From assembly GCF_046119375.1 (NCBI RefSeq), contig NW_027362769.1:401884001-401948000 (forward strand): a DNA stretch of 64,000 bases. Direction: 5' to 3'. The DNA is from Phyllobates terribilis. Its lineage: Eukaryota. This document shows, in pieces, positions 1-64,000 of the stretch; within the stretch, counting starts at the first letter, position 1; every line of letters starts with the position of its first letter. The notes under the pieces were generated by a model, which did not search any database, had not been told where the DNA came from, and was given only the letters and a program-made list of their open reading frames with translations. A program made the position numbers and the translations under genes.

Positions 1-1165
1 GCCCCAACTGTAGCCCCAGCCCCAACTGTAGCCCCAGCCCCAACTGTAGCCCCAGCCCCAACTGTAGCCCCAGCCCCAACTGAAGCCCCAGCCCCAACTG
101 AAGCCCCAGCCCCAACTGAAGCCCCAGCCCCAACTGAAGCCCCAGCCCCAACTGAAGCCCCAGCCCCAACTGAAGCCCCAGCCCTGAAGCTCACCCCAGC
201 AGCTTGCCCTCGCCCCAACTGTAGCCCCAGTCCTAACGCTCACACTATCCCCAACTGTAGCCCCAGCCCCAACTGTAGCCCTAGCCCTAACGCTCACACT
301 ATCACCAACTGTAGCCCCAGCCCCAACTGTAGCCCCAGCCCCAACTGTAGCCCCAGCCCCAACTGTAGCCCCAGCCCCAACTGTAGCCCCAGCCCCAACT
401 GTAGCCCCCGCCCCAACTGTAGCCCTATCCCTAACACTCACACTGTCCCCAACTGTAGCCCTAGCCCCAACTGTAGCCCCAGCCCCAACTGTAGCCCTAG
501 CCCCAACTGTAGCCCTCGCCCCAGCTGTAGCCCTCGCCCCAACTGTAGCCCTCGCCCCAACTGTAGCCCTAGCCCCAACTGTAGCCCCAGCCCTAAAGCT
601 CACACTATCACCAACTGTAGCCCTAGCCCAAACTGTAGCCCCAGCCCTAAAGCTCACACTATAACCAACTGTAGCCCCAGCCCCAACTGTAGCCCCAGCC
701 CCAACTGTAGCCCCAGCCCCAACTGAAGCCCCAGCCCCAACTGAAGCCCCAGCCCCAACTGAAGCCCCAGCCCCAACTGAAGCCCCAGCCCCAACTGTAG
801 ACCCAGCCCCAACTGTAGACCCAGCCCCAACGCTCACACTATCACCAACTGTAGCCCCAGGCCCGACTGTAGCCTCAGCCCCAACTGTAGCCCCAGCCCC
901 AAAGCTCACACTATCACCAACTGTAGCCCCAGCCCCAACGTTCACACTATCCCCAACTGTAGCCCCAGCCCTGAAGCTCACCCCAGCCCCAACTGTAGCC
1001 CCAGCCCCAAACGTAGCCCTATCCATAACGCTTACACTATCCCCAACTGTAGCCCTAGCCCCAACTGTAGTCCCAGCCACAACTGTAGCCCTAGCCCCAA
1101 CTGTAGTCCCAGCCACAACTGTAGCCCTAGCCCCAACTGTAGTCCCAGCCACAACTGTAGCCCTC
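1..1165. repeat. 18-bp minisatellite (CCCCAACTGTAGCCCCAG)n, within the PFAS intron that runs off the window
   Basis: Near-perfect 18-bp tandem units with occasional CCCTAA-CGCTCACACTAT variant units. C-rich on plus, G-rich on minus. Confidence 0.95.
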
Positions 1166-1699
1166 ACCCTACGAGTTACTAACAATACGTAAAAGCTCAC
1201 TTTTTATTAAAGTTGATACCTTTTTTTTTTCTGCTTGTGAGTGGAGAGACATGGAGAAGTCGGAGAGCGCAGTGCAGCCCTTGACATCTACATTGCTGCC
1301 TATGAAGAGTGCAGCAGTCGGGAGAAGCTCATCTTCAGCTGGGGATCTTTGCACAGGCAGCGACCTAGATGACAACGCTCACTTCTTCATACTGAGAGCT
1401 TTGTTATCTTGGTGGCTGCCCATGGAGCTGATGACCAACTTATCTTGACTTCTGCGCTCTGTATCCGGAGCTCTGGCACCGACCTAGATATCAGTGCGAC
1501 CCCCTGGCTGCTCTACTTGTATAGAAGCATTTTGCTCTGCTATAGAGTTTGGCACCTTTTTTGCCGTCTCCCCCCATAGTGTGTGCTCCCCAAATACTGT
1601 CCGAGTAATAAAACCCCTGCGCCTTCTGCAACCTGAGAGCCAACAGCAAATCAGCAGAATGCAGAGTGCAGCTCTGGATGTAAAGCAGAATTGTCCTAC

Positions 1700-4600
1700 C
1701 TTTGATGAGTTCTTGTGTGACCTTGAAGCAGGAGACCAAGTTCTGGGGATTGTCCAGGTCAGGCGGGTGCTCTCCCAGCTGTAAATAGCACTGAGCCAGG
1801 GCGCTGCCACCCAGACGATGCTTCCCGGGATTGATGGGGACATAGAGGAGGACGCCTGACGTGCAGGTAGAAGAGACCAGAATTATCCCAAGTCCTCTGC
1901 TGTATGGTGCCGAACCGCCGAGGGGGGCACTTACCTTTCTGCCCAGGGTTCTTCAGGTCTGGTGTGACGGTGGCAGAGATATCGGGGCACACTGCATACA
2001 CAGAGATGACCAGAGACCCTGGAGAGCAGAGACAGTATGAGACCAGGAGGATGGAGACAAGACCCTTGAAAGGACACAGGGCCATCGGTCACCTGGAGCC
2101 TTCACAGTCTCCGGTCCCACTCTGGCGGCCATACTGAGCGAGTCCTTCCCTCCATCCACAGCGATCCCAACCTGCGCCATGACATCACACATGGCCACAC
2201 ACGCGTCGTACAACGCGGCACCTTCACCCGGGAGTTTGGCCGCCCACATCCAGTTACCGCTACACTTCACATCCTGCAAAAATAAAAGAGACAGGCGTCT
2301 GTACGGACGGGCGGCCGACCCTGCACATGTCCCGAGAGACTGGGCACTACCACAGGGGTCAACGTCTGAGGTCCACCTTCCACGGAGCCGCATGGCGGAC
2401 CTCCACACAAAGTGGTGTACATCCTACGCCTATGACACCACTAGTATCTCCTGAAATTCACAGGAAAAATTACCTTAAGGTCGCTCACTAAGGCAAACAC
2501 CAGATTGGTAAGAGCCTCGCCCACCGCCATGCGGGCCCCTGCCGCTGGGTCCAGGAGGCCTTTAATTGGCTGCTCCCCGATTGCTGTGGCGCCACCTACA
2601 GTATCCGTGTAGGACAGCGAGATGACAGCTACATCAGCCAAAGGGGTGTGAAGTGGCCCAACACATTGCTGCTGGGCTACAAGACCGGTGACGGATCGAT
2701 CCACCTGCAGATAGAGGGAAGTTTCCAGGTCACTGTGGGTAGGTATGAAGTCACCACAAGTCCCAGCATGGACGTGAAATCCACCTTGTTGGTCAGGTAT
2801 CGTTTGCTGGCAACAGCCGGCAGTTTCAGAACTCGCTCAAGGGCGTGCTGGACGCTCAGGTTTTCAGGGAGGGTCAATGATAGAAGTGTGGGGGCAACGC
2901 GACTCAACTCAAAGTCCTATAGAAAAGGAGAAATAGAAGAGATCAGAGACGGGACAACAAAGTCTGGAGGAGCCGAACACAAATGAGGCTCTCTACCTTC
3001 CGAGGCATCTTCCCCAGGACCCACTCCAGCTCCAGGTCCACCGGGACGCAGTTACGATCACTGCAATCGGGAACAGGATCGTTCTCGCTTCCATTCACTA
3101 AGACGATCTATACAGGAGATACAAGAATTATAGATCTCATCAATGGTGACCTCGAGATCAAGGAATCAGAAGCCTCACACATGAGGATGACACAGGTCTG
3201 GTCTAATTTAGGGGGATATCATCCGACTCTGCATATAACAGAGCTCCATCCATAACCTGAGGGGCTGTAGGTTCTCACCCGGCCATCTCCTGTGATTCTA
3301 CCCACAAAGTCCACCGGAGATCTCTCCCTAAGACACACGGACTGCAGGAATTCTGCATCTTCTGGACGGATGAGCAAAGCGTTCGATTCCTGGTACTCGG
3401 CCCCCCATATTTCCAGGACGCTCAGAGTGGGGTCTCCTAACTGGAGAAAACACAAGATCAGAGAGGAGTTACTGATCCAAGAGATCCTCCACCCAGAAGA
3501 TCCACAGGTCTCCTACCTGAAAGTTCTTGGTGTAGATGATGGCCCCTTGTGGTTCGCTCAGCTCCTTCAGGACATTTCCTGCACAGATTGAGAAGTGTAC
3601 AAGTCAAGACAGAGGCAGAAACCAGGATTCATAGGGGCAGAAATGACAACACAGTCATCCATCTCTCACCATTCCCACCGGCCCCCTGGTCGTGAATGCT
3701 ACAGATTGGATTCCGTTCGCCTCGCTCCACACAGGCGCGGACGGCTCGGTTCATCTTCTGCTCCATCTCTGCGTCACCTCGCTGCACTGCCCCAAAGTCC
3801 AGTTCACTGGCGTTGTCCCCCTGAACCTGTTCCCCCACCGAGAACTGAGTAACGACCCCATAAAAAAATGTCTAGAATGCATATGATACATTTCAGAATC
3901 ATTACTCACTTGAATGGAAGATGCGGCACCGCCGCCCACCCCGATTCTATAGATGGGACCCCCAATCTTCACAACGTGCATCCCTGAGGGTGAAGAAAGG
4001 AGCTGTGAGGAGTGGGGGGAAGTGAGGTCTACACATCGGCCACCAAACCAGAAACACATGGCGACTCCATTCGTCGTGGAGGAGCCTTACCAGGTTCTGG
4101 AGCCTCTTTTGTCCGATGTCTATCTTCCATAGAACCGATGCCTCCACTGAACATGATCGGCTTCACCCACTCTCTTCTCTCCCCGGAGGGCAGGCGCAGG
4201 CCGAAAGAGCGAGCGAATCCTGTTACCATAATGAAAGGACCAGAAGAATCGATGGTGAGAAGAGTCCCAAGTGTCCCAGATTGGACGACCCATCCCAATG
4301 GTGGCAAGTCATCGAAACTTGGAGGTGGGTGGCCTCACCTGCCAGAACCGGCTCTCCAAACTTATTGCCATAGTCTGAGGCTCCATTACTGGCTTCGATG
4401 ACCACCTCCAGGGGTCGGGCAAACTGGACTGGATATAGATAGGAGGCGTCCTCCCACGGCATAGAGTATCCTGAGGACAGAAGGAGCCGCGAGGTGAATA
4501 ACCCGAAGAACGACATCTTACCGGACAGAAAAGACCAGTCCGGCATAATTCACTTACCGGGAATGTGCAGGTTCCCAAAGCAGTATCCAGCAGTGCCGGC

Positions 4601-6636
4601 GATTACGTGAGCCCCCTTCCCGGTGCTCTGTACATCCCGAATACGACCCCCCGTGCCTGTTGTCGCACCACTGAATGGAGCAACGCCTATAGGGGAAGGA
4701 ACAATGTTATAAGAAGGGTCATCCACGGTTACACCGGGAAACACCGAGCCCTGCGCTCACCTGTAGGAAAGTTATGGGTTTCGGCAGTGAAGATGAGGTG
4801 CCGGGTGGAACTCTTCTGTTGGTAGGGACCGGGACGTGAAGGATCGGTGGGGATCAGGCTCAGCACTGGTTTCCCCTGGATTGCACTAGACGGGTGAAGG
4901 CGTCAGCGTTAGTCGCAAATTAATTCTACTCAATCCTCCTCATTGTCAACCATTTTTATCCGTCATCATCCACCATCAGTCATCGTTGATCGTCATCGTC
5001 CACAGCCTTTATCATCAAACAGCATCATACATCCACATCATCATGGTCAACTGTCGTCACCCATAGTCCTCGTTGTCATTCCAACCATCGCGTCCTTCTG
5101 AGGAACAGCCACTTACCTGCTGTTATCACAGAACTTGATGACATTGTTCTGGTTGCTGGTGTCCTGGGTCTTCATGATCAGATCGAACAGCGAGTGCGGC
5201 CTCTCCTCCCCGTCCACCACGAGCTTCCCCTTGAAGAACCAATGGCGGCTGTGCTCACTGCAAGATGGAGGAAAGGGTCAGCAATACCCTGGGGAGACCC
5301 TGAAGATGAGTCACAGCCAACGTCCGAGACACGGACCTGTTAGACTGCGCCAGATCGAAGCACTCCACGCTGCTTGGGTTGCGCCCCACACGCTGGAAGA
5401 GAGACGTGTAATAATCCAGATCCCAGGAGTCAAAAGCGAGACCTGTAAATGATAACGGGAGGTTGGCGAGTTGACGGGGCCACAAGCCAGAAACGAGGCT
5501 GAAAACCGATCTGGCGCCATTTATACTATACTATAAATGAGGCACAGCTCAACTCTTAGGGATTCAGGCAGCATGTTGATTGCAGCTCTGGAGAGCCACT
5601 TACCCAGCTCCGTGTTGGCCGCTTCCAGCGCCGCTCGCCCTCCTCCTATCACATCCACCTCGTAAACCTTCTCCGGCCGCACAGAGACGTCAAAGCTTCT
5701 GGTGGTCTCTGGATAGACGCACTCAGTCATCCGATCGTACAGAGACGACACCAGCTTCCGCTTCTCGCCCTCTTTGGGGACTTTCTGAAACTGACGGGTG
5801 GAGATATTCAATCACTAGAAAATTTCCAGTTACAACCCCAAGAGGATCGTAGGGTAAAGCAGGACCATGGCTGGTGGATTGTCAGAGAGGTCACCGCCTC
5901 AATCACTGATCGATCCTCACAGCAGCGATCACCACCGATCAAAGCGCCAGTGCAGAAAATGTGCGAAACATGGCGCCCGACCTCACCTTCATCAGATAGC
6001 GCCTAGAACACTCGATCCGGTCGATGTCGGCCAGACCGATGGAGCGACAGATGGAGGCAGCATTGGTGGAAGACGCAGTGGAGAAATTCAACCTACAGAT
6101 GAGAGAAGAAACCATCAGCAGGAGGTTCTCCCATAAGACATGGAGGCAGTCAGCAATCCTCCTACTCACCTGGGTCCTACCTCCACCAGCAGGTCCGCAG
6201 GCTCTGGGCGAAGGAAACTAGTGTCCGAAATACTCTGAGGGTCAAAGGGGCAACTGAAGAGCCAACGCAGGGCAGCCGTCTGCTCGGGAGTCGGGGGAGA
6301 GTCGCCTGCAGGGTAAGAGAAGTCAGCGAGCGGTGACGGCAGAGATCGGAGCTGCAGGCCCATGTGTGTCCTCCTCCATCCTCATCACCAACAGCCAGAG
6401 CTGTAAACGGTGAGAGCCGGAGAGGAAGCCGATCACGGCGAAACCTCAGGGACCCGAGCCCAGAGGGGGCAGGACGACCAGTCATCATATATAGTGTGCG
6501 ATACCAGCATATCTAATCCCTCACCCGTCCAGTTCACATTGTAGCACAGCTCGCTCTGCACGGTCGGGATATTCTCCGTCCTGGACAATCGCAAGGAATC
6601 ATCAGAAGCCCGGAAAGAGCAATAGAAGTGCAACAT
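1700..6636 (-). CDS. PFAS: Phosphoribosylformylglycinamidine synthase (FGAM synthase), 5' partial: 20 coding exons, ~884 aa; the remaining exons lie left of the window
   Basis: Exons (minus): 6525-6636, 6170-6305, 5987-6092, 5604-5790, 5337-5442, 5117-5257, 4761-4885, 4558-4686, 4339-4470, 4091-4219, 3910-3983, 3670-3826, 3517-3578, 3279-3440, 2997-3107, 2785-2916, 2474-2704, 2093-2273, 1935-2018, 1700-1855. All are GT-AG and phase-compatible. Hallmark peptides: ELCYNVNWT, FDLAQSNSEHSRHWFFKG, TAETHNFPTG, FSGATTGTGGRIRD, EASNGASDYGNKFGEP, HDQGAGGNGN, EIWGAEYQE, VASKRYLTNKVDRSV, GGKDSLSM. Confidence 0.97.
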
Positions 6637-6691
6637 CTCCAATCACCGAGGACGAGGCCTGGAGGAAGAGAAAGCGTCAGGATGGCGCCGG

Positions 6692-9625
6692 GTATCTGAT
6701 GCCGCCACGTGGGATACCGCCTGCGGAGCCGTGTATCTGATGCCGCCACGTGGGATACCGCCTGCGGAGCCGTGTATCTGATGCCGCCACGTGGGATACC
6801 GCCTGCGGAGCCGTGTATCTGATGCCGCCACGTGGGATACCGCCTGCGGAGCCGTGGATCTGATGCCGCCACGTGGGATACCGCCTGCGGAGCCGTGTAT
6901 CTGATGCCGCCACGTGGGATACCGCCTGCGGAGCCGTGTATCTGATGCCGCCACGTGGGATACCGCCTGCGGAGCCGTGTATCTAATCCCGCCACGTGGG
7001 ATACCGCCTGCGGAGCCGTGTATCTAATCCCGCCAGGTGGGATACCGCCTGCGGAGCCGTGTATCTAATCCCGCCAGGTGGGATACCGACTGCTGAGCCG
7101 TGGATCTGATGCCGCCACGTGGGATACAGTCTGCGGAGCCGTGGATCTGATGCCGCCAAGTGGGATACCGCCTGCGCAGCCATATATCTAATGCCGCCAC
7201 GTGGGATACCGCCTGTGGAGCCGTGTATCTGATGCCGCCACGTGGGATACCGCCTGTGGAGCCGTGTATCTGATGCCGCCACGTGGGATACCGCCTGTGG
7301 AGCCGTGTATCTGATGCCGCCACGTGGGATACCGCCTGCGGAGCCGTGTATCTGATGCCGCCACGTGGGATACCGCCTGCGGAGCCGTGTATCTGATGCC
7401 GCCACGTGGGATACCGCCTGCGGAGCCGTGTATCTGATGCCGCCACGTGGGATACCGCCTGCGGAGCCGTGTATCTGATGCCGCCACGTGGGATACCGCC
7501 TGCGGAGCCGTGTATCTGATGCCGCCACGTGGGATACCGCCTGCGGAGCCGTGTATCTAATCCCGCCAGGTGGGATACCGCCTGCTGAGCCGTGGATCTG
7601 ATGCCGCCACGTGGGATACAGTCTGCGGAGCCGTGGATCTGATGCCGCCAAGTGGGATACCGCCTGCGCAGCCATATATCTAATGCCGCCACGTGGGATA
7701 CCACCTGTGGAGCCGTGTATCTGATGCCGCCACGTGGGATACCGCCTGTGGAGCCGTGTATCTGATGCCGCCACGTGGGATACCGCCTGTGGAGCCGTGT
7801 ATCTGATGCCGCCACGTGGGATACCGTCTGCTGAGCCGTGCATCTAATCCCGCCACGTGGGATACCGTCTGCTGAGCCGTGCATCTGATCCCGCCACGTG
7901 GGATACCGTCTGCGGAGCCGTGCATCTGATGCCGCCACGTGGGATACCGCCTGCGGAGCCGTGCATCTGATGCCGCCACGTGGGATACCGCCTGCGGAGC
8001 CGTGTATCTGATGCCGCCACGTGGGATACCGCCTGCGGAGCCGTGTATCTGATGCCGCCACGTGGGATACCGCCTGCGGAGCCGTGTATCTGATGCCGCC
8101 ACGTGGGATACCGCCTGCGGAGCCGTGTATCTGATGCCGCCACGTGGGATACCGCCTGCGGAGCCGTGTATCTGATGCCGCCACGTGGGATACCGCCTGC
8201 GGAGCCGTGTATCTGATGCCGCCACGTGGGATACCGCCTGCGGAGCCGTGTATCTGATGCCGCCACGTGGGATACCGCCTGCGGAGCCGTGTATCTGATG
8301 CCGCCACGTGGGATACCGCCTGCGGAGCCGTGTATCTGATGCCGCCACGTGGGATACCGCCTGCGGAGCCGTGTATCTGATGCCGCCACGTGGGATACCG
8401 CCTGCGGAGCCGTGTATCTGATGCCGCCACGTGGGATACCGCCTGCGGAGCCGTGTATCTGATGCCGCCACGTGGGATACCGCCTGCGGAGCCGTGTATC
8501 TGATGCCGCCACGTGGGATACCGCCTGCGGAGCCGTGTATCTGATGCCGCCACGTGGGATACCGCCTGCGGAGCCGTGTATCTGATGCCGCCACGTGGGA
8601 TACCGCCTGCGGAGCCGTGTATCTGATGCCGCCACGTGGGATACCGCCTGCGGAGCCGTGTATCTGATGCCGCCACGTGGGATACCGCCTGCGGAGCCGT
8701 GTATCTGATGCCGCCACGTGGGATAACGCCTGCGGAGCCGTGTATCTAATCCCGCCACGTGGGATACCGCCTGCGCAGCCATATATCTAATGCCGCCACG
8801 TGGGATACCGCCTGCGGAGCCGTGTATCTAATCCCGCCACGTGGCATACTGACTGCTGAGCCGTGTATCTAATCCCGTCATGTGCGATACTGTCTGCTGA
8901 GCCGTGTATCTAATCCTATCCTGTGTGATACTGTCTGCTGAGCCGTGTATCTAATCCTCTCCTGTGTGATACTGTCTGCTGAGCCGTGTATCTAATCCTA
9001 TCCTGTGCGATACTGTCTGCTGAGCCGTGTATCTAATCCTCTCCTATGTGATACTGTCTGCTGAGCCGTGTATCTAATCCTCTCCTGTATGATACTGTCT
9101 GCTGAGCCGTGTATCTAATCCTATCCTGTGTGATACTGTCTGCTGAGCCGTGTATCTAATCCTATCCTGTGTGATACTCTCTGCGGAGCCGTGTATCTAA
9201 TCCTATCCTGTGTGATACTGTCTGCTGAGCCGTGTATCTAATCCTATCCTGTGTGATACTGTCTGCTGAGCCGTGTATCTAATCCTATCCTGTGTGATAC
9301 TGTCTGCTGAGCCGTGTATCTAATCCTATACTGTGTGATACTGTCTGCTGAGCCGTGTATCTAATCCTATACTGTGTGATACTGTCTGCTGAGTCGTGTA
9401 TCTAATCCTCTCCTGTGTGATACTGTCTGCTGAGCCATGTATCTAATCCTCTCCTGTGTGATACTGGCTGCTGAGCTGTGTATCTAATCCTCTCCTGTGT
9501 GATACTGACTGCTGAGCTGTGTATCTAATCCTCTCCTGTGTGATACTGTCTGCTGAGCCGTGTATCTAATCCCGTCATGTGCGATACTCTGCTGAGCCGT
9601 GTATCTAATCCCGCCATGTGTGATA
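6692..9625. repeat. 41-bp minisatellite with two subtypes (CpG-rich GTGTATCTGATGCCGCCACGTGGGATACCGCCTGCGGAGCC grading into GTGTATCTAATCCTATCCTGTGTGATACTGTCTGCTGAGCC)
   Basis: Tandem 41-bp period seen directly. The subtype switch is at ~8840-8900. The array starts ~30 bp beyond the acceptor (6659-6660) of the PFAS ATG exon. Confidence 0.95.
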
Positions 9626-9859
9626 CTTGTTGACCCCCATGTCCTGGACTTTGGTGCACAGATACATGACCTCCTGAGGCCGATCGGGTGACTGCAGAGT
9701 AACAGCGGCTGCAGCTCTGGATGTGACTGGAGTAGTAGAAGTGATGTGATGAATACAAACACCGCGCTGTGGAGTGCAAGCTCTTGGGTCCAGGACCTGA
9801 GCAGGCAGCGCTACTATATCACCTGGCTGTGTGACCCCTGTACACTTATCCACAGGTGG

Positions 9860-10010
9860 CCCACCAGCCTCCAGTGCCCGGGCACCAGCCCACCAGCCTT
9901 CAGTGCCCACCAGCCTCCAGTGCCCGGGCACCGGCCCACCAGCCTCCAGTGCCCGGGCACCGGCCCACCAGCCTCCAGTGCCCACCAGCCTCCAGTCTCT
10001 TGTGCCCACC
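9860..10010. repeat. Short tandem repeat of CCCACCAGCCTCCAGTGCCCGGGCACCGG-type units
   Basis: About 5 imperfect tandem copies are visible. Confidence 0.7.
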
Positions 10011-10867
10011 AGCCACAGGGGGCACAGTGATCACTTCCTTACCCACTACTGATCGCCCCCCACACCGCCATTGCTTTCCCCTGTATCTGCATCCCCAGAA
10101 AGCGGCACTGCCAGTGGCGCCCCCACAGCCAGCGAGTCCAGTGCAGGAACAGCCCCACGATTACAGCAATCGTGATCACTGTCCCTGCAACGTAAAGACC
10201 CCAAACACACAGCCCCCAAGAGCCACAGAGCACCCGGCCCCATCCTAACAATCACTGACCTGCACCATGTGCTTCCAAAGCCAGAGCCTCCAGGAGGAGG
10301 AAACCCAGAGCATAGAGAGGAGGAGGAGGATGGGGGTGATAGGTGGAGACTGGGAGGGATGATGGGGGTTGTAGGTGGAGACCTTGCAGAGGAGGATGGG
10401 GGTAGAGCTCAGAGCTTCCTGTCCTGTGACAATCACCCCCTGCCCATTAGTTCGCTCCTATGTGACTGGATACAATGTATAAGATTGTCAAATGCTACAT
10501 TGTATCAGGAGAAGTCACATGGGGAAGTTTAAAGTGACAGTACGCCTGGAATCTCTGCTCTCATGGGTGGCAGAAAAGCTATTGTCCTCTGTTATCAGCC
10601 AATACAGACTGGACAGAAGCTGTTTGCTGATGATTGATTAAACCTCCCTGTTACATGGGACTGCCACTTGCATGCAACTGGTCTGTTCTTTTACAGAAAA
10701 ATGACAGCGATAAAAAAATAGTTGCACAACAACAAGTCACCTATTGCTGTCACCAGCCTTAAAGGCAAAGGGGCGCATCTCAGTAACATCTTATGATGGA
10801 GTCAAAAACAGGCAGAGAAATGTGATGTGACCCGACCTCAGTAATGCACCGGCCTCCTATCACTACC

Positions 10868-11929
10868 ATGACAGATAACGCTTCCTCATCATCATCATCA
10901 TCGTCCTCGTGGCTCCGGTAAGTGCAGATTCAGATCTCAGAGTGAAGAGAAATGACGGATGAGTTTTCAGATGGAGGAAATTATGAAGAAAAGATGGTGG
11001 CGGTATTCCCTGGTGACGGTATTCCGTGGTGACAGTATTTCCTGGTGACGGTATTCCCTGGAGAGGGTATTACCTGGTGACGGTATTCCCTGGAGAGGGT
11101 ATTCCCTTGTGACAGTATTCCCAGGAGAGGGTATTACCTGGTGACGGTATTCCCTGGAGAGGGTATTAACTGGTGACGGTATTACCTGGTGACGGTATTC
11201 CCTGGAGACGGTATTCCCTGGTGACGGTATTCCTTGGAGACGGTATTTCCTGGAGACGGTATTCCCTGGAGACGGTATTCTCTGGTGACGGTATTCCCTG
11301 GAGACGGTATTCCCTGGTGACGGTATTCCCTGGTGACGGTATTCCCTGGTGACGGTATTCTCTGGAGAGGGTATTCCCTAGTGACGGTATTCCCTGGTGA
11401 CGGTATTCCCTGGAGAGGGTATTCCCTAGAGAGGGTATTCCCTGGTGACGGTATTCCCTGGAAAGGGTATTCCCTGGTGACAGTATTCCCTGGAGAGGGT
11501 ATTCCCTGGAGACGATATTCCCTGGAGACGGTATTCCCTGGAGACGGTATTCCCTAGAGAGGGTATTCCCTGGAGAGGGTATTCCCTGGAGACGGTATTC
11601 CCTGGTGACGGTATTCCCTAGAGAGGGTATTCCCTGGTGACGATATTCCCTGGAGAGGGTATTCCCTGGAGACGGTATTCCCTGGAGAGGGTATTCCCTT
11701 GAGACGATATTCCCTGGAGAAGTCTCTGCTCCTTTAGCTGCTCACAGTGGCGTACACTTTATTCATCACCAGGATCTCAGTTCTAGGGGAGGTGGTTTTT
11801 GCGCCATAACAGATTCCGTATTTTCCACGTTGCATTCATTCTCCTTCCAGGAAATGCACAAAGTTTTGCCGCTTTCTGTATAATTACGGCGCCATGATAC
11901 AAGGTGTCATGTACGGCAATGACCATTAG
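10868..11929 (+). CDS. Candidate two-exon small ORF, 42 aa: MTDNASSSSSSSSSWLRKCTKFCRFLYNYGAMIQGVMYGNDH
   Basis: ACCATG start at 10868; exon 10868-10917; consensus donor GTAAGT at 10918; pyrimidine-rich acceptor TTCATTCTCCTTCCAG ending at 11850; exon 11851-11929 in frame to TAG; AATAAA at 12319-12324. No homologue recognised. Confidence 0.4.
11000..11720. repeat. 16-bp minisatellite (GACGGTATTCCCTGGT/A)n
   Basis: Direct 16-bp periodicity with GTGAC/GAGAC/GAGAG variants. Confidence 0.93.
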
Positions 11930-12659
11930 AGGGGAGCATGACGCACAGGAGCCTGCTCTAGCACGCACCTCCTTCTACCGGCTGGCATCTCTTCTGGTTA
12001 GTCACTGTGCCACGATGATGCCTACTGATCAGAAGATTCCACCATGAGTGACTGTAGGTAGGTGTTTTCCAGGACTCTGACTGGCAGCCATGCACCACCA
12101 ATGTTACCGTTAGACCAGGCTCCTGTGAATCGCTTCGCACAACTCTTACCAGCCGTGAAATCTCCTCTGGTGAATTCGCAATAATAATTTCTTCAGCCAT
12201 TATCTGAGATTCAAGTCTCTGATGCCGTCACCGGCTGTCGTGACCGGACCTGCAGCTCGTGCGCTGTGTACGGCCAGAGACAATGGTGCAGACAGGGTGC
12301 AAAAAATCATTCTCTGCCAATAAATACGGAGTTAAGTGATGATGTTATTCGGCTCAGTCCAGACCTCTGTGTCACCGATGACGTGAAACATTTATTTTAG
12401 TCATTTATTAATGCCACAGCCTTCCAGACACCATCACTGTCCCCATCGGGGCTCATCATCTACATTCTCTATCAGTAGGTCTATGCAGTGTGGAAGGGAA
12501 CAGAGAACAGGGAGGAAACCCACAAAATATGGGGAGAACATACATCTCCACCGAACCAAAAAGCACTACAGATACTGGCTGGTGATGAGCTCAGGCAGCC
12601 TTTATCTATCCCTCATCTCCTCAAGATGGCCGGACCATCCTTGTAAATAAGCCCCTGTA

Positions 12660-12845
12660 CTTTGTGTCACCCCCACCTCATTGTAGATTGTAAGCTCTTA
12701 GGAGCAGGGTCGCCATTATTTTTGCTGTAATTATTGTATTATCTTTAGCTATGTTACTTATGACTGTTCCATATGAACCTGTGAATTGTTAAGCGCTGCG
12801 GAATATGTTGGCGCTATACAAATAAAGATTATTATTATTATATTA
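12660..12845 (+). mobile_element. 3' tail of an L2-LINE/SINE-type retroelement
   Basis: TAGATTGTAAGCTCTT...AAGCGCTGCGGAATATGTTGGCGCTATACAAATAAAG followed by (ATT)n, the typical amphibian L2/SINE 3' end. Confidence 0.7.
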
Positions 12846-14659
12846 CAGGTCAGCAAATCTTCTGAAATTCAGATTCTCCAAGTTCATCAAATTCTTCCCA
12901 AAAATTCAATTCATCGTGAATGTAAAGTACTACAAAGCCTCCGATTGCCCTGAAAACAATATATGTAACACTCTGTGGTCTACTAGGACTGTATAAAACC
13001 CCTTGAAACACAAGCATAGCTTTAGTAATGCTATCACACACTATCCGTAATGTTTGTGTTTTCTCTCTGTATCTCTATTGCTGAGCTGTAACATCCTCTC
13101 ACTATCCAGATTCACTGTAAAAAAAAAAAAAAAAGGCTGCTGCATTCCCTGCTTTGGCTTTTATACAGGCTATAACAGTCCCTGACCGATTGGCAGCGTC
13201 ATGTGACGCTTGCTTGGCTGCAGCCGAGATCACGTGAGCCTTCTCCGATTGATCAAGCTTCTAGGGCATTATTCTGGAGAATGGTCTAACATAAGAGAGG
13301 CTTTGTCGGTCCATAGCCACCAACCAGAGATGGTCGTTCTGTTCCTGCTCCTGTGTAGTGATGGCCGGAGCATGGACCCGTCCCGTGTGCATCTGACCTG
13401 ACAGACACATGGATGTGTGAATCCGGCATTATGGGCATCACAAAACATGGCAGACGCGCTGTAAACTGGAAATGTGAATCCAGCTGTATCTGTGTGTGTG
13501 CATCACCTGGAATTATACATCAACCCTGTGAGTAACGGGCAGACAGAATATTTATAAGCGAGTGATCTGCCCGAGTCCTGCTGGGGTATTATATGGCATC
13601 CAATATCAGTCCGAGATGGACTTTGTTAATCTCTATTGGCACAACAATGTTGAAGCGAGCGGCGCATACCAATGTGGTAGAGGAAAGGCACCGAGGAGAA
13701 GAGAAACCATGACGCCGCTCCAGGTAATGGATGAAGAGGAAACGAAGCCCAGACCATAGGGAAGGAAACAATTATTACACAGATTCAGGACAAGTTACAG
13801 AAACAGAACCCAAATACGTGGAGGAAATCAAAGCCAAACCTAAATGTGACTATGTATTTCCCATGGATAGGTGCTGGTGCCCCCATTCTTCTGCTGCCTC
13901 CCTGGAAAGGCACGAGGAGCATTGTGGAGTCTGAACAGCGCCTCTCCTGTCAGTGGTAGGACCCAGCACCGTCATCATTTCAACACAGCGCTGCCCATGT
14001 GACTGCTGTTGGAAAATAGCTAGAGAACTGAGAAGGAAAGGCACAAAGCAGGGTACTAGTCGTCGGAAACGCATAGTCACATTTAGGTTCAAGGGTCACT
14101 TAAAATGTCGTTTTTTTACCTTAATCTTTTATCGCTCCAGCAATTTTTCATTTTTGCTATTGTTTTTTGTTTTTCTCCTCTTCTACTAAGAACCATCAAT
14201 TTTTTAGTTTCCCGTCTCCTGAGCCGTACAAGGCCTGTTTAATCCGCACGCCGAGGGCTCCCTGGCCCTCCGCACGCTGAGCTCATGTTTTCTTTGCTTT
14301 TCTTGCATGTTTGGGAGACGTTTGGTGACGCGACATAAGACATCCGGGATTAAGAGTAATTATATATATATATAGTTATTGTATGTAATATACCAGCGTG
14401 AGTCCACTATATACACCCATACTGTGTACGCACCATGATAGGAAGTGATAAAAGGGTTGTTTGTCACTGCTCACTTTGCACTGCTCCGCGTAAGGCACTG
14501 ATTATGTGGCATCCCCCCGCGACTGACTGCACCGGACGTTGCCCCCACAGACTGACACAAGTCGTGTGTGATTCGCTTTATTACAGCCGTATAGTCATCC
14601 ACGCTGCGCTGTGATCAGCGACGGCCCCTTAATGTTGTGCTGGTGGCTCCTGCTGTTCC

Positions 14660-16426
14660 TCACACCACCTCCAGGGGGTCGCGGTCAGTCTGGGACACCA
14701 TCACCTCCACCTGCCCCTCCAGGCGCTGTGCTATCTGAGCCGCCAGTTCCCGCAGGTAGCCCCGCTCCGAGTTACTGTGCTCACACAGGATCACACTGCG
14801 GCCCTCCGCCACCGCATCCAGGACCTCGTGGTGCGACATCTCACCTGCGGAAGAAAGAGGGCGCTGTCATCAACAGCAGCAAGAACAAGGGTGCTTATTA
14901 TAAAGACAGAGCTGTCACCATCTGCACCTGTCAGGTGTAATACCTGACAAAACCTGTGGAGAGAGGTGGCGCTGTGTTCCCTAATGACATATCTCCCTGT
15001 GGTCGTCTCTCCACTGTGTTACCTGTCAGGTAGAGGTCGGCGGGGACGCCACTTAATATGCTGCTCCCAGAGCCGGCGCAGACGGCCATGACAGTCACAG
15101 GGGATTCTGGGAAAATCAAGAAGGAATGAAGCGTGAAGGATCCTCCAGGGAGAGCAGAGAAACCGACACAGAGATGATGGGGGTCACACTCACCCAACGT
15201 CTTCCCTCGCCCCAGGGCGAGACGCACGTGCTTCAGGCCCACGTGACTTTTGATGCGTTCAACAGCGTCAGCCATGGACACGGGATCCGCGAGAGTGCAG
15301 AGGCGACCCATCCCCGTGTCCAGCAGAGGGGGCTGCGGAGACAGAGAATATCCCCAGGGGTCTGTACAATGTCACCAGTAGAGGGAGCTGGTGAGATTAC
15401 ACACCGGGGGTCTGTACAATGTCACCAGTAGAGGGAGCTGGTGAGATTACACACCGGGGGTCTGTACAATGTCACCAGTAGAGGGAGCTGGTGAGATTAC
15501 ACACCGGGGGTCTGTACAATGTCACCAGCAGAGGGGGCTGGTGAGCATATCCCCGGGGGTCTACACGGTGGGCATCTTACCTTCTGCAGGGTGAGCAGCT
15601 CCGCGCCCCTATAGACCTCGGGGTCCTCGGACAGTATGGCGAGGGCCTGCAGCATTGCACTGTGGGAGCAGCTGAGCCGGACCCGGGCGCCGTCCTCCTT
15701 GCTGCTCCTGGTGATGGTCGGGGTCAGGTGTATACAGCGACTGACATCATACAGGTATGTATATACTCTGCAGGACGTTACCTGAGCGGGAAGGTGCGCA
15801 CACACGCCCCCTGCAGGGCGCTCACCCTGCTCAGCACGGACTCCGGGACGTCTCCCCCAAACTCCAGGACGTGTCCGTGTCCTCCGGGGTGAGAGAGGGC
15901 GGTGGAGGTGCGGAGCGGCACGGACACAGCGCCACCTGCAGACAGTCGGGGGTTAGACAGGGTCTTGGGGCGAGTGCCCCTGGATACGAGGACATGACTC
16001 ACCCAGCGCTCGCCCCAGCCAGGCGTTCACCCCGTTGGCGAGGGCGTCGCAGGCGGTGTGTGGGGAGTACACCGCCAGCCGCTTCTCCAGCGCCGTCACC
16101 ACCAGCCGCTCCTTCCAGTGGGCGCCAGTCAGACGCTTCAGCGCCCTGAAGATGGGCGGGTGATAGGACAGCACCAGGTCGGCCCCCGCCGCAAGCGCCT
16201 CCTGCAGGACGTCCTCCGTCAGGTCATTGGTCAGCAACATCTTACGCACCTGGTGCGGGGGGCTCGGCTCCACCAAGAGCCCGACGTTATCCCAGCTCTC
16301 CGCCAGGGCCGGGGGAGCCAGCGCATCCAGACGCGAGACCACCAAGGACAGGTCCATCATGTGCCGGCGAGGAGGACGCGAGGAAACGGCAAGGAGGAGG
16401 GGCCACAGCGGCCGGCAATGCAGCAT
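14660..16426 (-). CDS. NIF3L1: NIF3-like protein 1 (NGG1-interacting factor 3-like), 6 coding exons, 370 aa
   Basis: Exons (minus): 16003-16426, 15782-15935, 15581-15707, 15194-15332, 15023-15106, 14660-14844 (1113 nt, intact frame). Motifs AESWDNVGLLVEP, LTNDLTE, SYHPPIF, YSPHTA, GMGRLCTL, CAGSGSS, GEMSHH, CEHSNSERGYL, TDRDPLEVV. AATAAA on minus at 14577-14582. Confidence 0.97.
15355..15560. repeat. 50-bp tandem repeat (~4 copies) in a NIF3L1 intron
   Basis: TCTGTACAATGTCACCAG recurs at 15361, 15411, 15461 and 15511. Confidence 0.9.
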
Positions 16427-16509
16427 TCAGGACAAAGGGGCGGAGTCTGGAGGAGGAGCAAAGAAAACATCAAAAGAAAAAGTGCGAACAATGGATATAA
16501 ATGTCAACA

Positions 16510-19500
16510 CCCCTCTGCCCTGCGCCCCCTCCTCTAATGCTGTACACCCTGCGCCCCCCTCCTCCGCGCTCCATGCCCTGCGCACTGTATACCTTCCGCC
16601 CCCTCCTTCACACTGTATACCCTGCGACCCCTCCTCTAATGCTGTACACCCTGCGCCGCCCTCCTCCGCGCTCCATGCCCTGCGCCCCCCTACTCCGCGC
16701 TCCATACCCTGCGCACTGTATACCTTCCGCCCCCTCCTCCACACTGTATACCATGCGCCCCCTCCTCTAATGCAGTACACCCTGTCTCGCGCCCCCTCCT
16801 CTAATGCTGTACACCCTGCGCCCCCCCTTCCTCCGCGCTCCATGCCCTGCACCCCCCTCCTCCGCGCTCCATACCCTGCGCACTGTATACCTTCCGCCCC
16901 CTCCTCCACACTGTATACCCTGCGCCCCCTCCTCTAATGCTGTATATCCTGCGCCCCCTCCTCTAATGCTGTATGCCCTGCGCCCCCTCCTCTAATGCTG
17001 TATGCCCTGCGCCCCCTCCTCTAATGCTGTATGCCCTGCGCTGCGGTCCCTCCTCTAATGCTGTATGCCCTGCGCCCCCCTCCTCCGCGCTCTACACCCT
17101 GCGCCCCCTCCTCTAATGCTGTATGCCCTGCGCCCCCTCCTCTAATGCTGTATGCCCTGCGCCCCCTCCTCTAATGCTGTATGCCCTGCGCCCCCTCCTC
17201 TAATGCTGTATGCCCTGCGCCCCCTCCTCTAATGCTGTATGCCCTGCGCCCCCTCCTCTAATGCTGTATGCCCTGCGCCCCCTCCTCTAATGCTGTATGC
17301 CCTGCGCCCCCTCCTCTAATGCTGTATGCCCTGCGCCCCCTCCTCTAATGCTGTATGCCCTGCGCCCCCTCCTCCGCGCTCTATACCCTCCGCGCTCTAT
17401 ACCCTCCGCCCCCTCTACCCTCCGTCCCCTCCTCCGCGCTCTATACCCTCCGCCCCCTCCTCCATGATGTATACCCTGCGCCCCCTCCTCTAATGCTATA
17501 TACCCTGCGCCCCTTCCTCCGTGATGTATACCCTCCGTTCCCTCCTCTAATGCTGTATACCCTGCGCCCCCTCCTCCAATGCTGTATGCCCTGCGCTCCC
17601 TCCTCCGCGCTCTATACCCTCCGTCCCCCTCCTCCGCGCTCTAAACCCTCCGCCCCCCTCCTCCGCGCTCTATACCCTCCGCCCCCCTCCTCCGCGCTCT
17701 ATACCCTCCGCCCCCCTCCTCCGCGCTCTATACCCTCCGCCCCCCTCCTCCGCGCTCTATACCCTCCGCCCCCTCCTCCGCGCTCTATACCCTCCGCCCC
17801 TTCCTCTAATGCTGTATACCCTCCGCCCCCTCCTCCGCACTGTACACCCTGCGCCCCCTCCTCCGCCCTGTATACCCTCCGCCCTGTATACTCTCGGCCC
17901 CCTCCTCCGCCCTGTATACCCTCGGCCCTGTATACCCTCGGCCCCCTCCTCCGCCCTGTATACCCTCCGCCCTGTATACCCTCGGCCCCCTCCTCCGCCC
18001 TGTATACCCTCGGCCCCCTCCTCCGCCCTGTATACCCTCGGCCCTGTATACCCTCGGCCCCCTCCTCTGCCCTGTATACCCTCGGCCCCCTCCTCCGCCC
18101 TGTATACCCTCCGCCCTGTATACCCTCGGCCCCCTCCTCCGCCCTGTATACCCTCGGCCCCCTCCTCCGCCCTGTATACCCTCCGCCCTGTATACCCTCG
18201 GCCCCCTCCTCCGCCCTGTATACCCTCCGCCCTGTATACCCTAGGCCCCCTCCTCCGCCCTGTATACCCTCCGCCCTGTATACCCTCGGCCCCCTCCTCC
18301 GCCCTGTATACCCTCCGCCCTGTATACCCTCCGCCCTGTATACCCTCCGCCCCCTCCTCCGCCCTGTATACCCTCCGCCCTGTATACCCTCGGCCCCCTC
18401 CTCCGCCCTGTATACCCTCCGCCCTGTATACCCTCGGCCCCCTCCTCCGCCCTGTATACCCTCCGCCCTGTATACCCTCGGCTCCCTCCTCCGCCCTGTA
18501 TACCCTCCGCCCTGTATACCCTCGGCTCCCTCCTCCGCCCTGTATACCCTCCGCCCCCTCCTCCGCCCTGTATACCCTCCGCCCTGTATACCCTCGGCCC
18601 CCTCCTCCGCCCTGTATACCCTCCGCCCTGTATAACCTCGGCTCCCTCCTCCGCCCTGTATACCCTCCGCCCTGTATACCCTCGGCCCCCTCCTCCGCAC
18701 TGTATACCCTCAGCCCTGTATACCCTCGGCTCCCTCCTCCGCCCTGTATACCCTCGGCCCCCTCCTCCGCCCTGTATACCCTCGGCCCCCTCCTCCGCCC
18801 TGTATACCCTCCGCCCTGTATACCCTCGGCCCCCTCCTCCGCCCTGTATACCCTCCGCCCTGTATAACCTCGGCTCCCTCCTCCGCCCTGTATACCCTCA
18901 GCCCTGTATACCCTCGGCCCCCTCCTCCGCACTGTATACCCTCAGCCCTGTATACCCTCGGCCCCCTCCTCCGCCCTGTATACCCTCAGCCCTGTATACC
19001 CTCAGCCCCCTCCTCCGCCCTGTATACCCTCGGCCCCCTCCTCCGCCCTGTATACCCTCGGCCCCCTCCTCCGCCCTGTATACCCTCGGCCCCCTCCTCC
19101 GCCCTGTATACCCTCCGCCCTGTATACCCTCGGCCCCCTCCTCCGCCCTGTATACCCTCCGCCCTGTATACCCTCGGCCCCCTCCTCCGCCCTGTATACC
19201 CTCCGCCCTGTATACCCTCGGCCCCCTCCTCCGCCCTGTATACCCTCCGCCCTGTATACCCTCCGCCCCCCTCCTCCGCCCTGTATACCCTCGGCCCCCC
19301 TCCTCCGCCCTGTATACCCTCCGCCCTGTATACCCTCCGCCCCCCTCCTCCGCCCTGTATACCCTCGGCCCCCCTCCTCCGCCCTGTATACCCTCGGCCC
19401 CCCTCCTCCGCCCTGTATACCCTCGGCCCCCCTCCTCCGCCCTGTATACCCTCGGCCCCCCTCCTCCGCCCTGTATACCCTCCGCCCTGTATACCCTCGG

Positions 19501-22500
19501 CCCCCCTCCTCCGCCCTGTATACCCTCCGCCCTGTATACCCTCGGCCCCCCTCCTCCGCCCTGTATACCCTCCGCCCTGTATACCCTCGGCCCCCTCCTC
19601 CGCCCTGTATACCCTCTGCCCTGTATACCCTCGGCCCCCTCCTCCGCCCTGTATACCCTCTGCCCTGTATACCCTCGGCCCCCTCCTCCGCCCTGTATAC
19701 CCTCTGCCCTGTATACCCTCGGCCCCCTCCTCCGCCCTGTATACCCTCTGCCCTGTATACCCTCGGCCCCCTCCTCCGCCCTGTATACCCTCTGCCCTGT
19801 ATACCCTCGGCCCCCTCCTCCGCCCTGTATACCCTCGGCCCCCTCCTCCGCCCTGTATACCCTCTGCCCTGTATACCCTCGGCCCCCTCCTCCGCCCTGT
19901 ATACCCTCGGCCCCCTCCTCCGCCCTGTATACCCTCGACCCCCTCCTCCGCCCTGTATACCCTCTGCCCTGTATACCCTCGGCCCCCTCCTCCGCCCTGT
20001 ATACCCTCTGCCCTGTATACCCTCGGCCCCCTCCTCCGCCCTGTATACCCTCGGCCCCCTCCTCCGCCCTGTATACCCTCTGCCCTGTATACCCTCGGCC
20101 CCCTCCTCCGCCCTGTATACCCTCGGCCCCCTCCTCCGCCCTGTATACCCTCGGCCCCCTCCTCCGCCCTGTATACCCTCTGCCCTGTATACCCTCGGCC
20201 CCCTCCTCCGCCCTGTATACCCTCTGCCCTGTATACCCTCGGCCCCCTCCTCCGCCCTGTATACCCTCTGCCCTGTATACCCTCGGCCCCCTCCTCCGCC
20301 CTGTATACCCTCGGCCCCCTCCTCCGCCCTGTATACCCTCGGCCCCCTCCTCCGCCCTGTATACCCTCGGCCCCCTCCTCCGCCCTGTATACCCTCGGCC
20401 CCCTCCTCCGCCCTGTATACCCTCGGCCCTGTATACCCTCGGCCCCCTCCTCCGCCCTGTATACCCTCTGCCCTGTATACCCTCGGCCCCCTCCTCCGCC
20501 CTGTATACCCTCGGCCCTGTATACCCTCGGCCCCCTCCTCCGCCCTGTATACCCTCTGCCCTGTATACCCTCGGCCCCCTCCTCCGCCCTGTATACCCTC
20601 TGCCCTGTATACCCTCGGCCCCCTCCTCCGCCCTGTATACCCTCTGCCCTGTATACCCTCGGCCCCCTCCTCCGCCCTGTATACCCTCTGCCCTGTATAC
20701 CCTCGGCCCCCTCCTCCGCCCTGTATACCCTCTGCCCTGTATACCCTCGGCCCCCTCCTCCGCCCTGTATACCCTCTGCCCTGTATACCCTCGGCCCCCT
20801 CCTCCGCCCTGTATACCCTCTGCCCTGTATACCCTCGGCCCCCTCCTCCGCCCTGTATACCCTCTGCCCTGTATACCCTCGGCCCCCTCCTCCGCCCTGT
20901 ATACCCTCTGCCCTGTATACCCTCGGCCCCCTCCTCCGCCCTGTATACCCTCTGCCCTGTATACCCTCGGCCCCCTCCTCCGCCCTGTATACCCTCTGCC
21001 CTGTATACCCTCGGCCCCCTCCTCCGCCCTGTATACCCTCTGCCCTGTATACCCTCGGCCCCCTCCTCCGCCCTGTATACCCTCTGCCCTGTATACCCTC
21101 GGCCCCCTCCTCCGCCCTGTATACCCTCTGCCCTGTATACCCTCGGCCCCCTCCTCCGCCCTGTATACCCTCTGCCCTGTATACCCTCGGCCCCCTCCTC
21201 CGCCCTGTATACCCTCTGCCCTGTATACCCTCGGCCCCCTCCTCCGCCCTGTATACCCTCTGCCCTGTATACCCTCGGCCCCCTCCTCCGCCCTGTATAC
21301 CCTCTGCCCTGTATACCCTCGGCCCCCTCCTCCGCCCTGTATACCCTCTGCCCTGTATACCCTCGGCCCCCTCCTCCGCCCTGTATACCCTCTGCCCTGT
21401 ATACCCTCGGCCCCCTCCTCCGCCCTGTATACCCTCTGCCCTGTATACCCTCGGCCCCCTCCTCCGCCCTGTATACCCTCTGCCCTGTATACCCTCGGCC
21501 CCCTCCTCCGCCCTGTATACCCTCTGCCCTGTATACCCTCGGCCCCCTCCTCCGCCCTGTATACCCTCTGCCCTGTATACCCTCGGCCCCCTCCTCCGCC
21601 CTGTATACCCTCGGCCCCCTCCTCCGCCCTGTATACCCTCGGCCCTGTATACCCTCGGCCCCCTCCTCCGCCCTGTATACCCTCGGCCCCCTCCTCCGCC
21701 CTGTATACCCTCTGCCCTGTATACCCTCGGCCCCCTCCTCCGCCCTGTATACCCTCTGCCCTGTATACCCTCGGCCCCCTCCTCCGCCCTGTATACCCTC
21801 TGCCCTGTATACCCTCTGCCCCCTCCTCCGCCCTGTATACCCTCTGCCCTGAATACCCTCGGCCCCCTCCTCCGCCCTGTATACCCTCTGCCCTGTATAC
21901 CCTCGGCCCCCTCCTCCGCCCTGTATACCCTCTGCCCTGTATACCCTCGGCCCCCTCCTCCGCCCTGTATACCCTCTGCCCTGTATACCCTCGGCCCCCT
22001 CCTCCGCCCTGTATACCCTCTGCCCTGTATACCCTCGGCCCCCTCCTCCGCCCTGTATACCCTCTGCCCTGTATACCCTCGGCCCCCTCCTCCGCCCTGT
22101 ATACCCTCTGCCCTGTATACCCTCGGCCCCCTCCTCCGCCCTGTATACCCTCAGCCCTGTATACCCTCGGCCCCCTCCTCCGCCCTGTATACCCTCGGCC
22201 CCCTCCTCCGCCCTGTATACCCTCTGCCCTGTATACCCTCGGCCCCCTCCTCCGCCCTGTATACCCTCAGCCCTGTATACCCTCGGCCCCCTCCTCCGCC
22301 CTGTATACCCTCGGCCCCCTCCTCCGCCCTGTATACCCTCTGCCCTGTATACCCTCGGCCCCCTCCTCCGCCCTGTATACCCTCTGCCCTGTATACCCTC
22401 GGCCCCCTCCTCCGCCCTGTATACCCTCTGCCCTGTATACCCTCGGCCCCCTCCTCCGCCCTGTATACCCTCGGCCCCCTCCTCCGCCCTGTATACCCTC

Positions 22501-25370
22501 TGCCCTGTATACCCTCGGCCCCCTCCTCCGCCCTGTATACCCTCGGCCCCCTCCTCCGCCCTGTATACCCTCTGCCCTGTATACCCTCGGCCCCCTCCTC
22601 CGCCCTGTATACCCTCTGCCCTGTATACCCTCGGCCCCCTCCTCCGCCCTGTATACCCTCTGCCCTGTATACCCTCGGCCCCCTCCTCCGCCCTGTATAC
22701 CCTCTGCCCTGTATACCCTCGGCCCCCTCCTCCGCCCTGTATACCCTCAGCCCTGTATACCCTCGGCCCCCTCCTCCGCCCTGTATACCCTCAGCCCTGT
22801 ATACCCTCGGCCCCCTCCTCCGCCCTGTATACCCTCAGCCCTGTATACCCTCGGCCCCCTCCTCCGCCCTGTATACCCTCTGCCCTGTATACCCTCGGCC
22901 CCCTCCTCCGCCCTGTATACCCTCTGCCCTGTATACCCTCGGCCCCCTCCTCCGCCCTGTATACCCTCTGCCCTGTATACCCTCGGCCCCCTCCTCCGCC
23001 CTGTATACCCTCTGCCCTGTATACCCTCGGCCCCCTCCTCCGCCCTGTATACCCTCTGCCCTGTATACCCTCGGCCCCCTCCTCCGCCCTGTATACCCTC
23101 TGCCCTGTATACCCTCGGCCCCCTCCTCCGCCCTGTATACCCTCTGCCCTGTATACCCTCGGCCCCCTCCTCCGCCCTGTATACCCTCTGCCCTGTATAC
23201 CCTCGGCCCCCTCCTCCGCCCTGTATACCCTCTGCCCTGTATACCCTCGGCCCCCTCCTCCGCCCTGTATACCCTCTGCCCTGTATACCCTCGGCCCCCT
23301 CCTCCGCCCTGTATACCCTCTGCCCTGTATACCCTCGGCCCCCTCCTCCGCCCTGTATACCCTCTGCCCTGTATACCCTCGGCCCCCTCCTCCGCCCTGT
23401 ATACCCTCTGCCCTGTATACCCTCGGCCCCCTCCTCCGCCCTGTATACCCTCTGCCCTGTATACCCTCGGCCCCCTCCTCCGCCCTGTATACCCTCTGCC
23501 CTGTATACCCTCGGCCCCCTCCTCCGCCCTGTATACCCTCTGCCCTGTATACCCTCGGCCCCCTCCTCCGCCCTGTATACCCTCTGCCCTGTATACCCTC
23601 GGCCCCCTCCTCCGCCCTGTATACCCTCTGCCCTGTATACCCTCGGCCCCCTCCTCCGCCCTGTATACCCTCTGCCCTGTATACCCTCGGCCCCCTCCTC
23701 CGCCCTGTATACCCTCTGCCCTGTATACCCTCGGCCCCCTCCTCCGCCCTGTATACCCTCTGCCCTGTATACCCTCGGCCCCCTCCTCCGCCCTGTATAC
23801 CCTCTGCCCTGTATACCCTCGGCCCCCTCCTCCGCCCTGTATACCCTCTGCCCTGTATACCCTCGGCCCCCTCCTCCGCCCTGTATACCCTCTGCCCTGT
23901 ATACCCTCGGCCCCCTCCTCCGCCCTGTATACCCTCTGCCCTGTATACCCTCGGCCCCCTCCTCCGCCCTGTATACCCTCTGCCCTGTATACCCTCGGCC
24001 CCCTCCTCCGCCCTGTATACCCTCTGCCCTGTATACCCTCGGCCCCCTCCTCCGCCCTGTATACCCTCTGCCCTGTATACCCTCGGCCCCCTCCTCCGCC
24101 CTGTATACCCTCTGCCCTGTATACCCTCGGCCCCCTCCTCCGCCCTGTATACCCTCTGCCCTGTATACCCTCGGCCCCCTCCTCCGCCCTGTATACCCTC
24201 TGCCCTGTATACCCTCGGCCCCCTCCTCCGCCCTGTATACCCTCTGCCCTGTATACCCTCGGCCCCCTCCTCCGCCCTGTATACCCTCTGCCCTGTATAC
24301 CCTCGGCCCCCTCCTCCGCCCTGTATACCCTCTGCCCTGTATACCCTCGGCCCCCTCCTCCGCCCTGTATACCCTCTGCCCTGTATACCCTCGGCCCCCT
24401 CCTCCGCCCTGTATACCCTCTGCCCTGTATACCCTCGGCCCCCTCCTCCGCCCTGTATACCCTCGGCCCCCTCCTCCGCCCTGTATACCCTCTGCCCTGT
24501 ATACCCTCGGCCCCCTCCTCCGCCCTGTATACCCTCTGCCCTGTATACCCTCGGCCCCCTCCTCCGCCCTGTATACCCTCTGCCCTGTATACCCTCGGCC
24601 CCCTCCTCCGCCCTGTATACCCTCTGCCCTGTATACCCTCGGCCCCCTCCTCCGCCCTGTATACCCTCTGCCCTGTATACCCTCGGCCCCCTCCTCCGCC
24701 CTGTATACCCTCTGCCCTGTATACCCTCGGCCCCCTCCTCCGCCCTGTATACCCTCTGCCCTGTATACCCTCGGCCCCCTCCTCCGCCCTGTATACCCTC
24801 TGCCCTGTATACCCTCGGCCTCCTCCTCCGCCCTGTATACCCTCGGCCCCCTCCTCCGCCCTGTATACCCTCTGCCCTGTATACCCTCGGCCCCCTCCTC
24901 CGCCCTGTATACCCTCTGCCCTGTATACCCTCGGCCCCCTCCTCCGCCCTGTATACCCTCTGCCCTGTATACCCTCGGCCCCCTCCTCCGCCCTGTATAC
25001 CCTCTGCCCTGTATACCCTCGGCCCCCCTCCTCCGCCCTGTATACCCTCTGCCCTGTATACCCTCGGCCCCCTCCTCCGCCCTGTATACCCTCTGCCCTG
25101 TATACCCTCGGCCCCCTCCTCCGCCCTGTATACCCTCTGCCCTGTATACCCTCGGCCCCCTCCTCCGCCCTGTATACCCTCTGCCCTGTATACCCTCGGC
25201 CCCCTCCTCCGCCCTGTATACCCTCTGCCCTGTATACCCTCGGCCCCCTCCTCCGCCCTGTATACCCTCTGCCCCCTCCTCCGCCCTGTATACCCTCTGC
25301 CCCCTCCTCCGCCCTGTATACCCTCTGCCCTGTATACCCTCGGCCCCCTCCTCCGCCCTGTATACCCTCT
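16510..25370. repeat. ~8.9-kb C-rich minisatellite filling a 5'-UTR intron of NIF3L1; dominant 44-bp composite unit (16-bp CCCTGTATACCCTCTG + 28-bp CCCTGTATACCCTCGGCCCCCTCCTCCG)
   Basis: Direct periodicity. Older degenerate units (CCCCTCCTCTAATGCTGTATG) lie at 16500-17600, and the array is highly homogenised at ~20500-25300. Confidence 0.96.
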
Positions 25371-25619
25371 ATCTCACTGCCGGTTTGCACCAGCTTCCCT
25401 TGTATACTTTTCATTACAGAAAGCACCAAAGCCTCTAATAACCTGAAGTGGCTGATAACAGAGAGCAGTAGAGTGTATTCTGCCATCCCGCAGTCACCTG
25501 ACAAGGCTCAGGACAATAAGCACTAATATCAACGCTTCCCTGCAACTCACCACAAGTTCCAGCATCTCCTACTCCCTGCACTCACCGGTTCTGCCCACAA
25601 GTCACCACCTGCAGCTTCA

Positions 25620-25785
25620 GAGCGCCGCCATCTTTCTACACCCAGATTGCGAGTCACTTCCGTTCCCAACAGGAAATGCCGCCATCTTACCTCACCCAGC
25701 CGCCTCCCGCGCTCCTCAGGACGTCGCCCTGTTTCTACACTCAACTAACGGAAGTGCAAGCTGAACCGGAAGTCGGCCATATTGC
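25620..25785. promoter_or_regulatory. Bidirectional NIF3L1/PPIL3 promoter with YY1 and ETS/GABP motifs
   Basis: CGCCATCTT (YY1) at 25626-25634 and 25680-25688; CACTTCCG at 25655-25662, ACGGAAGTG at 25748-25756 and ACCGGAAGT at 25765-25773 (ETS). The region is CpG-rich and lies between divergent genes. The head-to-head arrangement is also known in mammals. Confidence 0.75.
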
Positions 25786-25872
25786 TACACCCATGAGATG
25801 AGAGAAAGGCGGGGGCGTCCATGTTGGTACACCCGGGAGCGCGGGCTCATTTCTGTCTTTCCCGTAGACACG

Positions 25873-27848
25873 ATGGTGAGTTTTACTCCAGTATCATTAT
25901 CGGCTGTCATGGCTTCTCTGTAAGTAAGTGAACCCCTGCTGCTGCTGCTGCTCTGGTCGCTCGGTACATGGTGGATATACAGTAACAATATGTGTCCACA
26001 ATGGAGGAGGAGGCAGCGCTGTGTCTGGTTGATTCCCCTCACACTGTTTTCTATCAGGCGGTGACGCTGCACACGGACCTGGGCGACATCAAGATCGAGG
26101 TGTTCTGTGAGCGAGCGCCGAAGGCCAGCGAGGTGAGTGACCCCCCCCGTGAGACCGCCGCCGACCAGACGGCTGCCACCCCCGACCAGACGGCTGCCCC
26201 CGCCGACCAGACGGCTGCCCCCCGCCGACCAGACGGCTGCCCCCCGCCGACCAGACGGCTGCCCCCGCCGACCAGACGGCTGCCCCCCGCCGACCAGACG
26301 GCTGCCCCCGCCGACCAGACGGCTGCCCCCGCCGACCAGACGGCTGCCCCCGCCGACCAGACGGCTGCCACCGCTGACGTTCTCCGTCTCCTCCTGCAGA
26401 ACTTCTTGGCTCTCTGTGCCGGAAACTACTACACCGGCTGCATGTTCCACCGCAACATCAAGGGCTTCATGGTGCAGACGGGCGACCCCACAGGTGAGGG
26501 GGCGGCTGGTGGGCGAGACACGAGGAGGGGACGGGCGGCTGGTGGGCGAGACACGAGGAGGGGACGGGCAGCTACAGGGTGAAATGAGGAGGGGGGATGG
26601 AGGGCTGTGGGGCGAGATGCCAGGAGGGTCAACAGCCCCCCGTCTTCCCTTTGTCTCTCGCGCTGCGCGGCCTCTCATCCTGGTTTTCTTTTTCAGGGAC
26701 AGGGAAGGGCGGTCAAAGCATTTGGGGTCGTAAATTTGAGGATGAGTTCAGCGAATTCTTGAAGGTGAGTCACATTTTGTCCTCGTCCATCAGTCGGAGC
26801 CGGGGGCTGAATGTCACTCCGGCACCCGATGTTCTGGAGCAGCTGGCGCCTTCTCCCTTCTAAGGCCGCTGTGCAGACACCAGTATATGTATATTAGAAC
26901 AACAGGTCTGATGATCCAGAATCAGTGCCGGAGTATCAGACTCTGCGTGATGTGATTAATACGAGCTACGCAGGATGATTCCCGTCCACCATCTTGTCCC
27001 CCGTAGCACAGCGTCCGCGGCGTCGTCTCCATGGCAAACAGCGGCCCCAACACCAACGCCGCGCAGTTCTTCATCACTTACGGAAAACAGCCGCATCTGG
27101 ACATGAAGTACACCATACTGGGGAAGTAAGTGACCGGACAGCGCAGAGGATGTCAGGAGAGGGGGTGCCGCAGCGCAGAGGATGTCAGGAGAGGGGGCGC
27201 CGCAGCGCAGAGGATGTCAGGAGAGGGGGCGCCGCAGCGCAGAGGATGTCAGGAGAGGGGGCGCCGCAGCGCAGGGGCTGTCGGGAGAGGGGGCGCCGCA
27301 GCGCAGGGGCTGTCGGGAGAGGGGGCGCCGCAGCGCAGGGGCTGTCGGGAGAGGGGGCGCCGCAGCGCAGGGGCTGTCGGGAGAGGGGGCGCCGCAGCGC
27401 AGGGGCTGTCGGGAGAGGGGGCGCCGCAGCGCAGGGGCTGTCGGGAGAGGGTACTGGGGAAGTAAGTGACCCACGCCGAGGATGTCAGGAGGGGAGAGCT
27501 GTGATCTTATAGAGGGGGCACATACTGAGAGAGAGTATTTTAGGCCAGTAGTGGAGTGCTGTCAGCACCTTGTGCCCCGGAGCGCTCGCTCCCCTTTGTC
27601 TCCGTTCCCCTTTTCACATCCTGATGAATGGGAGGCTAAATATTTCATAGCAGAAAGAGCAGGGTCCCCAGCAGCACAGAGTATTTCAGGAGCTGATTGT
27701 TGTTTCCGCTACGCTCTGCAGAGTCATCGATGGACTGGACACGTTGGATGAACTGGAGAAACTTCCGGTACATGAGAAATCCTTCCGGCCCCTGGAGGAA
27801 GTGCGAATCAAAGACGTCACCATCCACGCCAACCCGTTCGCCCTGTGA
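25873..27848 (+). CDS. PPIL3: Peptidyl-prolyl cis-trans isomerase-like 3 (cyclophilin J), 161 aa
   Basis: Exons: 25873-25875 (ATG only), 26058-26132, 26400-26493, 26697-26764, 27007-27125, 27722-27848 = 486 nt. Peptides [62 protein letters not shown] at 28011-28016. Confidence 0.97.
26150..26375. repeat. 22-23-bp GC-rich tandem repeat (CCGCCGACCAGACGGCTGCCC) in a PPIL3 intron
   Basis: About 10 tandem copies. Confidence 0.9.
27140..27450. repeat. 32-bp GC-rich tandem repeat in a PPIL3 intron
   Basis: Unit GTCGGGAGAGGGGGCGCCGCAGCGCAGGGGCT, ~9 copies. Confidence 0.9.
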
Positions 27849-28456
27849 TTCGGGCCGGTGATCCCCTATCTCTCTCATCTGTATCAGATGCTGCATTGTG
27901 TACAACAGCGGTGCAGAGTGTTTAAGGGACTTGGACTATTGCACATGCTCAGTACAGGCATCAGGTGCAGTTTTGTTTTTTTTATACGTATGACAAAATT
28001 TTGCTGAAAAATTAAAACAAATTTTCTTTTTAGAAAATTTCTCCAGATGATTCGTCATCGGCGGAGACTGATAGCGGAAAAATCCAATCTGTCTGCTCAG
28101 AACCCTTCACTCCTGGCCGGGCCTGGATCTGTATGGGGGACGTCGGGCCGGAGAGAGCGGACCACCAGGCGAGGTCTGCAGACCAGTATTGGAGGTGTAC
28201 GGACTGGAGATTGAGTGAATAGGAAGAACGCGACGGGCACAACTAGTAATGTGTTAGGAGTCAGTCAGGTATATAGAGAACAAAAGGTATCTGCAAAGCA
28301 GGGATTGCCCATCCAAAATGAAAAAATAACAGATATAACTGAAAGAAGGGTAGAAAAGCACTGTACAGAATACTGACCTCAACCGATGGGTGAAAAACAA
28401 AATAAAGAAGCCGATTAGCCAACCATGGCTGGAGACAAGAAGTAGGCGAGCAGAGA

Positions 28457-28497
28457 GGTCCAACGCGTTTCGCCAAACACAACTGCTTCCTCAGGAG
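28457..28497 (-). ncRNA. Degenerate Penelope-type minimal hammerhead ribozyme motif, probably from a PLE fragment at ~28030-28500
   Basis: The minus strand reads CTGAGGA-AGC...GGC-GAAA-CGCGT-T-GG, with the palindromic ACGCGT stem III typical of PLE hammerheads. Stems I and II are weak. Confidence 0.5.
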
Positions 28498-28706
28498 ATT
28501 GTGTAAAGGCTGAGTGCTGATGACACTTTCATGGCGGAGCAGGTTCGCTTCCCATACATCTACATCTCTGCAATGAACATCTTCCCATCCCCATCACTAA
28601 CGGCAGGATGACGCTCTGAGCCGCCCTCGCTGACCAAATCTCTTACTGATCGACCTACTATGAAACCCTGGCCTATTCCTTTATCACAGCCCATGGGGGA
28701 TTATAA

Positions 28707-29066
28707 GGGTATGTGCACACTGTCAGGAATGGCAGCGCTTTGTACGCGGTATACTTGATCCTGCGTTAAAGCTCTACGCGCAGGTGAAGCTGCCATGTGT
28801 TCATTGAACCATCCTGTACATTGCACTGATACAATTTCTCTTGCGGAGACTAGTGTCTCCGCAAGAGAAATTGACACGCTGCGGTCTGCGAAGACGCCGC
28901 ATGTCCGTCTCCGCGGGTGAGCTACAGGAGAACGGGAACGCATAGTTGGCAAGGGGTTTCTACAAATCCCATCCACTATGCTGTAACATCTGGCCGCTGC
29001 GGATTTCACGCAGCGCAAGTGTACTGCGTCCAATCTGCTGCGTTTACTGATCGTCTGCACATACCC
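28707..29066. mobile_element. MITE, probably PIF/Harbinger-type, ~360 bp
   Basis: 11-bp perfect TIR GGGTATGTGCA...TGCACATACCC, preceded by TAA (right flank TTG, so the TSD is imperfect). Internal perfect 19-bp inverted repeat at 28832-28873. Confidence 0.7.
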
Positions 29067-29469
29067 TTGAGGTTGGGGAGGGTCCTCCTGACGACCACAC
29101 ATTTGTACCAGTGTCAGTGCATAGATTGTATCTTCATTATTCTTCTTCCTCTGTCCTTCCATCTTCTGTTCTTCATTCTCCATAACACCTACAGGCCGTC
29201 TCAATACTCTGCAGCTCTCGCTGTATCTTCATCTTCTCTACATAATCTGTTCTCTATATCTCGCAGTATGAAGGATCGTTAAGTTTTGTAAAAAATTGGA
29301 TTGTTTGCCCAGTTACTTACCTAATTAGTAAGTAATGGCGATGCCGGTGAGAGTGGAGTAAAAAAAAAAGACTTTAACTATGACTCTTGAGATGACGAGA
29401 TTCTTCAGCCAACAATCAGGTATCTCATCTGTTGTACATGGAGCAGCTTCATTAGATAAGTACCCCAGA

Positions 29470-30305
29470 TCCTCCTTGTAGGACTCTCCAGGCTCCTCGC
29501 TGATTTTGGCTCCTTGTAGGACGCTCCAGGCTCTTCGCTGATTTTGGCTCCTTGTAGGACGCTTCAGACTCCTCGCTGATTTTGGCTCCGTGTAGGACGC
29601 TCCAGACTCCTCGCTGATTTTGGCTCCTTGTAGGACGCTCCAGACTCCTCACTGATTTTGGCTCCTTGTAGGACGCTCCAGACTTCTCGCTGATTTTGGC
29701 TCCTTGTAGGACGCTCCAGACTCCTCGCTGATTTTGGCTCCTTGTAGGACGCTCCAGACTCCTCGCTGATTTTGGCTCCTTGTAGGACGCTCCAGACTCC
29801 TCACTGATTTTGGCTCCTTGTAGGACGCTCCAGACTCCTCGCTGATTTTGGCTCCTTGTAGGACGCTCCAGACTCCTCGCTGATTTTGGCTCCTTGTAGG
29901 ACGCTCCAGACTCCTCGCTGATTTTGGCTCCTTGTAGGACGCTCCAGGCTCCGCGCTGATTTTGGCTCCTTGTAGGACGCTCCAGGCTCCTCGCTGATTT
30001 TGGCTCCTTGTAGGACGCTCCAGGCTCCTCGCTGATTTTGGCTCCTTGTAGGACTCTCCAGGCTCCTCGCTGATTTTGGCTCCTTGTAGGACGCTCCAGA
30101 CTCCTCGCTGAATTTGGCTCCTTGTAGGACGCTCCAGACTCCGCTGATTTTGGCTCCTTGTAGGACGCTCCAGGCTCCTCGCTGATTTTGGCTCCTTGTA
30201 GGACGCTCCAGACTCCTCGCTGAATTTGGCTCCTTGTAGGACGCTCCAGACTCCTTGCTGATTTTGGCTCCTTGTAGGACGCTCCAGACTCCGCTGATTT
30301 TGGCT
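29470..30305. repeat. 38-bp minisatellite (CTCCTCGCTGATTTTGGCTCCTTGTAGGACGCTCCAGA)n
   Basis: About 22 tandem copies. It explains the 38-aa-periodic ORFs 29452..30336 and 29801..30385. Confidence 0.95.
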
Positions 30306-31251
30306 TCCCCATTTTTTTTTTTGCTATGATGAACAATCCTAAATGTCACCTTTAAATAATCAGGAGATTTTTTGGTCTTTGTCATTATTAGAGTGAAAAA
30401 GTCTTGACATCGTGGACCAGGTTCTTGAACTTCTCAGTAGCTTCTGTGTAAGAGATTGGTTGCTCCAGGATTGGGTCAGAAAAAAAATCAGCTTTCCAAT
30501 ACGATGACTAAAGTCGTCCTACAACCTTGATGAGACCATCGTTGTAGAGGAGATCTCACCTCTTTGCTCTGGTTACTTTGAGGCAACGCGTAAAAGCTCC
30601 CGAGGACTGGATGATGTGGAATGATGCATTGTGGACCTCACCTTGGGGATGTAATCTCTGGTTGAAATGTAACCCCCCCCATGCCCAAAAGGAGGAGACT
30701 CATGGATCCAACTTAGGTTTGCATATTAGTCTAGTCTAGCTTCCAACCGGGTTTTGAAGAAAGGAGAATATTGTTTTGAACCTTGGTTGTCTTAAGATTC
30801 TTTGGAAATATTTTCTGGACTGCTTTGAGGACTTAACACAAACCAAAGCCTCGCTCCTCCTATCCTCATGGAATAACAATTTGCTTTGTTTCACCTTTGG
30901 ATCCATTTATCAGGATCTCTGTCTTCTCCACAAAGAATTATATGAAAGGTTTCATTCGTAGAGACTTCAATCTCAAAGATGAACCAACAAAGTAGCACTC
31001 TGTAACAGAGTGCTACTTTGTTTGTTCATTGTACATGGAAGTAGCTCCTCTTAGTAAGCACCTGTTCCCACCTATTTCTTGTAGTGGAAGTGCCGTCAGT
31101 TTCTTTGTTATTCAATCTCAAAGATATCCTGGTCATCTACAGAAGTCGGAGCTTTCTGAGGACGTGTGCGAATAATCATCTCCATTGTCTCTATAGGGCA
31201 GCACATTGGCTCAGTGATTAGCACTAAACTATATATATATAAGGCATCCCG

Positions 31252-31515
31252 ATGGCTCAGTGGTTAGCAATTATATACGGTGGCTCAGTGGTCAGCCCTG
31301 TTACCTTGCAGAGCTGGGATCCTGCCAAGGACAACATCTGCAAGGAGTTTGTATCTTCTCCCCGTGTTTGCTTGGGTTTCCTCCAGGTTCTCCGGTTTCC
31401 TCCCACTCTCCAAACACTGATAGGGAATGTAGATTGTGAGCCCCAATGGGGACAGTTATTATATCTGTAAAGCTGTGAAATATGATGGTGCCATGTAAGC
31501 AATGCATAATAATAA
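31252..31515 (+). mobile_element. tRNA-derived SINE with V-SINE-like core
   Basis: A-box TGGCTCAGTGGTTAGCA; core GGGTTTCCTCCAGGTTCTCCGGTTTCCTCCCAC; tail TAGATTGTGAGCCCCAATGGGGACAG...AATAATAAA. The B-box region appears deleted. Confidence 0.75.
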
Positions 31516-32699
31516 ATATCTCACAAGGAAAGTGAGGTGCTGCCGTGTATATGAGCTTCCCATGAGGAGGAACGCTTCAGTAGCAACTGAACTTGGTTTG
31601 TTAGGACAAGATGAAAACTTCATAAGCTCTGCCGTCTGCTGGCGATGTCATCTCCATAGGGTAGGTTTGTACTTCTGAAAAGGGTTATGGGGTGATTCAC
31701 TTCGCGTGAATCATCCAAAACAGTCGCATTACAGATGACTGATCAGCCACAGAGGGCTCGGATGCTCCACCAATGATTCCTTGCAGTATCACATAGAGTA
31801 GTATAGCTCAGCCATTCAAGAAGGAGCATCGCAGCCTTTATAAAAGCAGAAGCAGGAAATGCAGCGGCTGTTCTAGGGTGAATCTGGATAGTGAGAGGAC
31901 GTCACAGCACAGAAATGGGAAAATAAAGGCATACAACACAGAAGACACTGCACAGATAGTGTGATGAAAAGAGAATCGTGTTATAAATGCTTTTTCAGAG
32001 CATATCTTGTAGCTTGTGAGCCCTCGCTGGCAGAGTCCTCTCTACTCCTGGACCAGTCAGCGACTTCTATTGTCTGAGATTATCGTACTTGTTTGCGGTG
32101 TACAGTAATACCTATATAGCAGCCATACACTGCTGTGAAGTTCTATAGAGTGATACAACCACACAGATAATACCGCCATACAGTAACCAAACACCAGATA
32201 CATAGACTAACAGCACCACCATTCACCATGACGGAAAAAGGCAACAGACTGTAACAAAATATTCAGCCCTGAGTCCGGTGCTGTGCAGTTAGAGGGATTG
32301 CTTATCTTCTCCCCGGCTCCCTGCTGACCATTGTGTTGCGCTCCAGAAGGTTGACCGTCCACCCAAACATCATGGCTGGTCGTACTGCTGGTCCGCGTTG
32401 CCTGTGCTGTACCGGAGGAGCACTGGGGATCTGAAGCTGGCTGCATCCAACAACGCCAGAAGCTTTACAAGCTCTAAAGAAAACTGCTTGGAAACAATTC
32501 TCTTATTGCCTAGGAGACCAACCTCCTCTGATAAGACATCAATGGTGGTCGGTAATTTAGGCAAAACAAAACGACCTTCATTCTCGAGAGACTTTTAATG
32601 AATAGTGTTCAGTAGAGATGACTGATATTTACAAGCCTTTTGCTGTTTTATTAATTTTAAGGAGATACAATCCTTTCTGATTGGTGGTCAGGAGTCCGA

Positions 32700-33940
32700 T
32701 GGCCCCTAGACATGATGATGACCTGTGGCGTGGGTGGCCCCTAGAGATGATGGTGCTACGTGGCTCTGGTGGCCCCTAGAGACGATGGTGACCCGTGGCT
32801 CTGGTGGCCCCTAGAGATGATGGTGCTACGTGGCTCTGGTGGCCCCTAGAGATGATGGTGCTACGTGGCTCTGGTGGCCCCTAGAGATGATGGTGCTACG
32901 TGGCGCTGGTGGCTCTAGAGATGATGGTGCTACGTGGCACTGGTGGCTCTAGAGATGATGGTGCTACATGGCGCTGGTGGCCCCTAGAGATGATGGTGAC
33001 TCGTGGCTCTGGTGGCCCCTAGAGATGATGGTGACCCGTGGCTCTGGTGGCCCCTAGAGATGATGGTGAACCGTGGCTCTGGTGGCCCCTAGAGACGATG
33101 GTGACCCGTGACGCTGGTGGCTCTAGAGATGGTGACCCGTGGCTCTGGTGGCCCCTAGAGATGATGGTGACACATGATGCTGGTGGCTCTAGAGATGATG
33201 GTGACCCGTGGCTCTGGTGGCCCCTAGAGATGATGGTGACTCGTGGTGCTGGTGGCTCTAGAGATGATGGTGACCCGTGGCTCTGGTGGCCCCTAGAGAT
33301 GATGGTGACCCGTGGCTCTGGTGGCCCCTAGAGACAATGGTGACCCGTGATGCTGGTGGCTCTAGAGATGGTGACCCGTGGCTCTGGTGGCCCCTAGAGA
33401 TGATGGTGCTACGTGGCGCTTGTGGCTCTAGAGATGATGGTGACCCGTGGTGCTGGTGGCTCTAGAGATGGTGGTGACCTGTGGCGCTGGTGGCTCTAGA
33501 GATGATGGTGACCCGTGGCGCTGGTTGCTCTAGAGATGATGGTGACCCGTGGTGCTGGTGGCTCTAGAGATGGTGGTTACCCGTGGCGCTGGTGGCCCCT
33601 AGAGATGATGGTGACCCGTGGCACTGGTGGCTCTAGAGATGATGGTGACCCGTGGCGCTGGTGGCTCTAGAGATGATGGTGACCCGTGGTGCTGGTGGCT
33701 CTAGAGATGGTGGTGACCCGTGGTGCTGGTGGCTCTAGAGATGATGGTGACCCGTGGTGCTGGTGGCTCTAGAGATGGTGGTGACCCGTGGTGCTGGTGG
33801 CCCCTAGAGATGATGGTGACCCGTGGTGCTGGTGGCCCCTAGAGATGATGGTGACCCGTGGCGCTGGTGACCTCTAAAGATGATGGTGCCCCGTGGCGCT
33901 GGTGGCTCTAGAGACGATGGTGCCCCGTGGCGCTGGTGGC
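32700..33940. repeat. 34-35-bp minisatellite (GTGGCTCTGGTGGCCCCTAGAGATGATGGTGACCC), in the inferred 3' UTR of the IFI44-like gene
   Basis: Direct periodicity. It abuts the stop codon at 33943. The first minus-strand AATAAA beyond it is at 32647-32652. Confidence 0.93.
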
Positions 33941-33942
33941 CA

Positions 33943-36900
33943 TCATCTGCTGCTCCTGTGGTTGCTCCTCAGCTTGGCGATCTCCCTCTCCAGCACCGCG
34001 CGGTGCATGTACTTGATCAGGAACTTCTTGCGCTCGGCTCTTTCTCTGATGACGTCACGTCGCTCTGACATCCGGAAGGCGACGTCCTGCAGAGCATTGC
34101 ATAGGAAGGTCAGGATGGCGGTGTCCCGGCCGAGGGTCCGCAGGTGGTCCTCCTCCATGTAGTTCTCCACCAGCACCACATGCTCAGCTCCTGCCAGTCG
34201 GAATTGTCTTTCTATCTCCTCCACAGACGTACTGTTCTTGCGAGTAATGATGATTATGGGAGAGAGACCTGCGAGAAGAAGACAGGAAAGTCCCTGCTAT
34301 CATCCACTGACGCCATAGATACACGGCCATCAGACAGTGGTTACAGCCGCCGAGGCCGCGGGGAAACTGTCGGATTCCTCAGGACTGCGCCCATCTTCAC
34401 ACTTGAAGGTTTTCTATTCTAAAATCAGCTGTCTTACCAGATTTTTATATCACAATCTGTATTAAAAAGGTATTATCAGTCATTATACAGGAGGGGGAGG
34501 AGGCGAGCTGTGACATCTATTGTGAATGGTGGGTCCTGTGTTATCTACTGTATATAGAGGTGTTATCAGTCATTGCACAGGAGGGGGAGGAGGTGAGCTG
34601 TGACATCATCTATTGTGAATTATGGGTCCTGTTATCTACTGTATATAGAGGTATTATCAGTCATTGTACAGCAGGAGGAGGTGAGCTGTGACCTCACTTA
34701 TTGTGAATGGTGGATCCTGTGTTATCTACTGTATATAGAGGTGTTATCAGTCATTGTACAGAAGGAGGAGGAGGTGAGCTGTGACATCACCTATTGTGAG
34801 TGGTAGATCCTGTTATCTACTGTATATAGAGGTGTTACCAGTCATTGTAATCCTGCCTGCGATGATAATGAGTGTTCTGAAAAGTCTTCAATAAAGAACA
34901 GAAAGCGCAAGTCTAAAATAGCCCCAGTGACCAGTGTGAACCGTGCAAGATTTCTATTTAAACGTAACTGATTGTGATATGTAAGAAGAACATGGCCAAA
35001 AGGGTTTACAAAAAATAATTTAGCAAAAAAAAAAACTGATTTAAAAAATACATTCACTTTAAGACTCTTTTTAAGACATTGAAATGAATGAGAACTGTAA
35101 CTCTGCCCGGGTCTGATGATTTGCTGCAGTCCTGCATTCCCACTAGTATCTCACAGGCCGCTGCAACAGAGACGTCACTGTGTCCAAGAGACAGAGGAAA
35201 AAAGAGGCGATGACGTCCGTACAGTGCACCTGCTGCACCGCCTGAGCGCACACAGTACAGAGAAGCGCACACAGTACAGAGAAGCGCACACAGTACAGAG
35301 AAGCGCACACAGTACAGAGAAGCGCACACAGTACAGAGAAGCGCACTGGGGAGATGGAGGCCAGGTAAGTAGTAGTTTTTTTTTATTATTTTCAGGTACT
35401 AAACTTAGATTGTGAGCCCCAATGGGGACAGTGATGATAATGTCTGTAAAGCGCTGTGGAATTAATGGCGCTATATAAGTGAGGACAATAAATAAAAAAT
35501 AAATACTGGTGGATAGGATTGTAGGGACTAGCACTCTGTGTAAGGCCTCTAGAGCATCATCATACTGTGTGAAAGGCTGTGGGAACATATGTATTGGGTA
35601 GGTGGGTCATGGATGCATGATACTGTGTGAGTGGCCTCAGGGGAGAAATACTTTGGTGATATCATACTGTGTGTGGGGGGAATGTACTGTGGGGACATCA
35701 TACTGTGTGTGGGGAATGTACTGTGAGGACATCATACTGTGTGGAGGGAATGTACTGTGGGGACATCATACTGTGTGTGGAGGAATGTACTGTGGAGACA
35801 TCATACTGTGTGTGGGGGGAATGTACTGTGAGGACATCATACTGTGTGGAGGGAATGTACTGTGAGGACATCATACTGTGTGGAGGGAATGTACTGTGAG
35901 GACATCATACTGTGTGGGGGGAATGTACTGTGGGGACATCATACTGTGTGTGGAGGAATGTACTGTGAGGACATCATACTGTGTGTGGGGGGATGTACTG
36001 TGAGGACATCATACTGTGTGGAGGGAATGTACTGTGGGGACATCATACTGTGTGTGGGGGGAATGTACTGTGAGGACATCATACTGTGTGTGGGGGGAAT
36101 GTACTGTGAGGACATCATACTGTGTGTGGGGGGAATGTACTGTGAGGACATCATACTGTGTGGGGGGAATGTACTGTGAGGACATCATACTGTGTGGGGG
36201 GAATGTACTGTGAGGACATCATACTGTGTGTGGAGGAATGTACTGTGGGGACATCATACTGTGTGGGGGAATGTACTGTGAGGACATCATACTGTGTGGG
36301 GGAATGTACTGTGGGGACATCATACTGTGTGTGGGGGAATGTACTGTGGGGACATCATACTGTGTGTGGAGGGAATGTACTGTGGGGACATCATACTGTG
36401 TGTGGAGGGAATGTACTGTGAGGACATCATACTGTGTGTGGAGGAATGTACTGTGGGGACATCATACTGTGTGGGGGAATGTACTGTGGGGACATCATAC
36501 TGTGTGTGGGGGGAATGTACTGTGGGGACATCATACTGTGTGTGGGGGAATGTACTGTGAGGACATCATACTGTGTGTAGAGGAATGTACTGTGAGGACA
36601 TCATACTGTGTGTGGGGGGAATGTACTGTGGGGACATCATACTGTGTGTGGGGGGAATGTACTGTGGGGACATCATACTGTGTGTGGGGGGAATGTACTG
36701 TGGGGACATCATACTGTGTGTGGGGGGAATGTACTGTGGGGACATCATACTGTGTGTGGGGGGAATGTACTGTGGGGACATCATACTGTGTGTGGGGGGA
36801 ATGTACTGTGGGGACATCATACTGTGTGTGGGGGGAATGTACTGTGGGGACATCATACTGTGTGTGGGGGGAATGTACTGTGGGGACATCATACTGTGTG

Positions 36901-39900
36901 TGGGGGGAATGTACTGTGGGGACATCATACTGTGGGGGGAATGTACTGTGGGGACATCATACTGTGTGTGGGGGAATGTATTGTGAGGACATCATACTGT
37001 GTGTGGGGGAATGTATTGTGAGGACATCATACTGTGTGTGGGGGAATGTACTGTGAGGACATCATACTGTGTGGGGGAATGTACTGTGAGGACATCATAC
37101 TGTGTGTGGGGGAATGTACTGTGGGGACATCATACTGTGTGTGGAGGAATGTACTGTGGGGACATCATACTGTGTGTGGAGGAATGTACTGTGGGGACAT
37201 CATACTGTGTGTGGAGGAATGTACTGTGGGGACATCATACTGTGTGGGGGAATGTACTGTGGGGACATCATACTGTGTGGGGGGAATGTACTGTGGGGAC
37301 ATCATACTGTGTGGGGGAATGTACTGTGGGGACATCATACTGTGTGGGGGAATGTACTGTGGGGACATCATACTGTGTAGGGGAATGTACTGTGGGGACA
37401 TCATACTGTGTGTGGGGGGAATGTACTGTGGGGACATCCTACTGTGTGTGGGGGAATGTACTGTGAGGACATCATACTGTGTGTAGAGGAATGTACTGTG
37501 AGGACATCATACTGTGTGTGGGGGGAATGTACTGTGAGGACATCATACTGTGTGGAGGGAATGTACTGTGAGGACATCATACTGTGTGGGGGGAATGTAC
37601 TGTGGGGACATCATACTGTGTGTGGAGGAATGTACTGTGAGGACATCATACTGTGTGTAGAGGAATGTACTGTGAGGACATCATACTGTGTGTGGGGGGA
37701 ATGTACTGTGGGGACATCATACTGTGTGTGGGGGGAATGTACTGTGGGGACATCATACTGTGTGTGGGGGGAATGTACTGTGGGGACATCATACTGTGTG
37801 TGGGGGGAATGTACTGTGGGGACATCATACTGTGTGTGGGGAATGTACTGTGGGGACATCATACTGTGTGTGGAGGGAATGTACTGTGGGGACATCATAC
37901 TGTGTGTGGAGGGAATGTACTGTGGGGACATCATACTGTGTGTGTGGGGAATGTACTGTGGGGACATCATACTGTGTGTGTGGGGAATGTACTGTGGGGA
38001 CATCATACTGTGTGTGTGGGGAATGTACTGTGGGGACATCATACTGTGTGTGGGGGAATGTACTGTGGGGACATCATACTGTGTGTGTGGGGGAATGTAC
38101 TGTGGGGACATCATACTGTGTGTGGTGGGAATGTACTGTGAGGACATACTGTGTGGGGGAATGTACTGTGAGGACATCATACTGTGTGTGTGGAGGAATG
38201 TACTGTGGGGACATCATACTGTGTGTGGAGAATGTACTGTGGGGACATCATACTGTGTAGAGGGAATGTACTGTGAGGACATCATACTGTGTGTGGGGGA
38301 ATGTACTGTGGGGACATCATACTGTGTGTGTGGGGGAATACTGTGGGGACATCATACTGTGTGTGTGGGGGAATGTACTGTGGGGACATCATACTGTGTG
38401 TGTGGGGGAATGTACTGTGAGGACATCATACTGTGTGTGGGGGAATGTACTGTGGGGACATCATACTGTGTGTGTGGGGGAATGTACTGTGGGGACATCA
38501 TACTGTGTGTGGGGGAATGTACTGTGGGGACATCATACTGTGTGTGGGGGGGAATGTACCGTGGGGACATCATACTGTGTGGTGGGAATGTACTGTGAGG
38601 ACATCATACTGTGTGGGGGAATGTACTGTGGGGACATCATACTGTGTGTGGGGGGGAATGTACCGTGGGGACATCATACTGTGTGGTGGGAATGTACTGT
38701 GAGGACATCATACTGTGTGGGGGAATGTACTGTGGGGACATCATACTGTGTGTGGAGGAATGTACTGTGGGGACATCATACTGTGTGGGGGAATGTACTG
38801 TGGGGACATCATACTGTGTGGGGGAATGTACTGTGGGGACATCATACTGTGTGGGGGAATGTACTGTGGGGACATCATACTGTGTGTGGGGGGAATGTAC
38901 TGTGGGGACATCATACTGTGTGTGGGGGGAATGTACTGTGGGGACATCATACTGTGTGTGGGGGAATGTACTGTGAGGACATCATACTGTGTGTAGAGGA
39001 ATGTACTGTGAGGACATCATACTGTGTGTGGGGGGAATGTACTGTGGGGACATCATACTGTGTGTGGGGGGAATGTACTGTGAGGACATCATACTGTGTG
39101 GAGGGAATGTACTGTGAGGACATCATACTGTGTGGAGGGAATGTACTGTGAGGACATCATACTGTGTGGGGGGAATGTACTGTGGGGACATCATACTGTG
39201 TGTGGAGGAATGTACTGTGAGGACATCATACTGTGTGTAGAGGAATGTACTGTGAGGACATCATACTGTGTGTGGGGGGAATGTACTGTGGGGACATCAT
39301 ACTGTGTGTGGGGGGAATGTACTGTGGGGACATCATACTGTGTGTGGGGAATGTACTGTGGGGACATCATACTGTGTGTGGAGGGAATGTACTGTGGGGA
39401 CATCATACTGTGTGTGGAGGGAATGTACTGTGGGGACATCATACTGTGTGTGTGGGGAATGTACTGTGGGGACATCATACTGTGTGTGGGGGAATGTACT
39501 GTGGGGACATCATACTGTGTGTGTGGGGGAATGTACTGTGGGGACATCATACTGTGTGTGGTGGGAATGTACTGTGAGGACATCATACTGTGTGTGTGGA
39601 GGAATGTACTGTGGGGACATCATACTGTGTGTGGAGAATGTACTGTGGGGACATCATACTGTGTAGAGGGAATGTACTGTGAGGACATCATACTGTGTGT
39701 GGGGGAATGTACTGTGGGGACATCATACTGTGTGTGTGGGGGAATGTACTGTGGGGACATCATACTGTGTGTGTGGGGGAATGTACTGTGGGGACATCAT
39801 ACTGTGTGTGTGGGGGAATGTACTGTGGGGACATCATACTGTGTGTGGGGGAATGTACTGTGGGGACATCATACTGTGTGTGTGGGGGAATGTACTGTGG

Positions 39901-42900
39901 GACATCATACTGTGTGTGGGGGAATGTACTGTGGGGACATCATACTGTGTGTGGTGGGAATGTACTGTGAGGACATCATACTGTGTGGGGGAATGTACTG
40001 TGGGGACATCATACTGTGTGTGTGGAGAATGTACTGTGGGGACATCATACTGTGTAGAGGGAATGCACTGTGGGGACATCATACTGTGTGTGGAGAATGT
40101 ACTGTGGGGACATCATACTGTGTGTGGGGGGAATGTACTGTGAGGACATCATACTGTGTGTGTGGAGGGAATGTACTGTGAGGACATCATACTGTGTGGG
40201 GGGAATGTACTGTGGGGACATCATACTGTGTGTGGGGGAATGTACTGTGAGGACATCATACTGTGTGTGGGGGAATGTACTGTGAGGACATCATACTGTG
40301 TGTGGGGGAATGTACTGTGAGGACATCATACTGTGTGTGGGGGAATGTACTGTGAGGACATCATACTGTGTGGGGGAATGTACTGTGGGGACATCATACT
40401 GTGTGTGTGGGGGAATGTATTGTGAGGACATCATACTGTGTGAAAGGCTGTGGGAACACATTGGGTAGGTGGGTCATGGATGCATGATACTGTGTGGGCA
40501 GCCTCAGGGGAGAAATACTTTGGTGATATACTGTGTGTGGGGGGAATGTACTGTGAGGACATCATACTGTGTGGGGGAATGTACTGTGGGGACATCATAC
40601 TGTGTGTGTGGGGGAATGTACTGTGAGGACATCATACTGTGTGTGGGGGAATGTACTGTGGGGACATCATACTGTGTGTGTGGGGGAATGTACTGTGGGG
40701 ACATCATACTGTGTGTGTGGGGGAATGTACTGTGGGGACATCATACTGTGTGTGGGGGGAATGTACTGTGAGGACATCATACTGTGTGTGGGGGAATGTA
40801 CTGTGGGGACATCATACTGTGTGTGGAGGAATGTACTGTGGGGACATCATACTGTGTGTGGAGGAATGTACTGTGGGGACATCATACTGTGTGTGGAGGA
40901 ATGTACTGTGGGGACATCATACTGTGTGGGGGAATGTACTGTGGGGACATCATACTGTGTGGGGGAATGTACTGTGGGGACATCATACTGTGTGTGGGGG
41001 GAATGTACTGTGGGGACATCCTACTGTGTGTGGGGGAATGTACTGTGAGGACATCATACTGTGTGTAGAGGAATGTACTGTGAGGACATCATACTGTGTG
41101 TGGGGGGAATGTACTGTGAGGACATCATACTGTGTGGAGGGAATGTACTGTGAGTACATCATACTGTGTGGGGGGAATGTACTGTGGGGACATCATACTG
41201 TGTGTGGAGGAATGTACTGTGAGGACATCATACTGTGTGTAGAGGAATGTACTGTGAGGACATCATACTGTGTGTGGGGGGAATGTACTGTGGGGACATC
41301 ATACTGTGTGTGGGGGGAATGTACTGTGGGGACATCATACTGTGTGTGGGGGGAATGTACTGTGGGGACATCATACTGTGTGTGGGGAATGTACTGTGGG
41401 GACATCATACTGTGTGTGGAGGGAATGTACTGTGGGGACATCATACTGTGTGTGGAGGGAATGTACTGTGGGGACATCATACTGTGTGTGGAGGGAATGT
41501 ACTGTGGGGACATCATACTGTGTGTGTGGGGAATGTACTGTGGGGACATCATACTGTGTGTGGGGGAATGTACTGTGGGGACATCATACTGTGTGTGTGG
41601 GGGAATGTACTGTGGGGACATCATACTGTGTGTGGTGGGAATGTACTGTGAGGACATACTGTGTGGGGGAATGTACTGTGAGGACATCATACTGTGTGTG
41701 TGGAGGAATGTACTGTGGGGACATCATACTGTGTGTGGAGAATGTACTGTGGGGACATCATACTGTGTAGAGGGAATGTACTGTGAGGACATCATACTGT
41801 GTGTGGGGGAATGTACTGTGGGGACATCATACTGTGTGTGTGGGGGAATGTACTGTGGGGACATCATACTGTGTGTGTGGGGGAATGTACTGTGGGGACA
41901 TCATACTGTGTGTGTGGGGGAATGTACTGTGAGGACATCATACTGTGTGTGGGGGAATGTACTGTGGGGACATCATACTGTGTGTGTGGGGGAATGTACT
42001 GTGGGGACATCATACTGTGTGTGGGGGAATGTACTGTGGGGACATCATACTGTGTGTGGGGGGGAATGTACTGTGGGGACATCATACTGTGTGTGGGGGG
42101 GAATGTACTGTGGGGACATCATACTGTGTGGTGGGAATGTACTGTGAGGACATCATACTGTGTGGGGGAATGTACTGTGGGGACATCATACTGTGTGTGG
42201 AGGAATGTACTGTGGGGACATCATACTGTGTGTGGAGGAATGTACTGTGGGGACATCATACTGTGTGGGGGAATGTACTGTGGGGACATCATACTGTGTG
42301 GGGGAATGTACTGTGGGGACATCATACTGTGTGGGGGAATGTACTGTGGGGACATCATACTGTGTGTGGGGGGAATGTACTGTGGGGACATCATACTGTG
42401 TGTGGGGGAATGTACTGTGAGGACATCATACTGTGTGTAGAGGAATGTACTGTGAGGACATCATACTGTGTGTGGGGGAATGTACTGTGGGGACATCATA
42501 CTGTGTGTGGGGGGAATGTACTGTGAGGACATCATACTGTGTGGAGGGAATGTACTGTGAGGACATCATACTGTGTGGAGGGAATGTACTGTGAGGACAT
42601 CATACTGTGTGGGGGGAATGTACTGTGGGGACATCATACTGTGTGTGGAGGAATGTACTGTGAGGACATCATACTGTGTGTAGAGGAATGTACTGTGAGG
42701 ACATCATACTGTGTGTGGGGGGAATGTACTGTGGGGACATCATACTGTGTGTGGGGGGAATGTACTGTGGGGACATCATACTGTGTGTGGGGAATGTACT
42801 GTGGGGACATCATACTGTGTGTGGAGGGAATGTACTGTGGGGACATCATACTGTGTGTGGAGGGAATGTACTGTGGGGACATCATACTGTGTGTGTGGGG

Positions 42901-45900
42901 AATGTACTGTGGGGACATCATACTGTGTGTGGGGGAATGTACTGTGGGGACATCATACTGTGTGTGTGGGGGAATGTACTGTGGGGACATCATACTGTGT
43001 GTGGTGGGAATGTACTGTGAGGACATCATACTGTGTGTGTGGAGGAATGTACTGTGGGGACATCATACTGTGTGTGGAGAATGTACTGTGGGGACATCAT
43101 ACTGTGTAGAGGGAATGTACTGTGAGGACATCATACTGTGTGTGGGGGAATGTACTGTGGGGACATCATACTGTGTGTGTGGGGGAATGTACTGTGGGGA
43201 CATCATACTGTGTGTGTGGGGGAATGTACTGTGGGGACATCATACTGTGTGTGTGGGGGAATGTACTGTGGGGACATCATACTGTGTGTGTGGGGGAATG
43301 TACTGTGGGGACATCATACTGTGTGTGTGGGGGAATGTACTGTGGGGACATCATACTGTGTGTGGTGGGAATGTACTGTGAGGACATACTGTGTGGGGGA
43401 ATGTACTGTGAGGACATCATACTGTGTGTGTGGAGGAATGTACTGTGGGGACATCATACTGTGTGTGGAGAATGTACTGTGGGGACATCATACTGTGTAG
43501 AGGGAATGTACTGTGAGGACATCATACTGTGTGTGGGGGAATGTACTGTGGGGACATCATACTGTGTGTGTGGGGGAATGTACTGTGGGGACATCATACT
43601 GTGTGTGTGAGGGAATGTACTGTGGGGACATCATACTGTGTGTGTGGGGGAATGTACTGTGAGGACATCATACTGTGTGTGGGGGAATGTACTGTGGGGA
43701 CATCATACTGTGTGTGTGGGGGAATGTACTGTGGGGACATCATACTGTGTGGGGGGGAATGTACTGTGGGGACATCATACTGTGTGTGGGGGGGAATGTA
43801 CTGTGGGGACATCATACTGTGTGGTGGGAATGTACTGTGAGGACATCATACTGTGTGGGGGAATGTACTGTGGGGACATCATACTGTGTGTGGAGGAATG
43901 TACTGTGGGGACATCATACTGTGTGTGGAGGGAATGTACTGTGGGGACATCATACTGTGTGGGGGAATGTACTGTGGGGACATCATACTGTGTGGGGGAA
44001 TGTACTGTGGGGACATCATACTGTGTGTGGGGGGAATGTACTGTGGGGACATCATACTGTGTGTGGGGGAATGTACTGTGAGGACATCATACTGTGTGTG
44101 GGGGAATGTACTGTGAGGACATCATACTGTGTGTAGAGGAATGTACTGTGAGGACATCATACTGTGTGTGGGGGAATGTACTGTGGGGACATCATACTGT
44201 GTGTGGGGGGAATGTACTGTGAGGACATCATACTGTGTGGAGGGAATGTACTGTGAGGACATCATACTGTGTGGAGGGAATGTACTGTGAGGACATCATA
44301 CTGTGTGGGGGGAATGTACTGTGGGGACATCATACTGTGTGTGGAGGAATGTACTGTGAGGACATCATACTGTGTGTAGAGGAATGTACTGTGAGGACAT
44401 CATACTGTGTGTGGGGGGAATGTACTGTGGGGACATCATACTGTGTGTGGGGGGAATGTACTGTGGGGACATCATACTGTGTGTGGGGAATGTACTGTGG
44501 GGACATCATACTGTGTGTGGAGGGAATGTACTGTGGGGACATCATACTGTGTGTGGAGGGAATGTACTGTGGGGACATCATACTGTGTGTGTGGGGAATG
44601 TACTGTGGGGACATCATACTGTGTGTGGGGGAATGTACTGTGGGGACATCATACTGTGTGTGTGGGGGAATGTACTGTGGGGACATCATACTGTGTGTGG
44701 TGGGAATGTACTGTGAGGACATCATACTGTGTGTGTGGAGGAATGTACTGTGGGGACATCATACTGTGTGTGGAGAATGTACTGTGGGGACATCATACTG
44801 TGTAGAGGGAATGTACTGTGAGGACATCATACTGTGTGTGGGGGAATGTACTGTGGGGACATCATACTGTGTGTGTGGGGGAATGTACTGTGGGGACATC
44901 ATACTGTGTGTGTGGGGGAATGTACTGTGGGGACATCATACTGTGTGTGTGGGGGAATGTACTGTGGGGACATCATACTGTGTGTGTGGGGGAATGTACT
45001 GTGGGGACATCATACTGTGTGTGTGGGGGAATGTACTGTGGGGACATCATACTGTGTGTGTGGGGGAATGTACTGTGGGGACATCATACTGTGTGGGGGA
45101 ATGTACTGTGGGGACATCATACTGTGTGTGGGGGGGAATGTACTGTGGGGACATCATACTGTGTGTGGTGGGAATGTACTGTGAGGACATCATACTGTGT
45201 GGGGGAATGTACTGTGGGGACATCATACTGTGTGTGTGGAGAATGTACTGTGGGGACATCATACTGTGTAGAGGGAATGTACTGTGGGGACATCATACTG
45301 TGTGTGGAGAATGTACTGTGGGGACATCATACTGTGTGTGGGGGGAATGTACTGTGAGGACATCATACTGTGTGTGTGGAGGGAATGTACTGTGAGGACA
45401 TCATACTGTGTGGGGGGAATGTACTGTGGGGACATAATACTGTGTGTGGGGGAATGTACTGTGAGGACATCATACTGTGTGTGGGGGAATGTACTGTGAG
45501 GACATCATACTGTGTGGGGGAATGTACTGTGGGGATATCATACTGTGTGTGTGGGGGAATGTATTGTGAGGACATCATACTGTGTGAAAGGCTGTGGGAA
45601 CACATTGGGTAGGTGGGTCATGGATGCATGATACTGTGTGGGCGGCATCAGGGGAGAAATACTTTGGTGATATACTGTGTGTGGGGGGAATGTACTGTGA
45701 GGACATCATACTGTGTGGGGGAATGTACTGTGGGGACATCATACTGTGTGTGTGGGGGAATGTACTGTGAGGACATCATACTGTGTGTGGGGGAATGTAC
45801 TGTGGGGACATCATACTGTGTGTGTGGGGGAATGTACTGTGGGGACATCATACTGTGTGTGGGGGGAATGTACTGTGAGGACATCATACTGTGTGTGTGG

Positions 45901-48900
45901 AGGGAATGTACTGTGAGGACATCATACTGTGTGGGGGGAATATACTGTGGGGACATCATACTGTGTGTGGGGGAATGTACTGTGAGGACATCATACTGTG
46001 TGTGGGGGAATGTACTGTGAGGACATCATACTGTGTGGGGGAATGTACTGTGGGGACATCATACTGTGTGTGGGGGAATGTACTGTGAGGACATCATACT
46101 GTGTGTGGTGGAATGTACTGTGGGGACATCATACTGTGTATGGAGGAATGTATTGTGAGGACATCATACTGTGTGAAAGGCTGTGGGAACACATTGGGTA
46201 GGTGGGTCATGGATGCATGATACTGTGTGGGCGGCCTCAGGGGAGAAATACTTTGGTGATATCATACTGTGTGTGGGGGGAATGTACTGTGAGGACATCA
46301 TACTGTGTGGGGGAATGTACTGTGGGGACATCATACTGTGTGTGTGGGGGAATGTACTGTGAGGACATCATACTGTGTGTGGGGGAATGTACTGTGGGGA
46401 CATCATGCTGTGTGTGTGGGGGAATGTACTGTGGGGACATCATACTGTGTGTGTGGGGGAATGTACTGTGGGGACATCATACTGTGTGGGGGGAATATAC
46501 TGTGGGGACATCATACTGTGTGTGGGGGAATGTACTGTGAGGACATCATACTGTGTGTGGGGGAATGTACTGTGGGGACATCATACTGTGTATGGAGGAA
46601 TGTATTGTGAGGACATCATACTGTGTGAAAGGCTGTGGGAACACATTGGGTAGGTGGGTCATGGATGCATGATACTGTGTGGGCGGCCTCAGGGGAGAAA
46701 TACTTTGGTGATATCATACTGTGTGTGGGGGGAATGTACTGTGGGGACATCATACTGTGTGTGGAGGGAATGTACTATGGGGACATCATACTGTGTGTGG
46801 AGGAATGTACTGTGGAGACATCATACTGTGTGGGGGGAATGTACTGTGGAGACATCATACTGTGTGTGGGGGAATGTACTGTGAGGACATCATACTGTGT
46901 GTGTGGGGAATGTACTGTGGGGACATCATACTGTGTGTGGGGGAATGTACTGTGAGGACATCATACTGTGTGGGGGAATGTACTGTGAGGACATCATACT
47001 GTGTGGGGGAATGTACTGTGGGGACATCATACTGTGTGTGTGGGGGAATGTACTGTGGGGACATCATACTGTGTGTGGTGGGAATGTACTGTGAGGACAT
47101 CATACTGTGTGTGGGGGGAATGTACTGTGGAGACATCATTCTGTATGTGGGGGGAATGTACTGTGAGGACATCATACTGTGTGTGTGGAGGGAATGTACT
47201 GTGAGGACATCATACTGTGTGGGGGGAATATACTGTGGGGACATCATACTGTGTGTGGGGGAATGTACTGTGAGGACATCATACTGTGTGTGGGGGAATG
47301 TACTGTGAGGACATCATACTGTGTGGGGGAATGTACTGTGGGGACATCATACTGTGTGTGTGGGGGAATGTACTGTGAGGACATCATACTGTGTGTGGGG
47401 GAATGTACTGTGGGGACATCATACTGTGTATGGAGGAATGTATTGTGAGGACATCATACTGTGTGAAAGGCTGTGGGAACACATTGGGTAGGTGGGTCAT
47501 GGATGCATGATACTGTGTGGGCGGCCTCAGGGGAGAAATACTTTGGTGATATCATACTGTGTGTGGGGGGAATGTACTGTGGGGACATCATACTGTGTGT
47601 GGAGGGAATGTACTATGGGGACATCATACTGTGTGGGGGGAATGTACTGTGGAGACATCATACTGTGTGTGGGGGAATGTACTGTGAGGACATCATACTG
47701 TGTGTGTGGGGAATGTACTGTGGGGACATCATACTGTGTGTGGGGGAATGTACTGTGAGGACATCATACTGTGTGGGGGAATGTACTGTGGGGACATCAT
47801 ACTGTGTGTGTGGGGGAATGTACTGTGGGGACATCATACTGTGTGTGGTGGGAATGTACTGTGAGGACATCATACTGTGTGTGGGGGGAATGTACTGTGG
47901 AGACATCATACTGTATGTGGGGGGAATGTACTGTGAGGACATCATACTGTGTGTGGGGGAATGTACTGTGAGGACATCATACTGTATGTGGGGGGAATGT
48001 ACTGTGAGGACATCATACTGTGTGGGGGAATGTACTGTGGGGACATCATACTGTGTGTGGGGGAATGTACTGTGGAGACATCATACTGTGTGTGGGGAAT
48101 GTACTGTGAGGACATCATACTGTGTGTGGGGAATGTACTGTGAGGACATCATACTGTGTGTGGGGAATGTACTGTGGGGACATCATACTGTGTGGGGGAA
48201 TGTACTGTGGGGACATCATACTGTGTGTGGGGGGAATGTACTGTGGGGACATCATACTGTGTGTGGGGGAATGTACTGTGAGGACATCATACTGTGTGTA
48301 GAGGAATGTACTGTGAGGACATCATACTGTGTGTGGGGGGAATGTACTGTGGGGACATCATACTGTGTGTGGGGGGAATGTACTGTGGGGACATCATACT
48401 GTGTGTGGGGGGAATGTACTGTGGGGACATCATACTGTGTGTGGGGGGAATGTACTGTGGGGACATCATACTGTGTGTGGGGAATGTACTGTGGGGACAT
48501 CATACTGTGTGTGGGGGAATGTATTGTGAGGACATCATACTGTGTGTGGGGGAATGTACTGTGAGGACATCATACTGTGTGGGGGAATGTACTGTGAGGA
48601 CATCATACTGTGTGGGGGAATGTACTGCGAGGACATCATACTATGTGTGGGGGAATGTACTGTGGGGACATCATACTGTGTGTGGAGGAATGTACTGTGG
48701 GGACATCATACTGTGTATGGGGGAATGTACTGTGAGGACATCATACTGTGTGTGGAGGAATGTACTGTGGGGACATCATACTGTGTGTGGAGGAATGTAC
48801 TGTGAGGACATCATACTGTGTATGGGGGAATGTACTGTGAGGACATTATACTGTGTGTGGAGGAATGTACTGTGAGGACATCATACTGTGTGTGGGGGGA

Positions 48901-51900
48901 ATGTACTGTGGGGGCATCATACTGTGTGTGGGGGAATGTACTGTGAGGACATCATACTGTGTGTGGGGGAATGTACTGTGAGGACATCATACTGTGTGTG
49001 GGGAATGTACTGTGAGGACATCATACTGTGTATGGGGGAATGTACTGTGAGGACCTCATACTGTGTATGGGGGAATGTACTGTGAGGACATCATACTGTG
49101 TATGGGGGAATGTACTGTGGGGACATTATACTGTGTGTGGAGGAATGTACTGTGGGGACATTATACTGTGTGTGGAGGAATGTACTGTGAGGACATCATA
49201 CTGTGTGTGGGGGGAATGTACTGTGGGGGCATCATACTGTGTGTGGGGGAATGTACTGTGAGGACATCATACTGTGTGTGGGGGAATGTATTGTGAGGAC
49301 ATCATACTGTGTGTGGAGGGAATGTACTGTGGAGACATCATACTGTGTGTGGGGGAATGTACTGTGGGGACATCATACTGTGTGTGGGGGAATGTACTGT
49401 GGGGACATCATACTGTGTGTGGGGGAATGTATTGTGAGGACATCATACTGTGTGTGGGGGAATGTACTGTGAGGACATCATACTGTGTGTGGGGGAATGT
49501 ATTGTGAGGACATCATACTGTGTGTGGAGGGAATGTACTGTGGAGACATCATACTGTGTGTGGGGGAATGTACTGTGGGGACATCATACTGTGTGTGGAG
49601 GGAATGTACTGTGGGGACATCATACTGTGTGTGGGGGAATGTACTGTGGGGACATCATACTGTGTGTGGAGGGAATGTACTGTGGAGACATCATACTGTG
49701 TGTGGAGGGAATGTACTGTGGAGACATCATACTGTGTGTGGGGGAATGTACTGTGGGGACATCATACTGTGTGTGGGGTTATGTATTGTGAGGACATCAT
49801 ACTGTGTGTGGAGGGAATGTACTGTGAGGACATCATACTGTGTGTGGGGAATGTACTGTGGGGACATCATACTGTGTGTGGGGAATGTACTATGGGTACA
49901 TCATACTGTGTGTGGGGGAATGTATTGTGAGGACATCATACTGTGTGTGGGGGAATGTACTGTGAGGACATCATACTGTGTGGGGGGAATGTACTGTGGG
50001 GACATCATACTGTGTGTGGAGGAATGTACTGTGAGGACATCATACTGTGTGTGGAGGAATGTACTGTGAGGACATCATACTGTGTGTGGGGGGAATGTAC
50101 TGTGAGGACATCATACTGTGTGTGGGGGGGAATGTACTGTGAGGACATTATACTGTGTGTGGGGGAATGTACTGTGGGGACATTATACTGTGTGTGGGGG
50201 AATGTACTGTGAGGATATCATACTGTGTGTGGAGGAATGTACTGTGGGGACATTATACTGTGTGGGGGAATGTACTGTGAGGACATTATACTGTGTGGGG
50301 AATGTACTGTGGGGACATCATACTGTGTGTGGGGGAATGTACTGTGAGGACATTATACTGTGTGGGGGAATGTACTGTGGGGACATCATACTGTGTGTGG
50401 GGGAATGTACTGTGGGGACATCATACTGTGTGTGGGGGAATGTACTGTGAGGACATCATACTGTGTGGGGAATGTACTGTGAGAACATCATACTGTGTGT
50501 GGGGAATGTACTGTGAGGACATCATACTGTGTATGGGGGAATGTACTGTGAGGACATCATACTGTGTATGGGGGAATGTACTGTGGGGACATTATACTGT
50601 GTGTGGAGGAATGTACTGTGAGGACATCATACTGTGTGTGGGGGGAATGTACTGTGGGGGCATCATACTGTGTGTGGGGGAATGTACTGTGAGGACATCA
50701 TACTGTGTGTGGGGGAATGTACTGTGAGGACATCATACTGTGTGTGGGGAATGTACTGTGAGGACATCATACTGTGTATGGGGGAATGTACTGTGAGGAC
50801 ATCATACTGTGTATGGGGGAATGTACTGTGAGGACATCATACTGTGTATGGGGGAATGTACTGTGGGGACATTATACTGTGTGTGGAGGAATGTACTGTG
50901 GGGACATTATACTGTGTGTGGAGGAATGTACTGTGAGGACATCATACTGTGTGTGGGGGGAATGTACTGTGGGGGCATCATACTGTGTGTGGGGGAATGT
51001 ACTGTGAGGACATCATACTGTGTGTGGGGGAATGTACTGTGAGGACATCATACTGTGTGTGGGGGAATGTACTGTGAGGACATCATACTGTGTGTGGGGG
51101 AATGTACTGTGAGGACATCATACTGTGTGTGGGGGAATGTACTGTGAGGACATCATACTGTGTGTGGAGGAATGTACTGTGAGGACATCATACTGTGTGT
51201 GGGGAATGTACTGTGGGGGCATCATACTGTGTGTGGGGGAATGTACTGTGAGGACATCATACTGTGTGTGGGGGGAATGTAGTGTGGAGACATCATACTG
51301 TGTGTGGAGGAATGTACTGTGGGGACATCATACTGTGTGTGGGGGGAATGTACTGTGGGGGCATCATACTGTGTGTGGAGGAATGTACTGTGAGGACATC
51401 ATACTGTGTGTGGGGAAAGTACTGTGGGGACATCATACTGTGTGGGGGGGGTGTACTGGGGGGACATCATACTGTGTGTGGGGGAATGTACTGTGAGGAC
51501 ATCATACTGTGTGTGGGGCATGTACTGTGGGGACATCATACTGTGTGTGGGGGAATGTACTGTGGGGACATCATACTGTGTGTGGAGGGAATGTACTGTG
51601 GAGACATCATACTGTGTGTGGAGGGAATGTACTGTGGAGACATCATACTGTGTGTGGGGGAATGTACTGTGGGGACATCATACTGTGTGTGGGGTTATGT
51701 ATTGTGAGGACATCATACTGTGTGTGGAGGGAATGTACTGTGAGGACATCATACTGTGTGTGGGGAATGTACTGTGGGGACATCATACTGTGTGTGGGGA
51801 ATGTACTATGGGTACATCATACTGTGTGTGGGGGAATGTATTGTGAGGACATCATACTGTGTGTGGGGGAATGTACTGTGAGGACATCATACTGTGTGGG

Positions 51901-54900
51901 GGGAATGTACTGTGGGGACATCATACTGTGTGTGGAGGAATGTACTGTGAGGACATCATACTGTGTGTGGAGGAATGTACTGTGAGGACATCATACTGTG
52001 TGTGGGGGGAATGTACTGTGAGGACATCATACTGTGTGTGGGGGGGAATGTACTGTGAGGACATCATACTGTGTGTGGGGGAATGTACTGTGGGGACATT
52101 ATACTGTGTGTGGGGGAATGTACTGTGAGGATATCATACTGTGTGTGGAGGAATGTACTGTGGGGACATTATACTGTGTGGGGGAATGTACTGTGAGGAC
52201 ATTATACTGTGTGGGGAATGTACTGTGGGGACATCATACTGTGTGTGGGGGAATGTACTGTGAGGACATTATACTGTGTGGGGGAATGTACTGTGGGGAC
52301 ATCATACTGTGTGTGGGGGAATGTACTGTGAGGACATCATACTGTGTGGGGAATGTACTGTGAGAACATCATACTGTGTGTGGGGAATGTACTGTGAGGA
52401 CATCATACTGTGTATGGGGGAATGTACTGTGAGGACATCATACTGTGTATGGGGGAATGTACTGTGGGGACATTATACTGTGTGTGGAGGAATGTACTGT
52501 GAGGACATCATACTGTGTGTGGGGGGAATGTACTGTGGGGGCATCATACTGTGTGTGGGGGAATGTACTGTGAGGACATCATACTGTGTGTGGGGGAATG
52601 TACTGTGAGGACATCATACTGTGTGTGGGGAATGTACTGTGAGGACATCATACTGTGTATGGGGGAATGTACTGTGAGGACATCATACTGTGTATGGGGG
52701 AATGTACTGTGAGGACATCATACTGTGTATGGGGGAATGTACTGTGGGGACATTATACTGTGTGTGGAGGAATGTACTGTGGGGACATTATACTGTGTGT
52801 GGAGGAATGTACTGTGAGGACATCATACTGTGTGTGGGGGGAATGTACTGTGGGGGCATCATACTGTGTGTGGGGGAATGTACTGTGAGGACATCATACT
52901 GTGTGTGGGGGAATGTACTGTGAGGACATCATACTGTGTGTGGGGGAATGTACTGTGAGGACATCATACTGTGTGTGGGGGAATGTACTGTGAGGACATC
53001 ATACTGTGTGTGGGGGAATGTACTGTGAGGACATCATACTGTGTGTGGAGGAATGTACTGTGAGGACATCATACTGTGTGTGGGGAATGTACTGTGGGGG
53101 CATCATACTGTGTGTGGGGGAATGTACTGTGAGGACATCATACTGTGTGTGGGGGGAATGTAGTGTGGAGACATCATACTGTGTGTGGAGGAATGTACTG
53201 TGGGGACATCATACTGTGTGTGGGGGGAATGTACTGTGGGGGCATCATACTGTGTGTGGAGGAATGTACTGTGAGGACATCATACTGTGTGTGGGGAAAG
53301 TACTGTGGGGACATCATACTGTGTGGGGGGGGTGTACTGGGGGGACATCATACTGTGTGTGGGGGAATGTACTGTGAGGACATCATACTGTGTGTGGGGC
53401 AAGTACTGTGGGGACATCATACTGTGTGGGGGGGGATGTACTGTGAGGACATCATACTGTGTGTGGAGGAATGTACTGTGAGGACATCATACTGTGTGTG
53501 GAGGAATGTACTGTGAGGACATCATACTGTGTGGGGGGGGATGTATTGTGGGGACATCATACCATGTGAGTGTGGGGGAAATGTAGTGTGGGGACATCAT
53601 ACTGTGTGAGTGTGGGGGAAATGTAGTGTGGGGACATCATACTGTGTGAGTGGGGGAAATGTAGTGTGGGGACATCATACTGTGTGTGTGGGGGGGGAAT
53701 ATAGTGTGGGGACATCTTGCTGTGTGTGGGGGGGATGTAGTGTGGGGATATCATACTGTGTGTGGAGGAATGTACTGTGAGGACATCATACTGTGTGTGG
53801 AGGAATGTACTGTGAGGACATCATACTGTGTGGGGGGGGATGTACTGTGGGGACATCATACCATGTGAGTGTGGGGGAAATGTAGTGTGGGGACATCATA
53901 CTGTGTGAGTGTGGGGGAAATGTAGTGTGGGGACATCATACTGTGTGAGTGGGGGAAATGTAGTGTGGGGACATCATACTGTGTGTGTGGGGGGGGGAAT
54001 ATAGTGTGGGGACATCTTGCTGTGTGTGGGGGGGATGTAGTGTGGGGATATCATACTGTGTGTGTGTGGGGGGAATGTAGTATGGAGACATCTTGCTGTG
54101 TGTGGGGGAATATAGTGTGGGGACATCTTGCTGTGCGTGGGGGAATGTAGTGTGGGGACATCTTGCTGTGCGTGGGGGAATGTAGTGTGAGGACATCTTG
54201 CTGTGCGCGGGGGAATGTAGTGGGGGGACATCATACTGTGTGTGTGGGGGAATGTAGTGTGGGGACATTGCTGTGTGTGGGGGAATGTAGTGTGGGGACA
54301 TCTTGCTGTGTGGGGGAATGTAGTGTGGGGACATCTTGCTGTGCGTGGGGGAATGTAGTGTGGGGACATCTTGCTGTGCGCGGGGGAATGTAGTGGGGGA
54401 CATTATACTGTGTGTGTGTGGGGGGAATGTAGTGTGGGGACATCATACTGTGTGGGGGGAATGTAGTGTGGGGACATCAAACTGTGTGGGGGGAATGTAG
54501 TGTGGGGACATCTTGCTGTGTGGGGGAATGTAGTTTGGGGACATCTTGCTGTGCGTGGGGGAATGTAGTGTGGGGAAATCTTGCTGTGCGCGGGGGAATG
54601 TAGTGGGGGGACATTATACTGTGTGTGTGTGGGGGGAATGTAGTGTGGGGACATCATACTGTGTGGGGGGAATGTAGTGTGGGGACATCACCCTGTGGGT
54701 GGGAGGTGGTAAAATGTACTGCTGTGATGGGGCTCTGTGACTTCTAGTTACACATCCTGTACATTGCATTGGCGGTGTAGGATAATGAGTGCAGCCAGTT
54801 CTTTGAGGTTGTACCCAGCAGGAGCCGCTGTGTTCTTGGCTGTAATGTGATTGTATGATCCACGTGTTGTAATAAAACTATTCTTGTTTTCTGTGGGAAC

Positions 54901-55694
54901 TCACCGGTCATAGTTGTACAGCCGCGCAGGAAGGAATTCATCTCAGCTGCATCCTCATGGATCTGTAATCCTCCGCTGTAAATTATAACAATATATAATG
55001 GAATCATAAATCTTAGTAGACTAATCCAAGAGAAAGAGACATTTATGAGGGCCCCTCTAGCAGTGTGATGGTGCCCACCCCCTCCCCCAGGATCCAGTTT
55101 AATATCACATGATTTACCAGTGCACCAACACGGGAACGGTGAGATCTGTGGAGTTAGGTTCCAAATCCGTCTCCTCCACTTTCTCTACCAGGTCTTCATA
55201 TTCAGTGAGTTTTGCCACTGGCTCATCCAGGGGGAGGAAGGTTCCTGAGAAGGAAGGAATTAAGGATGAGGCTGCAGATCTCATTACCACCATTGTAATA
55301 TCCATAGAAGGAAGAACTACAAGACGTAAGAGCGAGGACGTCACCGATCTGGTGGAGTCTGGGACAGGACCTTCTCACCGAGCTGAGCGTAGACTGTGGG
55401 TATTTCCCTGTAGCCCACGTACATCATGCCTCTGTTGTCCGCTATGGTGATGTTGGGGGTGAGCTGGTACGTCTTCCTGACCACGGTGGGCTTATCGCTG
55501 GCGTGCATGACGTATTCTCCTCCCTCCAGGACATACTTACAGGAGTTGATCAGCATTGACTTCCCAGATCCCACCGTGCCAAACAGCTGAAGTAGCACCC
55601 GCCGGTAGCCCTGATTACCGTGCACGCCGCCCTCCAGGCTGAAGTCACGGATATACTTCAACATTTCATCCACGGACATCTGCGGGTTTTGCAT
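33943..55694 (-). CDS. IFI44-like P-loop NTPase/GTPase (no TLDc domain seen), 4 exons, 279 aa
   Basis: Exons (minus): 55379-55694, 55118-55244, 54905-54975, 33943-34268 = 840 nt, phases compatible. Walker A GTVGSGKS (55557-55580) after a hydrophobic strand RVLLQLF; DxxG motif IADNRG; G4-like strand PIIIITRK; C-terminal VLVENY..E....D.AILTFL pattern as in IFI44/IFI44L; basic helical tail. Confidence 0.72.
34470..34850. repeat. ~90-bp tandem repeat (~4.5 copies) of a common frog interspersed satellite
   Basis: TTATCAGTCATT...GAGCTGTGACATC...TTATCTACTGTATATAGAGG recurs about every 90 bp. Confidence 0.85.
35245..35345. repeat. 19-bp tandem repeat (GCGCACACAGTACAGAGAA)x5
   Basis: Direct observation. 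Confidence 0.9.
35398..35500 (+). mobile_element. 5'-truncated SINE tail, same family as 31252-31515
   Basis: TAGATTGTGAGCCCCAATGGGGACAGTGATGATAATGTCTGTAAAGCGCTGTGGAATTAATGGCGCTATATAAG...AATAAATAAA. Confidence 0.7.
35560..54690. repeat. ~19-kb minisatellite, ~35-bp unit (GGGAATGTACTGTGRGGACATCATACTGTGTGTGG), with higher-order structure; intronic in the IFI44-like gene
   Basis: Unit length is 33-37 bp, varying through (GT)n and (G)n slippage. A non-unit module is inserted at 35571, 40442, 45586, 46175, 46627 and 47465. A diverged subtype occurs at 53550-54690. Confidence 0.97.
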
Positions 55695-55724
55695 TTTCTC
55701 AAGACACTTTTTGTAATGAACAAG

Positions 55725-55736
55725 GAAAATGAAAGT
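55725..55736 (+). promoter_or_regulatory. ISRE/IRF-E-like element GAAAATGAAAGT just upstream of the IFI44-like ATG
   Basis: Matches the GAAANNGAAAST consensus, 31-42 nt upstream of the ATG at 55694. It also overlaps the minus-strand polypyrimidine tract, so it may be coincidental. Confidence 0.4.
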
Positions 55737-57893
55737 GTTCAGAGTTCAGGGCGCGGCCGTCGCCTGCGAACATAATCCGTGACGAATAATGAAGGACGCA
55801 CCCACTGCCTGCTGAAGAATACCAGCTCATCATCTGCCGACAACCAGCCTGGATACATGAGAGGTTTTGAGCCGCCCCCCGGTGATCACATCACTGATAT
55901 AATTACATTGTGATAGAAATAATGGAAGAGAGACACAAAACGGGAAACTTGTATTTTTTTTTTTTTGTATGTTTTTAGTAATTTTTTTTTTATTTTTCAT
56001 TGTTATTCAGAGACGAACCAGATCTAGCGCTAGAACCTTTTAATAAACCAAAACCTCTAATAATAACTTCAACTACTTCGGTATGATGCACATTTAGTGC
56101 AGATTATTGATTTCTACTCCTTTCATGGATTTCCTGAAGTTCGCGATGACGTCACCGCGGGATGAAGTGAAGACGGCGGCGGTTATAGATTCTGCTCTAT
56201 TTTTCTTTTTGTACTCAACACCGATCCCTGCAGTATATATGCGGAATAACCTCGTGTGACGGATCAACCCCGTACTCCAAGATTTTGCCACATGGGGGTT
56301 GTCGTAGCGCCTATGTAGCTAATGGGACATAATGTTATAAAGTGGGGTGAATATTGTGGATTACATATTGTTGGACATTCTGTGATGTGACCGAAGCACT
56401 CTTGGCCCCCACCTTCCTGTGCTCACTTAGCAGTGGCAAACAGACAATGTGCTGATTAATGGGTTGTTGCATAACTGCTGTCTGGGAGCCTACTGTGGGG
56501 ATTATTTGGTGAGAACAATGGGTGCTAAAAATAGCCTGTGTGATTCTCTATAAAACCTGCTTGTGAGAATAAAAGTTTACTTCATCTTGGAGACACTGTG
56601 CGATAGTCCTATTTTATATATCCCAGTGTAAGAAAAGCCTTTCCATGTCAGGGGCCTGCAGAAGAAGATTGGACATCTGCGGATGGGGTAACTAGCTCCT
56701 GTCACACCTCGTTACCTACAGAAGGATCCTCCCCGCTCTCCAGCTCAGATGACATGATGCCTTGCTGCACTTCTATGTGGCGGATTGCATGTTACATTGG
56801 TGACAATGACACCTGCACCTGTGTCTAAACCAGCCGGCGACTGGCACTGGGGATAGCGGAGGGATCGTCTGTCCATCAGGGTTTTCATATGTGACTGGAC
56901 ATGGAGGTTTCCTCAACTCATATTGGGCAGGGATTAGAGATGAGCATTTCTATTCAATGCGAGTCAAATGTGTTGAATTTGGACTATAGTAGCCTGTATA
57001 AAAGCAGAGGCAGGGAATGCAGCTGCAGTTTTGTACTAAGTCTTGATAGTGAGAACACATCAGTCCGAAAAAAACAGAACAATCTAGTAAAGATTAATGC
57101 GTTAGGAAAGGAATAATAGAGAATTGATAAGTAGAGAGCGGACAGCGGTGATGAATCACGGTGATTATAGTGCAGTTGCTGCATTTTAGTTACGTTTTTT
57201 TCATTCTTCATGCAGAGGTAATCCAGCAATATTGCTAAAGGGAAAAAAAAATCTCACTGAAAGTCTGCGCACGTCACAAAAGTCTGAACCGTGCGTGTCA
57301 CCTGCTCATTTTGACATACACACTTCCGACACCAATACTTGCCAAAAAGGAATTATCACCACCTAAAACATCGCTTTTTACATTCACGCCCCCTGTATAA
57401 CACTGGCACAGCGGGGTTCTGCCTTTCCCCAAAAGGGATAATTTTTAAAAAGCTTAAACCCCTCTCAGTGCATCGTGTTATCAGACGAGCTGTTAGCACC
57501 GGTCTGCATCCGTTTATCCCGAGCCACATGGAGGTCACGTAGACAATACAAAACCTGTAATTGCGTGAATAATAGGGGTTGGATTGAGGGTGACACGTCT
57601 TCTCCGGGCACAAGGAGGCTTTTTGTAGTATTTGAACTTTATGGCAAATCGATTCCTGTTAAATCAATTGTTTCAAAAAATGCGGCAAAACCGGAGAATT
57701 CCAACATTCTAAAGATTCACTCGTGTAAATCGGAGATGGTTGACCATCGTTGTTCGATGGCCGATGTCTGGTATTTTTAAAAGGTTTCCAATAACAGATA
57801 TATTCTAATCTCTAATTAGTGCGATTCATCCTCATCGGCTTTGGGTACAGACCCATCGTTTATCACCGGCTCCTTCCTTCGTAGATGTTTTCT

Positions 57894-60800
57894 TTATTTC
57901 TCCTCCGTTACTTTCTTCTCATCTCCGGTGAACAGGAACACATCGGTGGCCAACGACTTGAGTTTGGGCTGTTCCTTCAGGATCTCATTCTTCCTCTCTT
58001 CACTACTGTCCTTCAGGTCATCGATCACCACAATCACGTTCTTCTTTTCTGTTTTTTCGGAAACATATTCTCTCGTTAAAACAAAATTACTTATTATAAA
58101 AAAGAGGAGAAAAAAGAATCAAAGGATTAGAGACCAATATTACCGCTATATAAGATTATTAAATACCACCCCACGATGACTACATAATACCATGGTATAG
58201 TAACTGGATAATGCCGTAATACCGATCTTTTAAGGGATTGTCCACCCCTGAATAATATTCAGCAAGCCATGCAGGTTGCTGAATCCCAGTAGTAGGATTC
58301 GGCTCTGCTTGCCGATCCAGCCGGTATGTGAGCAGAGCCGAACCCCAATGGTGTGTGTTCCTCAGACACCGCTAGGATACAGACAGCTGCATTGTTTGCC
58401 TCAACTTCACTCACAGATGTACAATCCTTTTAATAAATATGAATGTACCAATATCGATATTTGCATCAATATTGCCATTAATAAAGAAATAATAGCGCCA
58501 GACAACAACCAGCATATACTATAGTGCTAATACTGATCATTAATCACTGTACTAGGGCTGATATCACCATCATACAGTGACCATATAATGGTAATAGTTC
58601 AGTGCTCTGTACAGATAAATCCAGTGGTGCGCGCTGATCATAGTTATTCACTTTCCCTTTTGTTTTCCATTCGGCCCAGACCACCATGACCACTTCTCCA
58701 CTTCTTCCATCCATAACTCGGCCCAGCAGAATGTACATTGGCTTCCTGCTTTTCCCAGCTGCTATAACCAGTGCCCTACACAGTAATAATGCCATTCTAG
58801 GACCTGCACAGTAATTGTACCCTCCTTTTGTGCCCCACACAATCATAATGTTATTAATTTGGGGATTGATTTATTTTACGTCATTTAGAAGTCCCTCCGG
58901 TTTATTCCGGCCTCAGAGCCGTCTTTGCTTTTAATTTTTCCTCTTCACTATTTTTTTCATGTTCTCATTGTATCAGAGATTGTTTGTTTTTTTTTCTATC
59001 ACAGATTTCATTGTTATCATCACCATTTTGGTGTCTTTATGATCTCTTTTTATTCCATTTTTTGGGAGGCAAAGTACTCTCCAAAAAACAGCAATTCTGA
59101 TGGTTTCCTTTTTATTTATTTTGGCGTTCACTGTATGGGGTGAATATTATGATATTTCATTAGTTTGGCCAATTACGAACGATAGCAAATAAATGGTATT
59201 TGTCCCTCTAGGGTACGTGAACCAGGGGTCACCTGATCGATTGTAATATTGCAGTGGATTATAAAACACCCGACCTCCTGTGGCTCGGCGTCATAGGTGG
59301 CGGACGCAGTAGCCTTCACTAGACCCCTCTCCTGTGCACCTCGGAGGTGTCTCTATGGCTGCCTCCTTGTACCAGTCCATCCTCTCCCACGGTCTCCCAT
59401 CACTATCTCTTACCCAGCTTTGCGAACAGTTCTTTTAGCTCCTCGTCGTACAGAGAGTCTGTGATGTCCGTGAGATTGACTCGTCCTCTGTTCTGGGTAT
59501 GATACAGGATCCCAAAGTCACACCTCGACACGTTCCCCGAAAACTCTGGTAACCCGTTGTTGGAGATGTAATAAGGCCGGACGCTCTTTACAAAGGACTC
59601 AGATTCCAGCATTCTCTTCAGCCAATCATATTCACTCTCCGCTGACCTCGAAAAAATCCCAACTTTTACCTTGTGAAAATAAGAACGTAAAAACCATTGT
59701 AACTGTATAGAAAGTCAATCACTGACTGTATAGAAAGTCAATCACTGACTGCATAGAAAGAAACCCAGTGATTTCTTCTTATTGTCATGGGATCATTGAG
59801 TCTCTGGAAAAACGCTTGCCTAAGGCAAAAATGAAGTAACTAGGGTGTAATAGAAAAACAGACAAAGAAAAAAAACCCAGAATAAAATGTAACTTTTAAA
59901 AGATATTTTAAAAGGCCGACTAATTGGTCACAGAATGGACAAACACCATAAAAATGTCGGTGCAACAAAGGGTAATGATCAGGGGTACGATGAAATAATG
60001 TCATTCAGGCTGGCCCTAGATGTCCCTAAATAAACTAGGACCCTACCTGACAGCGGACGCTTATCACCCTAGCGAGACGGTTTGGTGTCCCCGCTCCACG
60101 TCGGCTGTCCCTTGATTGCCCTATTAGGCCCTCGCACCAGACATACATTAACTAAATATTACTTGGCAAAATTTTTTATCCTATGCAGTGGTACTGCCCA
60201 GGTCACGGCCAGATATCTATACACATGTAATGGGGTGCTAAACATAGTTCAAACTCAATCAAGAGATAAAAACAGAAATAATCAATGATCTCAGAAAAGC
60301 AAATAAACACCTTTTATGATCTGTCATCGGATTATGTGCATTCGCGCCCCACTATACATGTCTGTGTTAGTGGGACCTTATTGTAGGGAGTAACGCCAGT
60401 TTGGGGATTAATTCCTTACCCCACAATGGTAGTTACGTTGTTTGAACGCATTTACGCTCCAGGTTAGGTGGCTAGCTGCGCATTGGTTCGCGCGGGTTGG
60501 GGGCATGACCGGAAGTTACGTGACCGGACGTCTCGTTACTGGAACGCAGCTGCGCTCCACCAGGACGCAGCGGTGACACATCAAGTGTCTCATTGGGCAC
60601 AAGGGTATCACTGCTCTCCTCGGATATGACCTCTAGACTCCTGATTCTAATTGGTGGGTGGATTTTTGGCGCGTGATCACGGCTATATGAATGGGGATGT
60701 CTGCTACAATGTTGAATCAGCCATTTGCTCTGATGGTCCATGGCAGATACACTGATACTGCCGATGCTCCTATTATGGTGTTTCTCCTAATCTGTCCCCT

Positions 60801-63604
60801 GATGAACCCTGAACTAGGAGAAGGTGAAACGCGTTGGCATAGCTGCTGGCATCTATTGTGCCATGATTTTGGGACCTTTTCCTATGCATTGGTGCAACCT
60901 ACAGGATTCTGCCTGAATTGATCTACCCGGTCCTTTTTTGAAAGCAATCTACTACCTAGCTCAGATAAGTTCATTTTTCTCTTATAGTACATATTGCAGT
61001 GTTTATTTGCTTTTCTGAGATCATTGATTATTTCTCTGTTTTTATCTCTTGATTGAGTTTGAACTATATCTAGCACCCATCATATGTGTATAGATATCTG
61101 GCCGTGACCTGGGCAGTACCACTGCATAGGATAAAGAATTTTGCCAAGTAATTTTTAGTTAATGTATGTCTGGTGCGAGGGCCTAATAGGGCAATCAAGG
61201 GACAGCTGACGTGGAGCGATGACACCAAACGTCTCGCTAGGGTGATAAACGTCCGCTGTCAGGTAGGGTCCTAGTTCATTTAGGGACATCTAGGGCCAGC
61301 CTGAATGACATTATTTCATCGTACCCCTGATCATTACCCTTTGTTGCACCGACATTTTTATGGTGTTTGTCCATTCTGTGACCAATTAGTCGGTCTTTTA
61401 AAATATCTATTAAAAGTTACATTTTACTCTGGGGTTTTTTCTTTGTCTGTTGATCATTGAGTCTCTTCCTTAAAGGTGTGAAAAATGTCATGGTAGATTT
61501 TCTAAATGGGCTAAAGTCAGGAGTGGACACCACAAGGATCTGTACTGGGAGCAGTGGAGACACCAAGGATTTGTGCTGGGAGCAGAGAAGACCAGAATGA
61601 TCTGTACTGGGAGCAGAGGAGACCACAGGGATCTGTACTGGAAGCAGATGAGACCACAAGGATCTGTACTGGGAGCAGAGGAGACCACAGGGATCTGTAC
61701 TGGGAGCAGAGGAGACCACAGGGATCTGTACTGGAAGCAGATGAGACCACAAGGATCTGAACTGGGAATAGATGAGACCACAAGGATCTGAACTGGGAAC
61801 AGATGAGACCATAAGGATCTGTGCTGGGAGCAGAAAAGACCAGAATGATCTCTACTGGGAGCAGAGGAGACCAGAATGATCTCTACTGGGAGCAGAGGAG
61901 ACCATAAGGATCTCTACTGGGAGTAGAAGAGACCAGAATAATCTGTACTGGGAACAGAGGAGACCACAGGGATATTTACTGGGAACAGATGAGACCACAA
62001 GGATCTGTACTGGGAGCAGAAGAGACCATAAGGATCTCTACTGGGTGCAGAGGAGACCATAAGGATCTCTACAGGGTGCAGAGGAGACCAGAAGGATCTC
62101 TACTGGGAGCAGAGGAGATCAGAAGGATCTCTACTGGGAGCAGAGGAGATCAGAAGGATCTCTACTGGGAGCAGAGGAGACCAGAAGGATCTCTACTGGG
62201 AGCAGAGGAGACCATAAGGATCTCTACTGGGAGCAGAGGAGACCATAAGGATCTCTACTGGGAGCAGAGGAGACCATAAGGATCTCTACTGGGAGCAGAG
62301 GAAACCATAAGGATCTCTACTGGGAGCAGAGGAGACCATAAGGATCTGTACTGGGAGTAGATGAGACCACAAGGATCTGTACTGGGAGTAGGGGAGACCA
62401 CAAGGATCTGAACTGGCAGCAGATGAGACCACAAGGATCTGTACTGGGAGCAGATGAGACCACAAGGATCTGTACTCGGAGCAGGGGAGACCAGAATGAT
62501 CTGTTCTGGGAGCAGATGAGACCATAGGGATCTGTACTGGGAGCAGATGAGACCACAAGGATCTGTACTGGCAGCAGATGAGACCACAAGGATCTGTACT
62601 GGGAGTAGAGGAGACTACAAGGATCTGTACTGGGAGCAGAGGAGACCTCAGGGATCTGTACTGGGAGCAGATGAGACCACAAGGATCTGTACTGGCAGCA
62701 GATGAGACCACAAGGATCTGTACTGGGAGTAGAGGAGACTACAAGGATCTGTACTGGGAGCAGAGGAGACCACAGGGATCTGTACTGGGAGTAGAGGAGA
62801 CTACAAGGATATGTACTGGGAGCAGAGGAGACCACAAGGATCTGTACTGGGAGCAGAGGAGACCACAAGGATCTGTACTGGGAGCAGAGGAGAGCACAGG
62901 GATCTGTACTGGGAGCAGATGAGACCACAGGGATCTGTACTGGGAGCAGAGGAGACCACAAGGATCTGTACTGGGAGCGGAGGAGACCACAAGGATCTGT
63001 ACTGGGAGCGTAGGAGACCACAAGGATCTGTACTGGGAGCAGAGGAGACCACAAGGATCTGTACTGGGAGCGTAGGAGACCACAAGGATCTGTACTGGGA
63101 GCAGAGGAGACCACAGGGATCTGTACTGGGAGCAGAGGAGACCACAGGGATCTGTACTGGGAGTAGAGGAGACTACAAGGATCTCTATGGGATTTAGTTC
63201 TGGCTCTACATTCTTAAAATTATATAGACTAGCAGGAGAAGGTTTGAGTTATGGTGGTAGAAGACAGGAGAGTGACCATAGGGGGTGCAGAGGGACACTT
63301 ACACCTGGACCCCGATACCTGAAGCCCCTTAAGAAGACACTCTTATTACAGATGGTAGGATGGGGCCCTTGTATAGATTTTACTCCGGGGCCCGGATTTA
63401 GATTGTGCTTCTATGGGAGGAAAATAATGAACTTCTCCACTTACCGGCCTGGGAGGTTTCCCTGAAAAATAGAACAAAAGAAGATTTCAGTAACTTTAAT
63501 ATTGAGCTGGAGAGAAAGTAAGAAAAGACGATTACTTTTCATTGTTCTTCGCATCTGACACATTTTTTCTTCAAATGAAGAACTTTTTCCGTGACTAAAT
63601 TCAC
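57894..63604 (-). CDS. Uncharacterised amphibian-type protein with a TIR-like (Rossmann-fold) domain; 5' end may lie beyond the window
   Basis: Exons (minus): 63536-63604 (phase 1-1), 63445-63461 (17-nt microexon, 1-0), 59414-59669 (0-1), 57894-58048 (1-stop). Translation: ...MRRTMKRKPPRP-VKVGIFSRSAESEYDWLKRMLESESFVKSVRPYYISNNGLPEFSGNVSRCDFGILYHTQNRGRVNLTDITDSLYDEELKELFAKL-EKKNVIVVIDDLKDSSEERKNEILKEQPKLKSLATDVFLFTGDEKKVTEEK*. All junctions are GT-AG and in frame. Confidence 0.7.
59806..61451. mobile_element. Penelope-like (PLE) non-autonomous insertion with ~450-bp inverted arms and a 15-bp target-site duplication
   Basis: Arms 59857-60310 and 60999-61451 are near-identical reverse complements. 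Direct repeat GATCATTGAGTCTCT lies at 59791-59805 and 61452-61466. There is a hammerhead motif in the spacer. Confidence 0.7.
60797..60837 (+). ncRNA. Minimal type I hammerhead ribozyme motif (PLE type)
   Basis: CC-CTGATGA (60799-60805)-ACC/loop/GGT (stem II)-GAAA (60826-60829)-CGCGT-T-GG. Palindromic ACGCGT stem III, predicted GUU cleavage after 60835, 2-bp stem I. Confidence 0.65.
61520..63190. repeat. 31-bp minisatellite (GAGACCACAAGGATCTGTACTGGGAGCAGAG)n
   Basis: Direct periodicity. Intronic in the TIR-like gene. Confidence 0.95.
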
Positions 63605-64000
63605 CTACAAGAAATAGAAACAAGAAGATAAAAGAAAAAGTGAGGAACGAACATACAGGATGGAGGTTGAGTGATCTGGTACTGGGGGAATGTGGACAAG
63701 ACATGGACAATATACAGACAGGACATGAGACATAACATAGATGTGACAAAACAGCTTCTTATCTTAAACAGCCAGACATCTAGAATTGTTAAGCCAATAG
63801 AAATACACTATTGTGTTTGTGTTGACTTTAGAACTTGTATGTGTTTCTTTGGTGGATCAAGAAGAACAGACCAATATTTGTATAACCCTGAATGTTGTCT
63901 TCTCTTGGTTCTGAAACAATGATGTTTGTTACTATGCTAATTGCATATTGTACTAAATCGAGCTAGATGTTTATTTACAAGAGCCCCCTGCTATACCAAC

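What the first reader, a model, noticed from the sequence alone, without database searches (positions are those of the whole stretch)
55379..59669. TIR-like gene and IFI44-like GTPase in tandem with phase-matched splice sites: possible TIR-NTPase immune module
Seen: the second TIR exon has an internal phase-0 donor AAA|GTAACG at 57911, six codons before its stop. The same GTAACG donor is used by NIF3L1 at 15781. The first NTPase exon has a phase-0 acceptor at 55707-55708 that adds CLEK in frame ahead of its ATG. Splicing 57912 to 55706 would give one TIR-like + P-loop protein. Reading through the donor gives a TIR-only protein whose stop overlaps an AATAAA (GAAATAAAG, 57893-57898). Established: TIR fused to a P-loop NTPase is a recurring immune architecture (plant TNLs, bacterial TIR-STAND), and IFI44 proteins are interferon-induced. 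Inference: this is an alternatively processed or co-regulated sensor-effector pair, not one I recognise as described in vertebrates.
Basis: partly seen in the sequence, partly recalled or inferred. Interest (0 to 1): 0.78.

Follow-up and report, generated by a model that had tools for sequence, protein, structure and literature searches.

The report
Linked frog TIR-like and GTPase genes
Two neighbouring, unnamed genes of the golden poison frog (a small TIR/flavodoxin-like protein and a 279-residue GTPase) are made as separate proteins, not spliced together as proposed, but the same pair sits side by side in other frogs and is fused into one protein in two Australian frogs, so the two probably work together.

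Summary
The window is Phyllobates terribilis. RefSeq already models both genes as separate "uncharacterized proteins": a TIR-like gene with four isoforms that share one stop, and a 279-aa NTPase.

The proposed 57912>55706 splice has no support.
- Spliced RNA contigs from 4 runs (2 studies) show only the junctions inside each gene.
- The 2.2-kb spacer is covered unspliced.
- The donor (AAA|GTAACG) is weak. It exists in phase 0 only because of a 1-nt difference from Dendrobates tinctorius, where the same hexamer holds the stop codon.
- The acceptor is not conserved either.

The broader idea of a linked pair does get independent support.
- The same TIR-like > NTPase order and strand is found in D. 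tinctorius and in the hylid Dendropsophus.
- In Mixophyes fleayi one exon encodes the end of the TIR-like domain and the start of a homologous NTPase. Pseudophryne also has a fused protein.

Fold assignments:
- The NTPase is a TRAFAC GTPase fold (closest GIMAP, Toc and IRG). It has no TLDc domain and no Pfam family. "IFI44-like" could not be tested.
- The first domain is a confident five-strand alpha/beta fold. TIR ranks first but ties with GTPase and receiver (REC) folds, and no TIR profile matches.

An earlier scan note covers the same frog domain family on other DNA.

The parts
63535..63602 (-). Upstream coding exon of the TIR-like gene (...EFSHGKSSSFEEKMCQMRRTMK). The 5' boundary was not determined, and the start codons lie further upstream or outside the window.
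   Evidence: tblastn of P0153 gives 100% identity.
63445..63460 (-). 16-nt micro-exon of the TIR-like gene (encodes RKPPRP).
   Evidence: The loose end at 59670 in all four runs reads ...RTMKRKPPRP. The exact string is located.
59414..59669 (-). Exon encoding the N-terminal two thirds of the TIR/flavodoxin-like domain (VKVGIFSRS...FAKL).
   Evidence: joint 58048>59414.
57894..58048 (-). Last coding exon of the TIR-like gene (EKKNVIVVIDD...GDEKKVTEEK), with stop TAA at 57896-57894.
57906..57911 (-). It is weak, no RNA contig uses it, and in D. tinctorius the same hexamer holds the stop codon (AAG TAA CGG).
57893..57898 (-). AATAAA overlapping the stop. It is conserved in D. tinctorius.
55709..57892 (-). 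Spacer between the two ORFs. RNA contigs cover it without splicing. It is partly conserved with D. tinctorius. 56255-56775 is absent from D. tinctorius, and contigs branch at its edges.
   Evidence: tables 2, 7, 8.
55707..55708 (-). No contig uses it. D. tinctorius has a different AG a few bases upstream; Dendropsophus has none.
55725..55736 (+). ISRE/IRF-E-like motif GAAAATGAAAGT, about 30 nt upstream of the NTPase ATG. It is the only match in the window and is conserved in D. tinctorius and Dendropsophus. It could also be the pyrimidine tract of an old acceptor.
   Evidence: 1 match, 0.05 expected.
55379..55694 (-). NTPase coding exon 1: the start codon, Walker A (GTVGSGKS) and DNRG (DxxG).
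55118..55244 (-). NTPase exon 2.
   Evidence: Joints 55243>55378 and 54975>55118 in all four runs.
54905..54975 (-). NTPase exon 3.
   Evidence: joint, and the loose end at 54903.
35700..54770 (.). A 35-bp satellite array of about 19 kb, lying inside NTPase intron 3. Its edges are approximate.
33943..34268 (-). NTPase exon 4 (last): LSPIIIITRKN...SR plus the stop.
   Evidence: The loose end of exon 3 continues into this exon. The reconstructed protein is identical to RefSeq P0229.

Best explanation
These are two separate, expressed genes of Phyllobates terribilis on the minus strand.

Gene 1 makes a protein of 229-270 aa. Its C-terminal 140 residues are one copy of a domain family found across frogs, with a five-strand parallel alpha/beta fold of the TIR/flavodoxin type. 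Gene 2 makes a 279-aa TRAFAC-class GTPase with an intact Walker A motif, a DxxG motif and a long C-terminal helix. Its third intron holds a 19-kb satellite.

In this frog the two ORFs are not joined by splicing.

The genes do form an old linked pair: same order and strand in dendrobatids and a hylid, and one fused ORF in myobatrachid frogs.

Inference: they act together in one pathway, most likely innate immunity. The GTPase would be the nucleotide-controlled switch or assembly unit, and the TIR-like domain the partner or effector. The transcribed spacer and an ISRE-like motif in front of the GTPase ATG are consistent with joint, possibly interferon-driven, expression. The function itself is not shown.
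For: - Identity: P0021 (XP_073505027.1) matches the exon at 100%. Isoforms X1-X4 all end ...GDEKKVTEEK.
- My four-exon reconstruction of the NTPase equals RefSeq P0229 exactly.
- RNA: the joints 58048>59414, 55243>55378 and 54975>55118 are present in all 4 runs and no other joint is listed. Contigs cover 58048 down to 55378 without splicing. For example, X6 contig 21 holds the TIR-like exons plus sequence down to 56255, and X5 contig 13 runs from 56699 to 55378 plus the spliced NTPase exons.
- Comparison of the donor: P. terribilis has AAG AAA GTA ACG ... TAA, D. tinctorius has AAG AAG TAA CGG.
- Synteny: in D. tinctorius (L003) the TIR-like exons lie at 4564-6417 and the NTPase starts at 10001. 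In Dendropsophus (L004) they lie at 480-3767 and the NTPase starts at 10001. Same strand in both.
- Fusion: Mixophyes P0155 (589 aa) is collinear with the window. One exon, L001 55030-55275, encodes ...FLFSHEEKTSEYISYCKSFLEGNK...IKIR. Pseudophryne P0120 (596 aa) carries both domains.
- Folds: the TIR-like model has pLDDT 95.4. The NTPase model has pLDDT 86.4. GIMAP, IRG and Arl13B are the top Foldseek hits at E about 1e-5. All 50 top VIA rows are GTPases, Z 10.6-12.6.
- The ISRE-like motif is unique in the window and conserved.
Against: - Contigs drop rare isoforms, so a minor fused transcript is not excluded. The tissues and conditions of the runs are unknown.
- Tiling contigs do not prove single molecules across the spacer. 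The contig graph branches at 56990-57023, 56670-56699 and 56255.
- The fused myobatrachid NTPases are distant (22-24% identity), form their own long branch, and have degenerate Walker A motifs. They are paralogues rather than orthologues.
- A Mantella homologue and an Engystomops TIR-like gene show no partner within 10 kb.
- There is no expression, induction or interaction data.
Confidence: 0.7

Rival explanations
1. One reading: an alternative 57912>55706 splice yields a single TIR-like plus GTPase protein in P. terribilis, perhaps only in infected or interferon-treated tissue.
For: The join is in frame. The hypothetical junction GDEKK|CLEK... resembles the natural Mixophyes junction ...HEEKTSEYISYCKSF..., and the tblastn alignment starts exactly at CLEK/CKSF. 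The spacer is present in RNA, so a precursor exists.
Against: No such joint appears in 4 runs from 2 studies. No RefSeq isoform has it. The donor is weak, lacking the -1 G and the +5 G. Its phase is specific to this species, and the acceptor is not conserved.
Confidence: 0.05
2. The two ORFs share a read-through (conjoined) transcript. Some TIR-like mRNAs skip the AATAAA at the stop, run through the spacer and carry the spliced GTPase exons. This would couple the expression of the two proteins without fusing them.
For: Contigs containing spliced GTPase exons extend 600-1000 nt upstream of the ATG (X1 contig 1, X5 contig 13). Contigs containing the TIR-like exons extend at least 1.1-1.6 kb past the stop (X2 contig 9, X6 contig 21). 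Their ends overlap by k-1.
Against: A contig across two genes does not show a single transcript. In X2 and X6 the GTPase contig stops at 55747/55749 and the next contig starts at 55764, and the depths differ tenfold in X2 (69.7 against 7.2). That fits a separate start site near 55750. A second ORF 2.2 kb downstream would be poorly translated from such an mRNA.
Confidence: 0.3
3. The adjacency carries no functional meaning. Both genes belong to fast-evolving, locally clustered frog gene families, and the myobatrachid fusion is an independent exon-shuffling event.
For: The TIR-like domain is promiscuous: it is found with kinesin motors, URGCP GTPase, Ig and FIIND-CARD. Other family members have no partner within 10 kb. 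The fused NTPases are a separate long branch.
Against: The same order, strand and close spacing are kept between Dendrobatidae and Hylidae. The same two domain families were also joined in one exon in another lineage.
Confidence: 0.25

Closest known systems
TIR domains (for example plant RPS4/RRS1 TIR, bacterial TIR-STING, SIGIRR, TIRAP)
   Same: Five-strand parallel alpha/beta sandwich of about 140 residues. TIR structures rank first in both fold searches: 9lmq at E 2.4e-4 in Foldseek, and 4c6t at Z 9.3 over 123 residues. A Glu conserved in 84% of members opens the helix after strand 3. UniRef's automatic name for a Ranitomeya member is 'TIR domain-containing protein'.
   Different: None of 101 family members matched any Pfam TIR model, even at E up to 5. 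The TIR structural hits tie, within 1 Z unit, with GTPase, deoxyribosyltransferase and receiver (REC) domains. The most conserved residues here are S14, W23, C57, Y63-H64, G69, Y81 and D102-D103. From memory, these are not the classic TIR box motifs.
GIMAP/AIG1, Toc and IRG immune GTPases (TRAFAC class)
   Same: GTPase fold. GIMAP2, GIMAP7, GIMAP5, Irgb10 and Arl13B are the top Foldseek hits, and Toc33 aligns over 195 residues at Z 12.5. G1 is GTVGSGKS and G3 is DNRG. The G4 position is a T-R/N-K-x strand end, which resembles the GIMAP 'TRKxD' from memory. A long C-terminal helix follows the G domain.
   Different: No Pfam GTPase family reaches its threshold; the best are MMR_HSR1 at 7e-4 and IIGP at 0.03, each in single members. 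The Asp of NKxD/TKxD is missing (TRKN), so guanine specificity is uncertain.
IFI44 / IFI44L
   Same: From memory only: a P-loop GTPase-like region of comparable size and interferon-regulated expression. An ISRE-like motif precedes the ATG here.
   Different: There is no TLDc domain, and the protein is only 279 aa. No IFI44 sequence or model was available in the tools, so homology was not tested. RefSeq does not name any member IFI44-like.
Plant TNLs and bacterial TIR-STAND (Avs-type) proteins
   Same: A TIR-type fold combined with a P-loop NTPase. In Mixophyes and Pseudophryne both are on one chain.
   Different: The NTPase here is a TRAFAC GTPase, not a STAND/AAA+ NB-ARC or NACHT domain. No repeat sensor domain is present. 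In P. terribilis the two are separate proteins.

Membership tests
TIR domain | Flavodoxin-like five-strand parallel alpha/beta fold. | tested here: met
   The AF2 model has pLDDT 95.4 and a b-a-b-a-b-a-b-a-b-a order. TIR structures are the top hits in Foldseek and VIA, but they tie with other folds.
TIR domain | Significant match to a TIR sequence profile (PF01582, PF13676 and relatives). | tested here: not met
   0 of 101 members matched any TIR model among the listed families at E up to 5. The PDB profile search also found no TIR.
TIR domain | Catalytic Glu in helix C and a BB-loop, as in the NADase TIRs. | tested here: inconclusive
   E84 of the domain is conserved in 84% of 101 copies at the start of helix 82-92. 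No residue-level superposition on a TIR NADase was possible.
IFI44 family | N-terminal TLDc domain. | tested here: not met
   No TLDc hit in P0229 or in any of 13 homologues. The protein starts about 30 residues before the P-loop.
IFI44 family | Sequence homology of the GTPase region to IFI44. | not testable with these tools
IFI44 family | Induction by interferon. | not tested
   Only a conserved ISRE-like motif at 55725-55736 bears on this.
TRAFAC GTPases (GIMAP/Toc/IRG-like) | GTPase fold. | tested here: met
   Foldseek finds GIMAP, IRG and Arl13B at E about 1e-5. All 50 top VIA rows are GTPases, Z 10.6-12.6.
TRAFAC GTPases (GIMAP/Toc/IRG-like) | G1 GxxxxGK[ST] and G3 DxxG. | tested here: met
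   GTVGSGKS and DNRG are present in P0229 and in most standalone homologues. In the fused forms G1 is degenerate: GSTESGRS and GFQKSDGS.
TRAFAC GTPases (GIMAP/Toc/IRG-like) | G4 [NT]KxD. | tested here: not met
   TRKN, TNKT or THEL stand at the aligned position, with no Asp.
TIR-NTPase single-chain immune receptors (TNL, TIR-STAND) | Both domains on one polypeptide, with a STAND NTPase. | tested here: not met
   They are separate proteins in P. terribilis, and the NTPase is a TRAFAC GTPase. The two domains are fused only in Mixophyes and Pseudophryne.

The most novel reading that the evidence does not exclude
Frogs carry an undescribed two-component innate-immune module: a TIR-type domain, possibly nucleotide-processing, paired with a GIMAP-like GTPase. 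The two are encoded as neighbours in hyloid frogs and as one chain in myobatrachids. This would be a vertebrate counterpart of the TIR-plus-NTPase logic of plant and bacterial immunity.
Probability: 0.3. Interest if true: 0.75.

Novelty: new variant of a known kind. Interest (0 to 1): 0.5.

Why it matters
A fold that looks like TIR, joined to or sitting next to a P-loop switch, is a recurring theme of plant and bacterial immunity. It has not been described in this form in vertebrates.

The comparative result is new: the pair is syntenic across frog families and naturally fused in two species. That gives a concrete, testable reason to study two large frog gene families, found here only in frogs, that currently have no name, no Pfam model and no literature. 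Amphibian innate immunity is also of practical interest because of chytrid and ranavirus declines.

Tried and rejected
- Pfam on single exons and on whole proteins gave nothing for either domain.
- A word-based search with the Mixophyes NTPase part alone found only itself. It worked only after window exons were added to the alignment.
- The look-up of encoding contigs failed for P0021 and P0048, which are not the longest isoforms. It gave no DNA for the P. terribilis paralogue or for the two Pseudophryne genes. So I could not test whether the paralogous pair in P. terribilis is also adjacent, or whether the Pseudophryne fusion lies in one exon.
- The PDB sequence-profile searches gave only sub-threshold P-loop matches. 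They also gave a caspase-3 p12 match at E 0.04, which I regard as chance.
- I first read the precomputed PF07693 and PF13191 flags on family members as fusions to KAP or AAA_16 NTPases. I rejected this. The isolated 140-aa domains themselves give those weak hits. The likely cause is the VIVVIDDL strand, which looks like a Walker B motif. In addition, P0171 consists of four such domains, which leaves little room for a KAP domain.
- Two literature searches found no description of either family.
Full report
**1. What is in the sequence**

All features lie on the minus strand.
- AAA|GTAACG, with GT at 57911-57910.
- Five further codons (VTEEK), then TAA at 57896-57894.
- AATAAA at 57898-57893, overlapping the stop.
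- AG at 55708-55707, followed in frame by CLEK and the ATG at 55694.

The window has no N.

**2. Whose genes these are**

A search of 1.84 billion representative proteins with the 86-residue exon gave 360 hits at E up to 0.001. One is a 100% match, P0021.

P0021 is XP_073505027.1, an "uncharacterized protein" of Phyllobates terribilis. It has isoforms X1-X4 of 270, 269, 230 and 229 aa. All end ...FLFTGDEKKVTEEK.

The coding exons of this gene inside the window are:
- about 63602-63535;
- a 16-nt micro-exon at 63460-63445;
- 59669-59414;
- 58048-57894.

**3. The NTPase gene**

RNA joints and a loose end, together with the sequence, give four coding exons:
- 55694-55379
- 55244-55118
- 54975-54905
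- 34268-33943

Intron 3 holds a 35-bp satellite of about 19 kb.

The translation is 279 aa. It is identical to RefSeq protein P0229, another "uncharacterized protein [Phyllobates terribilis]". So both genes are already modelled, and as separate genes.

**4. RNA evidence on the proposed splice**

The eight public runs that hold the stretch come from two studies of one organism. The four I laid contain spliced contigs, so they are RNA or contain RNA.

All four runs show 58048>59414, 55243>55378 and 54975>55118, each with GT..AG ends on the minus strand. No other joint is listed, and in particular not 57912>55706.

Instead, contigs cover the spacer without splicing:
- X6 contig 21 joins both TIR-like exons to continuous sequence down to 56255.
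- X2 contig 9 does the same down to 56670.
- X5 contig 13 runs from 56699 to 55378 and then through the spliced NTPase exons.
- X1 contig 1 does the same from 56290.

Caveats:
- Contigs drop rare forms.
- A contig across two genes does not prove a single molecule.
- The graph branches at 56990-57023, 56670-56699 and 56255.
- In X2 and X6 the NTPase contig ends at 55747/55749 and the next contig starts at 55764. Depths there are 7.2 against 69.7 in X2. That would fit a separate start site.

**5. Comparative evidence on the splice sites**

| Species | Sequence at the end of the TIR-like ORF |
|---|---|
| P. terribilis | AAG AAA GTA ACG GAG GAG AAA TAA |
| D. tinctorius | AAG AAG TAA CGG AGG AGA AAT AAA |
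| Engystomops | AAG AAG TAG |
| Dendropsophus | ...GAC AAG TAA |

In D. tinctorius the sequence is one base shorter, so the same GTAACG holds the stop codon. The phase-0 "donor" of P. terribilis is therefore a side effect of a 1-nt difference beside the stop.

The donor also lacks the -1 G and the +5 G. The AATAAA is conserved between the two dendrobatids.

Upstream of the NTPase ATG, D. tinctorius has TTCAG|TACAAAGTG. RefSeq uses that AG with a small exon about 100 nt upstream (P0230). P. terribilis has TTCATTACAAAAAG|TG. Dendropsophus has no AG there.

**6. The pair is nevertheless old**

- In D. tinctorius (L003) the TIR-like exons lie at 4564-4827 and 6295-6417, and the NTPase starts at 10001 on the same strand. 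A cyclophilin gene lies beyond it, as in the window.
- In the hylid Dendropsophus ebraccatus (L004) the TIR-like exons lie at 480-752 and 3630-3767, and the NTPase starts at 10001.
- About 1.6 kb of the spacer aligns between the two dendrobatids. Against Dendropsophus, only the exons and about 60 nt before the ATG align.

**7. Natural fusions**

Mixophyes fleayi XP_075034878.1 (P0155, 589 aa) has two TIR-like domains followed by a homologue of the NTPase.

It is collinear with the window by tblastn:

| P0155 residues | Window coordinates |
|---|---|
| 173-256 | 59663-59409 |
| 249-297 | 58067-57915 |
| 305-391 | 55706-55506 |
| 499-585 | 34275-34003 |

The full P. terribilis NTPase aligns to P0155 residues 309-585 at 22% identity, pairwise E 5e-10.

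In the Mixophyes genome a single exon (L001 55030-55275) encodes GREKVIVVIDD...FLFSHEEKTSEYISYCKSFLEGNK...IKIR. The fusion therefore does not depend on a predicted splice between two genes.

Pseudophryne corroboree P0120 (596 aa) has the same two parts.

Both fused NTPases have degenerate Walker A motifs, GSTESGRS and GFQKSDGS. In a 12-sequence tree (P0234, a 199-aa short isoform, was left out) they form a separate long branch with 100/100 support. They are paralogues rather than orthologues. The tree is unrooted, so I cannot say whether fusion or separation came first.

Pseudophryne also has a standalone homologue, P0235. A Mantella homologue has no TIR-like partner within 10 kb. An Engystomops TIR-like gene has no detectable NTPase within 10 kb.

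**8. What the domains are**

TIR-like domain:
- With 101 diverse copies, AlphaFold gives pLDDT 95.4 and a b-a-b-a-b-a-b-a-b-a pattern.
- Foldseek ranks TIR-STING first (E 2.4e-4, TM 0.51). CheB REC, SIGIRR TIR, MilB and flavodoxin follow closely.
- VIA-align ranks the RPS4/RRS1 TIR first (Z 9.3, 123 residues). It ties with GTPase domains, deoxyribosyltransferases and REC domains at Z 8-9.2.
- No Pfam TIR model matches any of the 101 copies. Instead, a few copies give weak KAP_NTPase, AAA_16 or NB-ARC hits, presumably through the Walker-B-like VIVVIDDL strand.
- The best-conserved residues are S14, W23, C57, Y63-H64, G69, Y81, D102-D103 and Q119. The putative catalytic Glu (E84) is kept in 84% of copies.
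- The named hits run from Ascaphus to dendrobatids, and none comes from a non-frog organism. The domain occurs with kinesin motors, URGCP GTPase, Ig and FIIND-CARD.
- An earlier scan report on another gene of this family reached the same "TIR/CheY-like, membership unproven" view.

NTPase:
- With 13 homologues, pLDDT is 86.4.
- The top Foldseek hits are Arl13B, GIMAP2/7/5/1/4 and Irgb10/Irgb6/IIGP1, at E 1e-5 to 1e-4.
- All 50 top VIA rows are GTPases, Z 10.6-12.6. Toc33 and a septin give the longest alignments.
- Motifs: G1 GTVGSGKS, a conserved Thr, G3 DNRG, but TRKN where NKxD would stand.
- Pfam gives only sub-threshold MMR_HSR1, RsgA and IIGP hits, and no TLDc.
- "IFI44-like" therefore remains an untested recollection.

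**9. Regulatory hint**

GAAAATGAAAGT at 55725-55736 is the only ISRE/IRF-E-type match in 64 kb, against 0.05 expected. It lies about 30 nt before the NTPase ATG. D. tinctorius has GAAAGTGAAAGC and Dendropsophus has GAAAGTGAAAGT at the same place.

The motif could equally be the pyrimidine tract of an old acceptor. In D. tinctorius it lies in a short annotated intron.

**10. Verdict**

- The proposed fusion splice is not supported.
- The idea of a linked TIR-like/GTPase pair is supported by synteny and by natural fusion in other frogs.
- Function is inferred, not shown.

Noticed in passing
window 35700-54770: A 35-bp satellite of about 19 kb (about 89% matches between copies) fills most of NTPase intron 3. 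The intron is still removed correctly in RNA: exon 3 joins exon 4 at 34268.
   Followed up: partly
window 55725-55736: An ISRE/IRF-E-like motif about 30 nt upstream of the NTPase ATG. It is unique in the window and conserved in D. tinctorius and Dendropsophus. It may instead be an old acceptor's pyrimidine tract.
   Followed up: partly
window 63445-63460: A 16-nt micro-exon (RKPPRP) in the TIR-like gene, seen as a loose end in all four RNA runs.
   Followed up: yes
window 59840-61460 and 61525-63192: The large intron of the TIR-like gene holds two things. One is an element with inverted copies of the same ORF-like end, at 59840-60004 (-) and 61305-61460 (+). The other is a 31-bp tandem array of 54 copies.
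   Followed up: no
window 57928-57957 (run X1): In run X1 only, the contig graph breaks inside the last TIR-like exon. Depth is 729 upstream and 116 downstream. The cause is unknown; it could be k-mers shared with a paralogue or an unlisted isoform.
   Followed up: no
window 59670-59671: Two alternative upstream continuations appear in all runs. One is this gene's (RTMKRKPPRP). The other is from the 94%-identical paralogue P0025/P0154 (RSMRRRLPNQ), so both paralogues are expressed.
   Followed up: partly
window 56255-56775 and 56990-57023: A 520-nt stretch is absent from D. tinctorius, and a 33-nt stretch has several alternative flanks in RNA. Both are probably repeat or transposon fragments inside the transcribed spacer.
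   Followed up: no
L003 6709-8280 (D. tinctorius): A 523-aa single-exon ORF is annotated in the D. tinctorius spacer, in a stretch absent from P. terribilis. It is probably a transposon ORF.
   Followed up: no
P0155 and P0120 (Mixophyes, Pseudophryne): The NTPase parts of the fused proteins have lost the Walker A Lys/Ser pattern. They may be pseudo-GTPases.
   Followed up: partly
alignment A2 (TIR-like domains): Isolated domains give weak Pfam hits to KAP_NTPase, AAA_16, NB-ARC and nSTAND5. A PDB profile search gives caspase-3 p12 at E 0.04. Precomputed PF07693/PF13191 flags on family members are probably such weak hits rather than real NTPase domains.
   Followed up: partly
window 25785-27500: A cyclophilin (PPIL3-like) gene on the + strand, with proline/arginine-rich repeat ORFs around it. 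A Pro_isomerase gene sits in the matching position in D. tinctorius.
   Followed up: no

Follow-up and report, generated by a model that had tools for sequence, protein, structure and literature searches.

The window, a 64,000-nt stretch of Phyllobates terribilis DNA, carries on its minus strand the expressed 3' end of a gene whose product closes with a domain that very probably belongs to the TIR superfamily as a very divergent member. Structural models support both the TIR-like fold and the placement of a conserved glutamate, E210, at the catalytic position, while NADase activity of the window protein is unproven.

The mapped parts of the gene lie between 63604 and 57300, all on the minus strand. 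A sequence-only reading of this DNA had proposed that two in-frame exons encode an alternating beta/alpha domain here, and the letters, a joint in RNA contigs and an AlphaFold2 model each confirm it. An upstream coding exon (63536-63604, ending in SEFSHGKSSSFEEKMCQMRRTMK) encodes a conserved helix ahead of the TIR-like domain; it was placed by tblastn, where residues 106-127 of family protein P0021 matched 63537-63602, by its splice context, and by RNA contigs that run there from exon A. A 17-nt micro-exon at 63445-63461, lying between an AG acceptor and a GT donor, finishes the codons for RKPPRP, and its sequence is present in the loose end of an RNA contig at 59670 in four of four runs. Exon A (59414-59669) encodes betaA to alphaC (VKVGIFSRS...YDEELKELFAKL) together with the first base of the junction codon; it was read from the letters, is covered by RNA contigs over 59414-59670 at a depth of 100-300, and has as its last base a phase-1 G, after which comes a GT donor. 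Within it the GAG codon at 59439-59441, read from the letters, specifies the conserved alphaC glutamate, which is domain position 78 (P0021 residue 133 being position 1) and E210 of XP_073505027.1. An intron of 1365 nt with GT..AG ends (58049-59413) leads to the coding part of exon B (57897-58048), which encodes betaD to alphaE (..EKKNVIVVIDDL...FLFTGDEKKVTEEK) and was identified from the letters, tblastn and RNA contigs. Exon B is preceded by an AG acceptor at 58048, and the G|AA junction codon supplies the Glu of ...AKLEKKNV.... Translation ends at a TAA codon (57894-57896), and 3' UTR follows for at least 590 nt: RNA contigs are unbroken from 58048 to 57300 and extend below 57300, one of 2707 nt carrying 1255 nt more.

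Transcription was assessed with Logan contigs from four public runs, three labelled 'RNA?' and one of unknown kind. The exact joint 58048|59414, skipping 1365 nt, was seen in contigs of all four, and the word depth was 100-250 over the exons versus 0-4 over the intron. Exons A and B splice in phase to a 136-aa peptide that is 100% identical to residues 134-269 of P0021, which is XP_073505027.1, a P. terribilis protein of 269 aa. The two exons are the expressed C-terminal/3' end of the P. terribilis gene encoding XP_073505026-29, of which the first ~105 codons fall outside the window. The gene had been described as unannotated-looking; RefSeq in fact carries it as an 'uncharacterized protein' with isoforms X1-X4. 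No second copy of the spliced peptide was found in the window by tblastn. At 59671 a second set of RNA contigs, which contains the first 30 nt of exon A, diverges upstream, and these contigs most likely derive from a paralogous gene, such as that encoding P0024/P0154 on the same 418-Mb scaffold. The junction codon (58047-58048 + 59414) encodes Glu at the alphaC-betaD turn, as in the dendrobatoid paralogues P0024 and P0046, whereas Gly stands at this position in 119 of 131 family members.

Elsewhere, satellite arrays dominate the window. One of these, at 35649-54703, consists of ~543 copies of a 35-bp unit (90% matches) with a strong G-over-C skew, and at 19 kb takes up almost a third of the window. 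A C-rich 44/132-bp tandem array extends over 7.5 kb (17832-25370), and other tandem arrays lie at 6687-9626, 29472-30305, 32700-33941 and 1-1163, with units that include 41 bp (2.9 kb), 38 bp, 35 bp and, at the window start, 18 bp. The intron between the micro-exon and exon A contains a 31-bp array of 54 copies (61525-63192), which produces spurious long ORFs on both strands, and a large, near-perfect inverted repeat (59869-61440) that looks like a foldback or MITE-like insertion, its ~440-nt arms (59869-60310 and 60999-61440) being 92-97% complementary and ~690 nt apart. The minus strand also carries, some 2.2 kb downstream of the gene's stop codon, ORF 55341-55694, which encodes a canonical P-loop, GTVGSGKS. 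Its Atlas features point to G domains of the MMR_HSR1/AIG1 type (score 0.92), and it has no Pfam match; the coding sequence of a neighbouring GTPase gene of immune type probably begins with this exon. A fusion of the TIR-like domain to this ORF was rejected because the frame ends at the stop codon and the RNA continues as 3' UTR; a region like it was found in none of 192 family proteins.

An alignment of 131 family sequences filtered to <62% identity (A1) was given to AlphaFold2, which modelled the domain with a pLDDT of 92.8 and a pTM of 0.87. The model consists of five alternating beta/alpha units, with five strands, five main helices, and a long loop joining strand 3 to helix C. In the full-length model, residues 1-110 are of low confidence and precede a helix at 115-126 (pLDDT about 90; the conserved SSFEEKMxQMRR motif) and then the domain, so modelled, the N-terminus of ~110 residues is probably disordered. 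TIR was the best named match in five structure searches (Foldseek against the PDB, AFDB Swiss-Prot and AFDB clusters, the ESM Atlas, and VIA-align), and the nearest named neighbours outside the family itself were CAP12/Pycsar, TIR-STING and the plant TIRs RPS4/RRS1. In the PDB the best named match was TIR-STING 9lmq (E 2.8e-4), with generic flavodoxin-like proteins, nucleoside N-glycosidases and receiver domains after it, and in Swiss-Prot three Cap12 TIR-STING proteins led (E 1.2e-4 to 5.7e-4, TM 0.56-0.59). The first AFDB cluster matches were family members and uncharacterised animal proteins at 18-32% identity, which we take from their accession prefixes to be shark, sea-urchin, lancelet and coral entries; Cap12/Pycsar TIR, DUF4062 and ThsB clusters came behind these. 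The ESM Atlas shape search placed a PF10137 cluster first (TM 0.67/0.70, rmsd 2.8 A over 115 residues). Judged from the model, TIR is consistently the nearest named fold, by a small margin over flavodoxins and G domains. The TIR-like fold proposed from sequence is supported.

A different ancestry would make the domain a flavodoxin- or Rossmann-like protein, for instance a degenerate G domain such as a CENP-M pseudo-GTPase or an AIG1/GIMAP derivative, that has only the three-layer alpha/beta architecture in common with TIRs. A language-model feature search does name CENP-M (0.63) and AIG1 GTPases (0.55-0.59) as the nearest families, and is weakly at odds with the TIR assignment, but both scores fall under the tool's 0.9 reliability line. 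Furthermore, the frog family lacks the G1, G3 and G4 motifs: in the family consensus there is no P-loop (VGIFSRS versus GxxxxGK[ST]), and NKxD and DxxG are absent. Structural matches to G domains are partial on the target side, spanning 150-200 target residues per 137-residue model, whereas matches to TIRs are one-to-one. Among the best 30 Swiss-Prot Foldseek matches, headed by the Cap12 TIRs, there is no GTPase, and the top rank of PF10137 in the Atlas shape search likewise argues against a non-TIR origin, which we regard as quite improbable.

That standard TIR profiles would miss the domain had been anticipated, and they do. The window protein had no Pfam match at E<=10, whether each exon or the full protein was searched, and did not reach the curated threshold of TIR models PF01582, PF13676, PF10137, PF08937 or PF18567. 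Across the 131 aligned members Pfam offered no usable family, the only TIR-type match being PF10137 in 3 of 131 (best E 0.012); recurrent weak matches to DUF659, KAP_NTPase and STAND NTPases were rejected, since they arise from a short hhhhDD motif. PADLOC gave only noise on the same 131 members, and neither exon A by itself nor the family profile had a significant match in PDB sequence searches (best caspase-3 p12, E 0.24, and a transcription factor, E 0.74). As natural TIR comparators we used E. coli CFT073 tcpC and the adjacent ThsB-type gene. With these two narrow TIR targets, hhalign of A1 yielded probabilities of 0.3% for the TcpC TIR and 1.2% for the ThsB-type TIR, and 0.6% for a 120-sequence ThsB profile. 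The best-scoring path places the Glu of the family LYDxEL on that of ThsB FLAHEI and NVIVVIDDL on NLPVVIANL, strand D on strand D. This path is consistent with homology to ThsB; at probabilities of 0.6-1.2% it is not statistical evidence for it. The ThsB-type TIR gene of CFT073 (PF08937, E 2.5e-11) adjoins tcpC and is divergent from a macro-domain gene, with which it appears to form a macro-type Thoeris pair (NC_004431.1, 2202763-2205300) in a stretch ending at a tRNA-Ser gene.

The nearest named structural neighbours, the CAP12/Pycsar TIRs (PF10137; SfSTING, CgCap12, BcPycTIR), have the five beta/alpha units in common with the frog domain. In contrast to them, the frog family has no STING or cyclic-nucleotide sensor domain, matches PF10137 only below threshold, has a CC loop ~8 residues longer, and is encoded by eukaryotic, intron-bearing genes expanded in frogs. 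The label 'SARM1-type' given to the domain by the sequence-only reading does not fit. General TIR topology and an alphaC Glu ~10-13 residues before betaD are common to both, but the WxxxE context of SARM1 is replaced by L-Y-D-x-E in the frog family, and SARM1 is absent from the best 50 structural matches. The SARM1 fragments given in that reading do match the SARM1 TIR sequence in Table S4 of 10.64898/2026.04.20.719644; its by-eye alignment was off by about two residues at betaD.

The same reading had put the Glu of YDEEL at the catalytic position, which stands for the second Glu of the motif and not for the first. The second (position 78, E210) lies in the first turns of helix alphaC in the model, is kept in 109 of 131 non-redundant copies, and in Xenopus relatives comes within 2.0-2.3 A of ThsB E85, whereas the first is variable (E in 53 of 131 sequences). 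Conservation of the second Glu holds across the family: it is retained in 259 of the 304 full-length copies, and of the 52 single-domain proteins (alignment A2) 50 have it and two have Gln. A Glu-to-Gln change is the substitution used experimentally to inactivate TIR enzymes.

Additional polar loop residues on the same edge of the sheet are near-invariant: Ser8/Arg9 after strand A, Tyr57/His58, Gly63-Arg64-x-Asn66 and Asp72 in the C-C loop, Tyr75/Asp76, Asp96/Asp97 after strand D, and Gln113. The NAD+ pocket of SfSTING is composed of S10, R78, N80, the catalytic E84 on alphaC, and D110 from the D-D loop (PMC9402430). The frog loop positions would parallel this pocket in the Ser after betaA, the Arg/Asn of the CC loop, the Glu on alphaC and the Asp of the DD loop, a correspondence that we infer by analogy and not by superposition. 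Among the 45 copies that have lost the Glu, Arg9 is lost in 32, Asn66 in 32, Tyr75 in 23 and Gln113 in 23, while Trp17 is retained. The joint loss suggests a single functional site, in statistics that the common ancestry of degenerate copies inflates.

These patterns bear on the main rival to an enzymatic role, namely that the domain is a non-catalytic assembly or adaptor module, comparable to MyD88 and TIRAP, that nucleates signalling complexes and in which the Glu and its polar neighbours serve folding or protein contacts. We consider this possible, though unlikely. Nine polar or aromatic loop positions at the C-terminal sheet edge are invariant in the 52 single-domain proteins, which come from many frog families, a pattern that typifies an active or ligand site more than an interface. 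The loss of the Glu together with Arg9 and Asn66 in degenerate repeat copies also speaks against an adaptor. On the other side, vertebrate TIRs are classically adaptors, and the tandem arrays and CARD fusion found in the family would suit scaffolding.

The family was delimited by an exhaustive HMMER search with exon A against cluster representatives (clusters at 50% identity), which returned 360 representatives at E<=1e-3 and 329 at E<=1e-10, the latter being, as sequence matches, far beyond chance. All members with a name given by the source are frogs, ranging from Ascaphus, Bombina and Discoglossus to Xenopus, Rana, Bufo and dendrobatids, and the proposal of a lineage-expanded family is well borne out. 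A word-indexed search with the family profile likewise returned frog proteins only and no bridging relatives. Many proteins carry the domain more than once: of the 150 best matches, 69 have one copy, 52 have two and 23 have three, and a single protein may have as many as six. Where a protein has several copies, the first of them is often degenerate, copy 1 of Ascaphus P0043 being an example. The domain is fused to a kinesin motor in gene models of X. laevis, X. tropicalis, Discoglossus, Bombina and Hyperolius, with two or three copies in these kinesin proteins. Additionally, a C-terminal CARD is present in an Ascaphus protein (E 6e-18), a URGCP/GVIN very-large-GTPase module in a Bombina protein (E 9e-160), and Ig domains in one Hyperolius model. 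No nucleotide sensor domain is among these partners (kinesin, CARD, URGCP/GVIN, Ig).

Recent work by Hurieva et al. (bioRxiv 10.64898/2026.04.20.719644) had already listed Xenopus members of the family as TIRs with a catalytic-position Glu, and the idea put forward in the sequence-only reading is not novel in this respect. In their screen AlphaFold models were superposed on BcThsB, and a Glu with its Calpha within 3 A of E85 was considered putatively catalytic. Their Table S2 gives a Xenopus cluster consisting of X. laevis A0A1L8EZ87 (GLU85, 2.09 A) and A0A8J1LQJ2 (GLU182, 2.3 A) and X. tropicalis A0A803JPW1 (GLU83, 2.02 A), the 2.0-2.3 A range on BcThsB E85 mentioned above. This cluster belongs to the same sequence family as the window domain. 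A0A803JPW1, which is P0133, has every conserved motif in common with the window domain (VGIFSR, ILYHTKNRGRVN, SLYDEEL, VIVVIDDL) and is 54% identical to it over the domain; its catalytic-position E83 aligns to Glu78 of the window domain, that is Glu210. The window protein differs from the cluster in being a paralogue from another species, with a 130-residue N-terminal extension and a Glu in place of the near-invariant Gly at the alphaC-betaD turn.

Full-length A0A803JPW1 (174 aa; Table S4, row 27) was expressed in E. coli and produced no cADPR isomers and no NAD+ depletion (10.64898/2026.04.20.719644). Among animal Glu-bearing TIRs in that screen 12 of 61 were active and 49 inactive. Both the inactivity of the Xenopus member and that of the 49 count in favour of an adaptor, although a negative assay in E. 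coli is weak evidence; the authors themselves caution that other products, missing native context or oligomerisation-dependent activation could mask activity (10.64898/2026.04.20.719644). The frog family appears only in the tables of that study, where its expansion, tandem arrays and fusions are not described, and frogs are not mentioned in the map of divergent eukaryotic TIR clades by Culbertson et al. (10.64898/2026.04.30.722052). The assignment of the family to the TIRs and its catalytic-position Glu were already tabulated, and the expressed dendrobatid member and the architecture of the family are new.

We tentatively propose that the window protein is a working nucleotide-cleaving enzyme that uses Glu210, by a mechanism that we infer as follows. 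Once the domain self-associates, NAD+ or a related nucleotide would bind in a putative pocket made up of four loops: betaA-alphaA (Ser140/Arg141), BB, CC (Arg196, Asn198) and DD (Asp228/Asp229). Cleavage of the N-glycosidic bond would then fall to Glu210 on alphaC, and in the context of innate immunity this would either deplete NAD+ or yield a signal of the ADPR type. The strong conservation of the pocket-loop residues speaks for this proposal, the single negative assay against it. The domain could also be a catalytically competent but unusual TIR, with a product beyond the three cADPR isomers assayed or with activity only when concentrated. Either property would explain the negative E. coli screen, and we consider this version of the proposal improbable as it stands. 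If it were true, the kinesin proteins with two or three copies and the arrays of up to six copies would be built-in oligomers, an arrangement undescribed in vertebrates.

The window contributes a confirmed, expressed poison-frog member and the architecture of its family; the kind of system is not new. The usual view of vertebrate TIR domains is that they are passive adaptors, SARM1 being the exception that acts as an enzyme. Here a frog-wide, heavily duplicated TIR-like family retains the catalytic-position Glu along with a full set of conserved pocket-loop residues, and it also occurs in fusions with kinesin motors, CARD and interferon-type GTPases. Were the family active, it would give vertebrate immunity a second enzymatic TIR lineage, in animals to which ranavirus and chytrid fungus are a threat.
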